From PVC group bacterium (GTDB taxonomy: Bacteria; Auribacterota; Erginobacteria; Erginobacterales; Erginobacteraceae): DNA of 64,000 nt. The stretch is taken from contig JAXGWO010000001.1 in NCBI GenBank assembly GCA_040773245.1, forward strand, positions 6,498-70,497, given 5' to 3'. Shown one piece after another: positions 1 through 64,000 of the stretch; position 1 is the first letter of the stretch, and each line of letters opens with the position of its first letter. A program made the position numbers and the translations under genes. The notes below the pieces were generated by a model, which saw only the letters and a list, made by a program, of their open reading frames with translations, was not told where the DNA came from and ran no database searches.

Positions 1-17
1 TCAACCTCCGCGACTGG

Positions 18-581
18 GTGGACGAAGTTTATGCCGAGGGCCGGACCACGGACATCTCCTCCGACGAGATGATGTTCCAGGTCAAGAAGCACCTTCCCCA
101 CCTCTTCAAGTCGGAGTTCGACCGGATCAAGGAACGGGTGGCGGCGATCTGTCTCGACCTGGTGACCGCGATGGTGACCAACCCGGCCATCCGCTCGATG
201 GACCCGAAGCTCCAGGAACCGGTCCTCGAGGAGTACATCGTCAAGGACCCCTTCATCAAATACCTCTACATCACCGACACCGAGGGGATCAAGATCACCC
301 GCAACGTCGTCCATCCTTACGACCGGGCCAAGTACGACCGGGAGTTCGAGCTCCACCAGGACTTCTCCGACCGGAACTGGTTCATCCGGCCGATGAAGGA
401 CGGCCAGGCCTACATCACCGACTTTTACGTCTCCCGCTTCGACGGCACCCTCTGCATCACCGTCTCCGCCCCGGTCCGGAACGAGCGGGAGGAGATCGTC
501 GGGGTCCTGGGGGCGGACGTCCGCTTCGAGGACGCGGCCAAGCTGGAGGAGGGAGAGGAGCACCTGCAGTATGAAGAGTGA
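18..581 (+). CDS. Cache-like extracellular sensor domain protein, C-terminal part (5' end cut by the window start)
   Basis: The ORF is open to the window edge. It carries the Cache/PDC-like pattern NWFIRPMKDGQAYITDFYVSRFDGTLCITVSAPV...IVGVLGADVRF. No output domain is present in the window. Confidence 0.45.
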   Translation: MDEVYAEGRTTDISSDEMMFQVKKHLPHLFKSEFDRIKERVAAICLDLVTAMVTNPAIRSMDPKLQEPVLEEYIVKDPFIKYLYITDTEGIKITRNVVHPYDRAKYDREFELHQDFSDRNWFIRPMKDGQAYITDFYVSRFDGTLCITVSAPVRNEREEIVGVLGADVRFEDAAKLEEGEEHLQYEE

Positions 582-1776
582 GCACCTGTCCCGCCCGGAA
601 GCGGGAGAGCAATTTCTCGGGATCCTTCAAGCGCAGCTGGACCGGGTGGAGAGGCTGAAGACCGCCCCCGGCTGGATCGACTACTCCTCGCTCCAGCCCC
701 TGCGGATCGGGGTGATCGGGGGCGACGGGATCGGGCCGGTGATCGGCCGGGAGGCGAGCCGGATCCTGAAGGAGATCCTGTCCGAAGAGGTCCGGTCCGG
801 ACGGGTGGAGTTCAAGGATATCGAGGGGCTGACGATCGAGAACCGGGCGGCGGCGGGGAAGGCGATCCCGGACGACGTCCTGGAAGAGATCAGGCAGTGC
901 CCGGTGATCCTCAAGGGCCCCACCACCACCCCCCGGAAAGGCGATCCCTGGCCGAACATCGAGTCGGCCAACGTGGCGATGCGCAAATCCCTCGACCTCT
1001 TCGCCAACGTCCGCCCGGTCCGGGTTTCCCGGCTGGGGATCGACTGGACATTCTTCCGGGAGAACACCGAGGGAGCCTACGTCCTGGGGAGCGAGGGATT
1101 TATGGTCGGCGACGACCTGGCGGTGGACTTCAAAGTGATCACCCGCCCGGGGGCCGAGCGGATCATCCGTTTGGCCTTCGAGTTCGCCCGGAAGAACCGG
1201 ATCGGCCGGGTGACCGCGGTCACCAAGGCCAACGTGATCAAGACCACCGACGGCCTCTTCCTCGACACCTTCGCCGCCGTCGCCTCCGAGTACCCGGAGA
1301 TCTCCGCCGACGACTGGTACATCGACATTATGACCGCCAAGCTCCTCGACCCGCAGCGGCGGACCCAGTTTAAGGTCTTCGTCCTCCCCAACCTCTACGG
1401 CGACATCCTGACCGACGAGGCGGCCCAGCTCCAGGGCGGCGTGGGAACGGCCGGGTCGGCCAATATCGGCCGGCGCTACGCGATGTTCGAGGCCATCCAC
1501 GGCAGCGCCCCCCGGATGGTCGCCGAGGGCCGAGATAAGTACGCCGACCCCTTCAGTATGATCCGGTCGGCGGCGATGCTTCTGAACCACATCGGTCACC
1601 CGGGGAAGGCGAAGCGGCTGGAGATGGCCCTCGACATCTGCGGCAGCTTCGAGAAGAAACTGACCGTCACCGGGCGGCCGGGGGGGGCGACCACCAGCGA
1701 GATCGCCGACTACCTCCTGGAGACGATGGCCGCCGGCGGGCTGGAAGCAAGATGGAAGAAGCTGAGTCAGGGCTGA
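571..1776 (+). CDS. Isocitrate/isopropylmalate dehydrogenase family (NAD(P)-dependent beta-hydroxyacid oxidative decarboxylase)
   Basis: Family motifs are present: IGVIGGDGIGPEV-like N-terminus, KGPTTTP, and NLYGDILTDEAAQLQGGVGTAGSANIG. The length of about 400 aa fits. The exact start is uncertain and overlaps the previous ORF. Confidence 0.8.
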   Translation: MKSEHLSRPEAGEQFLGILQAQLDRVERLKTAPGWIDYSSLQPLRIGVIGGDGIGPVIGREASRILKEILSEEVRSGRVEFKDIEGLTIENRAAAGKAIPDDVLEEIRQCPVILKGPTTTPRKGDPWPNIESANVAMRKSLDLFANVRPVRVSRLGIDWTFFRENTEGAYVLGSEGFMVGDDLAVDFKVITRPGAERIIRLAFEFARKNRIGRVTAVTKANVIKTTDGLFLDTFAAVASEYPEISADDWYIDIMTAKLLDPQRRTQFKVFVLPNLYGDILTDEAAQLQGGVGTAGSANIGRRYAMFEAIHGSAPRMVAEGRDKYADPFSMIRSAAMLLNHIGHPGKAKRLEMALDICGSFEKKLTVTGRPGGATTSEIADYLLETMAAGGLEARWKKLSQG

Positions 1777-3113
1777 AGCCGGAGGGCGGGTTGAAGAAAC
1801 ACAGCCAGCAGCTGGAAAAGGCCCTCCAGCCGGAACGGGAGTCGCTGAGGCTTCACCCCCGCTACCGGGGGAAGATCGAGATCGTGCCCAAGTGCCCCGT
1901 CGCCTCGATCGACGACTTCGCGATCTGGTACACCCCCGGGGTGGCGGCCGCCTGCACCGCGATCCACCGCGATCCGGAACTGGTCTACCAGTACACCAAC
2001 AAGTGGAATACGGTGGCCGTGGTCACCGACGGTTCCCGGGTCCTCGGCCTGGGGGACATCGGCCCCGAGGCGGCCCTCCCGACGATGGAGGGCAAGGCCC
2101 TCCTCTTCAAGTACCTGGGCGGGGTGGACGCCTTTCCCATCTGCCTCGGCACCCGCGACCCCGAGGAGCTGATCCGGACGGTCAAAATCCTCCAGCCCTC
2201 CTTCGGGGGGATCAACCTCGAGGACATCGCCCAGCCGGGCTGCTTCGCGATCCTCGACCGGCTGCGGGCCGAGTGCCGCATCCCCGTCTGGCACGACGAC
2301 CAGCAGGGGACCGCCGCCGTCACCCTGGCCGGGCTGATCAACGCCCTCGAGGTGGTGGGAAAGAAGCTCGGGGAGGTCAGGATCGCCCTGGTCGGGGCCG
2401 GGGCCGCCAACCTCTGCATCGCCCGGATGATCACCGCCGCCGGGGCCGACCCGAAGAAGATCATCATCACCGACAGCCAGGGCACGCTGCACCGGGACCG
2501 GACCGAGCTGAGGGAGACCTCCCCCCGGAAGTGGGAGATGTGCCTGGAGACCAATCCGCAAGGGGTGAAGGGCGGAATCCCGGAGGCGCTGGCGGGGGCC
2601 GACGTCTTGATCGCCCTCTCCCGTCCCGGCCCGGGGACCATCCGTCCGGAGTGGATCGGAAAGATGGCCCCGGACCCGGTCTGCTTCCTCTGCGCCAACC
2701 CGGTCCCCGAGCTCTGGCCCTGGGAAGCGAAGGAGGCCGGGGCCCGGATCGTCGCCACCGGGAGGAGCGACTTCCCCAACCAGATCAACAACTCGCTCGG
2801 CTTCCCCGGGATCTTCCGGGGCGCCCTCGACGTGCGGGCCTCCACCATCAGCGACGGGATGTGCCTGGCCGCGGCGGGGGAACTGGCCGCCTTCGCCCGG
2901 GAACGGGGAATCAGCGAGGAGTGTATCACCCCGACGATGGCCGACCGGGAGATTTACCCCCGGGTGGCGGTGGCGGTGGGGATGGCCGCGATCGGGGAGG
3001 GCCTGGCCGCCGTGCCCCTGACCCGGAAGGAACTGAAAGAGCGGGCCGAGACCATCATCGACCGGGCCCGGGCTGAGACCGAGACCCTGATGCGCGAAGG
3101 CCTGATAGACTGA
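1752..3113 (+). CDS. NAD(P)-dependent malic enzyme (short form, no PTA domain)
   Basis: The sequence IVPKCPVASIDDFAIWYTPGVAAACTAI...NKWNTVAVVTDGSRVLGLGDIGPEAALPTMEGKALLFKYLGGVDAFPICL is typical of malic enzyme, followed by a Rossmann GAGAA motif. The start is uncertain. Confidence 0.85.
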   Translation: MEEAESGLKPEGGLKKHSQQLEKALQPERESLRLHPRYRGKIEIVPKCPVASIDDFAIWYTPGVAAACTAIHRDPELVYQYTNKWNTVAVVTDGSRVLGLGDIGPEAALPTMEGKALLFKYLGGVDAFPICLGTRDPEELIRTVKILQPSFGGINLEDIAQPGCFAILDRLRAECRIPVWHDDQQGTAAVTLAGLINALEVVGKKLGEVRIALVGAGAANLCIARMITAAGADPKKIIITDSQGTLHRDRTELRETSPRKWEMCLETNPQGVKGGIPEALAGADVLIALSRPGPGTIRPEWIGKMAPDPVCFLCANPVPELWPWEAKEAGARIVATGRSDFPNQINNSLGFPGIFRGALDVRASTISDGMCLAAAGELAAFARERGISEECITPTMADREIYPRVAVAVGMAAIGEGLAAVPLTRKELKERAETIIDRARAETETLMREGLID

Positions 3114-3118
3114 AAAAC

Positions 3119-3270
3119 TTCACCGCGGAGGCGCGGAGGACGCGGAGAAAGATATAGTTCTATTATTTCCGCCGGATAAATTTTCGGGAAAGATTATAAT
3201 TTCGGAATTGCAAATATTCCGGGAAAAATAGCTAACATAAATTCCGCGTCCTCCGCGCCTCCGCGGTGAA
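3119..3270. repeat. GC-rich 30-bp terminal-inverted-repeat element, copy 1 (arms at about 3119-3148 and 3242-3270, AT-rich core of about 95 bp)
   Basis: The left arm is TTCACCGCGGAGGCGCGGAGGACGCGGAGA and the right arm is its reverse complement, TCCGCGTCCTCCGCGCCTCCGCGGTGAA. The core is strongly AT-rich against the roughly 68% GC background. The element fills the gap between the malic enzyme stop and the fumarase start. Confidence 0.8.
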
Positions 3271-3290
3271 TATATCGATGTACCAGGTGG

Positions 3291-4139
3291 TTGGTTATGC
3301 GTACTCTCAGGGCTGAACAGGTGGCCGAGGCGGTCGCCCGGCTTTACCGGGAGGCGGCCTGCTCGCCCGACCCGGGGCTGGAGTCGGCGCTCCGGGCCGG
3401 ACGGAAGCGGGAGGAGTCGGAGGGCGGCAAGGCGGTCCTCGACGATCTCCTGGAGAATTTGCGCCTCTCCCGCCAATCCGGCTCGCCCCCCTGCCAGGAC
3501 ACCGGGACCGCGGTGGTCTTCCTCGAAATGGGCCAGGAACTGAGAATCGAGGGCGGCAATCTCGCCGGGGCGGTGAATGAGGGTGTCCGACGGGCGGTCC
3601 GGGAGGGGTACCTGCGGCCCTCGACCGTCGCCGACCCCCTGCGGCGGGAGAACACCGGGGACAACACCCCGGCCGTCATACACCTGGAAATTGTCCCCGG
3701 GGACCGGCTGACCGTTACCGTAGCCGCCAAAGGAGCGGGGAGCGAGAATATGTCCACGGTGAAGATGCTGACCCCGGCCGCCGGGGCGGAGGAGATCGTC
3801 GAGTTCGCCTCCCGGTGGGTGGAAGAGGCCGGGGCCAATCCCTGCCCGCCGGTGGTCGTCGGGCTCGGCCTCGGCGGCAACTTCGAGACCGCCCCGCTGC
3901 TGGCCAAGAAGGCCCTCCTCAAGCCGCTGGGGGAGCGCCACCCTGACCCCTTTTACGCCGCCCTGGAGGAGAAGGTGATCGAAAGGGTCAACCGGACCGG
4001 GGTCGGCCCCGGGGGACTGGGCGGCCGCTTCACCTGCCTCGACTGCCACGTCCTCGTCCGGCCCTGCCACATTGCTTCCCTCCCGGCGGCCGTCAACCTC
4101 GACTGCTGCCTCCCCCGCCACCAAACAGCCTTCCTTTGA
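3291..4139 (+). CDS. Fumarate hydratase class I, alpha subunit (Fe-S hydro-lyase, TtdA/FumA-N type)
   Basis: The Fe-S hydro-lyase alpha signature is present: CQDTGTAVVFLEMGQE...NTPAVIHLEIVPGD...GAGSENMS...GVGPGGLGGRFT. No beta-subunit gene follows. Confidence 0.8.
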   Translation: MVMRTLRAEQVAEAVARLYREAACSPDPGLESALRAGRKREESEGGKAVLDDLLENLRLSRQSGSPPCQDTGTAVVFLEMGQELRIEGGNLAGAVNEGVRRAVREGYLRPSTVADPLRRENTGDNTPAVIHLEIVPGDRLTVTVAAKGAGSENMSTVKMLTPAAGAEEIVEFASRWVEEAGANPCPPVVVGLGLGGNFETAPLLAKKALLKPLGERHPDPFYAALEEKVIERVNRTGVGPGGLGGRFTCLDCHVLVRPCHIASLPAAVNLDCCLPRHQTAFL

Positions 4140-4147
4140 TTTAAGAA

Positions 4148-4457
4148 TTCACCGCGGCGGCGCGGAGGACGCGGAGAGGGGATCGTTGTTTATGTTATGA
4201 GTTCTCTTCTGTTTTGTACGAGCAAGCGGCATTAGTATAATCCGCAGTATTGCCGGAAGATCGGTAACGGAGCAATGGAGTGATGGAGTAGTGGAGTGAT
4301 GGGGACAAACACAATACCCAATAAATCCATTGCTCCAACACCCCAACCCGCGGAATTCACTGAACTTGGCTGACCGGACACGTTGTTTCCCACGCTAAAT
4401 AGATGAGAACCATTTTTAGAATCATTTTCTCCGCGTCCTCCGCGCCTCCGCGGTGAA
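4148..4457. repeat. GC-rich 30-bp TIR element, copy 2 (arms at about 4148-4177 and 4428-4457, core of about 250 bp that includes TGGAGTG-type heptamer repeats)
   Basis: Same arm sequences as copy 1. The core contains agcaatggagtgatggagtagtggagtgatgggg ... ccattgctccaacaccccaacc. The right arm overlaps the annotated GTG start of the downstream GT2 gene. Confidence 0.8.
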
Positions 4458-5364
4458 TTTCTTTGGTAAGTTGAGTGCGAAGACCGCTATCGTGATCGTC
4501 TCCTGGAACGGGAAGGAGGCCCTCCTGGAGTGCCTGGCTTCCCTGGAGAAGCTCGACCCGCCCCGGCCCCGGATCATCGTGGTCGACAACGGATCGACCG
4601 ACGGGACCGCCGCGGCGCTGGAAGAGAGATTCCCCGGGGTCGAGCTGGTCGCCCTCCCGGGGAACCTCGGCTTCGCCGGGGGGAACAACCGGGGGATCGC
4701 GGCGGCCCTGGAGGGCGGTGCCCGGTACGTCTGCCTGCTCAACAACGACACCGTGGCCGATCCCGGCTTCCTCAACGAAATGCTCCGGGCCGCCGCCCAA
4801 TTTCCCCGCGGCGGGATCTTCGGCTCCCGGATCCTCTACCGCTCCCGCCCGGATACCGTCTGGAGCCAGGGTATCGAGGTCTCCCGCCGGACCGGCCGGG
4901 TTTACGCCCCCCACCACAACCGTCCCGCCCGGAAGACCCCCCGTCATCCGGAACAAGTGGGCGGGGTCAGCGGGGCGGCGATGCTCCTGCGGGCGGATAT
5001 GCTGGGGGAGACCGGACTCTTCGACGAGGACTACTTTCTCTGCTTCGAGGACCTCGACCTCTGCCTGCGGGCCGGGGAAAAAGGCTGGGAGGTGATGACC
5101 GTTCCCGGTTCGCTGGTCTATCACTCGGTCAGCGGCTCGATGGGAGGCGAGTACTCCTCCCGGGTCGTCTATTACACGACCCGCAACCACCTCCTGCTGC
5201 TCGACCGCCGCCTCCCCCTCCCCCCGCCCGCCCGGGGGATGCGGTTTTTGCTGGTCACCATTTACTCGCTTCTCTTCGCCCTCTTCACCGCCGGCGGCCG
5301 CCCGGTTTCCTGGGCGCGGGGACTGAACGACTATCTCCGGGGACGGTTCGGCGAAATGAAGTGA
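4453..5364 (+). CDS. Glycosyltransferase family 2
   Basis: GT2 features: IVIVSWNGKE...IIVVDNGSTDGT...LLNNDT (a DxD-type fold). The start codon is uncertain; the GTG at 4453 lies inside the repeat arm, and an alternative TTG lies near 4471. Confidence 0.75.
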   Translation: MNFFGKLSAKTAIVIVSWNGKEALLECLASLEKLDPPRPRIIVVDNGSTDGTAAALEERFPGVELVALPGNLGFAGGNNRGIAAALEGGARYVCLLNNDTVADPGFLNEMLRAAAQFPRGGIFGSRILYRSRPDTVWSQGIEVSRRTGRVYAPHHNRPARKTPRHPEQVGGVSGAAMLLRADMLGETGLFDEDYFLCFEDLDLCLRAGEKGWEVMTVPGSLVYHSVSGSMGGEYSSRVVYYTTRNHLLLLDRRLPLPPPARGMRFLLVTIYSLLFALFTAGGRPVSWARGLNDYLRGRFGEMK

Positions 5365-5421
5365 AAAATTGCTCTTGACGAAGACGCCCGGTTGCGATAT
5401 ACCCGCCCGCAATCGGCAAAA

Positions 5422-5462
5422 GTCGGACCGGTCGGAAGAGTCTGACCTGTCCGGCTTTTTTT
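5422..5462 (+). terminator. Possible rho-independent terminator (GC hairpin plus a T7 run) downstream of the GT2 gene
   Basis: The sequence is agtcggaccggtcggaagagtctgacctgtccggc followed by ttttttt. The stem is imperfect. Confidence 0.35.
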
Positions 5463-5518
5463 CCCCGCAAAGGGGGACGGATCCCTAACAACCTTTTGGA
5501 TAAAAGGAGAATTCGGTT

Positions 5519-5824
5519 ATGCCAGCGAAAAAGAACAAGGTTACCGCCGCGAAGAAAATGGCGGCCCCGAAGAAGCCTGCCGCCCGCAAGCCGGCCGTGA
5601 AGAAACCGGCCGTGAAGAAACCGAAGGCCGTCAAAATACCGGTGGAGGGGAAAACTCCGGCCGCCGTGAAACCGGCCCCGGCCAAGCCCGCGCTCAGCCG
5701 CCACGAGATTCAGCGTCGGATCCGGGTCGCGGCCTACTACAAGTACCTGAAGCGCGGCGGCCAGCACGGCAGCCACGCCCAGGACTGGAAAGAGGCGGAG
5801 AAGGATATCCTCTCCCAGCTGTAA
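5519..5824 (+). CDS. Small basic Lys/Ala/Pro-rich histone-H1-like protein with a DUF2934-like C-terminus
   Basis: The N-terminus has KKPAARKPAVKKPAVKKPKAVK repeats. The C-terminal motif is QRRIRVAAYYKYLKRGG...DWKEAEKDI. A good RBS, aaaaggag, precedes the ATG. Confidence 0.6.
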   Translation: MPAKKNKVTAAKKMAAPKKPAARKPAVKKPAVKKPKAVKIPVEGKTPAAVKPAPAKPALSRHEIQRRIRVAAYYKYLKRGGQHGSHAQDWKEAEKDILSQL

Positions 5825-5825
5825 T

Positions 5826-5860
5826 GGGGAGTGGGGAGTAGGCAGTGGGCAGTAGTGAGC
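5826..5860. repeat. Short copy of the modular composite repeat (GGGAGTGGGGAGTAGGCAGTGGGCAGTAGTGAGC module)
   Basis: It shares the GGGAGTGGGCAGTAGGCA core with the repeats at 51.5, 53.3, 58.4 and 61.3 kb. It contains the GTG start (5845) of the downstream metallophosphoesterase ORF. Confidence 0.7.
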
Positions 5861-6837
5861 GGCGGGCCAACCGGCCGCGCACCAGGAGGAAACGGACCGG
5901 GAAGCAGGCCTGGGAGCGTCCGCTGCCCCCGGTTGACCGGCAGGCTCTCGCTCTCCCCGGGGACTCCGAATTCGTCTTCCGTTTCGCCGTCTACGGCGAC
6001 AACCAGCGGGGGATCCCGATCCACCGCCGGATCGCCCGGAATATCCTGATCTCGGGGGCGGAGGCCGTCCTCCACGTCGGCGATTACGTCCAGGACGGGA
6101 AGAAAGCCGAGCAGTGGGACGAGCAGTTTCTCCGTCCGGCCCGGTTGCTTCTCCGGCACACCCTCTTTCTCGGCGTCCAGGGCAACCACGACAAGGACAG
6201 TCCCCGCTACTACGAGATCGTCCGTCCCCCAGGAGGGAATTCCTGGTTCAAGGCCGCCCGGCCCCCGGTCGCCTTCTTCGGGCTCGACTCCAACCGCCGC
6301 CTGCCGGAGCAGTCCGGCTGGCTGGCGGGGGAACTGGCCGGGACCGCCGAACCCTGGCGGGTTGTCTTCTTCCACGAGGCCCCCTACGCTTCCTCCTGGC
6401 CCTGGCCGGGCGGGGCGCTCAAGACCCGCCACCACTTCCTCCCGGTGCTGGAGGAGGGCGGGGTCGATCTCGTCTTCGCCGGGCATATCCACAACTACGA
6501 GCGGTTCCACAGGGAAGGGATCCCCTACCTCATCACCGGCGGGGGCGGAGACACCCTGGCCAAGCCGGAACAGCTGAAGAACCCTTACCTGATCTGGTCG
6601 GCGAAGAAGCACCACTTCTGCACCGCCGACGTCTACCCTGACCGGATCGTGGTCCTGGCCCGCGACCTGGCCGGGGTCCCCTTCGACGGGGTGATCGTGG
6701 AGAAGGGCGGCCCGCGGGAGATCGAGCTGGAAACCCGGCGGGGCTACACCGGCCCCCGGCCGGCCTCTTTCCCCAACCAGCTCGGGGGAAGAACCAATCC
6801 TTCACCGCTCTTATTTTACAAAAGCGGTATGACTTGA
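5845..6837 (+). CDS. Calcineurin-like metallophosphoesterase (purple-acid-phosphatase-like)
   Basis: Metallophosphoesterase motifs are present: FAVYGDNQ, HVGDYVQDG, GNHD, FFHEAPY and GHIHNYER. The start is a GTG inside the repeat. Confidence 0.75.
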   Translation: MGSSERRANRPRTRRKRTGKQAWERPLPPVDRQALALPGDSEFVFRFAVYGDNQRGIPIHRRIARNILISGAEAVLHVGDYVQDGKKAEQWDEQFLRPARLLLRHTLFLGVQGNHDKDSPRYYEIVRPPGGNSWFKAARPPVAFFGLDSNRRLPEQSGWLAGELAGTAEPWRVVFFHEAPYASSWPWPGGALKTRHHFLPVLEEGGVDLVFAGHIHNYERFHREGIPYLITGGGGDTLAKPEQLKNPYLIWSAKKHHFCTADVYPDRIVVLARDLAGVPFDGVIVEKGGPREIELETRRGYTGPRPASFPNQLGGRTNPSPLLFYKSGMT

Positions 6838-6851
6838 TCTGTAAAACAAGG

Positions 6852-8105
6852 TCAGGTCACCAGCTGCCCGGTGCCGTCGATCACGAATTTGTAGGAGCAG
6901 AGCTCCCGCAGCCCGATCGGTCCCCGGGCGTGGAGTTTCTGGGTCGAGATCCCCATCTCCGCCCCCATCCCGAAGCGGTTGCCGTCGGTGAAACGGGTGG
7001 AGGCGTTCCAGAAGACCGCCGCCGAGTCCACCGAATTCTGAAAGACCCGTGCCGCCGCCTCGTTGGCGGTGACGATGGCGTCGCTGTGGTGGCTTCCGTG
7101 GCGGTTGATGTGGGCGATGGCCGCTTCGAGGGAGTCAACCACCCCCACCGCCAGGATGAGCGCCAGGTACTCGGTGTCCCAGTCCGCCTCGACGGCGTCC
7201 CTCGGCGGGGGATCGAGGTCGGGCGGGGCCAGTTCCCGGGCCCGGCGGTCGAGCCGCAGCTCCACCCCCCGGGCGGCCAGGGCTTTCATCGCCCGGGGGA
7301 GGAAAGCCGGGGCGATCTCCCGGTGGACCAGGAGGGTCTCGGCGGCGTTGCAGACCGCGACCTTCTGGGTCTTGGAGTTGACCGTGATCTCCTCCGCCAT
7401 TTCGAGGTCGGCGGCCCGGTCGACGTAGACGTGGCAGTTCCCGTCGGCGGCGAAGAGGAGGGGGACGGTGGCCACCTCGAGGAGGGCCTTCTTCAGCCCC
7501 TCCCCGCCCCGGGGGATCAGGAGATCGATGCAGCGGTCCCGGGTGGCCAGGTCGGCCAGGGCCTCGTGGCCGCCGCCGGAAGCCAGTTGGAGGGCGCCCG
7601 CCGGCAGCCCGGACTTTTCCAGCGCGGCGGCGGAGGCCGCGACCATCGCCCCGTCGGAGCGGCGGGCGATCGAGGATCCCCTCAGGATCACGGCGTTGCC
7701 GGCCTTCAGGGCCAGGCAGGAGGCGTCGGCCGAGACCTCGGGCCGAGCCTCGTAGACGATCGCCACCACCCCCAGCGGAACCCTCACCCGGCGGATCACC
7801 AGCCCGTTGGGGCGGACGGTCCGCTCCAGCTCCTCCCCGTTCGGGTCGGGGAGAGCGGCCACCTCCCGCACCCCCCGGATCGTCCCCTCCAGCTTCGCCT
7901 CCGAGAGGCGGAGACGGTCGAGCAGCTGGGAGGCGACCCCCTTCTTCTCGGCGTCGGCCACGTCGGCGCGGTTGGCGCGCAGGATCTCTTCCCGGTTCTC
8001 CTCCAGCCCGGCGGCCATCGCCAGCAGGGCGGAGTTCTTGACCGCGGTCTCGAGGACCGCCATCCGGTAGGAGGCCTCGCGGGCCGCCCGGCAGATCTCA
8101 TCCAT
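6852..8105 (-). CDS. proA: Gamma-glutamyl phosphate reductase (glutamate-5-semialdehyde dehydrogenase)
   Basis: It can be aligned along its length to E. coli ProA: VPLGVVAIVYEARPEVSADASCLALKAGNAVILRGSS...NAKTQ(K/R)...STRFTDGNRFGMGAEMGISTQKLHARGP. The start was refined to MDEICRAA, which is residue 20 of the tracked ORF. Confidence 0.85.
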   Translation of the reverse strand: MDEICRAAREASYRMAVLETAVKNSALLAMAAGLEENREEILRANRADVADAEKKGVASQLLDRLRLSEAKLEGTIRGVREVAALPDPNGEELERTVRPNGLVIRRVRVPLGVVAIVYEARPEVSADASCLALKAGNAVILRGSSIARRSDGAMVAASAAALEKSGLPAGALQLASGGGHEALADLATRDRCIDLLIPRGGEGLKKALLEVATVPLLFAADGNCHVYVDRAADLEMAEEITVNSKTQKVAVCNAAETLLVHREIAPAFLPRAMKALAARGVELRLDRRARELAPPDLDPPPRDAVEADWDTEYLALILAVGVVDSLEAAIAHINRHGSHHSDAIVTANEAAARVFQNSVDSAAVFWNASTRFTDGNRFGMGAEMGISTQKLHARGPIGLRELCSYKFVIDGTGQLVT

Positions 8106-8228
8106 TCGGCTTGTCTGTTGGTTGTTCACGCTTCCATCCTCCGGTTCTGGCAACTCGATCATTGTATACCAAATTCCGTTACGGGCAAGTACCGCCGGGT
8201 CCGATGGAGGGTGGATGGGCCTCCCTCT

Positions 8229-10079
8229 TCAGGGGCCGACGATCATCACCTCCCTCCCCCCCGCCTCCCGGAAAGAGAGGTCCCGGCCTTCCCCCCGGAA
8301 GCGCTCGACCAGCTCCCGCCGGGCGGCCCGGTGGGAAGGTTCCCGCTCGAAGACATAGGCCTTCCGCCCGCTCCCCGCCACCTCCCGGGTGTAGGGGGGG
8401 TAACGGTCCTGGGAGAGGAAGGGGGCGGCGATGATCCGTTCCCGGCTCAGGAAGGTGATGGGGTAGGCGAGCCAGTAATCCGCGTACGCCCGGTCCACCT
8501 CTTCCTCCTCGAGAACCCGGATGATCGCCTCCGGGACGGAATCCATCTTTTGCCCGGCCCCCAGATCCCCGTAATTTCCCAGAACCGGCAGCAGCGGGAT
8601 TGCCTCCGAGAGGAGCAGGAGGGCGCCGGCCGCGACCCCGGCCGCGGGAAGGCGGCGGTAAATCCGGATCACCATCACCGCGACGAGGTAGGGGAGCCAG
8701 CTGACCAGGGGGATCAGGTAACGGAACGAGGCCGCGTCCCGGGCCATCCCGCTCGCCCAGAGAACGAGGAGGCTCCCCGCCGTCGAGACCAGGCAAAACG
8801 CCTCCAGGCGGCGGGCGGGGGAGACCAGCCGGGAGGAGAGCCGCGGCAGGACCGACGCCGCGGAGAGAAGAACGGCGGCGGCCGTCAGCGCCGCCCGGAT
8901 GACGGCGCTGATCCGCGCCGCCGCCCCGGCGCCGCCGCCGCTTTCCAGCGACGTGACAAAGGGAATCAGCCGGCCGAAGATCAGCCGGGCGGCGGACGCC
9001 AGCCCCAAACCCCCGGCCACGGTGCCCAGCGGACCGGCGGCGCCGTAGCCGCTTTCCGGGCTCAGGAAAAAATACAGATCGATCGCGGTCAGCAGCGCGG
9101 CGGGCACGGCAACCAGGAGTAGGGCGGTGACCAGGGGGGGGGAGCGGAAGAAGCGGCGAACCGCCGAACCCAGCCCCGAGAGGAAACTCGCCCCCCCTCG
9201 GCGGACGGCCGAGGACGCCGAAAAAAGCAGGCCGGCGGTCAGCAGGGCCCGGAAGAGATCGCGGAGACCGTGATGGGAGGATATCTCCATCCCGGCGACG
9301 GTGATCACCGCGCCCCCCCGCGGCAGCGACGCCAGGGCGAACGCCACCCAGGCCGCCCAGGCCCCGGCCGCCAGCCGGACGCACCATCTCCGGATCTTTC
9401 CCTTCCCCCCCCACCAGGCCAGGCTGGCCCCGATCTCGGCCCGCAGCCCCCGGCAGAGATCGCGGGCCGGCGGATCGCGCCGGGCACACCGGGCGATCAC
9501 CACCGGGACCGGCAGGTAATAGTACACCACCAGGGGGAGGTGCCAGAAGGAGACCGCCGCCGCCAGTGCGGTCAGGAGCGCCCAGCCCCACTTCCTCCGG
9601 TCACCGGAGAGGTAGGTATCCATCGTCCGGAAGAAAAGGAGATAGCCCAGGGCCCCCCAGAAGAGAACGGCGGTGAAACCTCCCCGGGCCTTGGTCGCCC
9701 AGAGGGTGACGACGGGGGAGAAGACCACCGTCAGGGCCAGGGTGAGCAGGGCGTGGCTCCGGTCCCGGTATTGGGCGACCAGACGGTACTGGAGGAGGAG
9801 GAAAAGGAGATAGAAGGTGAAGGGGGCGAGCTTGAGGGCGGCGGCTGATGGTCCGAGAAGGAGAAAATACACCCCGGCCAGCAAGGCTTCCGGGCTTCCC
9901 ATATATCCCTGGCCGTAGTAGTAAACCGGGATCCGGCCCCGGGTGATATGGAGGGCCATCAGCCCCGTCACCGCCTCGTCGGCGTCGAAGTCCAGCCGAG
10001 GCTCCAGGACACCGGGCAGGCTGAGCAAGACGGCCAGGGCGAGAAGCAGGCAAGGAATCAGGGCGGTTCTCTTCAGCAT
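8229..10079 (-). CDS. Polytopic membrane protein, GT-C-type glycosyltransferase-like (PMT/ArnT family, GT39/GT83-like)
   Basis: It has at least 12 predicted TM helices. The N-terminal region MLKRTALIPCLLLALAVLLS...ALHITRGRIPVYYYGQGYMGSPEALL resembles the PMT/ArnT N-terminal loop. The start was refined to MLKR. Confidence 0.5.
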   Translation of the reverse strand: MLKRTALIPCLLLALAVLLSLPGVLEPRLDFDADEAVTGLMALHITRGRIPVYYYGQGYMGSPEALLAGVYFLLLGPSAAALKLAPFTFYLLFLLLQYRLVAQYRDRSHALLTLALTVVFSPVVTLWATKARGGFTAVLFWGALGYLLFFRTMDTYLSGDRRKWGWALLTALAAAVSFWHLPLVVYYYLPVPVVIARCARRDPPARDLCRGLRAEIGASLAWWGGKGKIRRWCVRLAAGAWAAWVAFALASLPRGGAVITVAGMEISSHHGLRDLFRALLTAGLLFSASSAVRRGGASFLSGLGSAVRRFFRSPPLVTALLLVAVPAALLTAIDLYFFLSPESGYGAAGPLGTVAGGLGLASAARLIFGRLIPFVTSLESGGGAGAAARISAVIRAALTAAAVLLSAASVLPRLSSRLVSPARRLEAFCLVSTAGSLLVLWASGMARDAASFRYLIPLVSWLPYLVAVMVIRIYRRLPAAGVAAGALLLLSEAIPLLPVLGNYGDLGAGQKMDSVPEAIIRVLEEEEVDRAYADYWLAYPITFLSRERIIAAPFLSQDRYPPYTREVAGSGRKAYVFEREPSHRAARRELVERFRGEGRDLSFREAGGREVMIVGP

Positions 10080-10194
10080 CGCGGCTCGGCACCCGATTGG
10101 AGAACGGTCCCGCATTCTCCAACACCCCAGCCTGCCCGGCCGGGTGGTCCCGCCGGGAGACCGGTGGGACGCCGGCAGCAACGATGACGCCCGC

Positions 10195-12303
10195 CTACCA
10201 GGAGACGGGGAGGTAGCCCCCGCCGCCCCAGTAAGCCCGAGTCAGACCCCGGACCGCCCACAGGCCGGTGGCGGGACGGTGGACCGCCGCCCCGGCCGTC
10301 CCGGAGCCGGCGTAGTCTCCCGGCTGAGGATAGTCGGAGGCCGCGCCGAAATAGAGCCGGGTCAGCCCCCGGACCGCCCAGAACCCGCCGGACGGACGGA
10401 AGATCCCGGCCTCCGTGGAGCCGTCCCCCCAGTAGCCGCCGGGAACCGGGTAGTCCCCGGTCCGGCCCAGGTAGAACCGGGTCAGCCCCCGCACCGCCCA
10501 CAGCCCGGTCGCCGGGCGGAAGATCCCGATCCGCGCGGCCCCCTCCCCCGCCAGGTCGGCCGGCACCAGCAGGTCGCCCCCGGCTCCGAAGTAGACCCGG
10601 GTCACTCCCCGGACCGCCCACAGCCCCGAGGCCGACCGGAAGATCCCGGGGTCGGTCAGCCCGTCCCCGTTGTAGTCGGCCGGGACCGGGGAGTCGCCCG
10701 CCCCGCCGAAGTAGAACCGGGTCACCCCTCTCGCCGCCCAGAGGCCGTTGGCGGCGCGGAAGATCGCCGGGTCGGTGGTCCCGTCCCCGTCGTAATCGCC
10801 GGAGGCGGGGATGTCCCCGGACTGCCCGAAATAGAATACCTCCGGGGAGATGGGCTGGCCGAAATCAACGTACCAGCGCCCCGAGGTCGGATGCCAGGCC
10901 GAGATATCGTCGAAGCCGTCCCCGTTGTAGTCCTTGCCGTCCACCACCAGCCGGAAGAACACCGGGGTCGGCTCCGGGGGCGGCGGCACGGTCGGCGACG
11001 TGGTCGGCGGGACGGTCGGCGAAGTGGTGGGAGTGGGGGTCGCGGGGCCGCAGCGCAGCCGGGCGACGTAGTTCACCGGGCAGGGCCAGCCGGTGAAGAC
11101 CGACGGCCCGGCCCAGAGCCAGTAAACCCCGGCCGTGAGCTCGGCGGTCAGGGAGACGGTCTCGCAGGGGCCGGCGGTGGCGCTGTCGACTTGCACCAGG
11201 TCGATGCAGTCCTCGCTGCCCGCGTCGAAGATGAAGATCAGGGAAGGGAACTCCGCGGTGACCGACCAGGTGATGGAGTCGTCGGCCTCCAGGCTCAGCC
11301 GGAACCAGTCGGTGTCCCGGTATTGGGCCGATTCTTCGCCATAGAGATAGTTCCCGCTGGTGGCGCAGATCACGTCGCCGCAGTAGATGTCCTGGAAGAC
11401 GGCCGGGTCGGAGTTGCAGCCCCCGTTGTAGCTGTCCACGTAGTCCTCTTGGCAGGGCGGCTCCCCCTCGGGCAGCCCGCCCGGCGGGCAGGGAGCGCAG
11501 GGCGTCGGCGTCGCGGTCGGGATCGGGGTCTTGTAACCGAACGGGGTCGCGGTGCTCGACGGGGTGGGGATGGGCGAGGTCAGGCTGTAAAGGACGGCCA
11601 GGCCGTCGTACACCGGGCCCGGCGCCCCCGGGTTGCAGGAGTACTCGAGCGCGTCGCTGCCGGCGGCGTTCTCGATTCCCAGCGTGGCCGACCGCCCGCC
11701 GGCGTAATCGCCTTCGCCGTCGGACATCGTGTTGAACTGGGTTTTGATCTCGTTGGAACCCTCGTAGAGGATGGCCTGGAAGGTCAGGCGGGACCCGGAG
11801 TCGCTGATATGGGGGACCTGGTACCACTCGACGACGAACTCCCGGTCGGGGGCCGAACCCAGAGTTTCATAATACACCGCCGACGAGGGATTGTGGTAGA
11901 GGCCCAGGTCATCCCAGAAGGCGTAGACGGCGGCGTTGGGGTTTTCCGGGTCGGGGATGCAGACGTTGCTGTAGGCCGAGCACCCGGCGGAGTCGAAGGT
12001 GATGAAGCCGTTGGAGGAGACCACCGCCTCGGTGTAGGTGTTGCCGTAGAAGTCGAAGCTGAAACCGATCGGTGCGGACTCGCAGGCATCATCGGAGCCG
12101 GTCAGGTCGGTGAGTTCCGTCCCGGTTCCGCCCTCGGGCGGGGCGATCTCGACCCAGGAGAAGGGTTCCTGGGGGGCGGGGAGGTTGCTGTCGTACCAGT
12201 AGTGGCCGAAGCCGTCGGGGCCGCCGGTGGCGGCATAGAGCGCCGGGGCGGAGAGGAAGAGGAAGACAACGGCAAGACACGACAACCGGGACAGGATTTT
12301 CAT
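10195..12303 (-). CDS. Secreted protein with an N-terminal beta-sandwich/lectin-like region, Pro/Thr linkers and a C-terminal FG-GAP/VCBS-like repeat module
   Basis: A signal peptide MKILSRLSCLAVVFLFLSAPALYA follows an RBS gggagg. The C-terminus carries about 8 repeats of the form [35 protein letters not shown]. Confidence 0.6.
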   Translation of the reverse strand: MKILSRLSCLAVVFLFLSAPALYAATGGPDGFGHYWYDSNLPAPQEPFSWVEIAPPEGGTGTELTDLTGSDDACESAPIGFSFDFYGNTYTEAVVSSNGFITFDSAGCSAYSNVCIPDPENPNAAVYAFWDDLGLYHNPSSAVYYETLGSAPDREFVVEWYQVPHISDSGSRLTFQAILYEGSNEIKTQFNTMSDGEGDYAGGRSATLGIENAAGSDALEYSCNPGAPGPVYDGLAVLYSLTSPIPTPSSTATPFGYKTPIPTATPTPCAPCPPGGLPEGEPPCQEDYVDSYNGGCNSDPAVFQDIYCGDVICATSGNYLYGEESAQYRDTDWFRLSLEADDSITWSVTAEFPSLIFIFDAGSEDCIDLVQVDSATAGPCETVSLTAELTAGVYWLWAGPSVFTGWPCPVNYVARLRCGPATPTPTTSPTVPPTTSPTVPPPPEPTPVFFRLVVDGKDYNGDGFDDISAWHPTSGRWYVDFGQPISPEVFYFGQSGDIPASGDYDGDGTTDPAIFRAANGLWAARGVTRFYFGGAGDSPVPADYNGDGLTDPGIFRSASGLWAVRGVTRVYFGAGGDLLVPADLAGEGAARIGIFRPATGLWAVRGLTRFYLGRTGDYPVPGGYWGDGSTEAGIFRPSGGFWAVRGLTRLYFGAASDYPQPGDYAGSGTAGAAVHRPATGLWAVRGLTRAYWGGGGYLPVSW

Positions 12304-12460
12304 TGGGACCTCCCTTGACAGCTGTGCGGTGGTATTTTCCCGAAATTTATCTGAACAGATGCCGCTTGGCAAGCTGTATTCCTGCATTGTTCCCCAGCGG
12401 CCGCCGGCGTGGCGCCGCCTGCTGCGACCTGACTCCCGCCGCGAAAACCGGTGAAAATTC

Positions 12461-15400
12461 CTACCGGGTGACCGGGATGTCTCCCCCGGTCCCGAAGTAG
12501 GCCCGGGTCGCTCCCCTCACCGCCCACAAACCCGTGCCGGGACGGAAGACCGCGGCCTGGCCGAGGGCGGCGCCGGTGAAGTCCCCGACGACCGCGGTGT
12601 CGCCGATCCGTCCATAGTAGAACCGGCTGTCGCCCCGGATCGCCCAGAGTCCGGTGGCGGGCCGGAAGATCGCGATCCCGGCCCGGAAGGACCCGTACCA
12701 GCAGTAAACCCCGGGGACCGGGATATCGGAGGCGGAACCGTAGTAGGCCCGGGTCAGGCCCCGGATCGCCCAGAGGCCGGAGGAGGGCCGGAAGATCGCG
12801 ATCTCCTTCGCCCCGTCGCCGTCGTAGTCGCCCGGGACCGGGAGATCCCCCGCCCGGCCGAAGTAGACCCGGGTCAGGCCCCGGACCGCCCAGAGGCCCG
12901 ATGCCTCCTGGAAGACCGCCGGCGACGCGGTCCCCGACCCGTCGTAGTCCCCGGAAACCGCGAGGCCGGCGACGCCGAAGTAGCAGCGGGTGCGGGTCTT
13001 GACCGCCCAGAGGCCGGAAGACGGCCGGAAGACCGCCACGTCGGCCGGGCCGGCGCCCTGGTAGTCGGCGGGGACCGGGATATCCCCCGCCCGGCCGAAA
13101 TATGTCCTGCCCAGCCCCCGGACCGCCCAGAGACCGGAAGACGGCCGGAAGACCGCGATATCCGCGATCCCGTCGCCGTCGTAATCCCCGCTGTCGATCA
13201 CTAGGTACTCCGGCGTGGGATAGACCGTCGGCGTCGGGGTGGTGATGGGCGTTGGAGTTGCAGTAGAGGCCGGGGTAACGCCCGCCGTCGCAGTCGGTTC
13301 CGGGGTCGGAGGCGGAGTCGGGGGGACCGTGGGCGGCGGAGTCGGAGGCACCGTCGGCGGAGGGGTCGGGGACGAACTCGCGGTGGCAGTAGGAGTCGCG
13401 CTGGCGGTCGGGGTGGCGGAAGGCGACGGGGTGGGGGTCGAGGTCGGGGGCGGGGTTGGGGTGATCAGGCAGCGCCGGAAGACCTTGCCGCCCGCGCCAT
13501 CGGAGTTGGCCACCCCGGCGAAGAGGCAGGGGAAGCACCCGGCCAGGGAATGGACCGCCTCGTTTCCAGCGTCACCAAAGCCGTTCTCGTTGACTTGGGT
13601 CCAGGCCGCCCAGCCGTACTCCCAGACCTGGCCGCCGGAAGGGGTGCCGGAGTCGTTCCCGGTCCCCACGTAGAGGCGGCCGTCGAAGACCTCCATACAG
13701 CGGGCGGAGTCGTACTGCATAGCGGAGGAGTCGTTACGCTCGAGGTTCCCTCCCTTGTATTCCCAGACCTGGCAGGAGACGGACCAGCCCGCCGTCCCTA
13801 CGAAGAGGGAAGGACCGGCGGCGGCCAGGCTCCGGAACTCGACGAAATTTCCGCCGAAGCCTCCCTCGGTAACCAGGGCCCAGTCGGTGGTCCCGGGACC
13901 GTCGTAACGGTAGAGGCGGGCGTAATCGGTGGTGTTGTAAACCCCGGCATAAACCTTGCCGTCATAGACGGCCAGGGACCGGATCGCCTGGTTGTCGCTG
14001 TCGCCGAAGCCGTTCTCGTTGACCTGGGTCCACTCGGACCAGTCATAGGTAAAGACGGCCCCCTGCCAGGAGGTCCCCACCCAGAGCTTCCCGTCGTGGA
14101 CGACCATCGAGGATGCCCAGGTGTTGTTATCGTCCCCCAGGCCGCCCGAGGCCCGCCGGGTCCAGGAGGAACCATCGTAGGACCAGACCTCGAAGCCGTC
14201 GCTGTTGTTCGCCGTCCCCACGAAGAGCTCATCGCCGAAGATAGCCAGGGAATGGGCGCCCCGGTTCTGGGAAGTGCCGAAGCCGCCGTCGGTCATCACC
14301 GTCCAGTCGGAGGGGTCGGGGCCGTCATAACGCCAGATCTCGCAGCCGTCGGTGTTGTTCCAGGTTCCGGCGTAGATGCCGCCGTCGTAGCAGGCCAGGG
14401 CGAAAGCCGAGAAGTTGTTGGTATTGCCGAAGCCGTCCTCGTTGATCTGGGTCCAGTCGCTCCAGTTCCCGGTCGGGACCGGGACCGGGGTCGGGGGGAC
14501 GGAGGGGGTGGGCGTGAAGGTGGGCGTCGGCGACGGGGTCTTGTAGCCCTCGGGGGTCGGGGTGGTTGAGGGCGTTGCGGTGGGGGGCGGCGTGGTCGAT
14601 GGTGTGGGGGTCACCGACGGGGTCGGGGTCGGTGTGACCGATGGGGTCGGGGTCACGGATGGTGTAACTGAGGGCGTCGGGGTGACCGAGGGCGTCGGGG
14701 TGACGGTCGGGGTCTTGTAGCCCTCGGGCGTGGGTGTCGGCGTCGGCGTGGTGTAGTAGCTTAAAAGCTCGAACCTGGTCACGAAGCCGTCATCTCCCCC
14801 CCCGCGGGCGGCCTGGAAGGGATCGGCGGTGGGGAAGTTGATCGAAGCCGTCCGGCCGACCGCGTAAATCCTGCCGTCGGCGCCAACATCGACCGCGTAA
14901 CCGAAATCGTTGCCGCTGCCGCCGAGATAGGTGGAGAACTGCAGATCGGAGCCGCCGGAGGAAAACCGGGAGATGGTGGCGTCGTAACCTCCGGGACGAG
15001 CGGGCTGGATGGCAGCCGCGGTGGGGAAGTTGGGCGAGACGGTGATCCCGATCACCCAGGCATTGCCGTCCTGGTCCACGGCGACCCCCTCGCCGTAATC
15101 CCAGTCCCATCCGCCCAGGTAGGTTGAATAGACGAGCGATTGCCCGTCGGGTGCGAACCGGGTGACGAAGTAGTCCGGCTGCCCGCTGATGGCCGCCTGG
15201 TAGGGGTTGACGGTGGGGAAGTCGTTGGACTGGGTGATGCCGGTCAGGTAGACCCCGTCATCGGGGCCGAGGCCGATCCCGACCGCCTGGTCGATATCCT
15301 CTGCGCCGCCGAGGAAGGTGGAGAAGACCAGGGACAAACCGCTCGGGTCGAACTTGGTGAGGACGGCGTCCCAGCTGCCGGGGGATGGCCCGGCGTGGCC

Positions 15401-16795
15401 CGGCTGGTAGGCGTTCAGGGTCGGGTAGTCGGTGGAGGTGGTGGCCCCGGAGAGGTAGGCGTGGCCGGAGGAGTCCACCGCCACCCGGGGGTACTCGTGG
15501 CCGCCGCCGCAGCCGCCCAAATAGGTGGAGTAAACCAGGGCGGAACCGTCGGGCGAGAACTTGGTCAGGGTGAAGTTGTAGCCGCTGGAGACGGCGTTGG
15601 CGGCCTGGAAGGCGTTGAGGGTCGGGAAGTCGGTGGACCAGGCCCGGCCGGCGACGTAGGCGGAGCCGGAACCGTCCACGGCCACGGCGTAGCTGTATTC
15701 GAACATCGAGCCGCCGAGGTAGGTGGAGTAGAGCAGGGAGGAGCCGTCGGCGGCGAGCTTGGCGGCGAAGATGTCGGTCCAGAATCCGTTCCGCGCGGCC
15801 TGGAAGGGGTTGACGGTCGGGAAGTTGTTGGCGTCGGTGTAGCCGCAGATGTAGGCCTGGCCGGCCCCGTCGACGGCGATCCCCATACCCAGGCTGGCCC
15901 CGCCGCTCCCTCCCAGGTAGGTGGAGTAGACCAGGGAAGCGCCGTCGGGGGTGAACCTGGTGACGAAGGCGTCCTGGCTGCCGCGGCGGATCGGCTGGTA
16001 GGCGGCCGCGGTGGGGAAGTCGGCGGAGTAGGTGTATCCGACAACGTAGGCGCAGCCGTCGGTGCCGGCGGCGATGTCCTGGGCGGAGTCGTCGCCGGAA
16101 CCGCCCAGGTAGGTCGAGTAGTCGAAGTCCCAGCGCTCGATGTAGTTCTCCGGGGTGGGAGTGACCATCGGCGTCGGAGATGGCGGCGCGGTCGGCGGAG
16201 GGGTCGCCGTCGGCGGAACGCTCGGCGTGGCCGTCGGCGGCACGGTCGGCGGAGGGGTCGCGGTCGGGGGCACAGTCGGTGTCGCGGTGGTGGCGGCAGC
16301 CCCCACCACGGGGTAGTCCTCGACCTCGCCAAAATCAAAAGTCCCGCAGGGATCGGCCGCGCCGCCCCACTTCAAAATCGCCCGCAGGCGGGTCGGCCCC
16401 GAGAGGGCACCCGACGGCACCGTGATTGTGCCGGTGAAATCGGTCCAGGCCGGGGGCGGGGGGGAGACGGTGAGCTGGGTCCACTCGCCGGCGTCGGAAA
16501 AGCTGGAGTTCTGGTTCCAGTCCACCCAGATGTCGCAGCGGTCTCCATCCCAGGTTTCGTTGTTGGCCACAATGATCTCGTAGGAAGACTCGGGGCTGAC
16601 CACGGTCGAGAAGGCCGTAAAATCGGAATAGTAACTCCCCGTGGTGGAGTTGTCGATCGAGCCGAACTGGACCCGGCTGATGTACTCCACCGAGTAATCC
16701 GTGGAGCTCGCGCTGCAGAAAGTCTGGGCCGAAGCCGTCCCCACCGCCAGCAGCAGAAGAACTGATACCAAAACCGCCGTGATCGCTCTTTTCAT
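12461..16795 (-). CDS. Giant (1444 aa) secreted surface protein: a GEVED domain, Pro/Thr-rich linkers, two SBBP-type beta-propeller regions and a C-terminal FG-GAP/VCBS-like repeat module
   Basis: The domain order is: signal peptide, then the GEVED motif ([14 protein letters not shown]), then repeated [37 protein letters not shown] SBBP units, long [11 protein letters not shown] linkers, and finally 7-8 [19 protein letters not shown]...DYDGDG repeats. Confidence 0.65.
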
Positions 16796-16828
16796 CCGGT
16801 CCCCCTTTATTCCTGCCGACAGATTGAT

Positions 16829-16862
16829 AAAAAAAGAGCGGCCCGAGGGCCGCCGGAAAAAA
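16829..16862. terminator. Bidirectional rho-independent terminator (GC hairpin flanked by A runs and T runs)
   Basis: The sequence is aaaaaaagaGCGGCCCgagGGCCGCcggaaaaaa. Read on the minus strand it gives a hairpin followed by a T run, directly downstream of the TMTC-like gene. Confidence 0.55.
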
Positions 16863-17043
16863 TCCTGATTGCCGTTGGAAAATCGCCCCGGTCGGGCAGT
16901 GAGAAAGTCTCCTCGGGGAAGATTATCTTTCCCGTGAGAGGCGCCGGAGATTCACCGGAGAAGTAGCGGCCGGACCGGTTGTTTTTCATATTGTAGTAAA
17001 ATGTACCCGGACTTTGGATTTCTGTCAATCAGAACATCCGCAA

Positions 17044-19164
17044 TCATTCAATAATTTCTCGAGTTCGGAGATCCTGATCGGCCGCCGGGCGGCGGAAGAA
17101 GGCGGTCACCCGGGGGTCGGCGGGAGCCAGCCGGCGCGCCCGCTCGAACCACTCCCCGGCCGAGGATTGGCCCTGTTGCAGTTTGAGGACACCCAGGTTG
17201 ATGAAGGCTTCCGGGTGCGAGGGATGCGAGCGGGCCAGGGCAAGGAAGAGTTCTTCCGCCCGTTCCCCGTATCCCACCCGCGCATAGAGGACGCCGAGGG
17301 CGTTTCCGGCGTCGAGGTTTCCCGGGTCGAGGCGGAGGGAGGTCTCCAGCTCTCTTTCAGCTTCGGGGTAAAGCCCCATCCTGGCCAGCAGGGCCCCGTA
17401 GTTCCCCCGGGCCGCCGAAGACCGGGGGTCGAGGGCGATGGATTCTTCGAAGGCCTCCCGGGCCCCCCGGTCGTCCCCGGCCAGTTTGCGGACCACCCCG
17501 AGGTTGCTCCAGAGCGCGGCCGAGGGGTGAAGGGTGAGAGCCCGCAGGTAAACTTCCTCCGCTCGGCCGTACAACCCCATCCGCTTGCAGGCTTCGGCGA
17601 GGTCGATCATAATCTCGATCCGGCCGGGATGGATCTCCAGGGCTTCCTCCAGTTCGACCGCCGCCGCTTCGTGATCGCCGAGGGCGGCCAGGGCCTTGCC
17701 CCGGTTGTGCCGGATCGCCGCCGGCACCCGGGAGCCTTCCGCCGCCCGGCCGAGGAGGGCCAGGGCCTCCTCCGGCCGCCCGGCCTCCCTCAGGGCCGAC
17801 GCCAGGTTGACCAGGACCCGGGGGCTGAGACCGGAGAGCGCGGCAGCACGCCGGAGGGTTTCCACGGCCTCGCCGTGCCTCCCCTCCCGGCTGTGGTGAA
17901 TCCCGAGATTGTTCCAGAGCAGCGGTGCCTTCGGGCTGGAGCGGAGCGCGTCGGAGAAGAGCGCGCCCTCGTCCCGCCAGACGGCGTTGCGGCGGACCGT
18001 CAGGACGGCCAGGACCAGGACGGAGACGGCGGTCAGAACAGCCTGGGAACGCCGCCCGCGCACGATCTTCGCAACCAGGGCGATCCCGGCGGCGACCAGG
18101 GCGATCGAGGGGGCGTAGAGGAACCGTTCCGCGGCCGGGAACCCCATATCGCCGGGCCCGCTGATCCGGACGATGTTGGCCAGGGGCAGCAGCGAGACCA
18201 GGGTGAAGGCCAGGATGAAGGCCAGGGGCCGGTCCCCCTTCCGCCAGGACCGGACCAGCGCATACAGAATCGCCGCCAGGATCGCCGCCCCCGCGGCGGC
18301 CCGGGGGTCGAGGAGGGAAGAGGCGGGCGGATTGGTGATGTAGGCGGTCAGGTTGACGGGGAAAAGCATCTTTCCCACATAGAGCCGGAGGGTGGAAAGG
18401 GAGGAAAGGGCCGTCTCCCCCGGGGTGAGGACCGCCACCGCGCCGGTCTTGACATCGGCGACGAAGAAACGCATCGCCAGGTAGCCGGTGACAGCCAAGC
18501 TGTAAAGGATAATCATTCTCCCGGCCCTCTTCCGGGACCACTCCGGCTCATAGGCCGCCAGGTAGGCCGCCGCCAGCGGGGGCAGGATCAGGGCGGACTC
18601 CTTGGCGAAGAGAGCGAGGAGAAAGAGGAGGAGAGAGAGGGGCAGCCCCCACTTCCGGGCGGGTGCGGCGGACAGGGCGAGGAGGCTGCCCAGCATCAGC
18701 AGGGTGGCGGACAGGTCGGTCCGGCCGGAGATCCAGGCCACTGACTCGGTATGGACCGGGTGGACGGCGAAGACCAGGGCCGAGACCAGGGCTGCCCCGG
18801 GACGGCGGGGGAAGACCCGGGCCACGAAGAAGAGGACCAGGACCGAAACGGCGGCGTGGAGAAGAAGGTTGGTCAGGTGGAAACCGAAGGGGCGGGGCCC
18901 CCAGAGGAGGAAGTCGGCCATCAGGGAGAGGCTGACCAGGGGCCGGTAGTAGCCGTACTTGATCTCCTCGTCGGCGTGTTCGAAGTAGTCGCGGAGGAAG
19001 AAGGCGGTGAAGTATCCCGGGTGCTGGAGCTTGTAGTCCTGAAGGATCAGGGTCCGGTCATCCCAGACGAAGTCCCCTTTCAGGCTGTTGAGGAAGGGAA
19101 GAATGGCCGCCAGGACAACCAGGAGGACCAGATACTTTTCGCGCCAACGGTTATTACCTGCCAC
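17044..19164 (-). CDS. TMTC-like membrane protein: N-terminal polytopic DUF1736/PMT_2-like domain plus C-terminal TPR repeats (putative GT-C glycosyltransferase)
   Basis: The N-terminus has FVWDDRTLI...YYRPLVSLSLMADF, typical of TMTC/PMT_2 families, plus multiple TM helices. The C-terminal half carries about 8 TPR-like repeats (ALxxxP..AxxNLG...G.). Confidence 0.65.
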   Translation of the reverse strand: MAGNNRWREKYLVLLVVLAAILPFLNSLKGDFVWDDRTLILQDYKLQHPGYFTAFFLRDYFEHADEEIKYGYYRPLVSLSLMADFLLWGPRPFGFHLTNLLLHAAVSVLVLFFVARVFPRRPGAALVSALVFAVHPVHTESVAWISGRTDLSATLLMLGSLLALSAAPARKWGLPLSLLLFLLALFAKESALILPPLAAAYLAAYEPEWSRKRAGRMIILYSLAVTGYLAMRFFVADVKTGAVAVLTPGETALSSLSTLRLYVGKMLFPVNLTAYITNPPASSLLDPRAAAGAAILAAILYALVRSWRKGDRPLAFILAFTLVSLLPLANIVRISGPGDMGFPAAERFLYAPSIALVAAGIALVAKIVRGRRSQAVLTAVSVLVLAVLTVRRNAVWRDEGALFSDALRSSPKAPLLWNNLGIHHSREGRHGEAVETLRRAAALSGLSPRVLVNLASALREAGRPEEALALLGRAAEGSRVPAAIRHNRGKALAALGDHEAAAVELEEALEIHPGRIEIMIDLAEACKRMGLYGRAEEVYLRALTLHPSAALWSNLGVVRKLAGDDRGAREAFEESIALDPRSSAARGNYGALLARMGLYPEAERELETSLRLDPGNLDAGNALGVLYARVGYGERAEELFLALARSHPSHPEAFINLGVLKLQQGQSSAGEWFERARRLAPADPRVTAFFRRPAADQDLRTREIIE

Positions 19165-19203
19165 GGGATACTCCAGGAAACACGGTTCTGACTTGAGCGA
19201 ACT

Positions 19204-19272
19204 GGAGTAGTGGAGTGTTGGAGTATTGGGTGGCTATTCCCAACCCCACCACTCCATCACTCCACCACTCCA
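19204..19272. repeat. Imperfect inverted repeat built from TGGAGTG-type heptamers
   Basis: It reads ggagtagtggagtgttggagtattggg ... cccaaccccaccactccatcactccaccactcc. It is related to the core of TIR element copy 2 (4271-4348). Confidence 0.6.
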
Positions 19273-19339
19273 TTCAGGCTCAATATCTGGCTTACTGGCT
19301 GTTCACCACCCATACGAAACGGGCTGGCAATCTTCAAAC

Positions 19340-20734
19340 TCAATTCAGGTAGCCGAGCGAGCGCAGCTCCTTGATCTCCTTCTCCCCCAGCGGCTCGTCC
19401 GCCGCGGGGGCCTCGAAGAGGGGGTGGGCCTCCAGCCAACGGTCCAGCTCACCCTCCAGCCGCCGGGCCAGTTCCGGCTCCTCTTCCGCCAGGTTCCGCT
19501 TCTCCCCCGGGTCCCGGGCCAGGTTGTAGAGCCGCCGCCCGATCCCCCTCCCGCCCCTCCGGAGGAACTTCCACTCCCCCCGCCGGATCGCCTCCTGCTG
19601 CCGGGCCGCCCGGGCCCGGCTGAGCTCGGCGAAGACCGCCCGTTCCGGGGCATCACCCGATCCCGCCAGGACCGGGAGCGGTCTACCCTGGAGACCGGGC
19701 GGCGCGGGGACCCCCGCCGCCGCGCAGACGGCGGGGAAGATGTCCACGATCGAGACCGGCTCCTCGATCACCGCCGCCGCCATCCCGCCGGGGGGGACGG
19801 CGATCAGCGGCACCCGGATCTGCTCCTGGTAAAGCGAGCTGCCGTGGCCGATCTCGCCCCGCTCCAGGAACTCCTCCCCGTGGTCGGAGGTGACGATGAT
19901 CAGCGTGTTGCCGGGGTCGGGAAGGGCTTCGACCAGCTGCCGGATATGGTCGTCGGTGTAATTGATCTCGCTGTCGTAGAGGTCGCTGAGGATTTGGGGG
20001 GCGGCGGGGTCCAATCTGATCTCGTCGAGCCGATCCCGGAGCTTCTTCATCGTCTGGTGGGAGTATTCCCGGTAAGAAGTCTTGTCCGGGTTGTAGTCGT
20101 TGATCCAGGGCCGGCAGGCGAAGTAGGGATCGTGGGGATCGAAGTAATGAATCCAGAGAAAATAGGGCCGGGAGGCCCGGATCTCGGGGAGCATCTCCTC
20201 GAAGGCCCCGTTGGCTGCCGCGGCCCGGGAGAAGCCGAGGCTGGCGAAACGGTGAAAGCCCCGGGCGAAGCCGTTGGCCTCGGTCATATGGAGGTTGGTG
20301 GAGATCCCGTAGGTGGAGTAGCCGTTTTTGGCCAGGTGCTCGGCGATCACCGGCAGCCCCTCCACCAGCATCTGCTGCTCCACCACCTTCCCCCGGGCGG
20401 CGTCCATCTGGCCGTGGATGACGCCGTGGCTCCGGGGGTAGAGCCCGGTGAAGATCGAGGCCATCGAGGGCGGCGTCCAGGACGCGGCGGCCCAGGCGTT
20501 GCGGAAGAGCGTCCCCCGGGAGGCCAGGCGGTCTAGGAAGGGCGAAGTTTCCCGGTGGTAGCCGTAGCAGGAGAGGTGGTCGGCCCGGAGGGTGTCGATA
20601 GTGATCAGGACGATGTTATGTCCGGTGGGGGCGGGGGCGGGACGGCCGCAGCCGGCGGCAAACGTCGCCACCGCCAGGAAGACGGCCGGGACCGGGCCGG
20701 GCTTGATCAATCCGGAGTGACGGCGCATCTTCAT
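19340..20734 (-). CDS. Sulfatase (arylsulfatase family), lipoprotein
   Basis: The sulfatase active-site region is present: NIVLITIDTLRADHLSCYGY...SWTPPSMASIFTGLYPRSHG. A lipobox-like AAGCG precedes it. Confidence 0.8.
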   Translation of the reverse strand: MKMRRHSGLIKPGPVPAVFLAVATFAAGCGRPAPAPTGHNIVLITIDTLRADHLSCYGYHRETSPFLDRLASRGTLFRNAWAAASWTPPSMASIFTGLYPRSHGVIHGQMDAARGKVVEQQMLVEGLPVIAEHLAKNGYSTYGISTNLHMTEANGFARGFHRFASLGFSRAAAANGAFEEMLPEIRASRPYFLWIHYFDPHDPYFACRPWINDYNPDKTSYREYSHQTMKKLRDRLDEIRLDPAAPQILSDLYDSEINYTDDHIRQLVEALPDPGNTLIIVTSDHGEEFLERGEIGHGSSLYQEQIRVPLIAVPPGGMAAAVIEEPVSIVDIFPAVCAAAGVPAPPGLQGRPLPVLAGSGDAPERAVFAELSRARAARQQEAIRRGEWKFLRRGGRGIGRRLYNLARDPGEKRNLAEEEPELARRLEGELDRWLEAHPLFEAPAADEPLGEKEIKELRSLGYLN

Positions 20735-20749
20735 CCCGCGCGGATCGGG

Positions 20750-21226
20750 TCACTCCGGGCGGGGGATGATCCCGAAGTGCCGGCCGAGGACGTAACGCAG
20801 ACGCTCGTTGAGCTCCCCGGCGTCCTCGTCGGGCACCTCGGGGGCGATCTCGATCCGGAAGCCGTCGGCGGCGTTCCAAATCCGGACCGTCCCGGCCAGG
20901 ACGTGGGGGAAGAGCTCGGTGTCGGTCTCCAGCTCCTTCCGGACCTTCTCCCGCTCCTCCCAGAGCCAGCGGGCGGCCTCCTCCCCCGGCGCCGGCGGCT
21001 GCTGGAGCACCTCCTGCACCCGTTCCCGGATGAACTGGCGGGTCTCGGGGGACAGGGAGGGGGCGAACCACATAAATTCCTGTTCGGGGTTGTCCACGAT
21101 CCGGAAAACCCCGTCTTCGAAATAGGGCAGGAGCAACGGGTCGGGGCGGAGGATCCGCTCGGCCACCGAGGCCAGGAACCTGTTCTCCTCCCTGAACTCT
21201 CTCTCTTCCGGATGCATATTTTCCAC
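20750..21226 (-). CDS. Hypothetical acidic protein
   Basis: The ORF sits directly upstream of and co-oriented with the sulfatase gene. No recognisable motif was found. Confidence 0.35.
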   Translation of the reverse strand: MENMHPEEREFREENRFLASVAERILRPDPLLLPYFEDGVFRIVDNPEQEFMWFAPSLSPETRQFIRERVQEVLQQPPAPGEEAARWLWEEREKVRKELETDTELFPHVLAGTVRIWNAADGFRIEIAPEVPDEDAGELNERLRYVLGRHFGIIPRPE

Positions 21227-21376
21227 CGGCGCCGGGTTCCGGGATCAAACCCCCGAAAACCGGAAGACCATATATCCTACCAGCCCGGCCGCCGGCTGCC
21301 AATTTAATTTCCTTTTTGCGGATGGGAAACGCGGTGTTAGAGTGATTCAGCGATTACCGCCAGACCTGTTGCCGCG

Positions 21377-23191
<1,815 letters not shown>

Positions 23192-23206
23192 AACATCGCC
23201 GCGGAG

Positions 23207-24157
23207 TCACTCGATCACCGGGCCGGTGACCGCCCGGAAATAGTAGGCATTGGTCTTGTCAGCGTCGTCAACCCGTCCCAGAACATCGAAGTCGAGTATG
23301 AAGGCCCAGGTGGATTCGTTCCTGGTGGTGGTGGAGGTCCAGTAGAAATCCATCTTGGTGTTGGGGAACTTGGCCCCGTCCACGCAGGGATAGGATCGGC
23401 TGGCGTCCACGATGGTCTGGAGCTCCTTGACGTTGGGGAGGCGCCAGTCGGTCCGGTTGAGGTAGTTGAGGTTCTCGCACCAGGCGACCGCGGCGGCCCA
23501 GTTGGTCTCCGTGTTGAAGTTGCAGCCCTTGCTGTCACCATCCGCGGCCCAGATCAGGCCGGTATTGTTGTCCACGGTCCACTTCCCCACCCCGACGACG
23601 CTGAAGAACTCCAAGTCGAAAGGAGCCCCCGCCCGGTGGTCGCCGTCGTCGCCCGCCTGGTATGAGGTCGTCTGGCCGGTAACTGGGAGGAGCTGCCGCA
23701 GCGGGCCGGCGCCCCGGCCCGGGTCGAGGGCGGTGTCGGCGGAGCCGCCGAAATAGATCCGGGTCACCCCCCTCGCCGCCCAGAGGCCCGAAGTGGGGCG
23801 GAAGACCGCGGCCTCCCAGGTCCCGTCGCCGTCGAGGTCGCCCGGGACCGGGCTGTCCCCCGACCCGCCGAAGTAGAACCGGGTCAGGCCCTTCACCGCC
23901 CATAACCCCGAGGAAGAGCGGAAGACCGCCAGGCGGTCCTTCCCCTCCGCCCCGTAGTCCCCGGCCGCCGGCTCGTCGGCGGAACCGCCGAAGTAGGCCC
24001 GGGTCACCCCCCGCACCGCCCACAGCCCCGAGGCGGGACGGAAAACCGCCAGGTCGCCGACCCCGTCCCCGTCGAAGTCGGCGGCGCGTAATATTCCGGC
24101 AACCGCCAGAGAGACCAGCAATACCGCAAGTATGATCGTTCTCACTCCGTCCTCCAT
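23207..24157 (-). CDS. Secreted protein: FG-GAP/VCBS-like repeats followed by a C-terminal DUF1566 (Lcl C-terminal) domain
   Basis: After the signal peptide come 4 repeats of the form [22 protein letters not shown]. The C-terminus reads WRLPNVKELQTIVDASRSYP...YWTSTT, matching DUF1566. Confidence 0.65.
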   Translation of the reverse strand: MEDGVRTIILAVLLVSLAVAGILRAADFDGDGVGDLAVFRPASGLWAVRGVTRAYFGGSADEPAAGDYGAEGKDRLAVFRSSSGLWAVKGLTRFYFGGSGDSPVPGDLDGDGTWEAAVFRPTSGLWAARGVTRIYFGGSADTALDPGRGAGPLRQLLPVTGQTTSYQAGDDGDHRAGAPFDLEFFSVVGVGKWTVDNNTGLIWAADGDSKGCNFNTETNWAAAVAWCENLNYLNRTDWRLPNVKELQTIVDASRSYPCVDGAKFPNTKMDFYWTSTTTRNESTWAFILDFDVLGRVDDADKTNAYYFRAVTGPVIE

Positions 24158-24189
24158 TCCGAGGTGGGGTTGGGCGCGCTGCTCCGGCG

Positions 24190-25143
24190 TTAGGGCCCGC
24201 GGACGGCGCGGAGGTAAACCCGATTAATGCCGAGAGTAACCTTGTTCTGAGAGGAAAAACAACCGGTGGTGAAGCTGATAGTGCAAGCGATATTTGACCA
24301 AGTCGTCCAGGTGGTGGAGGTCCAGTACTCGTAGTTGGCGCTGGTGTTCGGGAAATAGCCGCCGTCGACGGCCGGGTACATCCTCCCGTAATCGACGATC
24401 GACTGCAGTTCCCTGACGTTGGGAAGCCGCCAGTCTTCGTAGCCGCCGAAGTTGAGGCTGTCGCAGTGATTGACGGCCTGGCTCCAGGTCGCCGTCTGAC
24501 CGTTGAAGCAGCCTTCGGCGTTGCCGTCCGCCGCCCAGATGAGTCCGGTGTTCCGGTCGCGGGTGAGCAGGTCCCCGGAACTGATGAAGGTCTGGAAGGA
24601 GAAGGCGGAGCCGGCCTGGAGGTCGCCGTCATCCCCTCCGGCGTAGGACGTGGTCTGGCCGGTAACCGGGAGCCCGCCCCTCCGGGCGCCCTTCCCCGGG
24701 GCGAGCGCCCGGTCGGCGGAGGCGCCGAAGTAAGCCCGGGTCACACCCCGGAAGACCCAGAGGCCGGACCCCGGACGGAAGATCCCCGGTTTCTCCCTCC
24801 GGTCGCCGTCAGGATCGCCGGGAACGGGAGAGTCGCCCGACTGGCCGAAATAAATCCTGGTCACCCCCCTCGCCGTCCACAGTCCCGAGACGGGACGGAA
24901 GATCGCCGGGACGTCCCGGACCCCTCCGTCATAGTCGGCCGGAACGGGGACGTCCCCCGAGGACCCGAAATACGCCCGGGTGATCCCCCGCACCACCCAC
25001 AGGCCTGAGACGGGGCGGAAGACCGCCACGTCGCCCGTGCCGTCGCCGTTGAAGTCGGCTCCCGATGACGCCCCCGCCAGAAACATCAAAGACGCAATAA
25101 TCAACGCCGGTGTTCTCATTGGTTCACCCCAGCTTGAAGGCAT
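24190..25143 (-). CDS. Secreted protein: FG-GAP/VCBS-like repeats plus C-terminal DUF1566 (a paralog of the previous gene)
   Basis: Same architecture as the previous gene. The C-terminus reads WRLPNVRELQSIVDYGRMYP...YWTSTTW. The real start is probably MRTPALII near 25119. Confidence 0.65.
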   Translation of the reverse strand: MPSSWGEPMRTPALIIASLMFLAGASSGADFNGDGTGDVAVFRPVSGLWVVRGITRAYFGSSGDVPVPADYDGGVRDVPAIFRPVSGLWTARGVTRIYFGQSGDSPVPGDPDGDRREKPGIFRPGSGLWVFRGVTRAYFGASADRALAPGKGARRGGLPVTGQTTSYAGGDDGDLQAGSAFSFQTFISSGDLLTRDRNTGLIWAADGNAEGCFNGQTATWSQAVNHCDSLNFGGYEDWRLPNVRELQSIVDYGRMYPAVDGGYFPNTSANYEYWTSTTWTTWSNIACTISFTTGCFSSQNKVTLGINRVYLRAVRGP

Positions 25144-25262
25144 TTAGCATTCATCACTTAACCCTGGGCCGATCTCGCCCGGCATCAAGCCGGATATCAT
25201 TTCAAAGATTATCCGGCACCGGACGAAATTAGCAAGAATAAACGGGCCGGGGTCACGCTTCC

Positions 25263-27233
25263 TCAGCGGGTGACCGGGAGGTCAGCCGGGCCGCCGAAGT
25301 AAACCCGGCTCAACCCCCGGATGGCCCAGAGCCCGGCGCCCGGCCGGAAGACGGCGGCCTCGGCCAGGCTCTTCCCGTCGAAGTCCGCCGGGACCGGGAG
25401 GTCCCCCCAGCCCCCGAAATGGAACCGGGTCTGGCCGGGGATCGCCCACAAGCCGGTCTCCGGGCGGAAGACCGCCGGCTGGAAACGGTAGGGCCCCGCC
25501 TGGCGGGCCGCGGCGTACCACCCGTAAACCCCGGGGGCGGGGAGGTCGCCGGTCCGGCCGAAATAGAAACGGGTCACCCCCCGCGCCGCCCAGAGACCGG
25601 CGCCGGGGCCGAGAATCGAACTGGGGCGAAAGACTGCCGCTTCCGCGATGCCGTCCCCGGAGAAGTCTCCGCTGAGAGGCCAGTCGAACTGTTGGCCAAA
25701 GTAGAACCGGGTCGTTCCCCGGATCGTCCAGAGGCCGGTTACGTCCCGGAAGACGGCGGGGTCGCAGGCGCCGTCGCCGTCATAATCGGCGGGGACCGGG
25801 GTATCCCGCCAGTCGCCGAGGTAGAAACGGGTCAGGTCCTTCACCGCCCAGAGTCCGTCGGCGGGGCGGAAGACGGCGATGTCGGTAAGCCCGTCGCCGT
25901 CGTAGTCTCCCGGGACCGGGATGAACCGCCCGTCGCCGAAGTAGGTCCTTCCCAGCCCCCGAACCGCCCAGAGGCCCCGGTTGAGGCGGTAGACGGCGAC
26001 GTCGGCTATCCCGTCGCCGTCGTAGTCAGAGGAGGCCGGGCGGGGCGGGATGGCCGGGGGGAAGATGTCGACGATCAGCTGGGCGGCCACGAAGGTGGCG
26101 TTGATATTCTCCCGGTTGTTGAGCAGGACGACGATGACGGCGTCCCGGGAAGGCAGGTAGTACATCCCGCTGGTGTAACCGGCCTCCAGGTCGCCGCCGT
26201 GGCCGACCGAACCGAGCAGCGACGACACCCCCAGCCCGTATCCCCCGCCCGGGGCGGGCCAGGGACCCCAGGTCAGCTGCTCGCGGTGGAGCTCCGGAGA
26301 GATCAGGTCGCCGCGGGCATAAGCCCGTCCCCAGGCCGCCAGGTCGGCGGCGGTGGAGATCATCGCCCCGCAGCCGAATTCCCGGGAGGGCTCGTAGGCG
26401 GCGCAGGCGGTGAGCGCGGTGTACCCGCTCCAGTCCGGGCAGTAGTCGGCGAAGTCGGAAGGGGTCCAGTAGCTGTAAACGGCCGGGGCCGGCATCGCCG
26501 GGTCCGCCGGGTAGCTGGTGTGATCCAGGCCGAGGGGGACCAGGATCCGCTCCCGAATCTCCTCCGGCAGCCTGGTCCCGGTCACTTCCGCCTGGAGAAC
26601 CCACTCGACGATCATCCCCAGAAGAATGTAGTTGGTGTCCTCGTACTCGTACCCGGTGCCGGGGGGCGAGCCCCCGACCGAGACCGCCAGGTCGACCATC
26701 GACTGGGGCGCCCACCCGGCCAGGAGGGAGTCGGCGGGGGTTTGGGAACAGTTGGCGGTCCGGTACTCGGTGCTCGCGGTCCAGTCGCCCAGCCCGCTGG
26801 TGTGGTTCATAAGCTGCCGGACCGTGATCCGGTCGGCCAGGGGGACGCCGAAGCCGCCGTTGAACCGGTCCAGGGTATCTTCCAGGGAGAGCAGCCCCTC
26901 TTCGACCAGCTGAAGGACGACGACGGCGGTGAAGGTCTTGGAGATGGAAGCGATCCGGAAGTAGTCCCCGGCCTCGATCGGCCGGCCGGCCTCCAGGTCG
27001 GCGGTCCCCCGGGTCCAGGTCCCCTCCCAGTAAGGGGTGGCGATGAGCACGATTGCCCCCGGCACCCCCTCCGCCTGGAGGTTATCCAGCCAGCCGGCCA
27101 CGATTTCCTCCGCCAGGGGCGGGGGCGGGCCGGCGAAGACCGGCGGAGGCGTCAGGAACGGCGCAAAAGCAAGACTGGCGACGGATACGGTGGCGATGAT
27201 CGTCTTCACTTGGTTCCTCCTGTTCTCAGGCAC
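25263..27233 (-). CDS. Secreted serine hydrolase of the beta-lactamase/PBP fold (class C-like) fused to a C-terminal FG-GAP/VCBS-like repeat module
   Basis: It has an S-x-x-K motif, FRIASISKTFTAVVVLQL, and an YxN-like region in the N-terminal half. The C-terminal half has about 7 FRPxxGLWA(V/I)RGxTRFYFG repeats. Confidence 0.7.
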   Translation of the reverse strand: MPENRRNQVKTIIATVSVASLAFAPFLTPPPVFAGPPPPLAEEIVAGWLDNLQAEGVPGAIVLIATPYWEGTWTRGTADLEAGRPIEAGDYFRIASISKTFTAVVVLQLVEEGLLSLEDTLDRFNGGFGVPLADRITVRQLMNHTSGLGDWTASTEYRTANCSQTPADSLLAGWAPQSMVDLAVSVGGSPPGTGYEYEDTNYILLGMIVEWVLQAEVTGTRLPEEIRERILVPLGLDHTSYPADPAMPAPAVYSYWTPSDFADYCPDWSGYTALTACAAYEPSREFGCGAMISTAADLAAWGRAYARGDLISPELHREQLTWGPWPAPGGGYGLGVSSLLGSVGHGGDLEAGYTSGMYYLPSRDAVIVVLLNNRENINATFVAAQLIVDIFPPAIPPRPASSDYDGDGIADVAVYRLNRGLWAVRGLGRTYFGDGRFIPVPGDYDGDGLTDIAVFRPADGLWAVKDLTRFYLGDWRDTPVPADYDGDGACDPAVFRDVTGLWTIRGTTRFYFGQQFDWPLSGDFSGDGIAEAAVFRPSSILGPGAGLWAARGVTRFYFGRTGDLPAPGVYGWYAAARQAGPYRFQPAVFRPETGLWAIPGQTRFHFGGWGDLPVPADFDGKSLAEAAVFRPGAGLWAIRGLSRVYFGGPADLPVTR

Positions 27234-27299
27234 CGGTCTGTCAGTGCAGCACGGGCATTCCTGCCCGGGTGCCGCCCCGAACAGACAGGAATGTCTGTT

Positions 27300-28190
27300 C
27301 TACCTATCCGGCCGGGGCGGGAGTTCGAGTCTCCGGCCGAGGATGACGCAGTTGTAAAGGGCGCGGCCGACCTGGTCCCGGGTCAGGTAGGCGTTGGACC
27401 CGGCGGCCTCGTGGAGCGAGACCAAGGTCTGCTCGTCGATGTCGTAGGTCCGGACGGCCGGCAGGTCCGTTATCCAGATCTCCGGGTGCTCCAGGTCGAG
27501 GTCGGAGGAGAAGTGGAGGAGGAGCCGGCCGGCCTCCCAGAAGACCCAGACCTCGTTGGCCACCGGGGAGAGGGGGGAGACGTGGACCGCCCGGCTAAAG
27601 GGATCGGACGAATCCGGGAGGAGGGGGTACTCGTCCTCCAGTTCCTCGTTCACGGCTTCCCGCATCCGCTCCAGGAGTTCGGGGTCGGGGAAACGAGCCT
27701 CCGCCCGGGTGCGGAAGAGGTGGTCGCGCAGCTCGGAGTGAGACATCCGGATTTCTTGGTACTGGGCCGGCCTCTCCTCCGGCTCGGGGTAGCGGGCCAC
27801 GTTGACGATCTTGTAAACTTCGGACTGCACCCTCCGGCCGGAGTGCTCGACCGGGTAGTCCGGCTTCTTCACGGTGACGAAGATGTCCAGCCCGGGGATG
27901 ACGATCTCCCCGAAGCGGCTGAAATCTCCGTCGTCAAGCTCCGGTTTCAGTTCCCGCACCCAGAAGACGACGTCGTCCTCCTCCACCTCCGCCTCCTTCT
28001 CCACGTCGGCTTCGTCCATATACCACCGGTAGAGGTGGCGGACCACCTCGCGGAGGTAGCCCTCGTCCAGCAGCGCCGGATCGACCGAGGGAACCGCCGC
28101 CGGCGGCTCCCCCGGCGAGCGGCAGGAGCAGAGGAGAATCGCCAGAACCCACAGGATGCCGGCCAGAGTTTCTTGCCGTCTGATTTTCAT
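27300..28190 (-). CDS. Hypothetical acidic lipoprotein
   Basis: A signal peptide with an LLCSC lipobox is present. No recognisable domain was found. Confidence 0.4.
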   Translation of the reverse strand: MKIRRQETLAGILWVLAILLCSCRSPGEPPAAVPSVDPALLDEGYLREVVRHLYRWYMDEADVEKEAEVEEDDVVFWVRELKPELDDGDFSRFGEIVIPGLDIFVTVKKPDYPVEHSGRRVQSEVYKIVNVARYPEPEERPAQYQEIRMSHSELRDHLFRTRAEARFPDPELLERMREAVNEELEDEYPLLPDSSDPFSRAVHVSPLSPVANEVWVFWEAGRLLLHFSSDLDLEHPEIWITDLPAVRTYDIDEQTLVSLHEAAGSNAYLTRDQVGRALYNCVILGRRLELPPRPDR

Positions 28191-28892
28191 TCAGCGTCGT
28201 TCCAGGGTGAAGAAGCGGTTGCCGCCGAGGACACCGCCATCGGCGTTGGGGATCCGGACGAACTGCCCCCCGGGGTCATAGTAGTCCCTATCCGCCATCC
28301 AGGCGTAACCCCGTCCGGTGACCGGGATTTTCCCGACCCTCTCCAAGCCGGCGAAGCGGTCGGCCTCCTCGATCCCCCCCCGGACGTAGGCCGCGGCCAG
28401 GTCACGTCCATAGACCAGCAGTCGGGAGAACCGTCCCGGCGGGCCCGAGGCGGCGATCCGCAAAAGGTTGTCGATCCGCTCCTCCACCCGGGGGGAGAAG
28501 ACCGGCCGCCCGGCCCGGTCGCGGTAAAAACCGTCGCACTGTCCCTTCTCGCCGCCGGCGGTGATAACGTCGATCGCGTCCTCGGCCCCCGCCGCGCTCA
28601 GCTCCTCCGGCGCGTAGCCCCCGGGGGTGTGCCGAAGGCGGGACTCCACCACCCAGAGCACGGCCAGCATCGCCGACCGGGTGTCCTTTTCGCTGACGTA
28701 ACCCCGCTCCCCCGGGAAGGGGACCTCGTTGATCAGGAGCCGGGCGATGTATCCGGCGGGATCCCCGGGTGGGAGGAGTTCCACCCCGGCCGGAGCCGGG
28801 GAAACCGCGGCGGCAAGCAGGCAGAAAACACCGGCGAATATACCGCACCCGCGAAACTTGATTGCCGGGTTCGAGCGCATATCCGGGGACAA
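28191..28892 (-). CDS. Hypothetical secreted protein (weak resemblance to SleB-type cell-wall hydrolases)
   Basis: It has an N-terminal hydrophobic segment. The region LLINEVPFPGERGYVSEKDTRSAMLAVLWVVESRL loosely resembles the Hydrolase_2 core. Not confident. Confidence 0.35.
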   Translation of the reverse strand: MSPDMRSNPAIKFRGCGIFAGVFCLLAAAVSPAPAGVELLPPGDPAGYIARLLINEVPFPGERGYVSEKDTRSAMLAVLWVVESRLRHTPGGYAPEELSAAGAEDAIDVITAGGEKGQCDGFYRDRAGRPVFSPRVEERIDNLLRIAASGPPGRFSRLLVYGRDLAAAYVRGGIEEADRFAGLERVGKIPVTGRGYAWMADRDYYDPGGQFVRIPNADGGVLGGNRFFTLERR

Positions 28893-28979
28893 CGCAGCGC
28901 AGGCAGTCCTGCCTGTGCAGCGGACGACACAGGCAGGAATGTCTGTGCTACTTTGCCGACACGGACAGGAATGTCCGTG

Positions 28980-31067
28980 CTACCGGGCCACGGGGATGTC
29001 TCCCGCGGTTCCGAAGTAGGCCCGGGTCAGGCCGCGCAGGGCCCAGAGGCCCGTGGCCTCGCGGAAGACCCCGATCTCGGCCACCCCGTCGCCCTGGTAG
29101 TCCGCCGGGACCAGATCGTCCCCGGCCGCCCCGAAGTAGGCCCGGGTGACCTCGCGCACCGCCCACAATCCGGTGGTCTCCCGGAAGATCGCCGGTTCAA
29201 GTCCCGGGTGGGAGTCGTACCCGGCCAGGACCGGGAGATCCCCCGCTCCGCCGAAGTAGATCCGGGCCCCGGCCCGGGAAGCCCAGAGGCCGGTGGACGG
29301 GCGGAAGATCCCGATCCCGGCGGTGCCGTAGCCGTAATAATCACCGGGGACCGGCTCGTCCCCCGCGGCGCCGAAGTAGGCCCGGGTCAGGCCCCGCACC
29401 GCCCAGAGGCCGGTGCTCTCCCGGAAGACGGCGATGTCGCTCGTCCCGTCGCCGTCGTAGTCCCGGGGCAGCGGGGTGTCGGTCGAACCGCCGAAGTAGT
29501 TCCGGCCGCCGTCCCGGACCGCCCAGAGGCCGGTGCTGTCCCGGAAGATCGCCATATCGGTCGTCCCGTTCCCATTGTAATCCCCGGGAACGGGGGTGTC
29601 CCCCGATGTGCCGAAGTAGGCCCGGGTCACCCCCCGGACCGCCCATAAGCCCGTGGTCTCCCGAAAGATCGCGATATCCGAGGTCCCGTCTCCGTCGTAG
29701 TCGTAGTTCCAGGCGCTGGAAGACCGGGCGGGGAAGACGTAGCGCCTGGCGTAGACGTGCGTATCGGAACCGTCTCTCTGGCTGAATACCACCATCGCGT
29801 GGCCGGAGGGGTCGATCGCGACCTGGGGATCGTCGGCCCAGTTGCCCGGCCCCGAGTCGATGGCCGTGGCCCCGGCCCAGGAAGACCCGTCCCAGGTGTT
29901 GGCCCAGGTCCTGATGTCAGTGACCCCCCCGTCCACGGTGTACTCCGTAAAAGTCGCGACCGCCCGCCCGGAGCCGTCGATCGCGACCGGGGCGGAGTAT
30001 GGGCTGACGAGCCATCCGAAGCTGCCGGCGTCGATGATGGCGGGGCCTGACCAGGACGATCCGTCCCAGCGGTTGGCCCAGACACGGGACTTGGAGCCGT
30101 CCGACTGGACGAAGGTCGCCACCGCCTCGCCTCTCCCGTTGAGCGCGACATTCGAACCGGTCACGGAATCTCCCAGCCCGTTATCGATGGTGGTGGCGCC
30201 CGACCAGGACGAGCCGTTCCACCAGTTGGCGCAGAGGCGGTTGTCGGCGCCGTCGTTGTGGTGGAAGATTGCGAGGGCGTTCCCGGACCCGTCCATCACG
30301 ACCTTGGGCGAGATCGCGTGGCCCGCCCAGCCCATATCGATCGGGGTGATGGCCCCCCAGGCGGCCCCGTCCCAGTGGCGGGCCAGGACGCGGTTGGGCG
30401 ACCCGTACTGCCGCCAGACCGCGACCGCGGCGCCGGTCCGGTCCATCGCGACGCCCGGGGAGTCCGCGTTGGTGGTCGCCAGGTTCCAGCTCACCGTGTC
30501 GAGCTGATGCCAACCCGAGCCTTCCCAGCGGCTGGCTTGAATTATGTCGTACGTAGAGTCCTCCACGTAGACGGCGAGAGCATTGCCGCTCCCGTCCATC
30601 GCGATTGCCGGATAGAGGGTGTCGCCAGGGAGGCCCGGGGCGACCGCCGCGGCGCCGGACCAGGCCGAGCCGTCCCAGTGGTTACCGTAGACGTTGGAAG
30701 CGGAGGTGGTCTCCGTGAAAGCCGCGAGGGCGTTACCGCTGGCGTCCATCGCCACCTGCGCGTCGGATTCATCCCAGGTGCCAGGGATACCGACCGGCTG
30801 GGCCGTTCCCCAGGCCGAACCGTCATAGATATTGGCGTATATTACTGGCGTGTACATAGCCCCCGGTACGATCTCGGACCACTCGGTGAAGGCCGCCGCC
30901 GCCCGGCCGTCGGGGCCGACCGCCACCTGGGGGGTTTCGGCGTCCCGGACCCCGCTGCTGATCACCACGGGACCGGACCAACCCTGCCCAAAAACGGAGC
31001 CGAACGGGAAGATCACAACCGCCAACGCCGACAGTAAGACCAGGAACCCGCAAACGCTTCTGCTCAT
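28980..31067 (-). CDS. Secreted protein with BNR/sialidase-like W-x-G-S-x-W-S repeats and a C-terminal FG-GAP/VCBS-like repeat module
   Basis: It has a signal peptide and repeated DGSGNALA(V/I)F...W(D/N)GSSWSG units. The C-terminus has about 7 [19 protein letters not shown]...DYDGDG repeats. Confidence 0.55.
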   Translation of the reverse strand: MSRSVCGFLVLLSALAVVIFPFGSVFGQGWSGPVVISSGVRDAETPQVAVGPDGRAAAAFTEWSEIVPGAMYTPVIYANIYDGSAWGTAQPVGIPGTWDESDAQVAMDASGNALAAFTETTSASNVYGNHWDGSAWSGAAAVAPGLPGDTLYPAIAMDGSGNALAVYVEDSTYDIIQASRWEGSGWHQLDTVSWNLATTNADSPGVAMDRTGAAVAVWRQYGSPNRVLARHWDGAAWGAITPIDMGWAGHAISPKVVMDGSGNALAIFHHNDGADNRLCANWWNGSSWSGATTIDNGLGDSVTGSNVALNGRGEAVATFVQSDGSKSRVWANRWDGSSWSGPAIIDAGSFGWLVSPYSAPVAIDGSGRAVATFTEYTVDGGVTDIRTWANTWDGSSWAGATAIDSGPGNWADDPQVAIDPSGHAMVVFSQRDGSDTHVYARRYVFPARSSSAWNYDYDGDGTSDIAIFRETTGLWAVRGVTRAYFGTSGDTPVPGDYNGNGTTDMAIFRDSTGLWAVRDGGRNYFGGSTDTPLPRDYDGDGTSDIAVFRESTGLWAVRGLTRAYFGAAGDEPVPGDYYGYGTAGIGIFRPSTGLWASRAGARIYFGGAGDLPVLAGYDSHPGLEPAIFRETTGLWAVREVTRAYFGAAGDDLVPADYQGDGVAEIGVFREATGLWALRGLTRAYFGTAGDIPVAR

Positions 31068-31277
31068 CGTTTCCTCCCCGCCCCGGCGGAATCACCCCGG
31101 AGCCTTGGTTGAGATCGGCGGACCGGCCGGCCCGCCCGGCCGGAACTCCCGGCCGGACAACCGTAAATTAACCACGTCAGGGCCGATCGGTCAACCCGAC
31201 CGGCCAGAATTATTGATCCGGGGAACGAACCCGGATGACGACCCCGGGCGGGCCGGGCACGGACCCGCTCCGGAGGG

Positions 31278-32723
31278 TCAGCCCTTCGCTTTTCCGCCTT
31301 CCGGGGGCGACGGCTTCGCCGGCGAGGCCGGATCCGATTTTTTCTCTTCCAGGAGGCGGGGGACGAGGGCGGTCAGGTCCACGCCGGTAGCCGCCTTGAC
31401 CTGCTCGATGAAGGTGACCAGGGCCTTGGGCGCCGCCGTCATCATCCGGGCGACCGATCCGCCGCCCTCCCCGGCGCCACCGTCAATCGCCACCACCTTG
31501 TCGAACTTGATCCCGCCCAGGGCGTCGGCGCCCTTCTCGGCCACCACCTTGAGGGCCTCCAAGGCCAGGTTGAGCTTGGCCGCCTCGCCGTACATCTCCC
31601 AGGCCTGGGCCTTCTCCTTGAGGCCGTCGGCCTCCGCCTGGAGGACCAGCTTGATACCCTTGGCCTCCGCCTCCTTGATCTTCAGGATGGCCGCCGCCTC
31701 CCCCTCGGCCTTGAGGATGGCGGCCTGCCGGGAGGCCTCCGCCGGGACGACCATCTCCGCCCGGTAGCGCTGCTCCTCGGCGGCGGCCCGCGCCGCCTCG
31801 ACCGCCTTCCTCGCCTCCTGCTCCCGCTCCTTCACCCGCTGCTGCTCGGTGACCACCTCCTGGCGGGCCCGGGCCTCGAAGAGCGGGCCCTGCTGGTCGG
31901 CCCGGCTGGTGGCGGCGAAGGTCTCCCCCCGGTACTGCTCCGTGGCCACGTCGCGCTCCTTCTGGGCCTCGGCGACCTGCCGTTCCTGCTCGGCCTTGAC
32001 CACCTCCCCCTCCCGCCGGGCGGTCTCGGACTCGCGCATCGCGTCGCGCATCGCCTTGGCCTCGCCGATCGCGGCGTCCCGCTTCACTTCGGCGGTCCGC
32101 CGGACCCCGAGGGCCTCCAGGTAGCCGCGCTCGTCGCGGATGTCCTGGATGTTGATGATGTCGATGATCACCCCGATCTTGGAGAGCTCCTCGCCGGCCT
32201 GGTCGAGGACCTTGTCCACGAACATCTGGCGCTCCTGGTAGAGCTGCTCGACCGTCATCACGCCGATGATGTCGCGGAGCTGGCCTTCCAGGGTCTCCTT
32301 GATGATCAGCTTGATCTGGTCGGAAGAAGCGCTCAGGAACCGCTCCACCGCCCGGGCCAGCATATCCTCTTCCCCGGAGACCTTGACGTTGGCCACGGCG
32401 TCGATCGTCACCGGGACCCCTTCCTTGGAGTAGGCCTTCTCCACCCGGACGTCGGTCAGGTTGATCAGCTCGAGCGAGATGTGCCCGACCTTCTCCAGGA
32501 TCGGGATCCGGAGGGCGGCCCCGCCGACCACGGCCCGCCACCCCCGGGTGACGACCCGGACGTTGCCCTCCGAATCCACGATCTTCTTCTTATACTTCCG
32601 GCCGGTGAAGATCAGGGCCTCGTTCGGCTCGGCTTTCCGGTAGTTGCCGACGAAGAGAACGAAGACGGCGAAGATCCCGGCCAGGGCGATCACGATCACC
32701 AGGGGAGCGACCAAGCTGGACAT
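31278..32723 (-). CDS. Flotillin (SPFH/band-7 family, FloT/YuaG-like)
   Basis: It has an N-terminal TM helix, an SPFH domain (EALIFTGRKY...VHISLELINLTDVRVEKAYSKEGVPVTIDAVANVKV) and a long E/A/R-rich coiled-coil. An RBS aggagg precedes it. Confidence 0.85.
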   Translation of the reverse strand: MSSLVAPLVIVIALAGIFAVFVLFVGNYRKAEPNEALIFTGRKYKKKIVDSEGNVRVVTRGWRAVVGGAALRIPILEKVGHISLELINLTDVRVEKAYSKEGVPVTIDAVANVKVSGEEDMLARAVERFLSASSDQIKLIIKETLEGQLRDIIGVMTVEQLYQERQMFVDKVLDQAGEELSKIGVIIDIINIQDIRDERGYLEALGVRRTAEVKRDAAIGEAKAMRDAMRESETARREGEVVKAEQERQVAEAQKERDVATEQYRGETFAATSRADQQGPLFEARARQEVVTEQQRVKEREQEARKAVEAARAAAEEQRYRAEMVVPAEASRQAAILKAEGEAAAILKIKEAEAKGIKLVLQAEADGLKEKAQAWEMYGEAAKLNLALEALKVVAEKGADALGGIKFDKVVAIDGGAGEGGGSVARMMTAAPKALVTFIEQVKAATGVDLTALVPRLLEEKKSDPASPAKPSPPEGGKAKG

Positions 32724-32780
32724 CGGATTCCTCCTTCTGTTTACCTCCGGACGCTGGAATGCCCGAGGAGGGTGATTGGA

Positions 32781-33314
32781 TTATTCGACCTTGGCCAGCC
32801 CGGCGATGACGTTCTTCACCGTCACCTCGGAACCGGCCGGGTACTCCTTTTCCGGGTCGGCCGCCCGGGCCCGGAGGTGGATGCTCCGGCCGGTAACCGG
32901 CAGCTCGGCCTTGATCTCCCCGGTACCGCCCCGGGGGATGGCGCTGGTCACCAATCCCCGGCTGCCGGCCACCGAGGCGCCATCGGCCGGGGTGTTGGAC
33001 TGCTGCCCATAGAGAAACTTGAGCAGCTGGTAAACGACAGTGTAGACCACCGCCCCCCCGATCAAGCCGGCAAGGAAATGATGAACCTTCCAGTTGAAGT
33101 ACAGGGCAAGGAATCCGGCCAGGCCGAAGCCGATGACGAAGCTCAGGATCATCTTCACCCCGAAAAAACCGGGGCCGGAGTCGCCGAATTCGAATTCCGC
33201 CTCGACCTCGAGGCCGCCGGCGTCGAAGTCGTCGCCGAGCCCGAAGACGACCATCACGATCAGGATCAGGGCCGGGACGACGGCGATCAAGCCGTAGATG
33301 AGTTCCGGTGACAT
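32781..33314 (-). CDS. NfeD-like membrane protein (flotillin-associated, YuaF/YqiJ-like)
   Basis: It has multiple TM helices and a C-terminal OB-fold-like segment GSEVTVKNVIAGLAKVE. It sits upstream of flotillin in the same operon. The start was refined to MSPELIYG, which has an RBS ccaggaggtgccca in front of it. Confidence 0.6.
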   Translation of the reverse strand: MSPELIYGLIAVVPALILIVMVVFGLGDDFDAGGLEVEAEFEFGDSGPGFFGVKMILSFVIGFGLAGFLALYFNWKVHHFLAGLIGGAVVYTVVYQLLKFLYGQQSNTPADGASVAGSRGLVTSAIPRGGTGEIKAELPVTGRSIHLRARAADPEKEYPAGSEVTVKNVIAGLAKVE

Positions 33315-33626
33315 TGGGCACCTCCTGGGAAGGCGATCCGCTCGCCGGGTTGAAAAGGGAGAATCGGGGTCCCGCGCGGGGCCGAAGCCCCGCCGCGGGG
33401 CGGGAGAGAAAAGAAGGCGAAGAACACAATCGACCGCGCTCGACTGGTGGTCATTCCCACCTCCCGGTTGAAAGGACTTCGCCCGCCGCACTAACGGCGG
33501 CGGAACGTTAAGGCAAATTCAAGTTACATCATACCGGAATTGGTGACAATGATTTCCTTGCTTCAGCCCGATTGAACATCCGGAATGACAAACCCGGCTT
33601 GAAGATATAGCATCCCCTCCCGGGAG

Positions 33627-34520
33627 GTGCAAATGATGACAAACACCAAGATCGCGTGGCGGGAAACCGGCCGACGGGCCGGCGAGACGGATATGTACAA
33701 CGAGGACGAGATCTGGTCGCGCGGCAGCGGCGACAAGCCGGATATCGGCCGGGCGCTACTGGCCGTCCTCCGCAACCTCGACCGGGCCCTTCCCCTCTCC
33801 CGGAAGCTGAGAGCCCTTTCGATCGGCTCCGGCTCGGAGCCCCAGTTCCGGATCCTCGAAGCCGCCTGCCAGGGCGGGCTCTTTCTTCTCGACATCGACC
33901 AGGTGCCGCTCGACGTGGTCCGCAACCGGTGCCGGAGGCAGGGGCTTTCCGGGGTGGCCACGATCCGGGGGGATTACAACCGCCTGCTCCTTGACCCGGC
34001 CCGGGCCGGAAAATTCCGGGAAACCCGCCTGGCCGGAAAACCGATGGACCTGGTCACCCTCCACCACTCCCTCTACTACTCGAAGCCGGAAGATTGGCAA
34101 CGGCTCTTCGTCAATCTCTGCCGGACAATCCTGGCCCGGCGGGGCGCGATCCACGCCGTGATGATGTCGGCGAGGAGCCGGGACCCCCGTTCGACCACCT
34201 GGCTTTACAACCACTTCGCCGGGAAATATTTCAGCGCCCGCAACGACCAGGACCTGCTGGCTTTCGCCGCCGCCCTGAGAGAAAATCGGGCTCTGAAGGC
34301 AACCCGGATCGTCACCTGGACCAGCGAGGTCCGCTTCAGAGCTGACGACTTTAGGAAGTTTATGGCCGTGGTCTGGATGATCCTTCTCTACCCCAACGTC
34401 CACCGCTACACCCGGCAGCAGCGGGAGGAAATCACCGGGTACTTCCACCGGAAGTTCTGGGAAAAGAAGCAGCCCCTCATCCAGCACCAGGATCACCTGG
34501 TTATCTACCGGGACCTTTAA
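33627..34520 (+). CDS. Putative class I SAM-dependent methyltransferase
   Basis: Motif I is LSIGSGSE, post-I is LLDID, and a motif II-like MDLVTLHHSLYY is present. The call is weak. Confidence 0.4.
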   Translation: MQMMTNTKIAWRETGRRAGETDMYNEDEIWSRGSGDKPDIGRALLAVLRNLDRALPLSRKLRALSIGSGSEPQFRILEAACQGGLFLLDIDQVPLDVVRNRCRRQGLSGVATIRGDYNRLLLDPARAGKFRETRLAGKPMDLVTLHHSLYYSKPEDWQRLFVNLCRTILARRGAIHAVMMSARSRDPRSTTWLYNHFAGKYFSARNDQDLLAFAAALRENRALKATRIVTWTSEVRFRADDFRKFMAVVWMILLYPNVHRYTRQQREEITGYFHRKFWEKKQPLIQHQDHLVIYRDL

Positions 34521-35043
34521 CCGGCGGGTGGGTACCCCGGATCACCAGGCAAAAGACGATGCCGGCGGCGGCGCAGAGGGCGTTGATGAGGATGTCCTCG
34601 GGATCCCCCTTGCGGTCGGGGAGATAGTGCTGGAGGATTTCATCGAGAACGGAGAGGGCGAGGGCGATCTCCGTCCCGGTGCGGAGGGAGAAGAGCCGGA
34701 CCGAGAGAAAGCCGAAGCTCCCGAAGAGGGGGATATGGAGCCAGCGGGCCGGGTACTTCCCGACGTGGATCATCAGCGCCGCCGCCAGCAAAACCATCCA
34801 GGCCAGGTGGAGCAGTCCGGCCCAGCCCAACCGGCGGAAGAGGAGGCGGGCGGCGAGGAAGAGGGCCAGACCCACCAGGACCCCCAAAATCCAGGCCAGC
34901 AACGTCTCGCCGAGATTGACCTCCAGGGAGCGCTGGAGAGGACGGCCGAAATACGCCAGCGAAGGGATGGCCGCCAGGTTCAGCACCCAGAGGAACCCCG
35001 TCCAGGGTTTGCCTGCCATCGAGTCTCGCGCTCTATTGATCAT
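34501..35043 (-). CDS. VanZ-like family membrane protein
   Basis: It has 4 TM helices and a C-terminal LDEILQHYLPDRKGDPEDILINALCAAAGIV that matches the VanZ pattern. Confidence 0.5.
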   Translation of the reverse strand: MINRARDSMAGKPWTGFLWVLNLAAIPSLAYFGRPLQRSLEVNLGETLLAWILGVLVGLALFLAARLLFRRLGWAGLLHLAWMVLLAAALMIHVGKYPARWLHIPLFGSFGFLSVRLFSLRTGTEIALALSVLDEILQHYLPDRKGDPEDILINALCAAAGIVFCLVIRGTHPPVKGPGR

Positions 35044-35265
35044 AACTCGCCGGCCGATTGCTTTTCTCCTCCGGCAGAGCGGGGAACCGGCCGCTCCGTG
35101 AACTGTTCCGCGGACCAGGTCTCCCGGGCCGGTCCGTCCTGGTGAAGAACCGCAACCGAACTGGGGAAAGATATTACCACGTTCCGCTTGGGCGGGTCGA
35201 AGATTATACCGGAACCGGCCCCGCGGCGGCGGCGATTGATCTGAGGCGGACGGAAGGCAGCCCGA

Positions 35266-36309
35266 TCAGAAGCCGGTGACGAGGAGAGACTCGAAGCCGA
35301 CCTGCCGGACCTCCCCGTCCGCCGTCACCACCGTGCAGGTTCCCTCGCCCACGGTGACGACGGCGGCGGAGACCGGCTCGTCGCCGGGCCCGGGGAATCG
35401 GACCCGCATCCCCTCCTCCAGGGCCCGGACCCGGAACCGCTCCCGGTCCAGGACCTCCTCGGGCCGGGAGGGGTCGAGGTAGCGGACGGTGAACATCCCC
35501 GCCGAGACCCCGATGACGGTGGCGGGGTGCCAGCCGTCCTCCCCGTATTCCGCAACCATAATCCCCGTCCCCAGTTCCAGGTCCCAGGAACCCGGGCCCA
35601 GCTCCTCGGCCTCGAGGTCCGCGACCCCGGGGGGCTCCGGAGGAGGGGGGGGCGGGACTTCGTCCCGCGGGATCTCGTCAAACGGCAGGTTGTAGGGCCA
35701 GACCTCGTCCGGGGAGCTTTCCTCGGGCGGCATCTCCGGGTCGGCGGAACCCTCCCCCGCCTGGAGCGCTTCCGCCCGGACGGCGGAGGGCGTCACCCGG
35801 GGCGCCTCGGGAGCGAGTGCCGGGGACGGGGTGGCGGCAAATTTCGCGGCGGCGATGGTGCTCGAGCCGGGGAAGGGAACGGCCGGGGATATCCGCGGCG
35901 AAGGCGCCGGCCGGACCGGGGGGGCGATGGCGAAGAACTGCTCCGCCAGCTCCGCGTCGTTCCGGAAGAGAACCACCCTATACTCCCCCGGGGGGAGGTC
36001 CTCGGCGTGGAGGTCGCAGACCGCTTCCGGGGCCGGGGGGTCCGGCTTCTCGATGGTCAGGGAGATCAGCTTCCAGCCCCCCGGTTCGTCGCGGAAGAAG
36101 AGCTGGAAGCCGATCTGGTGGTCGAAGGGGGCGTCCTCGAGGTAGACCGCCTGCCCTTTCGCCCCGGCGGCCAGGGGGAGGCCGATCCTCCCTCCGGCAG
36201 TGTCCTCCAGGTAAAACTCCCAGTCCGCCTCCCGGGAGCAGGCGGAGAAGAGATAAAAAAGGGAGAGCAGCGCCAGGACCGGCGCTGCTCTCCCCCTTAA
36301 CGCTCTCAC
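35266..36309 (-). CDS. Hypothetical Pro/Glu-rich lipoprotein
   Basis: A signal peptide with a lipobox (LFSAC) is present. No recognisable catalytic motif was found. Confidence 0.4.
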   Translation of the reverse strand: MRALRGRAAPVLALLSLFYLFSACSREADWEFYLEDTAGGRIGLPLAAGAKGQAVYLEDAPFDHQIGFQLFFRDEPGGWKLISLTIEKPDPPAPEAVCDLHAEDLPPGEYRVVLFRNDAELAEQFFAIAPPVRPAPSPRISPAVPFPGSSTIAAAKFAATPSPALAPEAPRVTPSAVRAEALQAGEGSADPEMPPEESSPDEVWPYNLPFDEIPRDEVPPPPPPEPPGVADLEAEELGPGSWDLELGTGIMVAEYGEDGWHPATVIGVSAGMFTVRYLDPSRPEEVLDRERFRVRALEEGMRVRFPGPGDEPVSAAVVTVGEGTCTVVTADGEVRQVGFESLLVTGF

Positions 36310-36328
36310 TCTAGCGGGACTCTCCGTT

Positions 36329-37345
36329 TCAATAGGCCTTGTAGGTGTAGACGTAGACCGCGTTGCCCTTGTAGGAGTTGGTCACCGTGGAGTTGAGGAT
36401 GGCCAGGCAGTTTTCGTCGTTGGAGGTGTCGGCGGAGGCGGTCCAGTTGAAGGAGCCGGTGATCGTCCGCGGGGAAGAGGTGGTCCCGCCGTCGATGGCC
36501 ATAAACTTGTCGTGGAGCAGGCCGCTGTAGTTGTCCTTGCGGACCAGGCAGCCGGCGTTCTTCAGGTTGGTGTACTGGCAGTAGGAGCTGCCGGCCTGCC
36601 AGGCGTCGAAGGTGCCCTTGATGGTGACCCCGGCGTTCTTCCGGGCGACCATCGCGTCCTTGATCCCGGCATCGGTGAAGGTGAAGATGTTGAAGTAGAT
36701 GCTGGTGTTGGCGGTGGCGATGTGAGACTTGACGGCGTCGCGGACCAGGGCCTTGGGCGCGAAGTAGGTGTAGACGGTCGAGCCGTCAACCGTGTCGGTC
36801 CCGGAGTAGTTGGTCTTGTAGCTGCCGAACTTCCCGGCGTACATCTGGAGGAACTCGTTCTTGAAGCGGGTGACGATTCCGGTGTTGCCGGTGATGATGA
36901 TGACGTTGTTCTTGTCGACGGTGGTCTGCTCGGTGGTGAAGTTGTAGGAGCCGGTTACCAGCTTGGTCCCGTCGGCGACGATGAATTTGTTGTGCATCAG
37001 GGTGGTGCGGTTGTCGCAGACGATCGGGATGCCCTTGCTGGCCAGCAGGTCGTAGGAAGCCTGGTAGCCGCTCTTGTAGCGGTAGTCGGTGTCGGTGACG
37101 ATCCGGACGTCCACACCCCGGGTCTTGGCAGCGGCCAGGGCATTGACAATGTTGGGCTCGTTCATACCGTAAATGGCGACATAGCAGTAGCTGGTCGCCC
37201 CGTTGATGACGTCGCGAACCCGAGTGTTGATGTAATTCGCACTCGGGGGGTTGTTGTAGGTTATCGTCATCGTGGCCTCGACCGGGGAAACGATCGCCGC
37301 CACCATCGCCATCGCCGCCAGCACCGCCAGAACCTTCACTCTCAT
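36329..37345 (-). CDS. Secreted phospholipase D / nuclease family protein (two HKD motifs)
   Basis: Two HxKxxxxD motifs are present: TTLMHNKFIVADG and GLLHDKFMAIDGG. The start was refined to MRVKVLAV (signal peptide), which has a strong RBS aaggagg 6 nt upstream. Confidence 0.75.
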   Translation of the reverse strand: MRVKVLAVLAAMAMVAAIVSPVEATMTITYNNPPSANYINTRVRDVINGATSYCYVAIYGMNEPNIVNALAAAKTRGVDVRIVTDTDYRYKSGYQASYDLLASKGIPIVCDNRTTLMHNKFIVADGTKLVTGSYNFTTEQTTVDKNNVIIITGNTGIVTRFKNEFLQMYAGKFGSYKTNYSGTDTVDGSTVYTYFAPKALVRDAVKSHIATANTSIYFNIFTFTDAGIKDAMVARKNAGVTIKGTFDAWQAGSSYCQYTNLKNAGCLVRKDNYSGLLHDKFMAIDGGTTSSPRTITGSFNWTASADTSNDENCLAILNSTVTNSYKGNAVYVYTYKAY

Positions 37346-37393
37346 CGCCGCCCTCCTTGGGGTTGGCTTTGTTCTTGTTGACGCCATTAGTTA

Positions 37394-37410
37394 GAGCATA
37401 CCCCGTGCCA
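37394..37410 (-). promoter_or_regulatory. Sigma-54 (RpoN) promoter match: -24 TGGCAC, -12 TGC
   Basis: On the minus strand the sequence is CTGGCACGGGGTATGCT, with GG-N10-GC spacing, about 50 nt upstream of the refined PLD start. An AT-rich tract that could be an IHF site lies upstream at about 37420-37465. The NtrC-type activator gene is immediately adjacent. Coordinates are accurate to about 2 nt. Confidence 0.5.
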
Positions 37411-37553
37411 GGAGGGCCGCGGCGGGATAAATATCTATAATATATTGATCGACAATCTACTATGGATTCACGCCGTGGTGCAGTTCCGGGGTGGTTCGGG
37501 CATTCTGGCCCGAAACCGGGGCGGGAGAGAGAAAAAACTGGGCCAGATTGGCC

Positions 37554-38936
37554 CTACTTTTCACCGGTCGGACGGGGGCGGTCCTTCGGCGAGATCCGGT
37601 AGAGGGCGAGCTTCCGTTTCAGGGAGCGGAGGGGGAAGTCGAGCTCCCGGGCGGCCCGGGTGACGTTCCCCCGGGTGCGGCGCAGGGCCTCCTCGATCAG
37701 GTGCTTCTCGAAGATCCCCACCTTCTCCTTCAGCGAGTCCCCGTTGGCGATGGGGAGGCGGGCGGGCCGGATTTCGCCCCGGACGGTCTCGGGGAGATCC
37801 TCCCGGGAGATGGTCTTCTTCCCCTCCCCGGCGGCCGCGCCCTTGAGGACGTTCTCCAGCTCCCGGATGTTCCCCGGCCAGTCGTGGGCGAGGAGGGCGT
37901 TCATCGCCCCGGGATCGACCCGCACCCCGCCGGGGTTGACCTGGCTGAGAAAGTGGCCGACCAGGAGCGGGATGTCCTCCTTGCGCTCCCGCAGCGGCGG
38001 CAGGCGGAAGCTGAGGACCTGGAGGCGGTAGTAGAGGTCCCGGCGGAACTTCCCGGCGGCCGCCGCCCGTCCCAGGTCCTCGTTGGTGGCGGCGATCACC
38101 CGGATGTCGACCCGGACCGGGCGGTCGGAGCCCAGGGGGTCGAACTGCTTCTCCTCCAGGGCCTGGAGCAGCTTGGCCTGGGCGAAGAGGCTCAGGGTCG
38201 CCACCTCGTCCAGGAAGAGGGTTCCCCGGTCGGCGGAGAGGATCTTCCCCTTCCGCTCCTGGACCGCCCCGGTGAAGGCGCCCTTCTGGTGGCCGAAGAG
38301 CTCGCTCTCGAGCAGGGTGTCGGGGAGGGCGCCGCAGTTGACGGTGACAAAGGGTCCCTTCGCGCGGGAACTCTGCTGGTGGATGGCCCGGGCGACCACG
38401 GACTTCCCGGTTCCGGTCTCGCCGGCGAGCGAGACGCCCAGGTCGATCCCCGCGGCCTTGGCGATGAACTCGTAGACCGCCCGCATCGCCGGGCTCCTCC
38501 CCACCAGGCCGGGGTAGGGGGAGACCGCCCCCAGCTGGCGGCGCAGCGACCTCACCTCGTCGAGGAGCGCCCGGTGGGCGGCGATCTTCTCCAGGACGGC
38601 CAGCAGTTCCTCCCCGTCGACCGGCTTGGTCAGGTAGTCGAAGGCCCCCTTCCGCATCGCCTCCACCGCGTCCTTGATCGACCCGAAGGCGGTCATCACC
38701 AGCCAGGTCACGTCCGGGAACTTCTCCCCGACCCGCTCCCCCAGCTCGAGTCCGTTCATCTCCGGCATCCGGAAATCGGTGAGGAGGACTTCGAACTCCC
38801 CCTTCTCCAGCATCTTCAGGGCCCGGGAGGGTTTGGCCGCGGCCGCGGCCGCGTGGCCGGACATCTCCAGGAAGGTGGAGACGCTCTTGAGGATGTTCTC
38901 CTCGTCGTCCACCACCAGGATCTTCAGCTTTTTCAT
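37554..38936 (-). CDS. Sigma-54-dependent response regulator (NtrC family: REC + AAA+ sigma-54 activator + HTH)
   Basis: The REC domain starts MKKLKILVVDDEEN...D(F)RMPEMNGLEL. The AAA+ domain has GETGTGKSVVARAIH, and the GAFTGA motif is present as KGAFTGA. The C-terminal HTH reads TRGNVTRAARELDFPLRSLKRKL. The start ATG overlaps the upstream histidine kinase stop in a 4-nt ATGA overlap. Confidence 0.9.
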   Translation of the reverse strand: MKKLKILVVDDEENILKSVSTFLEMSGHAAAAAAKPSRALKMLEKGEFEVLLTDFRMPEMNGLELGERVGEKFPDVTWLVMTAFGSIKDAVEAMRKGAFDYLTKPVDGEELLAVLEKIAAHRALLDEVRSLRRQLGAVSPYPGLVGRSPAMRAVYEFIAKAAGIDLGVSLAGETGTGKSVVARAIHQQSSRAKGPFVTVNCGALPDTLLESELFGHQKGAFTGAVQERKGKILSADRGTLFLDEVATLSLFAQAKLLQALEEKQFDPLGSDRPVRVDIRVIAATNEDLGRAAAAGKFRRDLYYRLQVLSFRLPPLRERKEDIPLLVGHFLSQVNPGGVRVDPGAMNALLAHDWPGNIRELENVLKGAAAGEGKKTISREDLPETVRGEIRPARLPIANGDSLKEKVGIFEKHLIEEALRRTRGNVTRAARELDFPLRSLKRKLALYRISPKDRPRPTGEK

Positions 38937-40285
38937 CTTGAGCCCCCGACCGGCAGTTCGATGGTGAACCTGGCCCCCCTCCCGGGCTCGCTCTCCACGG
39001 AGACGGTCCCGTGGTGGCACTCCACGGTCCGGTAGACCTGGGAGAGGCCGATCCCGCTCCCGGCGGCCTTGGTGGTGAAGAAGATGTCGAAGATGTTCTT
39101 CTGGACCGCGGGCTCGATCCCGCAGCCGCCGTCCGCGAACTCGAGGACGATCCGGTCCCCGGCCCGCCGGGTCGCCACCCGGATCCGGCCCCCATCCTCC
39201 ACCGCCTCCAGGGAGTTGCGGAGGAGGTTGAGGACGGCGCGGTGGAACTCGTCCCGGTCGAGGCTGATCCGGGGCAGCCGCGGCTCCAGCGACCGGGAGA
39301 GGCGGACCCGGCGGTGGGCCAGCTCGTCCCGCAGGCTCCGGATCACCCGCTCGATCACCGCGTTGACGCCGGCCTTCTCCAGCCGGGGGGGGGCGGGCCG
39401 GCCGAAGGTGATCAGCCGGTCGACCAGGCTGATCAGCCGCTGGATCTCCTCCCTGATGATGGCCACGCTCTCCCGGCAGTACTTCTCCGCCCGGTCCCGC
39501 TCCGTCCCCGGGGCGAGCGACTTCTCGATCACGGCGGCGGAGAAGAAGATCGAGTTCAGGGGGTTCTTGACCGCGTGGGCCACCCCGGCCACCAGCTTGG
39601 AGGTGGCGGCCAGTTTCTCGGACTGGATCAGCTTGCGCTGGGTCGCCTTCAGGTCGGCCAGCGACCGGCGCAGCTCGGCCGTCCGCTCGGCCACACTCGC
39701 CTCCAGGGTCCGGGCGTACTCCCGCAGCTCCCGGTAGAGCCGGGCGTTCTCGATGGCGATGGCGATATTGCCGCAGATGTGGTTGAGGACCTCCTCGTCC
39801 CGGCGGCTGTAGGCGCCCTCCTCTTTGCTGCCGAGGTTGAAGGTGCCGATCACCCGGTCGCGGTAGACCAGGGGGACGACGATCCCCGACCTGACCCCGG
39901 TCCGAACGATGTACTCGTCCTCCCGGAAGCGGGGGTTTTTCTCGTAGCTCCTCCGGATCAGGGTCTTCCCGCTCCTGATCACCCGCTCCACCCCGGTCCC
40001 CTCCATCGGGAAGACCCGGCCCCGGGCCACCTGCTTGCTCGTCCGGGGCTTGAGGAAGTAGACGATGTTGACCTGGCCCGATTGGTCGACCAGGTCCACG
40101 CTGGCCCGGTCGAAACTGATCAGCTTCTTGGTCTCCCGGAAAATGACCCCCAGCACCTCGGTGAGGTCGAGGCTGGAGGTGATGGCCCGGGTGATCTCGC
40201 CGAGGATCCGCAGCTGCCGGGATTCGGCCGAGGCGGCGGTCCGGGCGTCCCTGGATGGGGGTCGGGCGATCTTCATCGGCGGCAA
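38933..40285 (-). CDS. Sensor histidine kinase with an N-terminal GAF domain (cytoplasmic)
   Basis: The GAF domain reads ILGEITRAITSSLDLTEVLGVIFRETKKLISFDRASVDLVD. The HisKA region has HAVKNPLNSI. The HATPase_c region has NLLRNSLEAV...GCGIEP...GSGIGLS. No TM segment was found. Confidence 0.85.
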   Translation of the reverse strand: MPPMKIARPPSRDARTAASAESRQLRILGEITRAITSSLDLTEVLGVIFRETKKLISFDRASVDLVDQSGQVNIVYFLKPRTSKQVARGRVFPMEGTGVERVIRSGKTLIRRSYEKNPRFREDEYIVRTGVRSGIVVPLVYRDRVIGTFNLGSKEEGAYSRRDEEVLNHICGNIAIAIENARLYRELREYARTLEASVAERTAELRRSLADLKATQRKLIQSEKLAATSKLVAGVAHAVKNPLNSIFFSAAVIEKSLAPGTERDRAEKYCRESVAIIREEIQRLISLVDRLITFGRPAPPRLEKAGVNAVIERVIRSLRDELAHRRVRLSRSLEPRLPRISLDRDEFHRAVLNLLRNSLEAVEDGGRIRVATRRAGDRIVLEFADGGCGIEPAVQKNIFDIFFTTKAAGSGIGLSQVYRTVECHHGTVSVESEPGRGARFTIELPVGGSR

Positions 40286-40416
40286 TATAGCAGATGCGGA
40301 ATCGGGGGGACAAGAATGAAGACTGTTCCGCCGGAAGACAGGGGTTCAGAGAATCCACTTCCGCCGGATGTTGCGAAGGCGGACCGGGAAGATCCGGCCG
40401 GCTCCTGCTTCCCCCG

Positions 40417-41334
40417 TCATCCCCGGGACGTCCCCGACGGATCCGGGACCGGACCGGGCGTCTCCACTTTCGGGCGGGCGAGGGCCCGGATGAAGGAAAC
40501 CGCGCCCTGGAGGAAGAAGATCCCGGCCACCCAGTAGTAAAACAGCCGGGGGCGGGTCAGGATCAGAACCCCGACGACGATATAGGCCAGCCCGGTGACC
40601 AGGAAACTGATTCTTTCGGCGGCTTTCATCTGCATAAACTCCTTTTGAAATAATCTTGCCAGGTAACCGACCCCCCGGACGAAGAATATGATCGCCGCCC
40701 AGTAGCGGATCATCTCCGGGCGGAAGTATACCAGGCCGGCCATCAAAACGTAGAGCACCCCGGTATAGAGGAGACCGGCCTTCTCCGTGCTTCCGGTCTT
40801 CCTGCTGATCGCGTCCGCCAGCCGGAGGAAGTTGTTCCGTCTCAGCAATGAACCGGTGAAGGCGGACTGCGGGTCGGAGGCGGCCAGGTTCTTCCTCATT
40901 GAGACCCAGAAGTTATGGAAGAAGATGATGTTGAGGAAGACGGCGGCCAGGAAGAGGCTCAGGTAGTAGGTGAGCCGGCTGTAATAATCCCCCCAGGTCA
41001 GCAGCAGCCCGATCTCGTCGAAGAAGAGGCCCAGCCCGGCGCCGTACATCACCGCCAGGTGCCGGCGGGAGAGCCGCTCGCTGCCGGCCAGCGCCCACCA
41101 GCCGGCCAGGCCGATCAGGAGGATCCCGATGTAGAAGTGGTGGATGTGGTAACCGAAGAGGATGATGTTGCTCCCGAGGTGGAACCTGACCCCGGGGAGT
41201 TCGCCCATCTCGGCGGCCCGGGCGAACTCGGTGTCGGCCGCCCCGGCCAGGAAGACGCTGAGCCGGATGTATACCAACGCCGCCAGGAAGGAGAGGGCGA
41301 CGAGGAAGGGGATCTCTTTTTCCTTCCGGATCAT
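40417..41334 (-). CDS. Hypothetical polytopic membrane protein
   Basis: It has about 8 predicted TM helices. Its start overlaps the stop of the upstream PAS histidine kinase by 4 nt. Confidence 0.45.
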   Translation of the reverse strand: MIRKEKEIPFLVALSFLAALVYIRLSVFLAGAADTEFARAAEMGELPGVRFHLGSNIILFGYHIHHFYIGILLIGLAGWWALAGSERLSRRHLAVMYGAGLGLFFDEIGLLLTWGDYYSRLTYYLSLFLAAVFLNIIFFHNFWVSMRKNLAASDPQSAFTGSLLRRNNFLRLADAISRKTGSTEKAGLLYTGVLYVLMAGLVYFRPEMIRYWAAIIFFVRGVGYLARLFQKEFMQMKAAERISFLVTGLAYIVVGVLILTRPRLFYYWVAGIFFLQGAVSFIRALARPKVETPGPVPDPSGTSRG

Positions 41335-42467
41335 ACTGACGGCTGCCCGGCCAGGGGGCAGGTGAAGCGGAAGACGGTCCCCGCCTCGGCGGAGGTGGTG
41401 AAATCGACTTTCCCCTTGAGGATCTCCTCCCCGAAGAGCTTCATCGAGTAGGTGCCGAAACCCCGCCCGGGTCCATCCTTGGTGCTGAAACTCCGCTGGA
41501 ACATACGCAACACCGCATCCGGGGGGATCTCACCGGCGTTCCAGACCAGGAAGGAGAGGCGGCGATCACGGATCTCCGTCCAGATCCTGATCTTTCCCCC
41601 CGGCCCGGTGGCCTCCAGGGCGTTGATGACCATATTTCCCAGCACTCTCAGGAGGAGGGCGGGATCGGTTTCGATCCAGGCCTCCCGGCCGAGCGCGCCG
41701 GTAACTATCTCGCGGTCCCGGGCCGCGGCGTGATTGGCGAAGAGGGCGGCGAGCTCTTTCAGGACCGAACCGGCCGGGATCCGCCGCCAGTCCGGACGAT
41801 AGGAGAAATCGCCGCTACCTACCAGCTGCCGCTGGATCGCCACCTCGCCCGTCAGGCGGGTGACGGCCTGCCGCACCATCCCGGCCAATTCCGAGGGATC
41901 CTCCTCCGCCAGCATCTCGCTCGCCCCCTTAAGGACGTTGAGCAGATTGTTGACGTCGTGGAAGAACGACCTTTCCAGGGCGGCCCACCGTTCCCGGCGG
42001 GTAATGTCCTCGAGGAAGAGGAGGCCGTACCTTCCCCCCTCCAGGGTGAGCGGGCAGGACCGGACGGAGAACGCCAGGTCCACGTGCCCGCCGTTCCGGC
42101 GGGCGCGGAGGGCGCAGATCTTCTCCGCCGGCACCCCCTCCTCCAGGCAGGCGACCAGCGCGGCCGCCGCCCCGCAGGAGGGGCAGTACTTCGTGGTGCC
42201 GCAGCCGGCCGGGCCCTCGCCGGCGTGGACGCACTTCAGGGCCTCCCCCGGCCGCATCCCCAGGAGCCGTTGCGGATCATCAAGGCCGAGCATCTTCAGG
42301 AAGGCGTCGTTGAGGGCGACGACCTGGCGCTGGCGATTCACCACGGCCAGGACCATCCCCACCGAGTGAAGCAGGGCGGAGACCAGTCCGCTGGAGGCGA
42401 CCAGATCCAGCTGGCGGGCCAGCTCCTTCTCCCCGGTTCTCCCCGGGGGGGCAAAGAAGGTTTCCAT
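41331..42467 (-). CDS. Sensor histidine kinase (PAS-like sensor, HisKA + HATPase_c)
   Basis: A Cys-rich PAS-like region is present. The H-box reads FFHDVNNLLNVL. The N box is NMVINALEA, and the G-box region is GRGFGTYSMKLFGEEILKG. Confidence 0.75.
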   Translation of the reverse strand: METFFAPPGRTGEKELARQLDLVASSGLVSALLHSVGMVLAVVNRQRQVVALNDAFLKMLGLDDPQRLLGMRPGEALKCVHAGEGPAGCGTTKYCPSCGAAAALVACLEEGVPAEKICALRARRNGGHVDLAFSVRSCPLTLEGGRYGLLFLEDITRRERWAALERSFFHDVNNLLNVLKGASEMLAEEDPSELAGMVRQAVTRLTGEVAIQRQLVGSGDFSYRPDWRRIPAGSVLKELAALFANHAAARDREIVTGALGREAWIETDPALLLRVLGNMVINALEATGPGGKIRIWTEIRDRRLSFLVWNAGEIPPDAVLRMFQRSFSTKDGPGRGFGTYSMKLFGEEILKGKVDFTTSAEAGTVFRFTCPLAGQPSV

Positions 42468-42519
42468 AACCGTCGCCCCGGCACCTCCGGCCCGGATGGA
42501 CCCGCTGTCCGGGCGGCGC

Positions 42520-42987
42520 CTACTCCTCGGGGTTGAAGAGGGCGGCGAGGCCGAGCAGGCGGTGGGTCATCGTCACGTGCTCGAACTCGTCGCGGATGAT
42601 GTTCTGCAGCCCCCGGGCCCATTCGTCGAACCCCCGGATCTTCAGGTACTTCTGGAAGAGTTCCAGGTGCTCGATGAGCATCTTCGACTCGGTCTTGAAG
42701 AGCCCCCCGAACTGGGGGAGGAACCTCATCCGGTCGGGGGAGAGCGAGCGGCTTCCCTTGGTCCCTTCCGCCTGCCTGATCATCTCCTCGAGGAACTTCG
42801 AGTGCTTCTCGGTGTCCTCGAGGATCTTGTCCTGGAGCCGCCGGACCTCCTCCGCCTCGGCGGGGGTGAGCTTCTTCATCGCCTCCCCGTCCGGTTTGGT
42901 GGCGCCGTACATAAAGACGGCGTCGTCCTCGCCCTTCAGCGCGTGGCGCACTTTCTGGAAGAGTTCTCTCTCGCCGATATTGTCCAT
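42520..42987 (-). CDS. Hypothetical ferritin-like/helical protein
   Basis: It contains helical motifs with conserved Glu/His (EExxHxKF, DEFEHVTMTH). An RBS aggagg precedes it. Confidence 0.35.
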   Translation of the reverse strand: MDNIGERELFQKVRHALKGEDDAVFMYGATKPDGEAMKKLTPAEAEEVRRLQDKILEDTEKHSKFLEEMIRQAEGTKGSRSLSPDRMRFLPQFGGLFKTESKMLIEHLELFQKYLKIRGFDEWARGLQNIIRDEFEHVTMTHRLLGLAALFNPEE

Positions 42988-43048
42988 CTCCGACCTCCTT
43001 GCTGGTCCGCTGATTTGAGATCGCTTCGCCCCCCGCTCCGCTCGGGGT

Positions 43049-44248
43049 TCAGCCGGCCCGGTGGCTCCCCTCCCTCAGGATCCGCTCGACCAGGCGGGCG
43101 GGGTCGCGGAAGCGGCAGAGCAGGATCATCGCCGCGATGATGTAGGCCTTGTAACCGGCCTCCCGGTAGGTGTCGATCCGGTACCGGTCGAAGACCCCCA
43201 TCGTCACCTCGCCCTCCTGGCAGTTCAGCCCCTGGACGTCGGCGGGGAGACAGTGGAGGTAGAGGGCGGAGCCGTCCCTGGTCTTCGCCATCAGGTCCTC
43301 ATCGCAGAGCCAGTCCTTGTGGCGGGCGTTCCCGGCCAGGGCCTCCTTCTCCAGGTCCTTGAGCCCGGCGGAGTCGCCGGTTTTGAGGAGCTCGGTCCGC
43401 CGCCCGGCCACGGCCAGGGTGGTCCAGCTCTTCGGGTAGACAACGTCGGCGGCCCGGAAGGCCGCCTCCATATCGTCGGTGACGGTGAAGGAACCTCCGA
43501 ACTTCCCCGCGTTCTCCCCGGCCAGCCGGACCACGTCATCGACCAGCTCGTACCCGGGGGGGTGGGCCAGGGTGATCTCCATCCCGTAGCGGCTCATCAG
43601 GGCGATGATCCCCTGAGGGACGGAGAGGGGCTTGCCGTAGCTGGGGGAGTAGGCCCAGCTCATCGCCAGTTTCTTGCCCCGGAGGTTCTCCAGGCCGCCG
43701 AAGTGGGACCGGAGGTGGTAAAGATCGGCCATTGTCTGGGTGGGGTGGTCGAGGTCGCACTGGAGGTTGATCACCGCCGGCCGGTGGTTGAGAACCCCTT
43801 CCCGGAACCCGCCGGTCAGCGCGTCGGCCACCTCGGTCATAAACCGGTGCCCCCGGCCGAGGAAGAGGTCGTCGCGGATCCCGATCACCTCGCTCAAGAA
43901 AGAGATCATATTCGCGGTCTCCCGGACGGTCTCCCCGTGGGAGATCTGGGACTTCTCCTCCTCCATCTCCTGGACCGTCAGCCCGATCAGGTCGCAGGCC
44001 GAAGCATAGGCCAGCCGGGTCCGGGTGGACTTGTCCCGGAAGAAGGAGACGGCCAGGCCGGTCTGGAAGACGCGGCAGGAGATGTTGGAGCGGTAGAGGG
44101 CGCGGAGCAGCTCGGCCAGGGTGAGGACGGCTTCCAGTTCCTGGTCGGTCTTGTGCCAGGTGAGCAGGAAGTCGCGGCGGAACATCGCCTGGTCGAGACG
44201 GCGGAGGTGATCGAGGCTGCTGGGAATATCCGTGATAGTATCGTTCAT
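43049..44248 (-). CDS. ygeW: YgeW-like (knotted) carbamoyltransferase of the ATCase/OTCase superfamily
   Basis: The carbamoyl-phosphate-binding STRTR motif and the HCLP motif are both present. The length of about 399 aa fits the long YgeW subfamily and not the 310-aa ATC/OTC enzymes. It lies next to an M20 YgeY-like gene. Confidence 0.7.
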   Translation of the reverse strand: MNDTITDIPSSLDHLRRLDQAMFRRDFLLTWHKTDQELEAVLTLAELLRALYRSNISCRVFQTGLAVSFFRDKSTRTRLAYASACDLIGLTVQEMEEEKSQISHGETVRETANMISFLSEVIGIRDDLFLGRGHRFMTEVADALTGGFREGVLNHRPAVINLQCDLDHPTQTMADLYHLRSHFGGLENLRGKKLAMSWAYSPSYGKPLSVPQGIIALMSRYGMEITLAHPPGYELVDDVVRLAGENAGKFGGSFTVTDDMEAAFRAADVVYPKSWTTLAVAGRRTELLKTGDSAGLKDLEKEALAGNARHKDWLCDEDLMAKTRDGSALYLHCLPADVQGLNCQEGEVTMGVFDRYRIDTYREAGYKAYIIAAMILLCRFRDPARLVERILREGSHRAG

Positions 44249-44285
44249 CTCTATCCTCTTCTTTTGCTGCCGGGCGGCCCGGCGG

Positions 44286-45494
44286 TTACCGTCTTGTTCC
44301 TGAACGGAGGAAGAACCCGGGAAAGAGGGCGTACCAGACCGCCGCCTTGACCAGGTGGTCGGCCGGCACCTGTTCGTCCACCTGGTGGGCGTAGATCTCG
44401 TTGCCCGGGCCGAAACCGATGGTGGGAATCCGGAACAGCCCCATCGTCGCCACGCCGTTGGTGGAGAAGGTCCACTTGTCGACCTTCGGCGGCGATCCGA
44501 AGGCCGCGCGGTAGGCCTCCCTTCCGGCCTTGAGCAGCGGGTGGGAGCGGGGAAGCGCCCAGGCCGGGTAGTAGCAGTCGGTCCTGTAGCGGAGCCCCCG
44601 CCATCCCGGAAGGTCGTAGGTGTTGACGAAAACCCTGGCCTTCACCTTGGCCCGCTTCGCGGCCGCCCTCACCTCGGCCAGGGCGGAGGCTTTCGTCTCC
44701 CCGGCGGTCAGGCGGCGGTCGAGATGGATGGCGCAGCCGTCGGGGACCGCGCAGAGCGAGGGGGTGCGGCAGTCGATGTGGGTCACCGCCACCGTCCCCC
44801 GGCCGAGGAAGGGGTCGCTCTTCAGCCGGGGGCCGAGCTGCTCGATCTCGGAGACCACCCGGCTCATCAGGTAAACGGCGTTCCTGCCCCGGTGCGGGGC
44901 CGAACCGTGGGCGGACCGGCCCGCCACGTGGACCTTGATCTCCATCCTCCCCCGCTGGCCGATGTAAAGGTTGAGGTTGGTCGGCTCGGTGATGACCACG
45001 CAGTCCGGCCGGAACCCCTCCTCCCGGACCAGGTACTGCCAGCAGAGGCCGTCGGCGTCCTCCTCCTGGACGGAGCCGACAACCCAGAGGCTGAAGTCGT
45101 CAAGAAGGCCGCACTCCTTGATCATCTTCCCGGCGTAGACCATCGAGGCCATCCCGGCCCGCTGGTCGACGGCCCCCCGGCCGTAGATGATCCCCTTCGC
45201 GCACCTCCCGCGGTAGGGGTCCCACTTCCACTGGTCGGGGCTGCCCACCCCGACGGTGTCGACGTGGGCGTCCATCGCCACCACCGTCTTCCCCCGGCCG
45301 ATCCGGCCCCGGATGTTGCCCATCCTATCGATGATGATCTCGTCGAACCCGGCCGCGGCCATCTCCCGCTTGATCCGCCTGATCACCGCCTCCTCCCGCC
45401 GGCTCTCGCCGGGGATGGCGATCATATCCCTCAGGAAGGCGACCATATCCTTCCGATGGCTTCGGGCGGCCCGCCATATCTTGGACGCAGTCAT
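44286..45494 (-). CDS. ygeY: M20-family peptidase/deacylase (YgeY-like)
   Basis: M20 metal-binding motifs are present: AMDAHVDTV, GRGAVDQRAG and VVGSVQEE(D). The start was refined to MTASKIWRA, which has an RBS ggaggagg. Confidence 0.7.
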   Translation of the reverse strand: MTASKIWRAARSHRKDMVAFLRDMIAIPGESRREEAVIRRIKREMAAAGFDEIIIDRMGNIRGRIGRGKTVVAMDAHVDTVGVGSPDQWKWDPYRGRCAKGIIYGRGAVDQRAGMASMVYAGKMIKECGLLDDFSLWVVGSVQEEDADGLCWQYLVREEGFRPDCVVITEPTNLNLYIGQRGRMEIKVHVAGRSAHGSAPHRGRNAVYLMSRVVSEIEQLGPRLKSDPFLGRGTVAVTHIDCRTPSLCAVPDGCAIHLDRRLTAGETKASALAEVRAAAKRAKVKARVFVNTYDLPGWRGLRYRTDCYYPAWALPRSHPLLKAGREAYRAAFGSPPKVDKWTFSTNGVATMGLFRIPTIGFGPGNEIYAHQVDEQVPADHLVKAAVWYALFPGFFLRSGTRR

Positions 45495-45679
45495 TTCCGT
45501 CTCCTCCTCCAGGTAAAAGAGATTCTCTAACCGGGCGTTCAGAACCCGCAGTATGAAGAAAACGCGCCGGAATGGCAAGCGGGAAAGGGGGGGACAACCA
45601 AACCGCCGGCCCCGGGCGCACCAAAAAAAGGGGTCCCGGCTCTCCGTAAAGAGCCGGGGCCCCGCGGTCCAGACCGGTC

Positions 45680-45886
45680 TTACGACCGCGAACGGATCAC
45701 GTTGATGGCTTGCTCGCCCTTCTTGCCGGGGGCAACCTCGAACTCCACGGCCTCACCCTCGGAGAGAGTCTTGAACCCATCTCCCTGGATAGCGCTGTGG
45801 TGAACGAAGACATCTTCGCCCCCATCGATGGCGATAAATCCGTAACCCTTCCGTTCGTTGAACCATTTCACCGTTCCGGTGGCCAT
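45680..45886 (-). CDS. cspA: Cold-shock protein (CspA family)
   Basis: It has the canonical RNP motifs: [34 protein letters not shown]...[15 protein letters not shown]. The start was refined to MATG. Confidence 0.9.
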
Positions 45887-45974
45887 TTCTCTCATCTCCT
45901 TCTACTGCTTCCGTGACACGGGGAGCGGGACGGAAGACCGTCTCCCGTCCGTTGACACCTCCCCTCCCCGGCTC

Positions 45975-46018
45975 CAAAAAACGGCCGCGCAGGCTGTAGT
46001 AAAGCGCGCGCGGCCGTT
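45975..46018 (-). terminator. Rho-independent terminator (minus strand) between the UPF0145 gene and cspA
   Basis: Top-strand sequence aaaaaaCGGCCGCGCaggctgtagtaaaGCGCGCGGCCGtt. Read on the minus strand it forms a GC stem followed by a T run. Confidence 0.45.
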
Positions 46019-46121
46019 AAGGAAATCATTCCCGTGGACACCAGGGCTTACTCGGGGACCACTCTACTCCTTCCCCTCCCCTGGTCAAGAAGAATTTTGA
46101 CCGAATTTTGACCGCGGGCGG

Positions 46122-46547
46122 TCAGTCCAGCTTGACCGCAGTCCCGTACGCGCAGACCTCGACCAGCCGGGGGGAGATCACGGAGACATCGAAGATGACC
46201 TTGATTACCGCGTCCGCGCCCCGTTCCTGACCGTGGGCGATCATCCGGGAGAGGGCGGTGTCCCTCAGGCGGGTAAGGAGGCAGGAATAGTCCTCCAGTT
46301 CGTTGGGGGGAACGGCCTTCTTCTCCTGTTCCTCGCCCTGCTGGCGCATCTCCCCCGGCGGCACCAGGCCGACCTCTTCCCCGGTGATGATCCTCGGGGC
46401 GAGGGAAACGGCGGAAAGCATCGCCTCCTTGAGCCCCTGCAGGAATGACTCGCTGACCGGCTTCGAACCGACCACGTTGCCCCGGACGATCCCGAGGATC
46501 CGGCTGATTCTTCTTCCAGGCACGGTCTCGATGTTGGTGATGATCAT
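46122..46547 (-). CDS. UPF0145/YbjQ-family protein (heavy-metal-binding-like domain) with an internal insert
   Basis: The N-terminus MIITNIETVPGRRISRILGIVRGNVV and the C-terminus GADAVIKV...AYGTAVKL match the YbjQ fold pattern. An RBS aaggagg precedes it. Confidence 0.5.
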   Translation of the reverse strand: MIITNIETVPGRRISRILGIVRGNVVGSKPVSESFLQGLKEAMLSAVSLAPRIITGEEVGLVPPGEMRQQGEEQEKKAVPPNELEDYSCLLTRLRDTALSRMIAHGQERGADAVIKVIFDVSVISPRLVEVCAYGTAVKLD

Positions 46548-46708
46548 CTTTTTCCTCCTTAACCCGGCCTGTCAAACCAGGTTGTCAAAATTCAGATTGC
46601 CCGCGGATCAATAAGAAAAAGCACCAGTTCAAGCACCTAACAGTGCGATGGTCAAAACCCGGCGATTTCCCTCTCTCCAAGCCCTTACCCGGCGACCGCC
46701 GTCAGCGT

Positions 46709-47740
46709 TTACTTCAGCGTGGAGAGATGGCCGGCCAGACGGATCTTCCTGGCGTCGGTGACCAGGATCGCCCGGCGGGTCCCCGCCGCGGGGGTGGCAA
46801 GATCGACCATCGTCCCCCTCAGGCTGACCCGGTCGCCCCGCCAGAGCTCGCCCCGCAGGGCCCCGTGGTAGACGACCAGCTCCCGGTCGGCCTCCGGCTT
46901 TCCGTCGGCGCGCTTGATCCCGGTCAGGCGGACCAGGGCCGGGAGGTAGAGGTTGTGGATGTCGTCGTCCACCGTCCCTTCCAGGTCCACCTCCTCCTCG
47001 ACCGCCTCCATCTCGAAATCCAGCAGGGGGATTTGGGCGGGATCGGAGTAACGGAAGAAGGGGCAGATCAGGGTGCCGGCGAAGTGGAACCGGATCGGCC
47101 ACTCCTTGCCCAGCTCCACCACCCGTCCTTCCGGATGATCGGCCAGGTAATTCCGAATTCGGCCGGCGACGGCGGCGTTCTCCTCCGGGGACCCGATGAA
47201 GACCAGGTCGACATCGTCCTCGACCAGGCCGTAGGAGAGGGATCCGGTCGCGCCGGTCCGGTCCGGGTCCCAGTCGAGCAGCCGGCAGGTCTTCCGGACG
47301 GCGTCGTCGATCCAGGGATATCCCCCGCGGAGCACCCGCATCGAATGAACGGCGTCGAAGAGACCGCGGCAGCCGGAGAGCGGAAAGCGGACGAGGTGGC
47401 GGGCGTAGATCGGTTTCTCCCCCTGGGACGAACGGAGCTCTGGCGCGACCCGGAACTGGTTCTCCAGCTGCCGGTCGTCGGGGATCATCCTCAGCTCGCC
47501 ATCGACGTACTCCCGGTGGGTCCAGCCGTATCTTCTCCCGAAGAGATCGATGTGCCCGCCGGGGAGCGGATACTTGATGATCATCCCCCAGAAGGCTCCG
47601 GGCGGGTGGGCGTAGCCCTCGGCGAAGACGAAACTTCCGTCCTTCCGGAGAAAATAGGTGCTGTCCATCACCGGCCCCGAAAATTCCGAGAGCGGGACCA
47701 GGAACTTTTTGATCACTTCATCAAATCTATCCCGGGTCAT
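46709..47740 (-). CDS. Uncharacterized protein, paralog 1 of a four-member family carrying a mid-protein Pol-beta-superfamily nucleotidyltransferase signature
   Basis: It has GATGSLSYGLVEDDVDLVFIG, which fits the NTase signature G[GS]-x8-10-D-h-D-h. Family-specific motifs are also present: TYFLRKDGSFVFAEGYAHPP, WPIRF, ICPFFRY and VVYHGALRGELWRGDRV. Confidence 0.5.
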   Translation of the reverse strand: MTRDRFDEVIKKFLVPLSEFSGPVMDSTYFLRKDGSFVFAEGYAHPPGAFWGMIIKYPLPGGHIDLFGRRYGWTHREYVDGELRMIPDDRQLENQFRVAPELRSSQGEKPIYARHLVRFPLSGCRGLFDAVHSMRVLRGGYPWIDDAVRKTCRLLDWDPDRTGATGSLSYGLVEDDVDLVFIGSPEENAAVAGRIRNYLADHPEGRVVELGKEWPIRFHFAGTLICPFFRYSDPAQIPLLDFEMEAVEEEVDLEGTVDDDIHNLYLPALVRLTGIKRADGKPEADRELVVYHGALRGELWRGDRVSLRGTMVDLATPAAGTRRAILVTDARKIRLAGHLSTLK

Positions 47741-47837
47741 AACCTGTCCCTTCCTGATGTCAGACGGTCAACCAAAGATGAAGGCATCATAGCTCGCCGG
47801 GGGGCGCGGTTCAAGATTTAATAATCACCGATCGCCC

Positions 47838-49373
47838 TTGCCAGAACCGGCGGAATGGGCCAGAATGCCCGCTGCGGATATGAAACCGGGTCCCCAGTTA
47901 GTTGCCCTGCTGCTCGCCCTGGCCGCCGTTCCGGGCGGGGAAGGGGAGCCGCTTCCCCGCCCGGAGATAGCCCCGGGATCGGTGGTCCGGCTCAGCCAGT
48001 CCGACCCCGCCGGTTACGTCAGGACAGGGAACGACGCCCGCGGCCCCGGGCTTCTCCTCACCTTCCCCCCGGTCGAGATGACCGTTACCTCCGACCCGGC
48101 GGTCCGGCTGGCGGGGGCGACGGAGGCGGGGGCCCGGGTCCTGATCAACGGGAAGCCGGTCAAGGTCTATCACGCCGGTTCCTTCGTCGCCCTGGTTCCC
48201 CTCGCCGGCGGGGAGAACTCGATCATCGTGACCGCCGCCGGCGGGAAGGGAGAGACCGTCTGTCCCCTGGCCATCCGCCGGGAGAAGACCGCCCCCGCCG
48301 GGAAGGAGCGGACCGAATTCCACCTCCCCCTTCCCGGCCGGATCGCGGCCGGGCCGGAGCCGGTACGATCGCTCCCGGCCGGACCGCGGATTCTCACCGC
48401 CCCCCCGGGGGCGGCCCTCCGGATCACCGGGAGGGAGGGGAGCTGGCTGAGGGCCGACCTCGGCGGCGGTATCTCCGGTTGGATCCCCGCCTCCGCCGTG
48501 GAACTGGGGGACGAACCGCCGCCGGAACCGGTCCGGGTGGGCGACGTCAGCTTCAGCGCGGAAAAGTCGGAGGCCTGGTTCTCCCTGGAGGGCCCGGCGC
48601 CCGCCCGGGTCGACTACCTCGGGCCCGAAGAACTGGACCTGGTCTTTCACCACGCCGCTCCGGCCACCGAGACGATCGATCTCGGGGAGTGGGAGGGGAT
48701 CTGCGTGCCGGCCCCCTCCGGGGAGGGGACCGCGGTCTACCGGCTCCGCGGCGGCCTGGACTGTCACCGCTGGTCGCTGGACTGGCTGCCGGGGGGTTAC
48801 CGCCTCCGCTGGCGGGGACGGCCCCGCCGGGAGGAGGGACCGGTCGGCCTCGACCCCGGCCACGGGGGAAGGCAGCGGGGAGCGGTCAGCCCCTCCGGGG
48901 TAACGGAAAAGGACGCCAACCTCGCCCTGGCCCGGGCGGTGGCGGCGGAACTGGCGAAGGCGGGTGTTACGTCGTTCCTGACCCGGGACGGTGACCGGAC
49001 GCTGGGCCTGGAGGAACGCATCGAGGCCGCCCGCTCCAGGGGGGCCGGGGTCTTGGTCTCCCTCCACCACAACTCGGTCGGCGACGCACGCGATCCGCTC
49101 TCCGGATCCGGCTACACCATCTTCTACTACCATCCTCCGGGGAGGGAGCTGGCCGGGTGCATCCACCGCGCCCTGGAAGCGGCCGGCCGGGAGGGCGCCG
49201 GGGTCCGCCGGCGGAGCCTGGCCCTGATCCGGCCCCCCGACCTGGTGACCGCCCTGGTCGAGACCGCCTACCTCTCCCACCCGGAAGACGAGGCGGAGAT
49301 CCTCGATCCCGCCGTCCGGAACGATACCGCCCGGGCCATCGCCCGGGCCATCCTTGACTATCTCGACCGTTGA
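47838..49373 (+). CDS. N-acetylmuramoyl-L-alanine amidase (Amidase_3 catalytic domain at the C-terminus; N-terminal domain unknown)
   Basis: The C-terminal Amidase_3 pattern reads GLDPGHGG...GVTEKDANLALARAVAAELAKAGV...RDGDRTLGLEERIEAARSRGAGVLVSLHHNS. The signal peptide probably starts at MKPGPQ (about 47880). The tracked start is a TTG. Confidence 0.75.
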   Translation: MPEPAEWARMPAADMKPGPQLVALLLALAAVPGGEGEPLPRPEIAPGSVVRLSQSDPAGYVRTGNDARGPGLLLTFPPVEMTVTSDPAVRLAGATEAGARVLINGKPVKVYHAGSFVALVPLAGGENSIIVTAAGGKGETVCPLAIRREKTAPAGKERTEFHLPLPGRIAAGPEPVRSLPAGPRILTAPPGAALRITGREGSWLRADLGGGISGWIPASAVELGDEPPPEPVRVGDVSFSAEKSEAWFSLEGPAPARVDYLGPEELDLVFHHAAPATETIDLGEWEGICVPAPSGEGTAVYRLRGGLDCHRWSLDWLPGGYRLRWRGRPRREEGPVGLDPGHGGRQRGAVSPSGVTEKDANLALARAVAAELAKAGVTSFLTRDGDRTLGLEERIEAARSRGAGVLVSLHHNSVGDARDPLSGSGYTIFYYHPPGRELAGCIHRALEAAGREGAGVRRRSLALIRPPDLVTALVETAYLSHPEDEAEILDPAVRNDTARAIARAILDYLDR

Positions 49374-49482
49374 CAGCCGTCCGTGGGAAGATTATCCTGC
49401 TGGCGGCGTTTTCAAACCGGGTGGCGATTTTCGAAGTACAAGTCTTTCCCAACTAAAATTTTTCCGAAGGAAAAATTTTACA

Positions 49483-50436
49483 ATGAAACTGATCGTCCAG
49501 ATCCCCTGCCTGAACGAGGAAGCGACCATCGGCGCCACCATCCGGGACATCCCCCGCCAAATCCCCGGGATCGACCGGGTCGAGGTCCTGGTCATCGATG
49601 ACGGATCCACCGACCGCTCCCGCGAAGCGGCCCTCCGGGCGGGGGCCGACCACGTCATCGGCTTCACCAACCGCAAGGGGCTGGCCCGGGCGTTTATGGC
49701 CGGGATCGATACCGCCCTGGCCCGGGGCGCGGACATCATCGTCAACACCGACGCCGACAACCAGTACCGGGGGGAGGACATCCCGAGCCTGATCGGCCCC
49801 ATCCTCCGGGGCGAGGCCGACATCGTGGTCGGGGACCGGGAGGTGGAGACGATCGAGCACTTCTCCCCGGTCAAGAAGGCGCTGCAGAGATTCGGCTCCT
49901 GGGTGGTCCGCAAGCTCTCCCGGACCTCGGTCCCCGACGCCGCCAGCGGTTTCCGGGCCTACAACCGGGAGGCCGCCCTCTCGATCAACGTCGTCTCCGA
50001 CTTCTCCTACACCCTGGAGACCCTGATCCAGGCCGGGACCGGGCGGCTGGCGGTCGGCCACGTCCCGGTTCGGACCAACCCCCAGGCCCGGCCGTCGCGG
50101 CTCTTCACCTCGCTCTTCGACTACCTGCAGCGGTCGGTCGTCACCCTGGTGAGGATCTACACGATGTACCAGCCGCTCAAGGTCTTCTCGGCCATCGGGG
50201 GGCTGTCCATCCTGGCCGGGGCGATCCTCTCCGGTCGCTTCCTCTACTACCTGATCGTCGCCGGGGGGCGGGGGAAGGTCCAGTCCCTGATCTTCGCTGC
50301 CGTCTTCCTGATCGTCGGCTTCCAGATCCTGGTGATCGGGCTGCTGGCCGACACCATCGCCTCCAACCGGAAGCTGACCGAGAACGTCCTCTACCGGGTC
50401 AAGAAGCTGGAGAGCCGGAAAGAAGACGATCGATGA
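49483..50436 (+). CDS. GT2 polyprenyl-phosphate glycosyltransferase (Dpm1/GtrB/ArnC-like) with C-terminal TM helices
   Basis: GT2 motifs: MKLIVQIPCLNEE...VLVIDDGSTDRS...NTDADNQY (DxD). Two C-terminal TM segments follow. The start was refined to MKLIVQ, which has an RBS aagga. Confidence 0.8.
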   Translation: MKLIVQIPCLNEEATIGATIRDIPRQIPGIDRVEVLVIDDGSTDRSREAALRAGADHVIGFTNRKGLARAFMAGIDTALARGADIIVNTDADNQYRGEDIPSLIGPILRGEADIVVGDREVETIEHFSPVKKALQRFGSWVVRKLSRTSVPDAASGFRAYNREAALSINVVSDFSYTLETLIQAGTGRLAVGHVPVRTNPQARPSRLFTSLFDYLQRSVVTLVRIYTMYQPLKVFSAIGGLSILAGAILSGRFLYYLIVAGGRGKVQSLIFAAVFLIVGFQILVIGLLADTIASNRKLTENVLYRVKKLESRKEDDR

Positions 50437-51536
50437 CCCCCCCGCCCGGGAAACCGAAACTGGCTTTCGTGGTCAAGTACTACCGCCCGATGCCGCGGCT
50501 CTCGGGGATTCTCCGCTTCGCGATCGACCTGGTCGAGAACCTGGAGGCGGAGTTCGAGATCCGGGTCTTCACCAGCCGCTACTCGCCGGAGGTCCCGGAA
50601 TACGAGAGGTGCCGCGGCCACGAGATCGTCCGCCTGCCGGGCCCCTTTCCCTTCCGGGCCGGATGGTCGGCCGGGAAGTGGGACCCCGACCTGACCGTCT
50701 TCGGGTCGGGATTCTGGCGATCCTGGTTCCTCCTGCCCTACTGGTTCCTCTTCCGTTGCGGCCTGGGGCGGGCAAACGGACCCGTAATCCTGGCCCAGTT
50801 CACCAATATGACCGGCCGGTTCTTCCGGCTGCTCCGCCTCCTCCGCCCCCGCCCGGCGGCGGTGATCGCCCTCACCGAGCCGCTCCGGGAGCGGTGGGAG
50901 AAACTCCTCCCCGGACTGACCGCCTTCATCCCCGCCGGGATGGCGCTCCCCTCCCCGGAACAAAAGTTCCCGGACCCGGAGATCCCCCCCTCCCCCTTCC
51001 GGATCGGGTTCTTCGGGCACCTGGAGCCCCACAAGGGGCCGGATATCCTGCTGAGAATCTATAAGGAACTCAATCCGCCGGGGACCGACCTGATGATCAA
51101 CGGGGTGGGAGAGATGGAGGAGGAACTCCGGCGGGATTCCCGGGGCTGGAAGAATATCGCCATCCAGGGCTACGTCCCGGAGATCGACCCCTGGATCCAC
51201 TCCTGCAAGCTGATGGTCTTCCCCTACCGCTCCAGCGTCTCGGTCCTCGGCTACTCGCGGGCGGCCCTCGACGGCCTGGCCGCCGGCATCCCCCTGATCG
51301 TCACCTCCTCCCCCGCCCTCGCCCCCCTGGTCCGGGACGGTGAGAACGGCTATGTCTGCCGGAACGAGGAGGAGATCAAGGAGAAGATCCGGGCCGTCAT
51401 CGCCGACCCGGGCCTCCGGAAAAAGCTCGCCGCCGGCGCGAGGCGGGCCGCCGAAGAGTACGACATCCGCCGGATCGCCGGGCGGTGGTCGGAGTTGTTG
51501 CGGAGGGTGGGGGGGATAGTAAGCAGTGAGCAGTAA
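50433..51536 (+). CDS. Glycosyltransferase family 1/4 (GT-B)
   Basis: The C-terminal GT4 motif region reads GYVPEIDPWIHSCKLMVFPYRS...GLAAGIPLIVTSSP...DGENGYVC. Its last codons and its stop lie inside composite repeat A. Confidence 0.75.
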   Translation: MTPPPGKPKLAFVVKYYRPMPRLSGILRFAIDLVENLEAEFEIRVFTSRYSPEVPEYERCRGHEIVRLPGPFPFRAGWSAGKWDPDLTVFGSGFWRSWFLLPYWFLFRCGLGRANGPVILAQFTNMTGRFFRLLRLLRPRPAAVIALTEPLRERWEKLLPGLTAFIPAGMALPSPEQKFPDPEIPPSPFRIGFFGHLEPHKGPDILLRIYKELNPPGTDLMINGVGEMEEELRRDSRGWKNIAIQGYVPEIDPWIHSCKLMVFPYRSSVSVLGYSRAALDGLAAGIPLIVTSSPALAPLVRDGENGYVCRNEEEIKEKIRAVIADPGLRKKLAAGARRAAEEYDIRRIAGRWSELLRRVGGIVSSEQ

Positions 51537-51778
51537 GCAGTGAGCAAAGTGCAAAGAGCATAGCGCATAGCGCCAGGGCATAGAGATTCGCGGTTGAGAT
51601 GGGGAGTGGGCAGTAGGCACAAGTCGATCCAATCCGTGTAATCTGTGTAATCAGTGGACTAAAAAGAGGGCGGGGCGAGGTTGATTAAAATAATTCGTGG
51701 CAATTAGTGGAATTAGTGGACAGCCAAAGGGGGCGCGGCGGGGGTTGATGAAAATTAATTCGTGGTAATTCGCGGACG
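51511..51778. repeat. Modular composite repeat, copy A (long form, about 270 bp)
   Basis: The module order is GCAGTGAGCAGTAAGCAGTGAGC, then GCATAGCGCATAGCGCC, then CGCGGTTGAG, then GGGGAGTGGGCAGTAGGCA, then CAAGTCGATCC, then GTGTAATCTGTGTAATCAGTGGA, then AGAGGGCGGGGCG, then TTGATTAAAA, then AATTCGTGGCAATTAGTGGAATTAGTGGA. It is AT-rich relative to the genome. Confidence 0.8.
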
Positions 51779-51782
51779 GAAG

Positions 51783-53255
51783 ATGAAGATGGTGAGAGGG
51801 ACAGCCTACCTGGCCGCCGCCGAGGTGGTCTTCGTGATCAGCGGCTGGATCATCCACGTCGGCTCGAAGCGCATCCTGGGATTGGTCGAGTACGGGACCT
51901 TCGGCATTCTCCTCTCCCTCCTCACCCACTACCGGATCTTTCTCGCCACCGGGGTCAACCGGGCGGTCTCCCGGGAGATCTCCCGGGAACCCTCCCGGGA
52001 CCGATCGATCCGGAGGGGGGCGCTGAAACTCCAGCTGGGCCTGGGCCTGGGCCTGGGCCTGGCGGTCTGGCTGGCGGCGCCGGGGCTTTCCGGGATCTGG
52101 GGGGATCCGCGGTTCACCGGCTATATCCGGCTGACCGCCTTCTTCCTCCCCGCCTTCGGGATCTACTCGGTCTACCGGGGCGTCCTCAACGGCCACACCC
52201 TCTTCGGGGCGGAGGCCCGCGTATCCATCATCTATTCCGGCCTCAAGGTCGCCGGCCTCTTTTCCCTCATCTTCCTCTTCTCCGCGCTGGGCCGAGACCG
52301 CGTCTCCGGGGCGGTCGGCGGGTACCTGGCCGCCGTCACCGGGGCGGTCTTCCTGGCCCGGGCGCTCTGCCCGCCAGCCGGGGGGGAGGACGGCCCCCCG
52401 TTCCCGCTGGGGAAGATCGCCGCCTTCGCCTTCCCGGTGGTTCTCTTCTCCTTCATCATCAGCCTGGTCCAGCATCTGGACCTCTACTTCGTCCGCGCGC
52501 TGCTGCCGGAGGAAGCCGAGGCGGCGGGGCTTTACACCTGCGCCCAGCAGTTCGCCCGGATCCCCTATATGTTCCTCTACGCGCTGAGCCTGACCATCTT
52601 CCCCGTGGTCGCCGGACGGATCGCGATCGCCGGCGGGGAAACGGCCGCGGCCGCCACCATTCGGCGGGCCCTGAGGGGAGGGCTGCTGGTGGTCCTGCCG
52701 CTGGCCGCCCTGATCGGCGCCAACGCCAGATCCCTGCTCGGCTGGGTTTACGGCCCGGACAGCGCGGCCGGGTCGGCGGCCCTGGAGGTCCTGATCTTCG
52801 GCCAGACCCTCCTCGCTCTTCTCCTGGTCCTGGCCACCGTCATCACCGCCCGGGGGCGGCCCTGGGTCTCCTTTTCCCTGGTCACCGCCACCCTGGCGCT
52901 GGCCGGGATCCTGAATAATTACCTGGTCCCGGAAGCCGGGATCCGGGGAGCGGCGATCGCCACTACCGTGGCCGCCGGGTTGGGGATGGCGGGGGCGGGG
53001 GTGATCGTCTACCGTCTCTTCGGGGCCCTCTTCCCGCCGGCCGCCACCGCCAGGATCGCGGCCGCGGCGGCCCTGGTCTTCGCCCTCGGCCGCTGGTGGG
53101 CGCCGGCCGGCTGGCTGCTTCCCCCGGCCCTGGCGACCCTGGCCGGGGTCTACCTGCTCGTTCTCTTCGGGCTGCGGGAGCTGACCCCCGGCGACGGGAA
53201 GATGATCCTCTCCCTCTTCCGCAAGCCTCCCCCCGCCCCCGGTATAGTCCACTAA
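51783..53255 (+). CDS. Polysaccharide flippase/exporter of the MOP superfamily (Wzx/MATE-like)
   Basis: It has about 12-14 TM helices, and the length and helix spacing are typical of Wzx/MurJ/polysaccharide biosynthesis proteins. The start was taken as MKMVRG. It is bracketed by inverted copies of the composite repeat. Confidence 0.6.
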   Translation: MKMVRGTAYLAAAEVVFVISGWIIHVGSKRILGLVEYGTFGILLSLLTHYRIFLATGVNRAVSREISREPSRDRSIRRGALKLQLGLGLGLGLAVWLAAPGLSGIWGDPRFTGYIRLTAFFLPAFGIYSVYRGVLNGHTLFGAEARVSIIYSGLKVAGLFSLIFLFSALGRDRVSGAVGGYLAAVTGAVFLARALCPPAGGEDGPPFPLGKIAAFAFPVVLFSFIISLVQHLDLYFVRALLPEEAEAAGLYTCAQQFARIPYMFLYALSLTIFPVVAGRIAIAGGETAAAATIRRALRGGLLVVLPLAALIGANARSLLGWVYGPDSAAGSAALEVLIFGQTLLALLLVLATVITARGRPWVSFSLVTATLALAGILNNYLVPEAGIRGAAIATTVAAGLGMAGAGVIVYRLFGALFPPAATARIAAAAALVFALGRWWAPAGWLLPPALATLAGVYLLVLFGLRELTPGDGKMILSLFRKPPPAPGIVH

Positions 53256-53480
53256 TTTCACTAATTACCACGAATTTTTTAATCAACCCCGCCCCGCCCT
53301 CTTTTATTCGTCCACTGATTACACAGATTACACGGATTACACGAATTGGATCGACTTGTGCCTACTGCCCACTCCCCCCCTCAACCGCGAATCCCGCAAA
53401 TCTATACGAACCTGTCCCCCGTTAACTTCGAACTTTGAACTTCGAACTTTGAACTTCTTACCCCACTCCCCATTCCCCGA
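53249..53480. repeat. Modular composite repeat, copy B (inverted relative to copy A)
   Basis: Its reverse complement matches copy A over about 140 bp, from CGCGGTTGAG through GTGTAATCAGTGGA to AATTCGTGGTAATTAGTGAAATTAGTG. It also carries a tandem CGAACTTTGAACTT x2 and a CCCCACTCCCCATTCCCC module. It starts at the flippase stop codon. Confidence 0.8.
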
Positions 53481-53547
53481 TTGACTCTTCGGCTCAACAA
53501 ATATATTCTTAACGCCTAACGTTAACTTTCGCCCAAGAGACCGCGCC

Positions 53548-54228
53548 GTGAAACTCTCGATCGTCGTCCCGATCTACAACGAGGAGAAGACCCTCCGCGA
53601 GATCCTGAAGAAGATCCTCGACCAGCCGCTGGATAAAGAGGTGATTCTGGTCGATGACGGTTCGACCGACGGAACCCGGGAGATCCTCCGCACCCTCGAC
53701 CACCCTGAGGTCCGGGTCATCCTCCTCCCCGAGAACCGGGGCAAGGGGGCGGCCCTCCGGGCGGGGTTCCGGGAAGCCGCCGGGGAGATCGTCATCGTCC
53801 AGGACGCCGACCTGGAGTACAACCCGGAGGAGTACCCCTCCCTGGTCCGTCCGATCGAGGAGGGGGTGGCCGACGTGGTCTTCGGGGCCCGGTTCCTCGG
53901 CGGCCCCCACCGGGTCCTTTACTTCTGGCACTACTGCGGCAACAAGCTCCTGACCCTGATCACCAACATCCTCTTCAACATCAACCTCAACGATATGGAG
54001 ACCTGCTACAAGGTCTTCCGCCGGGAGGCCCTGGAGGGAGTGGAGATCAAGTCCGACCGGTTCGGCTTCGAACCCGAGATCACCGCCAAGATGGTCAAGT
54101 CCGGCCAGCGGATCTACGAGATCCCGATCTCCTACTTCGGCCGCACCTACGAGGAAGGGAAGAAGATCACCTGGAAGGACGGCCTGGTCGCCCTCTATAC
54201 CCTGCTGCGTTTCCGCTTCTCCGGCTGA
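53548..54228 (+). CDS. GT2 glycosyltransferase, DPM/DPG-synthase-like (polyprenyl-phosphate sugar synthase type)
   Basis: GT2 motifs: MKLSIVVPIYNEEKTL...EVILVDDGSTDGT...VQDADLEY (DxD). It is soluble and about 226 aa long, like Dpm1 catalytic subunits. The start is a GTG. Confidence 0.8.
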   Translation: MKLSIVVPIYNEEKTLREILKKILDQPLDKEVILVDDGSTDGTREILRTLDHPEVRVILLPENRGKGAALRAGFREAAGEIVIVQDADLEYNPEEYPSLVRPIEEGVADVVFGARFLGGPHRVLYFWHYCGNKLLTLITNILFNINLNDMETCYKVFRREALEGVEIKSDRFGFEPEITAKMVKSGQRIYEIPISYFGRTYEEGKKITWKDGLVALYTLLRFRFSG

Positions 54229-54278
54229 ATGCCACTCCCGGGCCCGGCCCGCCGCCGATAACAATCGGAGCGACCCCA

Positions 54279-56219
54279 GTGCGCGATCTCCCCGGATTCC
54301 GGGTCCTCTGTCCCCTCTTCTGCCTGCTCCTGGCCGCGATGGCCGTCTTCACCGAGTGGGAGGTTCACGGGCCGTCCACGATCCGGCACCACCTGGAGTG
54401 GCTGGAGACAACCATCGGTCCCGGGGGACCGTGCTTCCAGCTCTCCGGAAGAGCGCTGCTTTCCTCAAGCCGGCTCGCGGTGCGCGCGGGACTGCCGGCG
54501 GCGTGGGGGTTCACCACCCTGCGATTTGCCCAGAACGCGCTGATCCTGGGCCTGGCCCTGGCCTGGTGGCGGCGACTGGCCGTCCCGCCGCCCCGGCGGC
54601 TGATCGGCCTGCTGATGCTGGCCTGGGGACTGCTCTACGCCTTCCGGGAAGGTGGCATCGAGACCGGGCTCTTCTGGGCCGCGGCCTGGATCCTGGCCGG
54701 GATCATTCTCCTGGACTCCGGCCGGAGGAATTTCTACCCCCTGCTGGCTTTCACCGGCGCCCCCTGGAGCGTCTTCTCGGTTATCCTCCCCTTCCTGCCC
54801 CTGGCCGGGAGCGGGGGCGGCCGCGGACGGACCTGGCGGCTCGCCCTCCTCTCTCTCCCCGCTTGGCTGGCCGGGGCCTGGTTGTTCGGCAATCCCCCCA
54901 GCCGGCCCTGGCCCCCGGTCTCCTGGGGACACCGGCCCGGGTTCGACCTGCTGGCCTTCAACCTCGCCCACAGCCTGACCTGGGTGAGACTGATCTGGCT
55001 GGCCAACATCCTCCCCCTCCTCGCCCTGGCCCGGCTGGCGGAGTGGCCGAGGCGGCTGCGGAGATTGCTCCCGGTCTCCCTGATCCCGGCGGGCGTCGCC
55101 CTCCTGGCATACTTCTTCCCCGAATACCGGGTGATCGTCATCCCCCTGGCCGCCTGCCTGATCCCGGGGTTCCTGCTCCTCCCGGCGAAGCCGAACCCCG
55201 CCTTTTCGCGCCTCCGGAGGGCACTGCGCTCCGAAGGGCTGCTGATCGCCCTGCTCGCCCTGGCCGCCCTCTACTCCCAGCTCTGGGTTCTGGGGGGGGT
55301 GGGGGGGCGGTACCTGGGGGAATCCCAGCCGGAACGCCACCGGGAGGTGATGGCCGGAACCGCTTCCAGCCCCTGGCGCTACCGCGTCTTCTCCGAATAC
55401 CTGGTGGAGGGAAGCCTGCGGCTGGGCCGGGCGGCCGGAGTCGAAGAACCGGGGCCGGTCTTCGCCCTCTTCCGCCTCCTCCAGAACCTGCTGATCTTCT
55501 GGCTGGCGGCCAGGCTCTACCGCACCTGGGGATTTGCCCCGGACCAGCGGGCGATCGGCCTGGTCCTGGCCGGCTGGGGGATGATGCACGCCTTTTACAA
55601 CAGCGACCTCTGCTTCAGCACCTACACGGACCTGATCATCTACCTTCTCGGGACCCTCTCCGTGATCAAGGGGAGGATAGGCTGGATTGTTCCGTTGACC
55701 GCCATCGCCGCCTTAAACCGGGAGACCGGCGTGCTGCTCCCCGCCCTGCTCATCCCCGGCGCCCTTAGGAGGGAAGGCCGCCGGTCCTGGATGCTCTTCC
55801 TGGCCGCCGCCGGGGTGTTCTTCGCGATCTTCTTCTCGCTCCGGCTTCTCCTGCTCCCGGGAGGTGATTTCGCCCAGGCCTGGGGTGGACCCGGCTGGCC
55901 GAGACTGCTGGGCAATCTCTCCAACCCCCTGTTCTGGCGAAACTTTTTTCTGCTCGCCAACTTGTTGCCGCTGGCCGGCATATTGGCAGTGCGCCGCTGG
56001 CCGCGCCAGCTTCGAGAATTTTTCATTGTTTTGGTCCCGGCCTGGTTGTTCCTGCATCTGTATGCCGCTTATGCGGAGGAATCAAGGATCTTCCTGGTCC
56101 CGCTCTTCCTGGGGTTTGTCCCCGCCGTCCTCTGCCTGCTGACGGGCGGGGACCCGGCGGGAAGGTCTCCTGACCGCCCCCCGGTTCGGGACGGCGGGAT
56201 TTTAGCCCTTGACTCCTGA
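54279..56219 (+). CDS. Large polytopic membrane protein, possibly a GT-C-type glycosyltransferase or polymerase
   Basis: It has about 16 or more predicted TM helices and sits within the glycan locus next to two Dpm1-like GT2 genes. No catalytic motif could be assigned confidently. Confidence 0.4.
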   Translation: MRDLPGFRVLCPLFCLLLAAMAVFTEWEVHGPSTIRHHLEWLETTIGPGGPCFQLSGRALLSSSRLAVRAGLPAAWGFTTLRFAQNALILGLALAWWRRLAVPPPRRLIGLLMLAWGLLYAFREGGIETGLFWAAAWILAGIILLDSGRRNFYPLLAFTGAPWSVFSVILPFLPLAGSGGGRGRTWRLALLSLPAWLAGAWLFGNPPSRPWPPVSWGHRPGFDLLAFNLAHSLTWVRLIWLANILPLLALARLAEWPRRLRRLLPVSLIPAGVALLAYFFPEYRVIVIPLAACLIPGFLLLPAKPNPAFSRLRRALRSEGLLIALLALAALYSQLWVLGGVGGRYLGESQPERHREVMAGTASSPWRYRVFSEYLVEGSLRLGRAAGVEEPGPVFALFRLLQNLLIFWLAARLYRTWGFAPDQRAIGLVLAGWGMMHAFYNSDLCFSTYTDLIIYLLGTLSVIKGRIGWIVPLTAIAALNRETGVLLPALLIPGALRREGRRSWMLFLAAAGVFFAIFFSLRLLLLPGGDFAQAWGGPGWPRLLGNLSNPLFWRNFFLLANLLPLAGILAVRRWPRQLREFFIVLVPAWLFLHLYAAYAEESRIFLVPLFLGFVPAVLCLLTGGDPAGRSPDRPPVRDGGILALDS

Positions 56220-56271
56220 TGGAATACGTTTATTTTCCCCGGAACAAACTGATTATTTCCAGGAGCGAATT

Positions 56272-57384
56272 ATGCCCGACATCATATCCCGGCTGCGCGA
56301 GAACCCGAAGTTCCACCGCTTCCTGGAACCGGTCGACCTCTCGGCCGACTTCCGGGACGCCACCTACTTCCTGAGGAAGGACGGGACGATGGTCTTCTCC
56401 GAAGGGTACTACCACGGCATCGAAAAACCGCTTCCGGAACGCGAGGTGGTCTCCCACATCGTCTTCATCCCCTGGAATGATCGGCGGCCGGGGCCGGACT
56501 ATGCCCGGAAGGATATCTTCGGGCAGCTCTACGAGAACATCACCAAGGAGATAATGAACAATAACCCCCTCGACCGCTTCTATCCCCTCCAGCTCGAGCG
56601 GTACATCGAGGTCGACCCCTCCCAGCGGGAGAAACGGCGCCCGGTCTACGCCCGCTACAAGTCCCTGGTCCCGGTGTCGGAACTGATCGGCTGCTTCCCC
56701 ACCCGCCACTCCCTCCAGGCGATCATCGACCGGGCCGGCGAGGAAGAAGCGGCGGACAACATCCGGGTGGTGACCGAACACACCGCCGAGCTGCTGGGAA
56801 TCGAAGTCGGCCGGATCGGGATCTCCGGCTCGCTTTCCCTGGGGACCTACGCCGACCCCCACGATGTCGATTACGTCATCTATGGAACATCGGCGGAGGT
56901 CAGGCGGATGGTTCGGTTTATGCAGAAGCTGACCGACACCGAAGAGAAGCGCCGGGTCCGCGAGTTCGGGAAATACTGGCCGATCCGGTTCTGGGACTGG
57001 GCGGGGGGAAAGAAGTTTATGATCTGCCCCTTCTTCTCCTACCTCGACCCGGAAGAAGCCCCGCTGCGGAACTTCGACTGCGAGGATCTCGGACCGGCGG
57101 AGATCACCGCCCGGATCGCCGACGACACCCACAACGCCTTCAATCCGACCTATCTGCTGATCGAGGGGGTGAAACTCGACGGCCGGGACTGCCCCGGCAT
57201 TACCCGGCTGGTCCTCTACCACGGCGGGGAGCGGGGGGACTGGCGGGAGGGTTACCGGGTCCGGGCCCGGGGCAACCGCGTCCGGATCCGGACCTGCCGG
57301 ATGGAAGCGGGGAAGAGAATCACCCGGGAGGAGTTCGAGGCCCTGCTGGTGAACAACCTCGACCGGGTGAAGAAGGTCGGGTGA
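56272..57384 (+). CDS. Uncharacterized NTase-signature protein, paralog 2
   Basis: It has GISGSLSLGTYADPHDVDYVIYG plus the family motifs ATYFLRKDGTMVFSEGYYH, YWPIRF, ICPFFSY and LVLYHGGERGDWREGYRVRARG. The start was refined to MPDIISRL, which has an RBS aggag. Confidence 0.5.
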   Translation: MPDIISRLRENPKFHRFLEPVDLSADFRDATYFLRKDGTMVFSEGYYHGIEKPLPEREVVSHIVFIPWNDRRPGPDYARKDIFGQLYENITKEIMNNNPLDRFYPLQLERYIEVDPSQREKRRPVYARYKSLVPVSELIGCFPTRHSLQAIIDRAGEEEAADNIRVVTEHTAELLGIEVGRIGISGSLSLGTYADPHDVDYVIYGTSAEVRRMVRFMQKLTDTEEKRRVREFGKYWPIRFWDWAGGKKFMICPFFSYLDPEEAPLRNFDCEDLGPAEITARIADDTHNAFNPTYLLIEGVKLDGRDCPGITRLVLYHGGERGDWREGYRVRARGNRVRIRTCRMEAGKRITREEFEALLVNNLDRVKKVG

Positions 57385-57425
57385 GAGGAACCGGGAATAT
57401 CCGCAACTTCGGGGAGCGTATTTCA

Positions 57426-58451
57426 ATGACCAGTTTTTTCGACCAGGTAAAATACAACGATAAGTTTCGGGACTTCGTCCTCCCGATGGAAGAGCTGGCC
57501 CTGATCCGGGACGCCACGATCTTCGTCCACCAGGACGGCTTCCTTCTCTTCTCGGAAGGTTACTGCCACCCGCCGGGCAAACTGATCTGCAATATCATCT
57601 ACATCCCGGACCCGAAGGGGAAGAAGGAGGTCTTCGGCCTCCCCTACCGCTCGATCATCAAGCGGGACCAGGACGGCGAGGAGGCCTGGGTCAACTACGA
57701 GTCCCAGCTGGAGATCTACCGGGAACTGGCTCCGGAGTCCCAGGTCGGCAAACCTCCCTACGCCCGCTACAAGTGCCAGTTCGACCTCGCCGACCTGGTC
57801 GGCTTCGTCGATCACCGCCGCTCGCTGAAGAAAGCCCGGGAACTCTCCCCGGAGATCGACCAGGCGATCCACAACGTCGCCGGGATGCTCCGGATCGACC
57901 CCGAAACCATCGGGGTCACCGGTTCGCTCTCGCTCGGCAACCTGAAGACCGCCCACGATTTCGACCTGGTCTTCTACGGCACCGTCGCCGAGAGCTGGAA
58001 GATCGTCGACCAGATCTACCGGATCGTCGAAGACCCCAAGCGCCAGGTCTTCGAGATGGGGATGCTCTGGGCGATCCGTTTCTTCGACGACTGGGGGAAT
58101 ATGATCTGCCCTTTCTTCTCCTACACCGACCTCTCCGAGATTCCGCTCAAGGATTTTTCGATGGAGATGGAGGAAGGCGGGCTGGAGATGGAGGGCACGG
58201 TGACCGACGACCGGCACACCTTTTATATGCCCTCGGTCCTCCGGCTGGCCGAGTCTTCCATCCCGGGCCGCCGGGACCTGTCCGAGCTGGACCTGATCCT
58301 CTACCACGGGGGACTCCGCGGCGAATACCGGGTCGGCGACCGGGTCCGGGCCCGGGGCGACCTGGTCCGGGTGACCGGCCGGAATGGTTCTTATCCCGCC
58401 TTCCTCTGCACCAACCTGAGCGAGACCGGGAAGGTGGGCAGTGGGGAGTAG
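57426..58451 (+). CDS. Uncharacterized NTase-signature protein, paralog 3 (in tandem with paralog 2)
   Basis: It has GVTGSLSLGNLKTAHDFDLVFYG plus the family motifs ATIFVHQDGFLLFSEGYCHPP, ICPFFSY and LILYHGGLRGEYRVGDRVRARG. Its stop codon lies inside composite repeat C. Confidence 0.5.
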   Translation: MTSFFDQVKYNDKFRDFVLPMEELALIRDATIFVHQDGFLLFSEGYCHPPGKLICNIIYIPDPKGKKEVFGLPYRSIIKRDQDGEEAWVNYESQLEIYRELAPESQVGKPPYARYKCQFDLADLVGFVDHRRSLKKARELSPEIDQAIHNVAGMLRIDPETIGVTGSLSLGNLKTAHDFDLVFYGTVAESWKIVDQIYRIVEDPKRQVFEMGMLWAIRFFDDWGNMICPFFSYTDLSEIPLKDFSMEMEEGGLEMEGTVTDDRHTFYMPSVLRLAESSIPGRRDLSELDLILYHGGLRGEYRVGDRVRARGDLVRVTGRNGSYPAFLCTNLSETGKVGSGE

Positions 58452-58503
58452 GGAGTAGGCAGTGGGCAGTGGACAGAGAGCAGAGCGCATAGAGCATAGC
58501 GCC
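58432..58503. repeat. Modular composite repeat, copy C (short form)
   Basis: It reads GGTGGGCAGTGGGGAGTAGGGAGTAGGCAGTGGGCAGTGGACAGAGAGCAGAGCGCATAGAGCATAGCGCC, which corresponds to the GGGAGT/GCAGTGGGCAG and GCATAGCGC modules. Confidence 0.75.
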
Positions 58504-58540
58504 AGTAACTAACCATCAGCGGACTGAACAGGGATTAAAA

Positions 58541-59827
58541 ATGAAAACAAAGACCAAATCCGTGAAGACAACGAAACCCCCAGCCGAGACCAACCCGCTG
58601 AGGCTGGCCCTCAGCCAGCTCGACCGGGTGGCGAAGAAGATCAAGCTCGACCCCTGCATCCACGAAAAGCTCAAGCACCCCAAGACCATCCTGATCGTCT
58701 CGGTCCCGATCAAGATGGACAACGGGAAGCTGAAGGTCTTCACCGGCTACCGGGTCCAGCACAACATCGACCGGGGCCCCTCCAAGGGGGGGATCCGTTA
58801 CCACCCCGAGGTCTCCCTCGACGAGGTCCAGGCCCTGGCGATGTGGATGACCTGGAAGTGCTCGGTGATGGGTTTGCCCTACGGGGGGGCGAAGGGCGGG
58901 GTCTGCTGCAACCCGAAGAAACTCTCCGAGCGGGAGCTGGAGAAGATCACCCGCCGCTTCACCACCGAGATCACCCCCTTCATCGGACCCCGGAAGGACA
59001 TCCCCGCCCCCGACGTCTACACCAACCCCCAGACGATGGCCTGGATGATGGACACCTTCAGTATGCACTCGGCCTACGCCGTTCCCGGGGTAGTCACCGG
59101 CAAGCCCCTGGAGATCGGCGGTTCCTACGGCCGGAACGAAGCCACCGCCCAGGGCTGCGTCTTCGCCGTCGAGGAGTTTCTGAACTACCGGGGGAAGGAA
59201 CTGGCCGGGTCCACGGTAGTCATCCAGGGCTACGGGAACGCCGGGTCCTTCGCCCACAAGATCGCCCAGGCCGAGGGAGCCAAGGTGATCGCCGTCTCCG
59301 ACAGCAAGTCCGGAATCGTCAACCCCGCCGGTCTCGACTACCCGGCCGTCTCCGCCTTCAAGGAAAAGACCGGCTCGGTGAAGAACTTTCCCGGGGCCAG
59401 GAACATCACCAACCGGAACCTCCTGGAGCTGGAATGCGACGTCCTGATCCCGGCGGCCCTGGGCAACCAGATCACCGCCGCCAACGCCCCCCGGATCAGG
59501 GCCGGCCTGGTCGCCGAGGCCGCCAACGGCCCCACCACCGAAGAGGCCAACGCCGTCCTCCACCGGCGGGGGATCCCGGTCATCCCCGACATCGTCGCCA
59601 ACGCCGGGGGGGTGGTGGTGAGCTGCTTCGAGTGGGCCCAGAACCTGATGGGCTACTTCTGGACCGCGGAGGAGGTGAGCTGCCGCCTCCAGGACATTAT
59701 GGTCCTGGCCTGTCGGAAGGTCTGGGAACTGGCGCAGAAGGAAAAGATCGACCTCCGCCTGGCCGCTTATATGGTGGCAGTGAGCCGGGTGGCCGAAGCC
59801 GCCCGCCTCCGCGGCATCTACCCCTGA
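58541..59827 (+). CDS. gdhA: Glutamate dehydrogenase (Glu/Leu/Phe/Val dehydrogenase family, about 428 aa)
   Basis: The catalytic region reads KGGIRYHPEVSLDEVQALAMWMTWKCSVMGLPYGGAKGGV. The Rossmann motif is GYGNAGS, and GGVVVSCFEWAQN is present. Confidence 0.9.
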   Translation: MKTKTKSVKTTKPPAETNPLRLALSQLDRVAKKIKLDPCIHEKLKHPKTILIVSVPIKMDNGKLKVFTGYRVQHNIDRGPSKGGIRYHPEVSLDEVQALAMWMTWKCSVMGLPYGGAKGGVCCNPKKLSERELEKITRRFTTEITPFIGPRKDIPAPDVYTNPQTMAWMMDTFSMHSAYAVPGVVTGKPLEIGGSYGRNEATAQGCVFAVEEFLNYRGKELAGSTVVIQGYGNAGSFAHKIAQAEGAKVIAVSDSKSGIVNPAGLDYPAVSAFKEKTGSVKNFPGARNITNRNLLELECDVLIPAALGNQITAANAPRIRAGLVAEAANGPTTEEANAVLHRRGIPVIPDIVANAGGVVVSCFEWAQNLMGYFWTAEEVSCRLQDIMVLACRKVWELAQKEKIDLRLAAYMVAVSRVAEAARLRGIYP

Positions 59828-59843
59828 GCCGGCCCCAAATATA

Positions 59844-60021
59844 TCACCGCGGAGGCGCGGAGGGCGCAGAGAAATATTTTTATTAGTCTGGCCTGGGAAA
59901 GACTGCTGACCTCGGAGCGGCAGAAAAGCGCACCGAGAATTATTCCCGGATGATCCAGCCCGCGAACCCGGCCGACAATCCCCAACCACCCTCCCCGCGT
60001 CCTCCGCGTCTCCGCGGTGAA
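59844..60021. repeat. GC-rich 30-bp TIR element, copy 3 (arms at about 59844-59874 and 59991-60021, AT-rich core of about 115 bp)
   Basis: The left arm is TCACCGCGGAGGCGCGGAGGGCGCAGAGAAA and the right arm is CTCCCCGCGTCCTCCGCGTCTCCGCGGTGAA. It fills the gap between the gdhA stop and the convergent paralog-4 stop. Confidence 0.8.
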
Positions 60022-60031
60022 TTCCCGCGGG

Positions 60032-61084
60032 TCAGCCGGCGGATCTTTCCTGCTTGCCCTTCAGGTAGGGGACGCCCTCCCGGAAGCGCTCGAGCTCGAT
60101 GTCGAAGCCGTCGACCACGGCCAGGGCCGGGGTCTTCTTTCCGTCCTTGACCAGGTTGACCAGGCGGCCCTTGATGTGGAGCCGCAACCCCTCGCGGAAC
60201 TCGCCCCGGACCGCCCCGTCGTAGATGATCAGCCGAATGTCATCGGCCTTCCGCCCGTCGAGATATACGTTCTCCAGCTCGAGCACCACGGGAACGTAAA
60301 GCGAGTGGAGGTTGTCGGCCACCGTCCCGTAGGCCTCCACGCTCTCCTTCACCAGTTCCACCTCGCAGTCCCGGACCGGGGCGTCGAGGAGGTTGCGGTA
60401 GACGTAGAAAGTGCAGACTTCCTCTTGATCGACGTAGATCTTGAGCGGCCAGAACTTGCCGTACTCCACCACCTGGTGCTCCGGTTTGCTGTAAACGATC
60501 CCCCAGAGCTTCCGGACGGTGGCGAGGTTCTCCTCCGGGGTCCCGAAGAAGACCAGGTCGATGTCCGCCCCCTGCCTCCCCAGGGCCGAGGAACCGGTTA
60601 TCCCCAGGTGCCCGAGGGGGACCTCGAAGAGTTCGGAGGTCATCCGGACCACCTCGTCGACCCGGGGATAATGGGCCATCACGTACTTGAGCGCCTCCTG
60701 GTCGTTGAAGTAGCCGACGAAACTCTCCCGGGGGAAGGCCACCTGGTACTCGGCCAGGATCAGCTGGTGGGAGTCGGGGGGCAGGTCGGGGAAGAGCCGG
60801 TAAAGCTTGCCGATCTGGTCGCGGTGGGAGACGTAAACCTCCTCCCCGTCCCGGATCTCCTTGACGATGCTGGAGTACCTCCGGCCGTGGATATCCTTCT
60901 CCCCGTCAGGATCGGGGTAGTAGATCAATTTCCCGACCACCGAGTCCGGGGGATGCCAGTACCCCTCGGTATAGACGAAACTTCCGTCGCGGCGCATCAG
61001 GTAGGTGGTGTCGAGCGGCCCCAGCTTCAGCTCCGACATCGGCCGCAGCAGTTCCCCGATCACTTCATCGAATCTGTCGCCCAT
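60032..61084 (-). CDS. Uncharacterized NTase-signature protein, paralog 4
   Basis: It has GITGSSALGRQGADIDLVFFG plus the family motifs TTYLMRRDGSFVYTEGYWHPP, FWPLKIY and LIIYDGAVRGEFREGLRL. Its N-terminus MGDRFDEVIGELL matches paralog 1 (MTRDRFDEVIKKFL). Confidence 0.5.
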   Translation of the reverse strand: MGDRFDEVIGELLRPMSELKLGPLDTTYLMRRDGSFVYTEGYWHPPDSVVGKLIYYPDPDGEKDIHGRRYSSIVKEIRDGEEVYVSHRDQIGKLYRLFPDLPPDSHQLILAEYQVAFPRESFVGYFNDQEALKYVMAHYPRVDEVVRMTSELFEVPLGHLGITGSSALGRQGADIDLVFFGTPEENLATVRKLWGIVYSKPEHQVVEYGKFWPLKIYVDQEEVCTFYVYRNLLDAPVRDCEVELVKESVEAYGTVADNLHSLYVPVVLELENVYLDGRKADDIRLIIYDGAVRGEFREGLRLHIKGRLVNLVKDGKKTPALAVVDGFDIELERFREGVPYLKGKQERSAG

Positions 61085-61097
61085 CGCCAGCTTCCTC

Positions 61098-61490
61098 CAC
61101 TGATTATCATCGTTTGATCCGCCCCCTCGCCTCTCCCCCTTTTTTATCCACTAATTACACGAATTACCTCTAATTGAGTTTTATTCCCCCTACCTCGCCC
61201 TCTTTTGAAACCACGAATCTCCACTGATCTTCACGGGCAAACTCTACCTCGCCCCCGTTTTCAGTCCACTGATTACACAGATTACACGGATCGGTCGATT
61301 TGTTCCCACTGCCCAATCCCCATCTCAACCGCGAATCCCGCGAATCTCTGCGAATGAATATAATCACTATCGGTATCGCTATCGGTATCGAGACTAGTTG
61401 GGTTGCACTATGCTCAATGCGCTCTGCTTACTGCTCACTGGGCTCTATGCGCTATGCGCTTTTCCTCATTCCCCACTCCCCAAACCCGCC
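61098..61490. repeat. Modular composite repeat, copy D (longest copy, about 390 bp, in the same orientation as copy B)
   Basis: It carries all the modules: CCACTGATT, CCACTAATTACACGAATTAC, TCCACTGATTACACAGATTACACGGAT, CACTGCCCA, CTCAACCGCGAATCCCGCGAATCT, tandem TATCGGTATCGC x2, GCGCTCTGCTTACTGCTCACTG, GCGCTATGCGC and CCCCACTCCCC. It overlaps the stop of the large GDH-like gene. Confidence 0.8.
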
Positions 61491-64000
61491 ACGTAGGCGT
61501 AGAAGTCGAGTTCGTCGGCTCCCAGCCCCCGCTCGTAGACGTAGCTGGAGGCGAGGAAGGAGGCGAAGACCGCCCGGAGGTAGTTCTTGGGGACCCGCTG
61601 GAGGATCTTCTCCAGCCCGAGATGCTTCACCAGGGAGGGAGGACAGTGGCGCCGGATAATCGCCTTCCGCAGGGCGCCGTCCTCGAAGAGCGGGGACCGG
61701 GCGACCTGGTCGGCGACGCGGTTGATCTTGTCGCTCAGATGGTCGGAGAGAACCGAGAGGGGGACCCCGGAAGCCTGATGCTCCCGCCAGAGGAGACCGA
61801 ACTCGGAGGAGGCGTTGCGCCGGATGATTTCCAGGATCCCGGCGACGTACCGCTTCCGGAAGGCCGGCTCCTTCCCGCCTTCCGGAACCACCATCAGCCG
61901 CTCGTACTCCCCGTCGGTCAGGGCCAGCGCGGCCAGGACCTCGAGCGAGGAGGAGGTCACCCCGCCCTTGTTGGCCGAGGCGTCCTTGATGAGAATGACC
62001 CCGTTCTCCTCCAGCCGCAAGCGGGCCTCCTGGGTGATGAAGAGGTTGGCCCCCTCGACAATGATCCCGGCCCGAGGATTTCCCTTCTCGTCGAGGAACT
62101 CCCGCCAGTTGTTGATCGTGATCGCCCGGGGGCGGCCGCCGCAGGGGACGAAGAGATCGGCCTTCAGGGCGGGGTAGAAGTGGAAGCGGTTGCGGAACTC
62201 GGTCCCGTTGGCGACCAGGGTGCCGTCGGGGAGACGGACATCCCGGTCTTCCACCCGGACCAGGAACCCGCCGGGCGAGAGCTTCTCCCGGCGGAAGCCG
62301 GCGATCGTCTCCCGCCGCCGGGCCAGGCGCCGCAGCTCCCGCCGGTCGAGGCCCGCCGGATCGCAGGCCACCCCGGAGCCGTCGACCACCGCCACCGTCC
62401 GGTCGCGGGAGACCAGGATCTCGTTGGAACCGAGGTCGCCGTCGGGGCCGCCGGTCTGGAACTTGGTGATCTTCTCCTCCTTCAGCCCCCGGGCCTTCAG
62501 GGTCTCGAGCACGTACTGGTGGACACCCCGGGTGGTCATCCCGTAGGTATCGTGGGGGACCCCCCCTAGGGCCGGACCCTTCCCGGTGGTAAAGGAACGC
62601 CACCAGCGGTAGCCCCGGGTCCGGGCGTAGGCGGCGGCCCAGTCCATCAGCTCCGCCGTCCCCTCGTCCGGGCCGAGGAAGAGAATCTCCTCCTTCCCGT
62701 GGTAATCGACGATCTCCGGGTGGGGGAGAAGGAGGAGATCGAGCAGGCCGTCGATGTAATGGCGGAAGATACGCGGGCCGGCGGCCGAGTACCCCGGGGT
62801 GGGGAGGATCGTCCCCTTCGCCCCCCCCTCGGGGATGTCCTTGTTCTTCCGCTGCTGGGTCAGGGCCAGGTTGTAGTTCTCGTCGAAGATGAAGTCGGAG
62901 TTGAGGTCGTAATCGGCCCTGGTCGGGGAACAGACCAGCCGGATCCCTCCCCGGGCGATGTCCCGGAAGCGGACGTGGAATCCCCGGAACCCCTTCCCGA
63001 CCAGGAAGAAGATCCCGTAGGGCCTTTCCGGGTAATCGACCGGGTTGAGGAAGGCGGGGTCGAGCCGGAAGGCGAGGCAGACCTTCTCCCGGGTGAAGAA
63101 GTTGGTCTTCAGGATCGATTGGTTGAAGAGAATCAGGGCTTCCAGGATGTTACGCTCGATCTCCGAGTCGAGCGTCTCCTCAATCTTCTTCCTCGCCTCC
63201 TCCCGGTGCCGGTTCCTCCCGGAGACCGTCTCCCGGCGCGGGAAGAACCGGTGGAAGAAGTCGTGGAAGAGGTCGCGGACGATCTCCCGGTGGGCCAGGA
63301 CCGTCCGGACCACCCGGTCCGCGTGGTAGGTGTCCTTGGCCAGGTGGGTCTTGAAGAGCGCCAGGGTGCCGAGCAGCTCCGGCTTGCCTTCCAGCGCCCG
63401 GGAGAGCGTGACATACTCCTCGGTGTAGGAGGTGAGGAACTGGTGGGCGAAGGCGGCGGCCGCCGCCGCGTACATCTTCTCCTCGGCGCTGAAATCCCCG
63501 GAGTAGAAGAGTTCCGAGAGGGGCCCGGTGGAGATCATCGCCGCCATCGAGATGTCCTGGAAGAGCCGGTCCAGCTCCAGCCGGTCCTGGAGCCGGTCGA
63601 GGTAGAAGGAGAAGATCACCGTCCCGTCGGCGAAGGGCTCGACGTACTCCCGGTTGATGTGGGCCTCGTGCTTCTTCAGGATGAAGGTGTAGTTGACGAC
63701 GAACCCCCGGGCGGCGTCCTGGCCCATCCCGACCATAATCCGGGTTTCGCCGGTCTTCGGCAGCTGGGAGAAGGCGATCCGGGGGATGTCCGATCCCCGC
63801 ATCCGCCGCCAGATCTTCCGGTAGCGCTCGACGGTGGCCCGGGGGGAGTTCTCGAGAAATTCCCGGGAAGCGTGGCGGGCGAAGTCCTGCGGATCTTCGG
63901 CGGCCCGGGGGTCGAAGTGGGGCCGGGCGGCCACGTAGAAGCGCAGCGGATAACCCTTGCAGCGGTAGCTCTGGAGCCGGAAGACCGAGTACTGGGACTC
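61466..64000 (-). CDS. Large NAD-specific glutamate dehydrogenase-like protein (Bac_GDH-type), 5' end beyond the window
   Basis: The reading frame stays open upstream of the tracked GTG at 63934 all the way to the window edge. The Rossmann and Glu-DH-like region reads GGVPHDTYGMTTRGV...FQTGGPDGDLGSNEI...EGANLFITQEARLRLEENGVILIKDASANKGGVTSSS. The assignment to the large-GDH family is tentative. Confidence 0.45.
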   Translation of the reverse strand, partial: ESQYSVFRLQSYRCKGYPLRFYVAARPHFDPRAAEDPQDFARHASREFLENSPRATVERYRKIWRRMRGSDIPRIAFSQLPKTGETRIMVGMGQDAARGFVVNYTFILKKHEAHINREYVEPFADGTVIFSFYLDRLQDRLELDRLFQDISMAAMISTGPLSELFYSGDFSAEEKMYAAAAAAFAHQFLTSYTEEYVTLSRALEGKPELLGTLALFKTHLAKDTYHADRVVRTVLAHREIVRDLFHDFFHRFFPRRETVSGRNRHREEARKKIEETLDSEIERNILEALILFNQSILKTNFFTREKVCLAFRLDPAFLNPVDYPERPYGIFFLVGKGFRGFHVRFRDIARGGIRLVCSPTRADYDLNSDFIFDENYNLALTQQRKNKDIPEGGAKGTILPTPGYSAAGPRIFRHYIDGLLDLLLLPHPEIVDYHGKEEILFLGPDEGTAELMDWAAAYARTRGYRWWRSFTTGKGPALGGVPHDTYGMTTRGVHQYVLETLKARGLKEEKITKFQTGGPDGDLGSNEILVSRDRTVAVVDGSGVACDPAGLDRRELRRLARRRETIAGFRREKLSPGGFLVRVEDRDVRLPDGTLVANGTEFRNRFHFYPALKADLFVPCGGRPRAITINNWREFLDEKGNPRAGIIVEGANLFITQEARLRLEENGVILIKDASANKGGVTSSSLEVLAALALTDGEYERLMVVPEGGKEPAFRKRYVAGILEIIRRNASSEFGLLWREHQASGVPLSVLSDHLSDKINRVADQVARSPLFEDGALRKAIIRRHCPPSLVKHLGLEKILQRVPKNYLRAVFASFLASSYVYERGLGADELDFYAYVAGLGSGE

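Follow-up and report, generated by a model that had tools for sequence, protein, structure and literature searches.

The intergenic repeats described here are ordered mosaics of short tandem words, and in our judgment there is about an even chance that they are BIME/MITE-like mosaics of heptamer and nonamer simple-sequence arrays, a known kind of repeat, which would have grown by slippage and nested insertion. Three long and two short copies, in both orientations, share ordered modules within the window, by which we mean the whole 64-kb stretch of DNA that was analyzed (Table 1). All five copies listed in the initial annotation were found at their coordinates and in both orientations. No known repeat family explains a 30-base array, found in these repeats, that recurs across lineages.

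Table 1. Repeat copies, their modules, and neighboring features in the window.
Feature	Position	Strand	Remarks
Long composite copy 1	51511..51790	+	G-rich strand on +; occupies the GT1/Wzx-type flippase spacer
Copy 1 heptamers AGTAAGC/AGTGAGC	51518-51546	+	Include GT1 stop TAA 51534-51536
Copy 1 GCATAGC x2	51558-51573	+
Copy 1 GATTCGCGG	51585-51593	+
Copy 1 GGGGAGTGGGCAGTAGGCA	51601-51619	+
Copy 1 nonamer array and tip, AATCCGTGT AATCTGTGT AATCAGTGGAC	51631-51659	+
Copy 1 A-run and G-box	51660-51681	+
Copy 1 second nonamer array	51692-51721	+
Copy 1 G-box	51726-51745	+
Copy 1 third array	51755-51777	+
Flippase start	GTG 51762 or ATG 51783	+	3' of copy 1 modules
Long composite copy 2	53247..53480	-	Reverse complement of copy 1
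Copy 2 tip GTCCAC	53247-53252		Tip and first nonamer overlap the flippase gene end
Copy 2 far-end heptamers AACTTCG	53424-53457
Copy 2 far-end heptamers CCCCACT	53461-53478
Promoter-like TTGACT-17-TATTCT	53481..53509	+	Between copy 2 and GT2; flanking context, outside the repeat
Long composite copy 3	61098..61490	-	G-rich strand on minus
Short copy	58432..58503	+	Heptamers only: GGGCAGT/GGGGAGT/AGGGAGT, then GCATAGA/GCATAGC; upstream of the glutamate dehydrogenase gene
Short copy	5825..5862	+	Heptamers only: TGGGGAG TGGGGAG TAGGCAG TGGGCAG TAG
Tandem G-rich heptamer arrays	5825-5853, 51518-51546, 58434-58476, 53461-53478, 61411-61460
Second family	3113..3271		Inverted pair TTCACCGCGGAGGCGCGGAGGACGCGGAGA/complement around 96 nt of AT-rich DNA; malic-enzyme/fumarase spacer
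Second family	4142..4463		Identical inverted arms around 250 nt of unrelated DNA; ATGGAGTG octamer array 4275-4302 inside
Second family, third member	59837..60024		Convergent-gene spacer; interior unrelated to the other two
Octamer-word hairpin	19190..19275		TGGAGTAG TGGAGTGT TGGAGTAT ... CCACCACTCCATCACTCCACCACTCCA; co-directional spacer

The module grammar is fixed and consists of heptamers, GATTCGCGG, GGGCAGT, and a nonamer array ending in GTGGAC, after which a series of A-run, G-box, and nonamer array is repeated. A core of ∼130 nt can be aligned among the three long copies with identical module order, and the same order was found again in another genome, L028. Copy 2 is 93% complementary to positions 51585-51656 of copy 1 over 72 nt, and copy 3 follows the order of copy 1 with an additional ATCGCTATCGGT array at 61363-61390. 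The sharing of ordered modules proved to be real, with expected counts from dinucleotide shuffles of the window of 0 to 0.14: GTGTAATCTGTGTAATCAGTGGA has three exact matches and one with three mismatches (0.00 expected), GGGAGTGGGCAGTAGGCA has 10 matches at ≤3 mismatches (0.08 expected), CGCGAATCCCGCGAATCT has two (0.14 expected), and GCATAGCGCATAGCGC has six (0.01 expected). The internal tandem duplication noted earlier was also recovered, with periods of 7 and 9 and arrays of two to four units. Strand asymmetry is strong in each copy, one strand having 33-36% G versus 12-16% C. The copies had been called strongly AT-rich islands, which holds in relative terms (the spacers are 48-53% GC versus ∼67% for the window) but is overstated by the adverb. 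By eye, positions 58434-58468, a candidate G-quadruplex site, show four runs of three or more G with loops of 4, 4, and 10 nt; G-runs are absent from most other modules (AGTGAGC, GCATAGC, and the nonamers). The same genome has also been assembled independently from short reads (L001), and that assembly covers 53427-61165 of the window and ends inside copies 2 and 3, as is expected if more copies are present elsewhere in the genome.

The copies carry no credible gene, consistent with the earlier report that they lack an ORF, and they take up whole spacers between co-directional or convergent genes. A census of the window placed arrays in nine of 25 co-directional or convergent spacers and in none of the five divergent ones. 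The genes that flank the arrays are unrelated housekeeping genes. The location at gene boundaries is correct, but the copies do more than touch the neighboring genes, because they overlap last codons and supply stops. Stops of upstream genes lie inside copies (TAA 51534-51536, TAG 58449-58451, and, on the minus strand, TGA 61466-61468), and the final five to six codons are covered by the heptamer ends. In four of four cases, a sense heptamer end adjoins or overlaps the stop codon of the gene upstream. For example, the copy at 5825-5862 begins directly after the TAA (5822-5824) of a DUF2934 gene, and the heptamer end of copy 3 overlaps the last codons and stop of a large NAD-glutamate dehydrogenase gene. 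At the other end of copy 3, the last nonamer reads AATCAGTGGA(G), with G where C is usual, and a 350-aa gene starts 13 nt downstream of it (61084). The reversed copy 2 provides the flippase stop TAA (53253-53255), and its heptamers, upstream of GT2, are G-rich on the non-coding strand. No transposase, including the Y1 family, was found among the 29 of 50 called window genes that were scanned, which represent 60% of the window and lie outside ∼12.4-38.9 kb and 49354-50436. Likewise, no transposase, RAYT, or Y1-family gene was found among the best 25 of 119 families found for 104 motif-flanking genes at 32 loci.

A second, related repeat family in the window is built from inverted arms. The arms at 3113-3271 are 28 nt long, match at 100%, and are themselves tandem octamers. 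The interiors of this family are unrelated despite identical arms, which is atypical of a MITE family.

Relatives of this genome show that the repeats are dispensable and variable at a given gene junction. In L036, the GT1-flippase-GT2 locus (81% amino acid identity) carries composites at both junctions with the orientations kept and the modules different, in L045 a repeat is present at one junction only, and in L046 the junctions are empty, with genes that overlap or lie within ∼20 nt of each other. The repeats are therefore not a fixed, conserved regulatory sequence. Nor are they a mere local duplication, since composite homologs (E values of 1e-11 to 1e-22) are present in the PVC/Auribacterota MAGs L010, L011, L014, L026, L028, and L033. 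The two copies on either side of the flippase gene are more closely related to each other than to any other copy, at 93% over 72 nt in the window and at 97% over 63 nt in L036, a pattern that selection for pairing or local gene conversion would fit at least as well.

The proposal that the repeats could be mobile stands in part. A nonamer array of L036 is interrupted by a ∼215 bp element with terminal inverted repeats and a 7-bp duplication, TAATTAG, arranged as GTGTAATTAG[ACCTTACTCGAAAAG...CTTTTCGAGTAAGCTC TAATTAG]TGGAC, and an intact copy is found ∼360 nt downstream. At least one module type is thus a true insertion. Similarly, a 33-nt GC hairpin lies within a nonamer arm of L003 with AATCTG at either side. 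Terminal inverted repeats were also observed in hairpin-type nonamer units of L021, L023, L029, L030, and L031, as well as in the TTCACCGCGGAGG... pairs of the window. The three long window copies, however, are single polar arms that do not have inverted repeats at both ends, and no target-site duplication is visible at the nonamer hairpin units or at the window copies.

The most widely distributed module is the 30-base array (AATCNGTGT)n-AATCAGTGGAC. It is intergenic in at least nine other lineages. Its carriers include Bacteroidota, Spirochaetota, Planctomycetota, Acidobacteriota, Marinimicrobia, Cloacimonadota, Chloroflexota, PVC/Auribacterota, and an alphaproteobacterium, as well as at least one phage-like contig. 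A motif search of 596 Gb with 20 specified bases returned 32 genome loci versus ∼1 expected by our own estimate. The array was not seen in Firmicutes, Actinobacteria, or Gammaproteobacteria. Six positions left unspecified are conserved as well (n = 33; A25 A29 T32 C27 at -7 to -4, G31 at -2, and C26 at +1), and so is the non-repeating terminal unit AATCAGTGGAC, in 26-33 of the 33 instances. The GTGGAC end faces the nearest gene: in 36 arrays a gene boundary is within 60 nt of this end but not of the opposite end, and the reverse holds in seven. The two array orientations are about equally frequent. An inverted partner is present within 260 nt in ∼10 of 33 instances, several of which are then followed by a T-run. 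No description of this motif was found in the literature. Arrays at orthologous junctions are still clean in L036 although the proteins are only 81% identical, and this, together with the near invariance of the 30-nt module, suggests purifying selection or a conserved partner rather than junk. We tentatively propose that very small intergenic elements of an unrecognized class have (AATCNGTGT)n-AATCAGTGGAC as their conserved end, facing outward, a possibility that we rate at clearly less than even. If this is true, conservation of a 30-nt non-coding word would imply a trans-acting partner common to these lineages, which could be a DNA/RNA-binding protein that recognizes the elements or an enzyme, encoded by the host, that mobilizes them, and the heptamer/STRR repeats would belong to the same system.

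Several published repeat classes resemble parts of these composites. Intergenic G-rich heptamer repeats include the cyanobacterial STRRs, GGGAATC in Xanthomonas, and GGGGA(C/T)T in Nostoc; their function is not established and an origin by slippage has been hypothesized (PMC4692102). As here, these are tandem 7-nt G-rich units that are mostly intergenic and co-directional, rarely lie between divergent genes, and are close to the end of the upstream gene with the G-rich strand as the coding strand, so the modular architecture that had been called unusual is only in part new (PMC4692102). Other points of likeness are the occurrence of some inverted pairs, loci that are kept in related species with varying length and sequence, and the lack of a tie to IS elements or to a gene class. 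Both the tandem, G-rich, intergenic 7-nt units and the placement rule were thus found in our repeats. In L011, ATTGGGG is repeated three times, which we take to be the complement of the STRR1 unit. In contrast to the published arrays, the heptamers here are one module of an ordered composite that also has G-boxes, unique linkers, and arrays of 8- and 9-nt units, the words are for the most part different, the hosts are PVC/Auribacterota-like, and the nonamer module is present in many lineages, which is unreported for the published heptamers.

Of the resemblances to MITE, REP, and BIME elements raised in the initial annotation, that to BIMEs is one of architecture and not of membership. Like the BIMEs of enterobacteria, the composites are extragenic mosaics of short conserved motifs in a set order, occupy operon spacers and sites after genes but not divergent promoter regions, occur in both orientations with inverted pairs that form hairpins, and have a species-specific consensus at partly conserved loci. 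They differ in that the blocks are tandem direct words and not imperfect palindromes, with no GTAG-type head and no RAYT gene seen among the scanned genes. RAYT-dependent REP/REPIN elements, whose unit is an imperfect palindrome of 20-40 nt with a conserved 5' tetranucleotide, were rejected as an identity; the arms are head-to-tail direct repeats that do not self-fold, and no Y1-transposase family was seen among the scanned window genes or the listed flanking families. Elhai et al. in 2008 reportedly described small dispersed repeats in Nostoc that are very small and nested. Such repeats and MITEs share with ours the small size, the absence of an ORF, inverted end arms that face outward to genes, presence or absence at orthologous sites, and insertion of an element into a repeat with a short duplication (L036, L003), whereas the repeats described here have no known autonomous parent, no duplication at nonamer units, interiors that are unrelated between identical arms, and a host range of several phyla. 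To our knowledge, Correia elements of Neisseria have no known transposase. The Correia element is short and intergenic, with a 26-bp inverted repeat, TATAGTGGATTAACAAAAATCAGGACAA (PMC5039591). This repeat holds TAGTGGAT and AATCAGGAC, word-like strings similar to TTAGTGGAT and AATCAGTGGAC. Relative to the tip, however, GTGGA has opposite orientations in the Correia element (TATAGTGGATTAA... tips) and in our repeats, and neither the TA duplication nor the conserved core of Correia elements was found in ours; we treat the resemblance as coincidence.

Our working model, which we hold with roughly even confidence, is that the copies are non-autonomous mosaic intergenic repeats assembled from tandem 7-, 8-, and 9-nt words with an RGTG core. 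Replication slippage would create the arrays and alter their length, small inverted-repeat elements would insert into or beside them to produce the mosaic, and a putative trans-acting enzyme or gene conversion would spread the copies and keep them alike. The (AATCNGTGT)n-AATCAGTGGAC nonamer array would serve as the outward-facing terminal module. The copies may persist because the word-rich sequence, which has little C on one strand and little G on the opposite one, is harmless inside operons, with stop triplets in the heptamers that close all three frames and single arms that are nearly unstructured as RNA.

The copies are not structured RNAs, promoters, or intrinsic terminators. The idea that they are transcribed as sRNAs or terminators is contradicted for single copies, with fold z-scores of -0.8 to +0.2, no Rfam match, and no terminator signal. 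Specifically, single copies fold no better than shuffles (z = -0.31, +0.24, and -0.77), at -0.09 to -0.25 kcal/mol per nt versus -0.43 ± 0.07 for the window background. Rfam gave no match over the whole window at gathering score and none within the repeats at E values up to 10 in 51400-53650. In a scan of 50000-62500, no sigma-70-like promoter was found inside any copy, and the sole terminator-like match inside a copy is a weak 6-bp stem (51575-51561, minus strand). The promoter-like sequence beside copy 2 has a counterpart at the same place in L036, which reads TTGACT, 17 nt, then TATCCT.

Pairs of copies behave differently from single ones. The arms at 51585-51730 and 53249-53393 pair into a duplex of ∼140 bp (-234 kcal/mol versus -66 for shuffled arms), and it is likely that transcribed inverted arms form long duplexes, either as spacer hairpins (L003) or across the flippase gene. 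Effects on mRNA through duplex formation have been reported for REP elements, and setting expression within operons is a role reported for REP hairpins. In a selected cis-acting RNA, which we consider unlikely, a G-strand arm that precedes a start codon would pair, within the polycistronic transcript, with a C-strand arm that follows a stop codon, across a spacer or a whole cistron. The resulting duplex would be processed by RNase III or would block exonucleases, and in this way would set relative expression within the operon. The flippase duplex is consistent with this, as are the inverted partners and T-runs of the cross-lineage instances and arrays that stay clean despite deep divergence. 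L036 likewise retains the bracket although the modules differ, in the form of nested pairs of 63 nt (97%), 33 nt (94%), and 45 nt (73%). Also consistent is the Marinimicrobia locus L003, where each gene has the layout stop-AAACCACWGATTTCAC...ACAG, spacer, CTGTGTAATCWGTGGTT, RBS, start, and where one spacer beats shuffles in folding (z = -3.0). However, inverted composites in L028 lie upstream of two convergent transcription units and cannot pair in one RNA, so a rule that the tip faces the gene would by itself yield the bracket. Moreover, many arms are unpaired, including copy 3 and 5825-5862, the L046 relative lives without the elements, and RNA pairing does not account for the presence of identical words in unrelated lineages.

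Pure simple-sequence repeats, in which 7-9 nt arrays arise in place by slippage from a narrow, convergent, tolerated vocabulary with neither mobility nor function, are in our view rather improbable. The variation in unit number from two to four and the way words grade into one another (AATCAGT, AATCAGTGT, AATTAGTGG, GATTCGCGG) agree with such an origin. Heptamer simple-sequence repeats are over-represented in many bacteria, at the same loci in related species with varying length, and a heptamer reported for Helicobacter is GTGATTA (PMC4692102). This word is identical to that of the AGTGATT arrays in L002 and L015. Slippage does not explain the non-repeating, conserved terminal unit AATCAGTGGAC, however, and it leaves over the fixed order of different modules across genomes, the inverted pairs, and the nested insertion with target duplication.

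Still less probable is that the copies are DNA binding arrays for a sequence-specific protein that polymerizes on head-to-tail 7-9 bp sites, the candidates being an omega/ParG-type ribbon-helix-helix protein, a nucleoid protein, or DnaA on the box-like tip TGTGGAYAA. The head-to-tail periods of 7-9 bp point in this direction, and AGTGATT is presumably the omega heptad WATCACW on the opposite strand. In addition, tips such as TGTGGACAA and AGTGGATAA match the DnaA box TGTGGATAA at 7-8 of nine positions, and the near-equal orientations would be expected of a DNA-level role. Against this, only ∼6 of 36 tips are GTGGATAA, upstream nonamers are poor matches to the DnaA box, a large variety of words would require many proteins, the same junctions in relatives lack arrays, and no candidate protein gene is linked to the arrays among the scanned window genes and listed flanking families. 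Finally, an inversion switch in which the ∼145 bp inverted arms flip the flippase gene for phase variation of a surface polysaccharide is very improbable, given that the gene has the same orientation in the window and all 11 orthologous loci, no recombinase gene was found nearby among the scanned genes, and other copies do not bracket single genes, even though the locus makes a polysaccharide and 93-97% identical long inverted repeats flank the same gene in two species.

Intergenic repeats of short tandem words in bacteria, known since the discovery of the cyanobacterial STRRs, are used in strain fingerprinting, and we know of no accepted function or origin for them. What is new here is that the words form ordered composites with a defined polarity to gene ends, that turnover of the composites at fixed gene junctions proceeds one module at a time, and that one module is nearly identical in very distant bacteria. 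The elements break short-read assemblies, and the stop codons that they provide affect gene calling in metagenome-assembled genomes. If a shared partner underlies the conservation, cultured carriers in Persicobacter, such as Persicobacter psychrovividus NBRC 101262, and in Asticcacaulis would make it possible to test where these repeats come from and what they do.

All five repeat copies reported in the initial annotation are present on direct inspection, and the three long copies, which were proposed to share a module order, do align with the same order (alignment A1). These composites are built of heptamers, linkers, a nonamer array, an A-run, and a G-box. The nonamer array consists of head-to-tail 9-nt words, e.g. 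(AATCTGTGT)3AATCAGTGGAC, and its GTGGAC end is referred to here as the tip. Exact and near-exact module counts in the window are far above the dinucleotide-shuffle expectation: the 23-nt nonamer module has three exact occurrences (0.00 expected) and GGGAGTGGGCAGTAGGCA, with up to three mismatches, has ten (0.08 expected). Tandem Repeats Finder returned internal periods of 7 and 9. The GC content of the copies is 48–53% as compared to ∼67% for the window, and strand asymmetry is strong, with 33–36% G and 12–16% C on one strand. A short-read assembly of the source organism (L001) spans 53427–61165 of the window and both of its ends fall inside copies 2 and 3, which is the expected effect of a repeat with further genomic copies.

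The copies occupy the entire spacer between genes. Their heptamer end overlaps the last codons of the upstream gene and supplies its stop codon, and the tip of the nonamer end sits just 5′ of the next start codon. The neighbors are ordinary: a Wzx-type flippase gene, the glycosyltransferase genes GT1 and GT2 on either side of it, and two glutamate dehydrogenase genes. Four neighbors, three after GT2 and a 350-aa gene on the minus strand, have no Pfam match, and TCA-cycle-type genes lie further upstream. The flippase gene is flanked by copies 1 and 2, which are inverted relative to each other. A scan of 29 of the 50 called window genes (those outside ∼12.4–38.9 kb and other than the gene at 49354–50436) turned up no transposase or recombinase. 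Among window spacers of at least 50 nt, word arrays are found in nine of the 25 co-directional or convergent ones and in none of the five divergent ones.

Coordinates of repeat features and repeat-derived stop codons in the window
Feature	Position	Strand	Remark
Long copy 1	51511-51790	+	
Long copy 2	53247-53480	-	
Long copy 3	61098-61490	-	
Short copy	5825-5862		heptamers only
Short copy	58432-58503		heptamers only
Stop codon from heptamer end	51534-51536		TAA
Stop codon from heptamer end	58449-58451		TAG
Stop codon from heptamer end	61466-61468	-	TGA
Flippase stop from nonamer end of reversed copy 2	53253-53255		TAA
Second-family TTCACCGCGGAGGCGCGGAGGACGCGGAGA inverted pair	3113-3271		
Second-family TTCACCGCGGAGGCGCGGAGGACGCGGAGA inverted pair	4142-4463		
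Second-family TTCACCGCGGAGGCGCGGAGGACGCGGAGA inverted pair	59837-60024		
Octamer word array TGGAGTAG/TGGAGTGT	19190-19275		hairpin with complement CCACCACTCCATCACTCC
Octamer word array ATGGAGTG	4275-4302		

The window also contains a second family of word-built repeats, in which three inverted TTCACCGCGGAGGCGCGGAGGACGCGGAGA pairs surround unrelated AT-rich interiors. The arms (30–38 nt) are tandem octamers with GGAGG cores, and pair members lie 96–250 nt apart. A word string resembling these arms, ACACCGCAAAGACGCAGAGAACGCCGAGG, occurs in a Pyrinomonadaceae locus (L008). A word of the octamer arrays, GGAGTGAT, nearly matches the 3′ end of 16S rRNA in complement. Other features of the window concern its genes. 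The two glutamate dehydrogenase genes, less than 4 kb apart, are of different types (58541–59827, 428-aa ELFV; 61466–63934, large NAD-specific). The adjacent genes at 56209–57384 and 57381–58451, both without a Pfam match, are paralogues (57018–57049 versus 58100–58131, 91%) with an inverted relative at 46.8–47.1 kb, in 46709–47740 (inverted repeats I2, I3, and I18). Several large minus-strand ORFs contain coding repeats with a 120-nt (40-aa) period (10219–10872, 12485–13190, 23686–26031, and 29004–29706), which may be candidate beta-propeller-type repeats; Pfam at E 1e-5 gave no match for 8229–10181 or 10195–12387.

A metagenome scan with the flippase protein yielded 11 syntenic GT1-flippase-GT2 loci. 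In L036 (81% amino acid identity, 66% GC), both junctions are occupied by composites that are oriented as in the window but consist of different modules, and alignment is confined to the gene-proximal parts. L045 has a word-rich spacer downstream only. At L046 (66% GC), which lacks repeats at both junctions and thus provides the empty sites that were to be looked for in relatives, the GT1 and flippase genes overlap and the flippase-GT2 gap is ∼20 nt. A clade of ∼50% GC carries different spacer sequences. Since these junctions are filled differently, filled once, or empty, the elements are dispensable and are turning over. Neither outcome that the initial annotation had named as contrary to its proposal applies: the elements are not a local duplication, nor do they represent a fixed regulatory sequence. 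In L037–L043 (∼50% GC), a conserved hairpin, TTTTTTCC(C/G)GRAGGGAAAAAA, replaces the word repeats directly 5′ of the flippase and GT2 start codons; its loop contains a Shine-Dalgarno-like GGAGG, and it could be a candidate translational control element.

Nested insertions were also found. A ∼215-bp element bounded by 15-nt terminal inverted repeats splits one nonamer array of L036; the array also occurs intact ∼360 nt away. The ends of this nested element carry a duplicated TAATTAG. In L003 (Marinimicrobia MAG JABMQW010000103.1), a 33-nt GC hairpin lies inside a nonamer arm with AATCTG on both sides.

The nonamer module extends well beyond the source lineage. In a one-genome-per-species collection, the 20-base pattern GTAATCNGTGTAATCAGTGGA was found at 32 loci, with ∼1 chance match expected by our own estimate; the match at L013 lies inside a gene and is probably due to chance. 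The lineages, as given in record titles for MAGs, are Bacteroidales/Muribaculaceae, Marinimicrobia, Spirochaetes, Planctomycetes, Acidobacteria/Aminicenantes, Cloacimonadales, Anaerolineae, PVC/Auribacterota, and Asticcacaulis (an isolate, as is Persicobacter, below), and the loci range from 35% to 69% GC. Positions left unspecified in the pattern are conserved, namely AATC at −7 to −4 (25–32 of 33 instances), G at −2 (31 of 33), and C at +1 (26 of 33), and the matches therefore form one family, (AATCNGTGT)2-4 ending in AATCAGTGGAC. The motif is flanked by A- or T-runs and adjoins unrelated housekeeping genes, with no family present more than twice (25 of 119 families listed; 32 loci). Homology to the window over the length of a composite (E 1e-11 to 1e-22) was found only in PVC/Auribacterota MAGs and in L002 (Bacteroidales MAG JAQVYY010000011.1, 38% GC). 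The latter contains a gene-poor 3.9-kb tract (1224–5122) of tandem composites, all on one strand, built of AATCNGTGT...GTGGAC, CAGTGAG/CAGTAAG, and AGTGATT arrays. The tract is interrupted by one RhuM-family gene and lies in a polysaccharide locus, with an epimerase gene on one side and, downstream of the tract, a Wzz gene on the other.

Two viral contigs carry GTAATCNGTGTAATCAGTGGA, one of which has terminase- and portal-like genes. On the phage-like contig L035 (IMGVR_UViG_3300050015_001101), which has a portal gene, the motif (3153–3190) lies 11 nt 5′ of a terminase-large-subunit-like gene; phage genomes rarely harbor selfish repeats, and the position of the motif here may therefore be informative. 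A plasmid BLAST gave only two weak matches, both Persicobacter. In cultured Persicobacter psychrovividus, a plasmid carries a motif variant between the bioG and bioC genes. On this plasmid (pPPrrn, L047, 1440–1580), copies of a distinct REP-like hairpin, TCGTAGA-N-TCTACGACCAGAGGT, lie to either side of the array, and several small repeat families therefore share one spacer. In a Spirochaetaceae MAG (L009, ∼3070–3200), at least six tandem hairpin units, CGGACGAAGGAGGCGCGTCCCC, directly follow the motif.

The arrays have a defined polarity. Because calls by the simple gene caller used here are not dependable at intermediate GC, polarity was assessed from symmetric ORF-boundary counts, on the 93 nonamer arrays of the fetched loci and the window other than ten in L002. 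In 36 arrays an ORF boundary lay no more than 60 nt from the GTGGAC end alone, and in seven from the other end alone; thus, the arrays are outward-facing terminal modules. It follows that any gene with an element on each side is automatically enclosed by inverted copies. The boundary near the tip was a same-strand start codon in 30 cases and an opposite-strand stop codon in 27. L003 has eleven arrays in 8 kb, and in nearly every gap between genes the stop codon is directly followed by a C-strand arm, while a G-strand arm, set off from the first by a spacer, precedes the RBS and start codon; one gap has two tandem ∼157-nt units. An inverted partner within 260 nt was found in about 10 of 33 cross-lineage instances, several of them followed by a T-run.

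The suggestion that the copies are sRNAs or terminators was not borne out for single copies. Their folds do not exceed shuffles (z = −0.31, +0.24, and −0.77) and fall well short of the genome background in structure (−0.09 to −0.25 versus −0.43 ± 0.07 kcal/mol per nt), and within the copies the sole terminator-like match is a weak stem of 6 bp. Rfam returned nothing relevant for the entire window at gathering score or for 51400–53650 at E up to 10. No promoter signals were found inside the copies; a promoter-like site, TTGACT-17-TATTCT, immediately follows copy 2, with TTGACT-17-TATCCT at the matching position in L036. A Rho-loading (rut) site on the C-rich strand, an appealing idea in the case of copy 2 with this promoter-like site behind it, was rejected: the repeats lack a general orientation bias and the specific words are left unexplained. 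An RfaH/ops or UpxY-type antitermination signal, considered for the likeness of GCAGTAG/GCGGTAA to ops and the polysaccharide loci of the window and L002, was dropped because flanking genes at the 32 loci are unrelated housekeeping genes and both orientations are about equally frequent. Likeness to DnaA boxes is confined to the tip in a minority of instances, homology to Correia elements is ruled out by tip orientation, and a Nextera or other adapter artefact is rejected, as native genes surround the motif within contigs and the genomes concerned span 35–69% GC. To our knowledge, none of CsrA, Hfq, CIRCE, parS, KOPS, Chi, uptake sequences, integron attC, shufflon sfx, or Tn5/Tn7/IS3 ends fits.

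Based on mosaic order, nested insertions, empty sites, and outward-facing arms, our preferred reading, held with about even confidence, is a BIME/MITE-like non-autonomous repeat whose growth would come from slippage and nested insertion and which operon spacers would tolerate. Against a purely selfish repeat, the arrays are clean at the junctions in genomes that share only 81% protein identity, the arms on either side of one gene closely resemble each other, and many lineages conserve the terminal module; for these reasons three rivals were kept. An RNA-duplex role, by analogy with that reported for REP, seems unlikely: the arms flanking the flippase gene can form a computed ∼140-bp duplex and L036 retains a nested bracket around that gene made of other modules, but the inverted composites of L028 could not pair in one RNA, as they precede two convergent transcription units. 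Slippage that arrives at a convergent vocabulary is quite unlikely, and a putative protein-binding array is improbable. An inversion switch of the flippase gene is very improbable, since flippase orientation is the same in 12 of 12 loci.

A literature search of open-access text with the sequence strings returned only coincidental primers and no paper with these sequences. The heptamer part fits the published G-rich heptamer repeat class of Xanthomonas and Nostoc and follows the same strand rule (PMC4692102). Those repeats are intergenic, mostly between co-directional genes and near the upstream ORF, keep their loci from species to species but vary in length, and are not associated with IS elements; the class is unexplained (PMC4692102). 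As short-word repeats between genes and mosaic elements, the elements described here are of an already known kind; their ordered composite structure, their polarity rule, and the nonamer module shared across lineages are apparently new.
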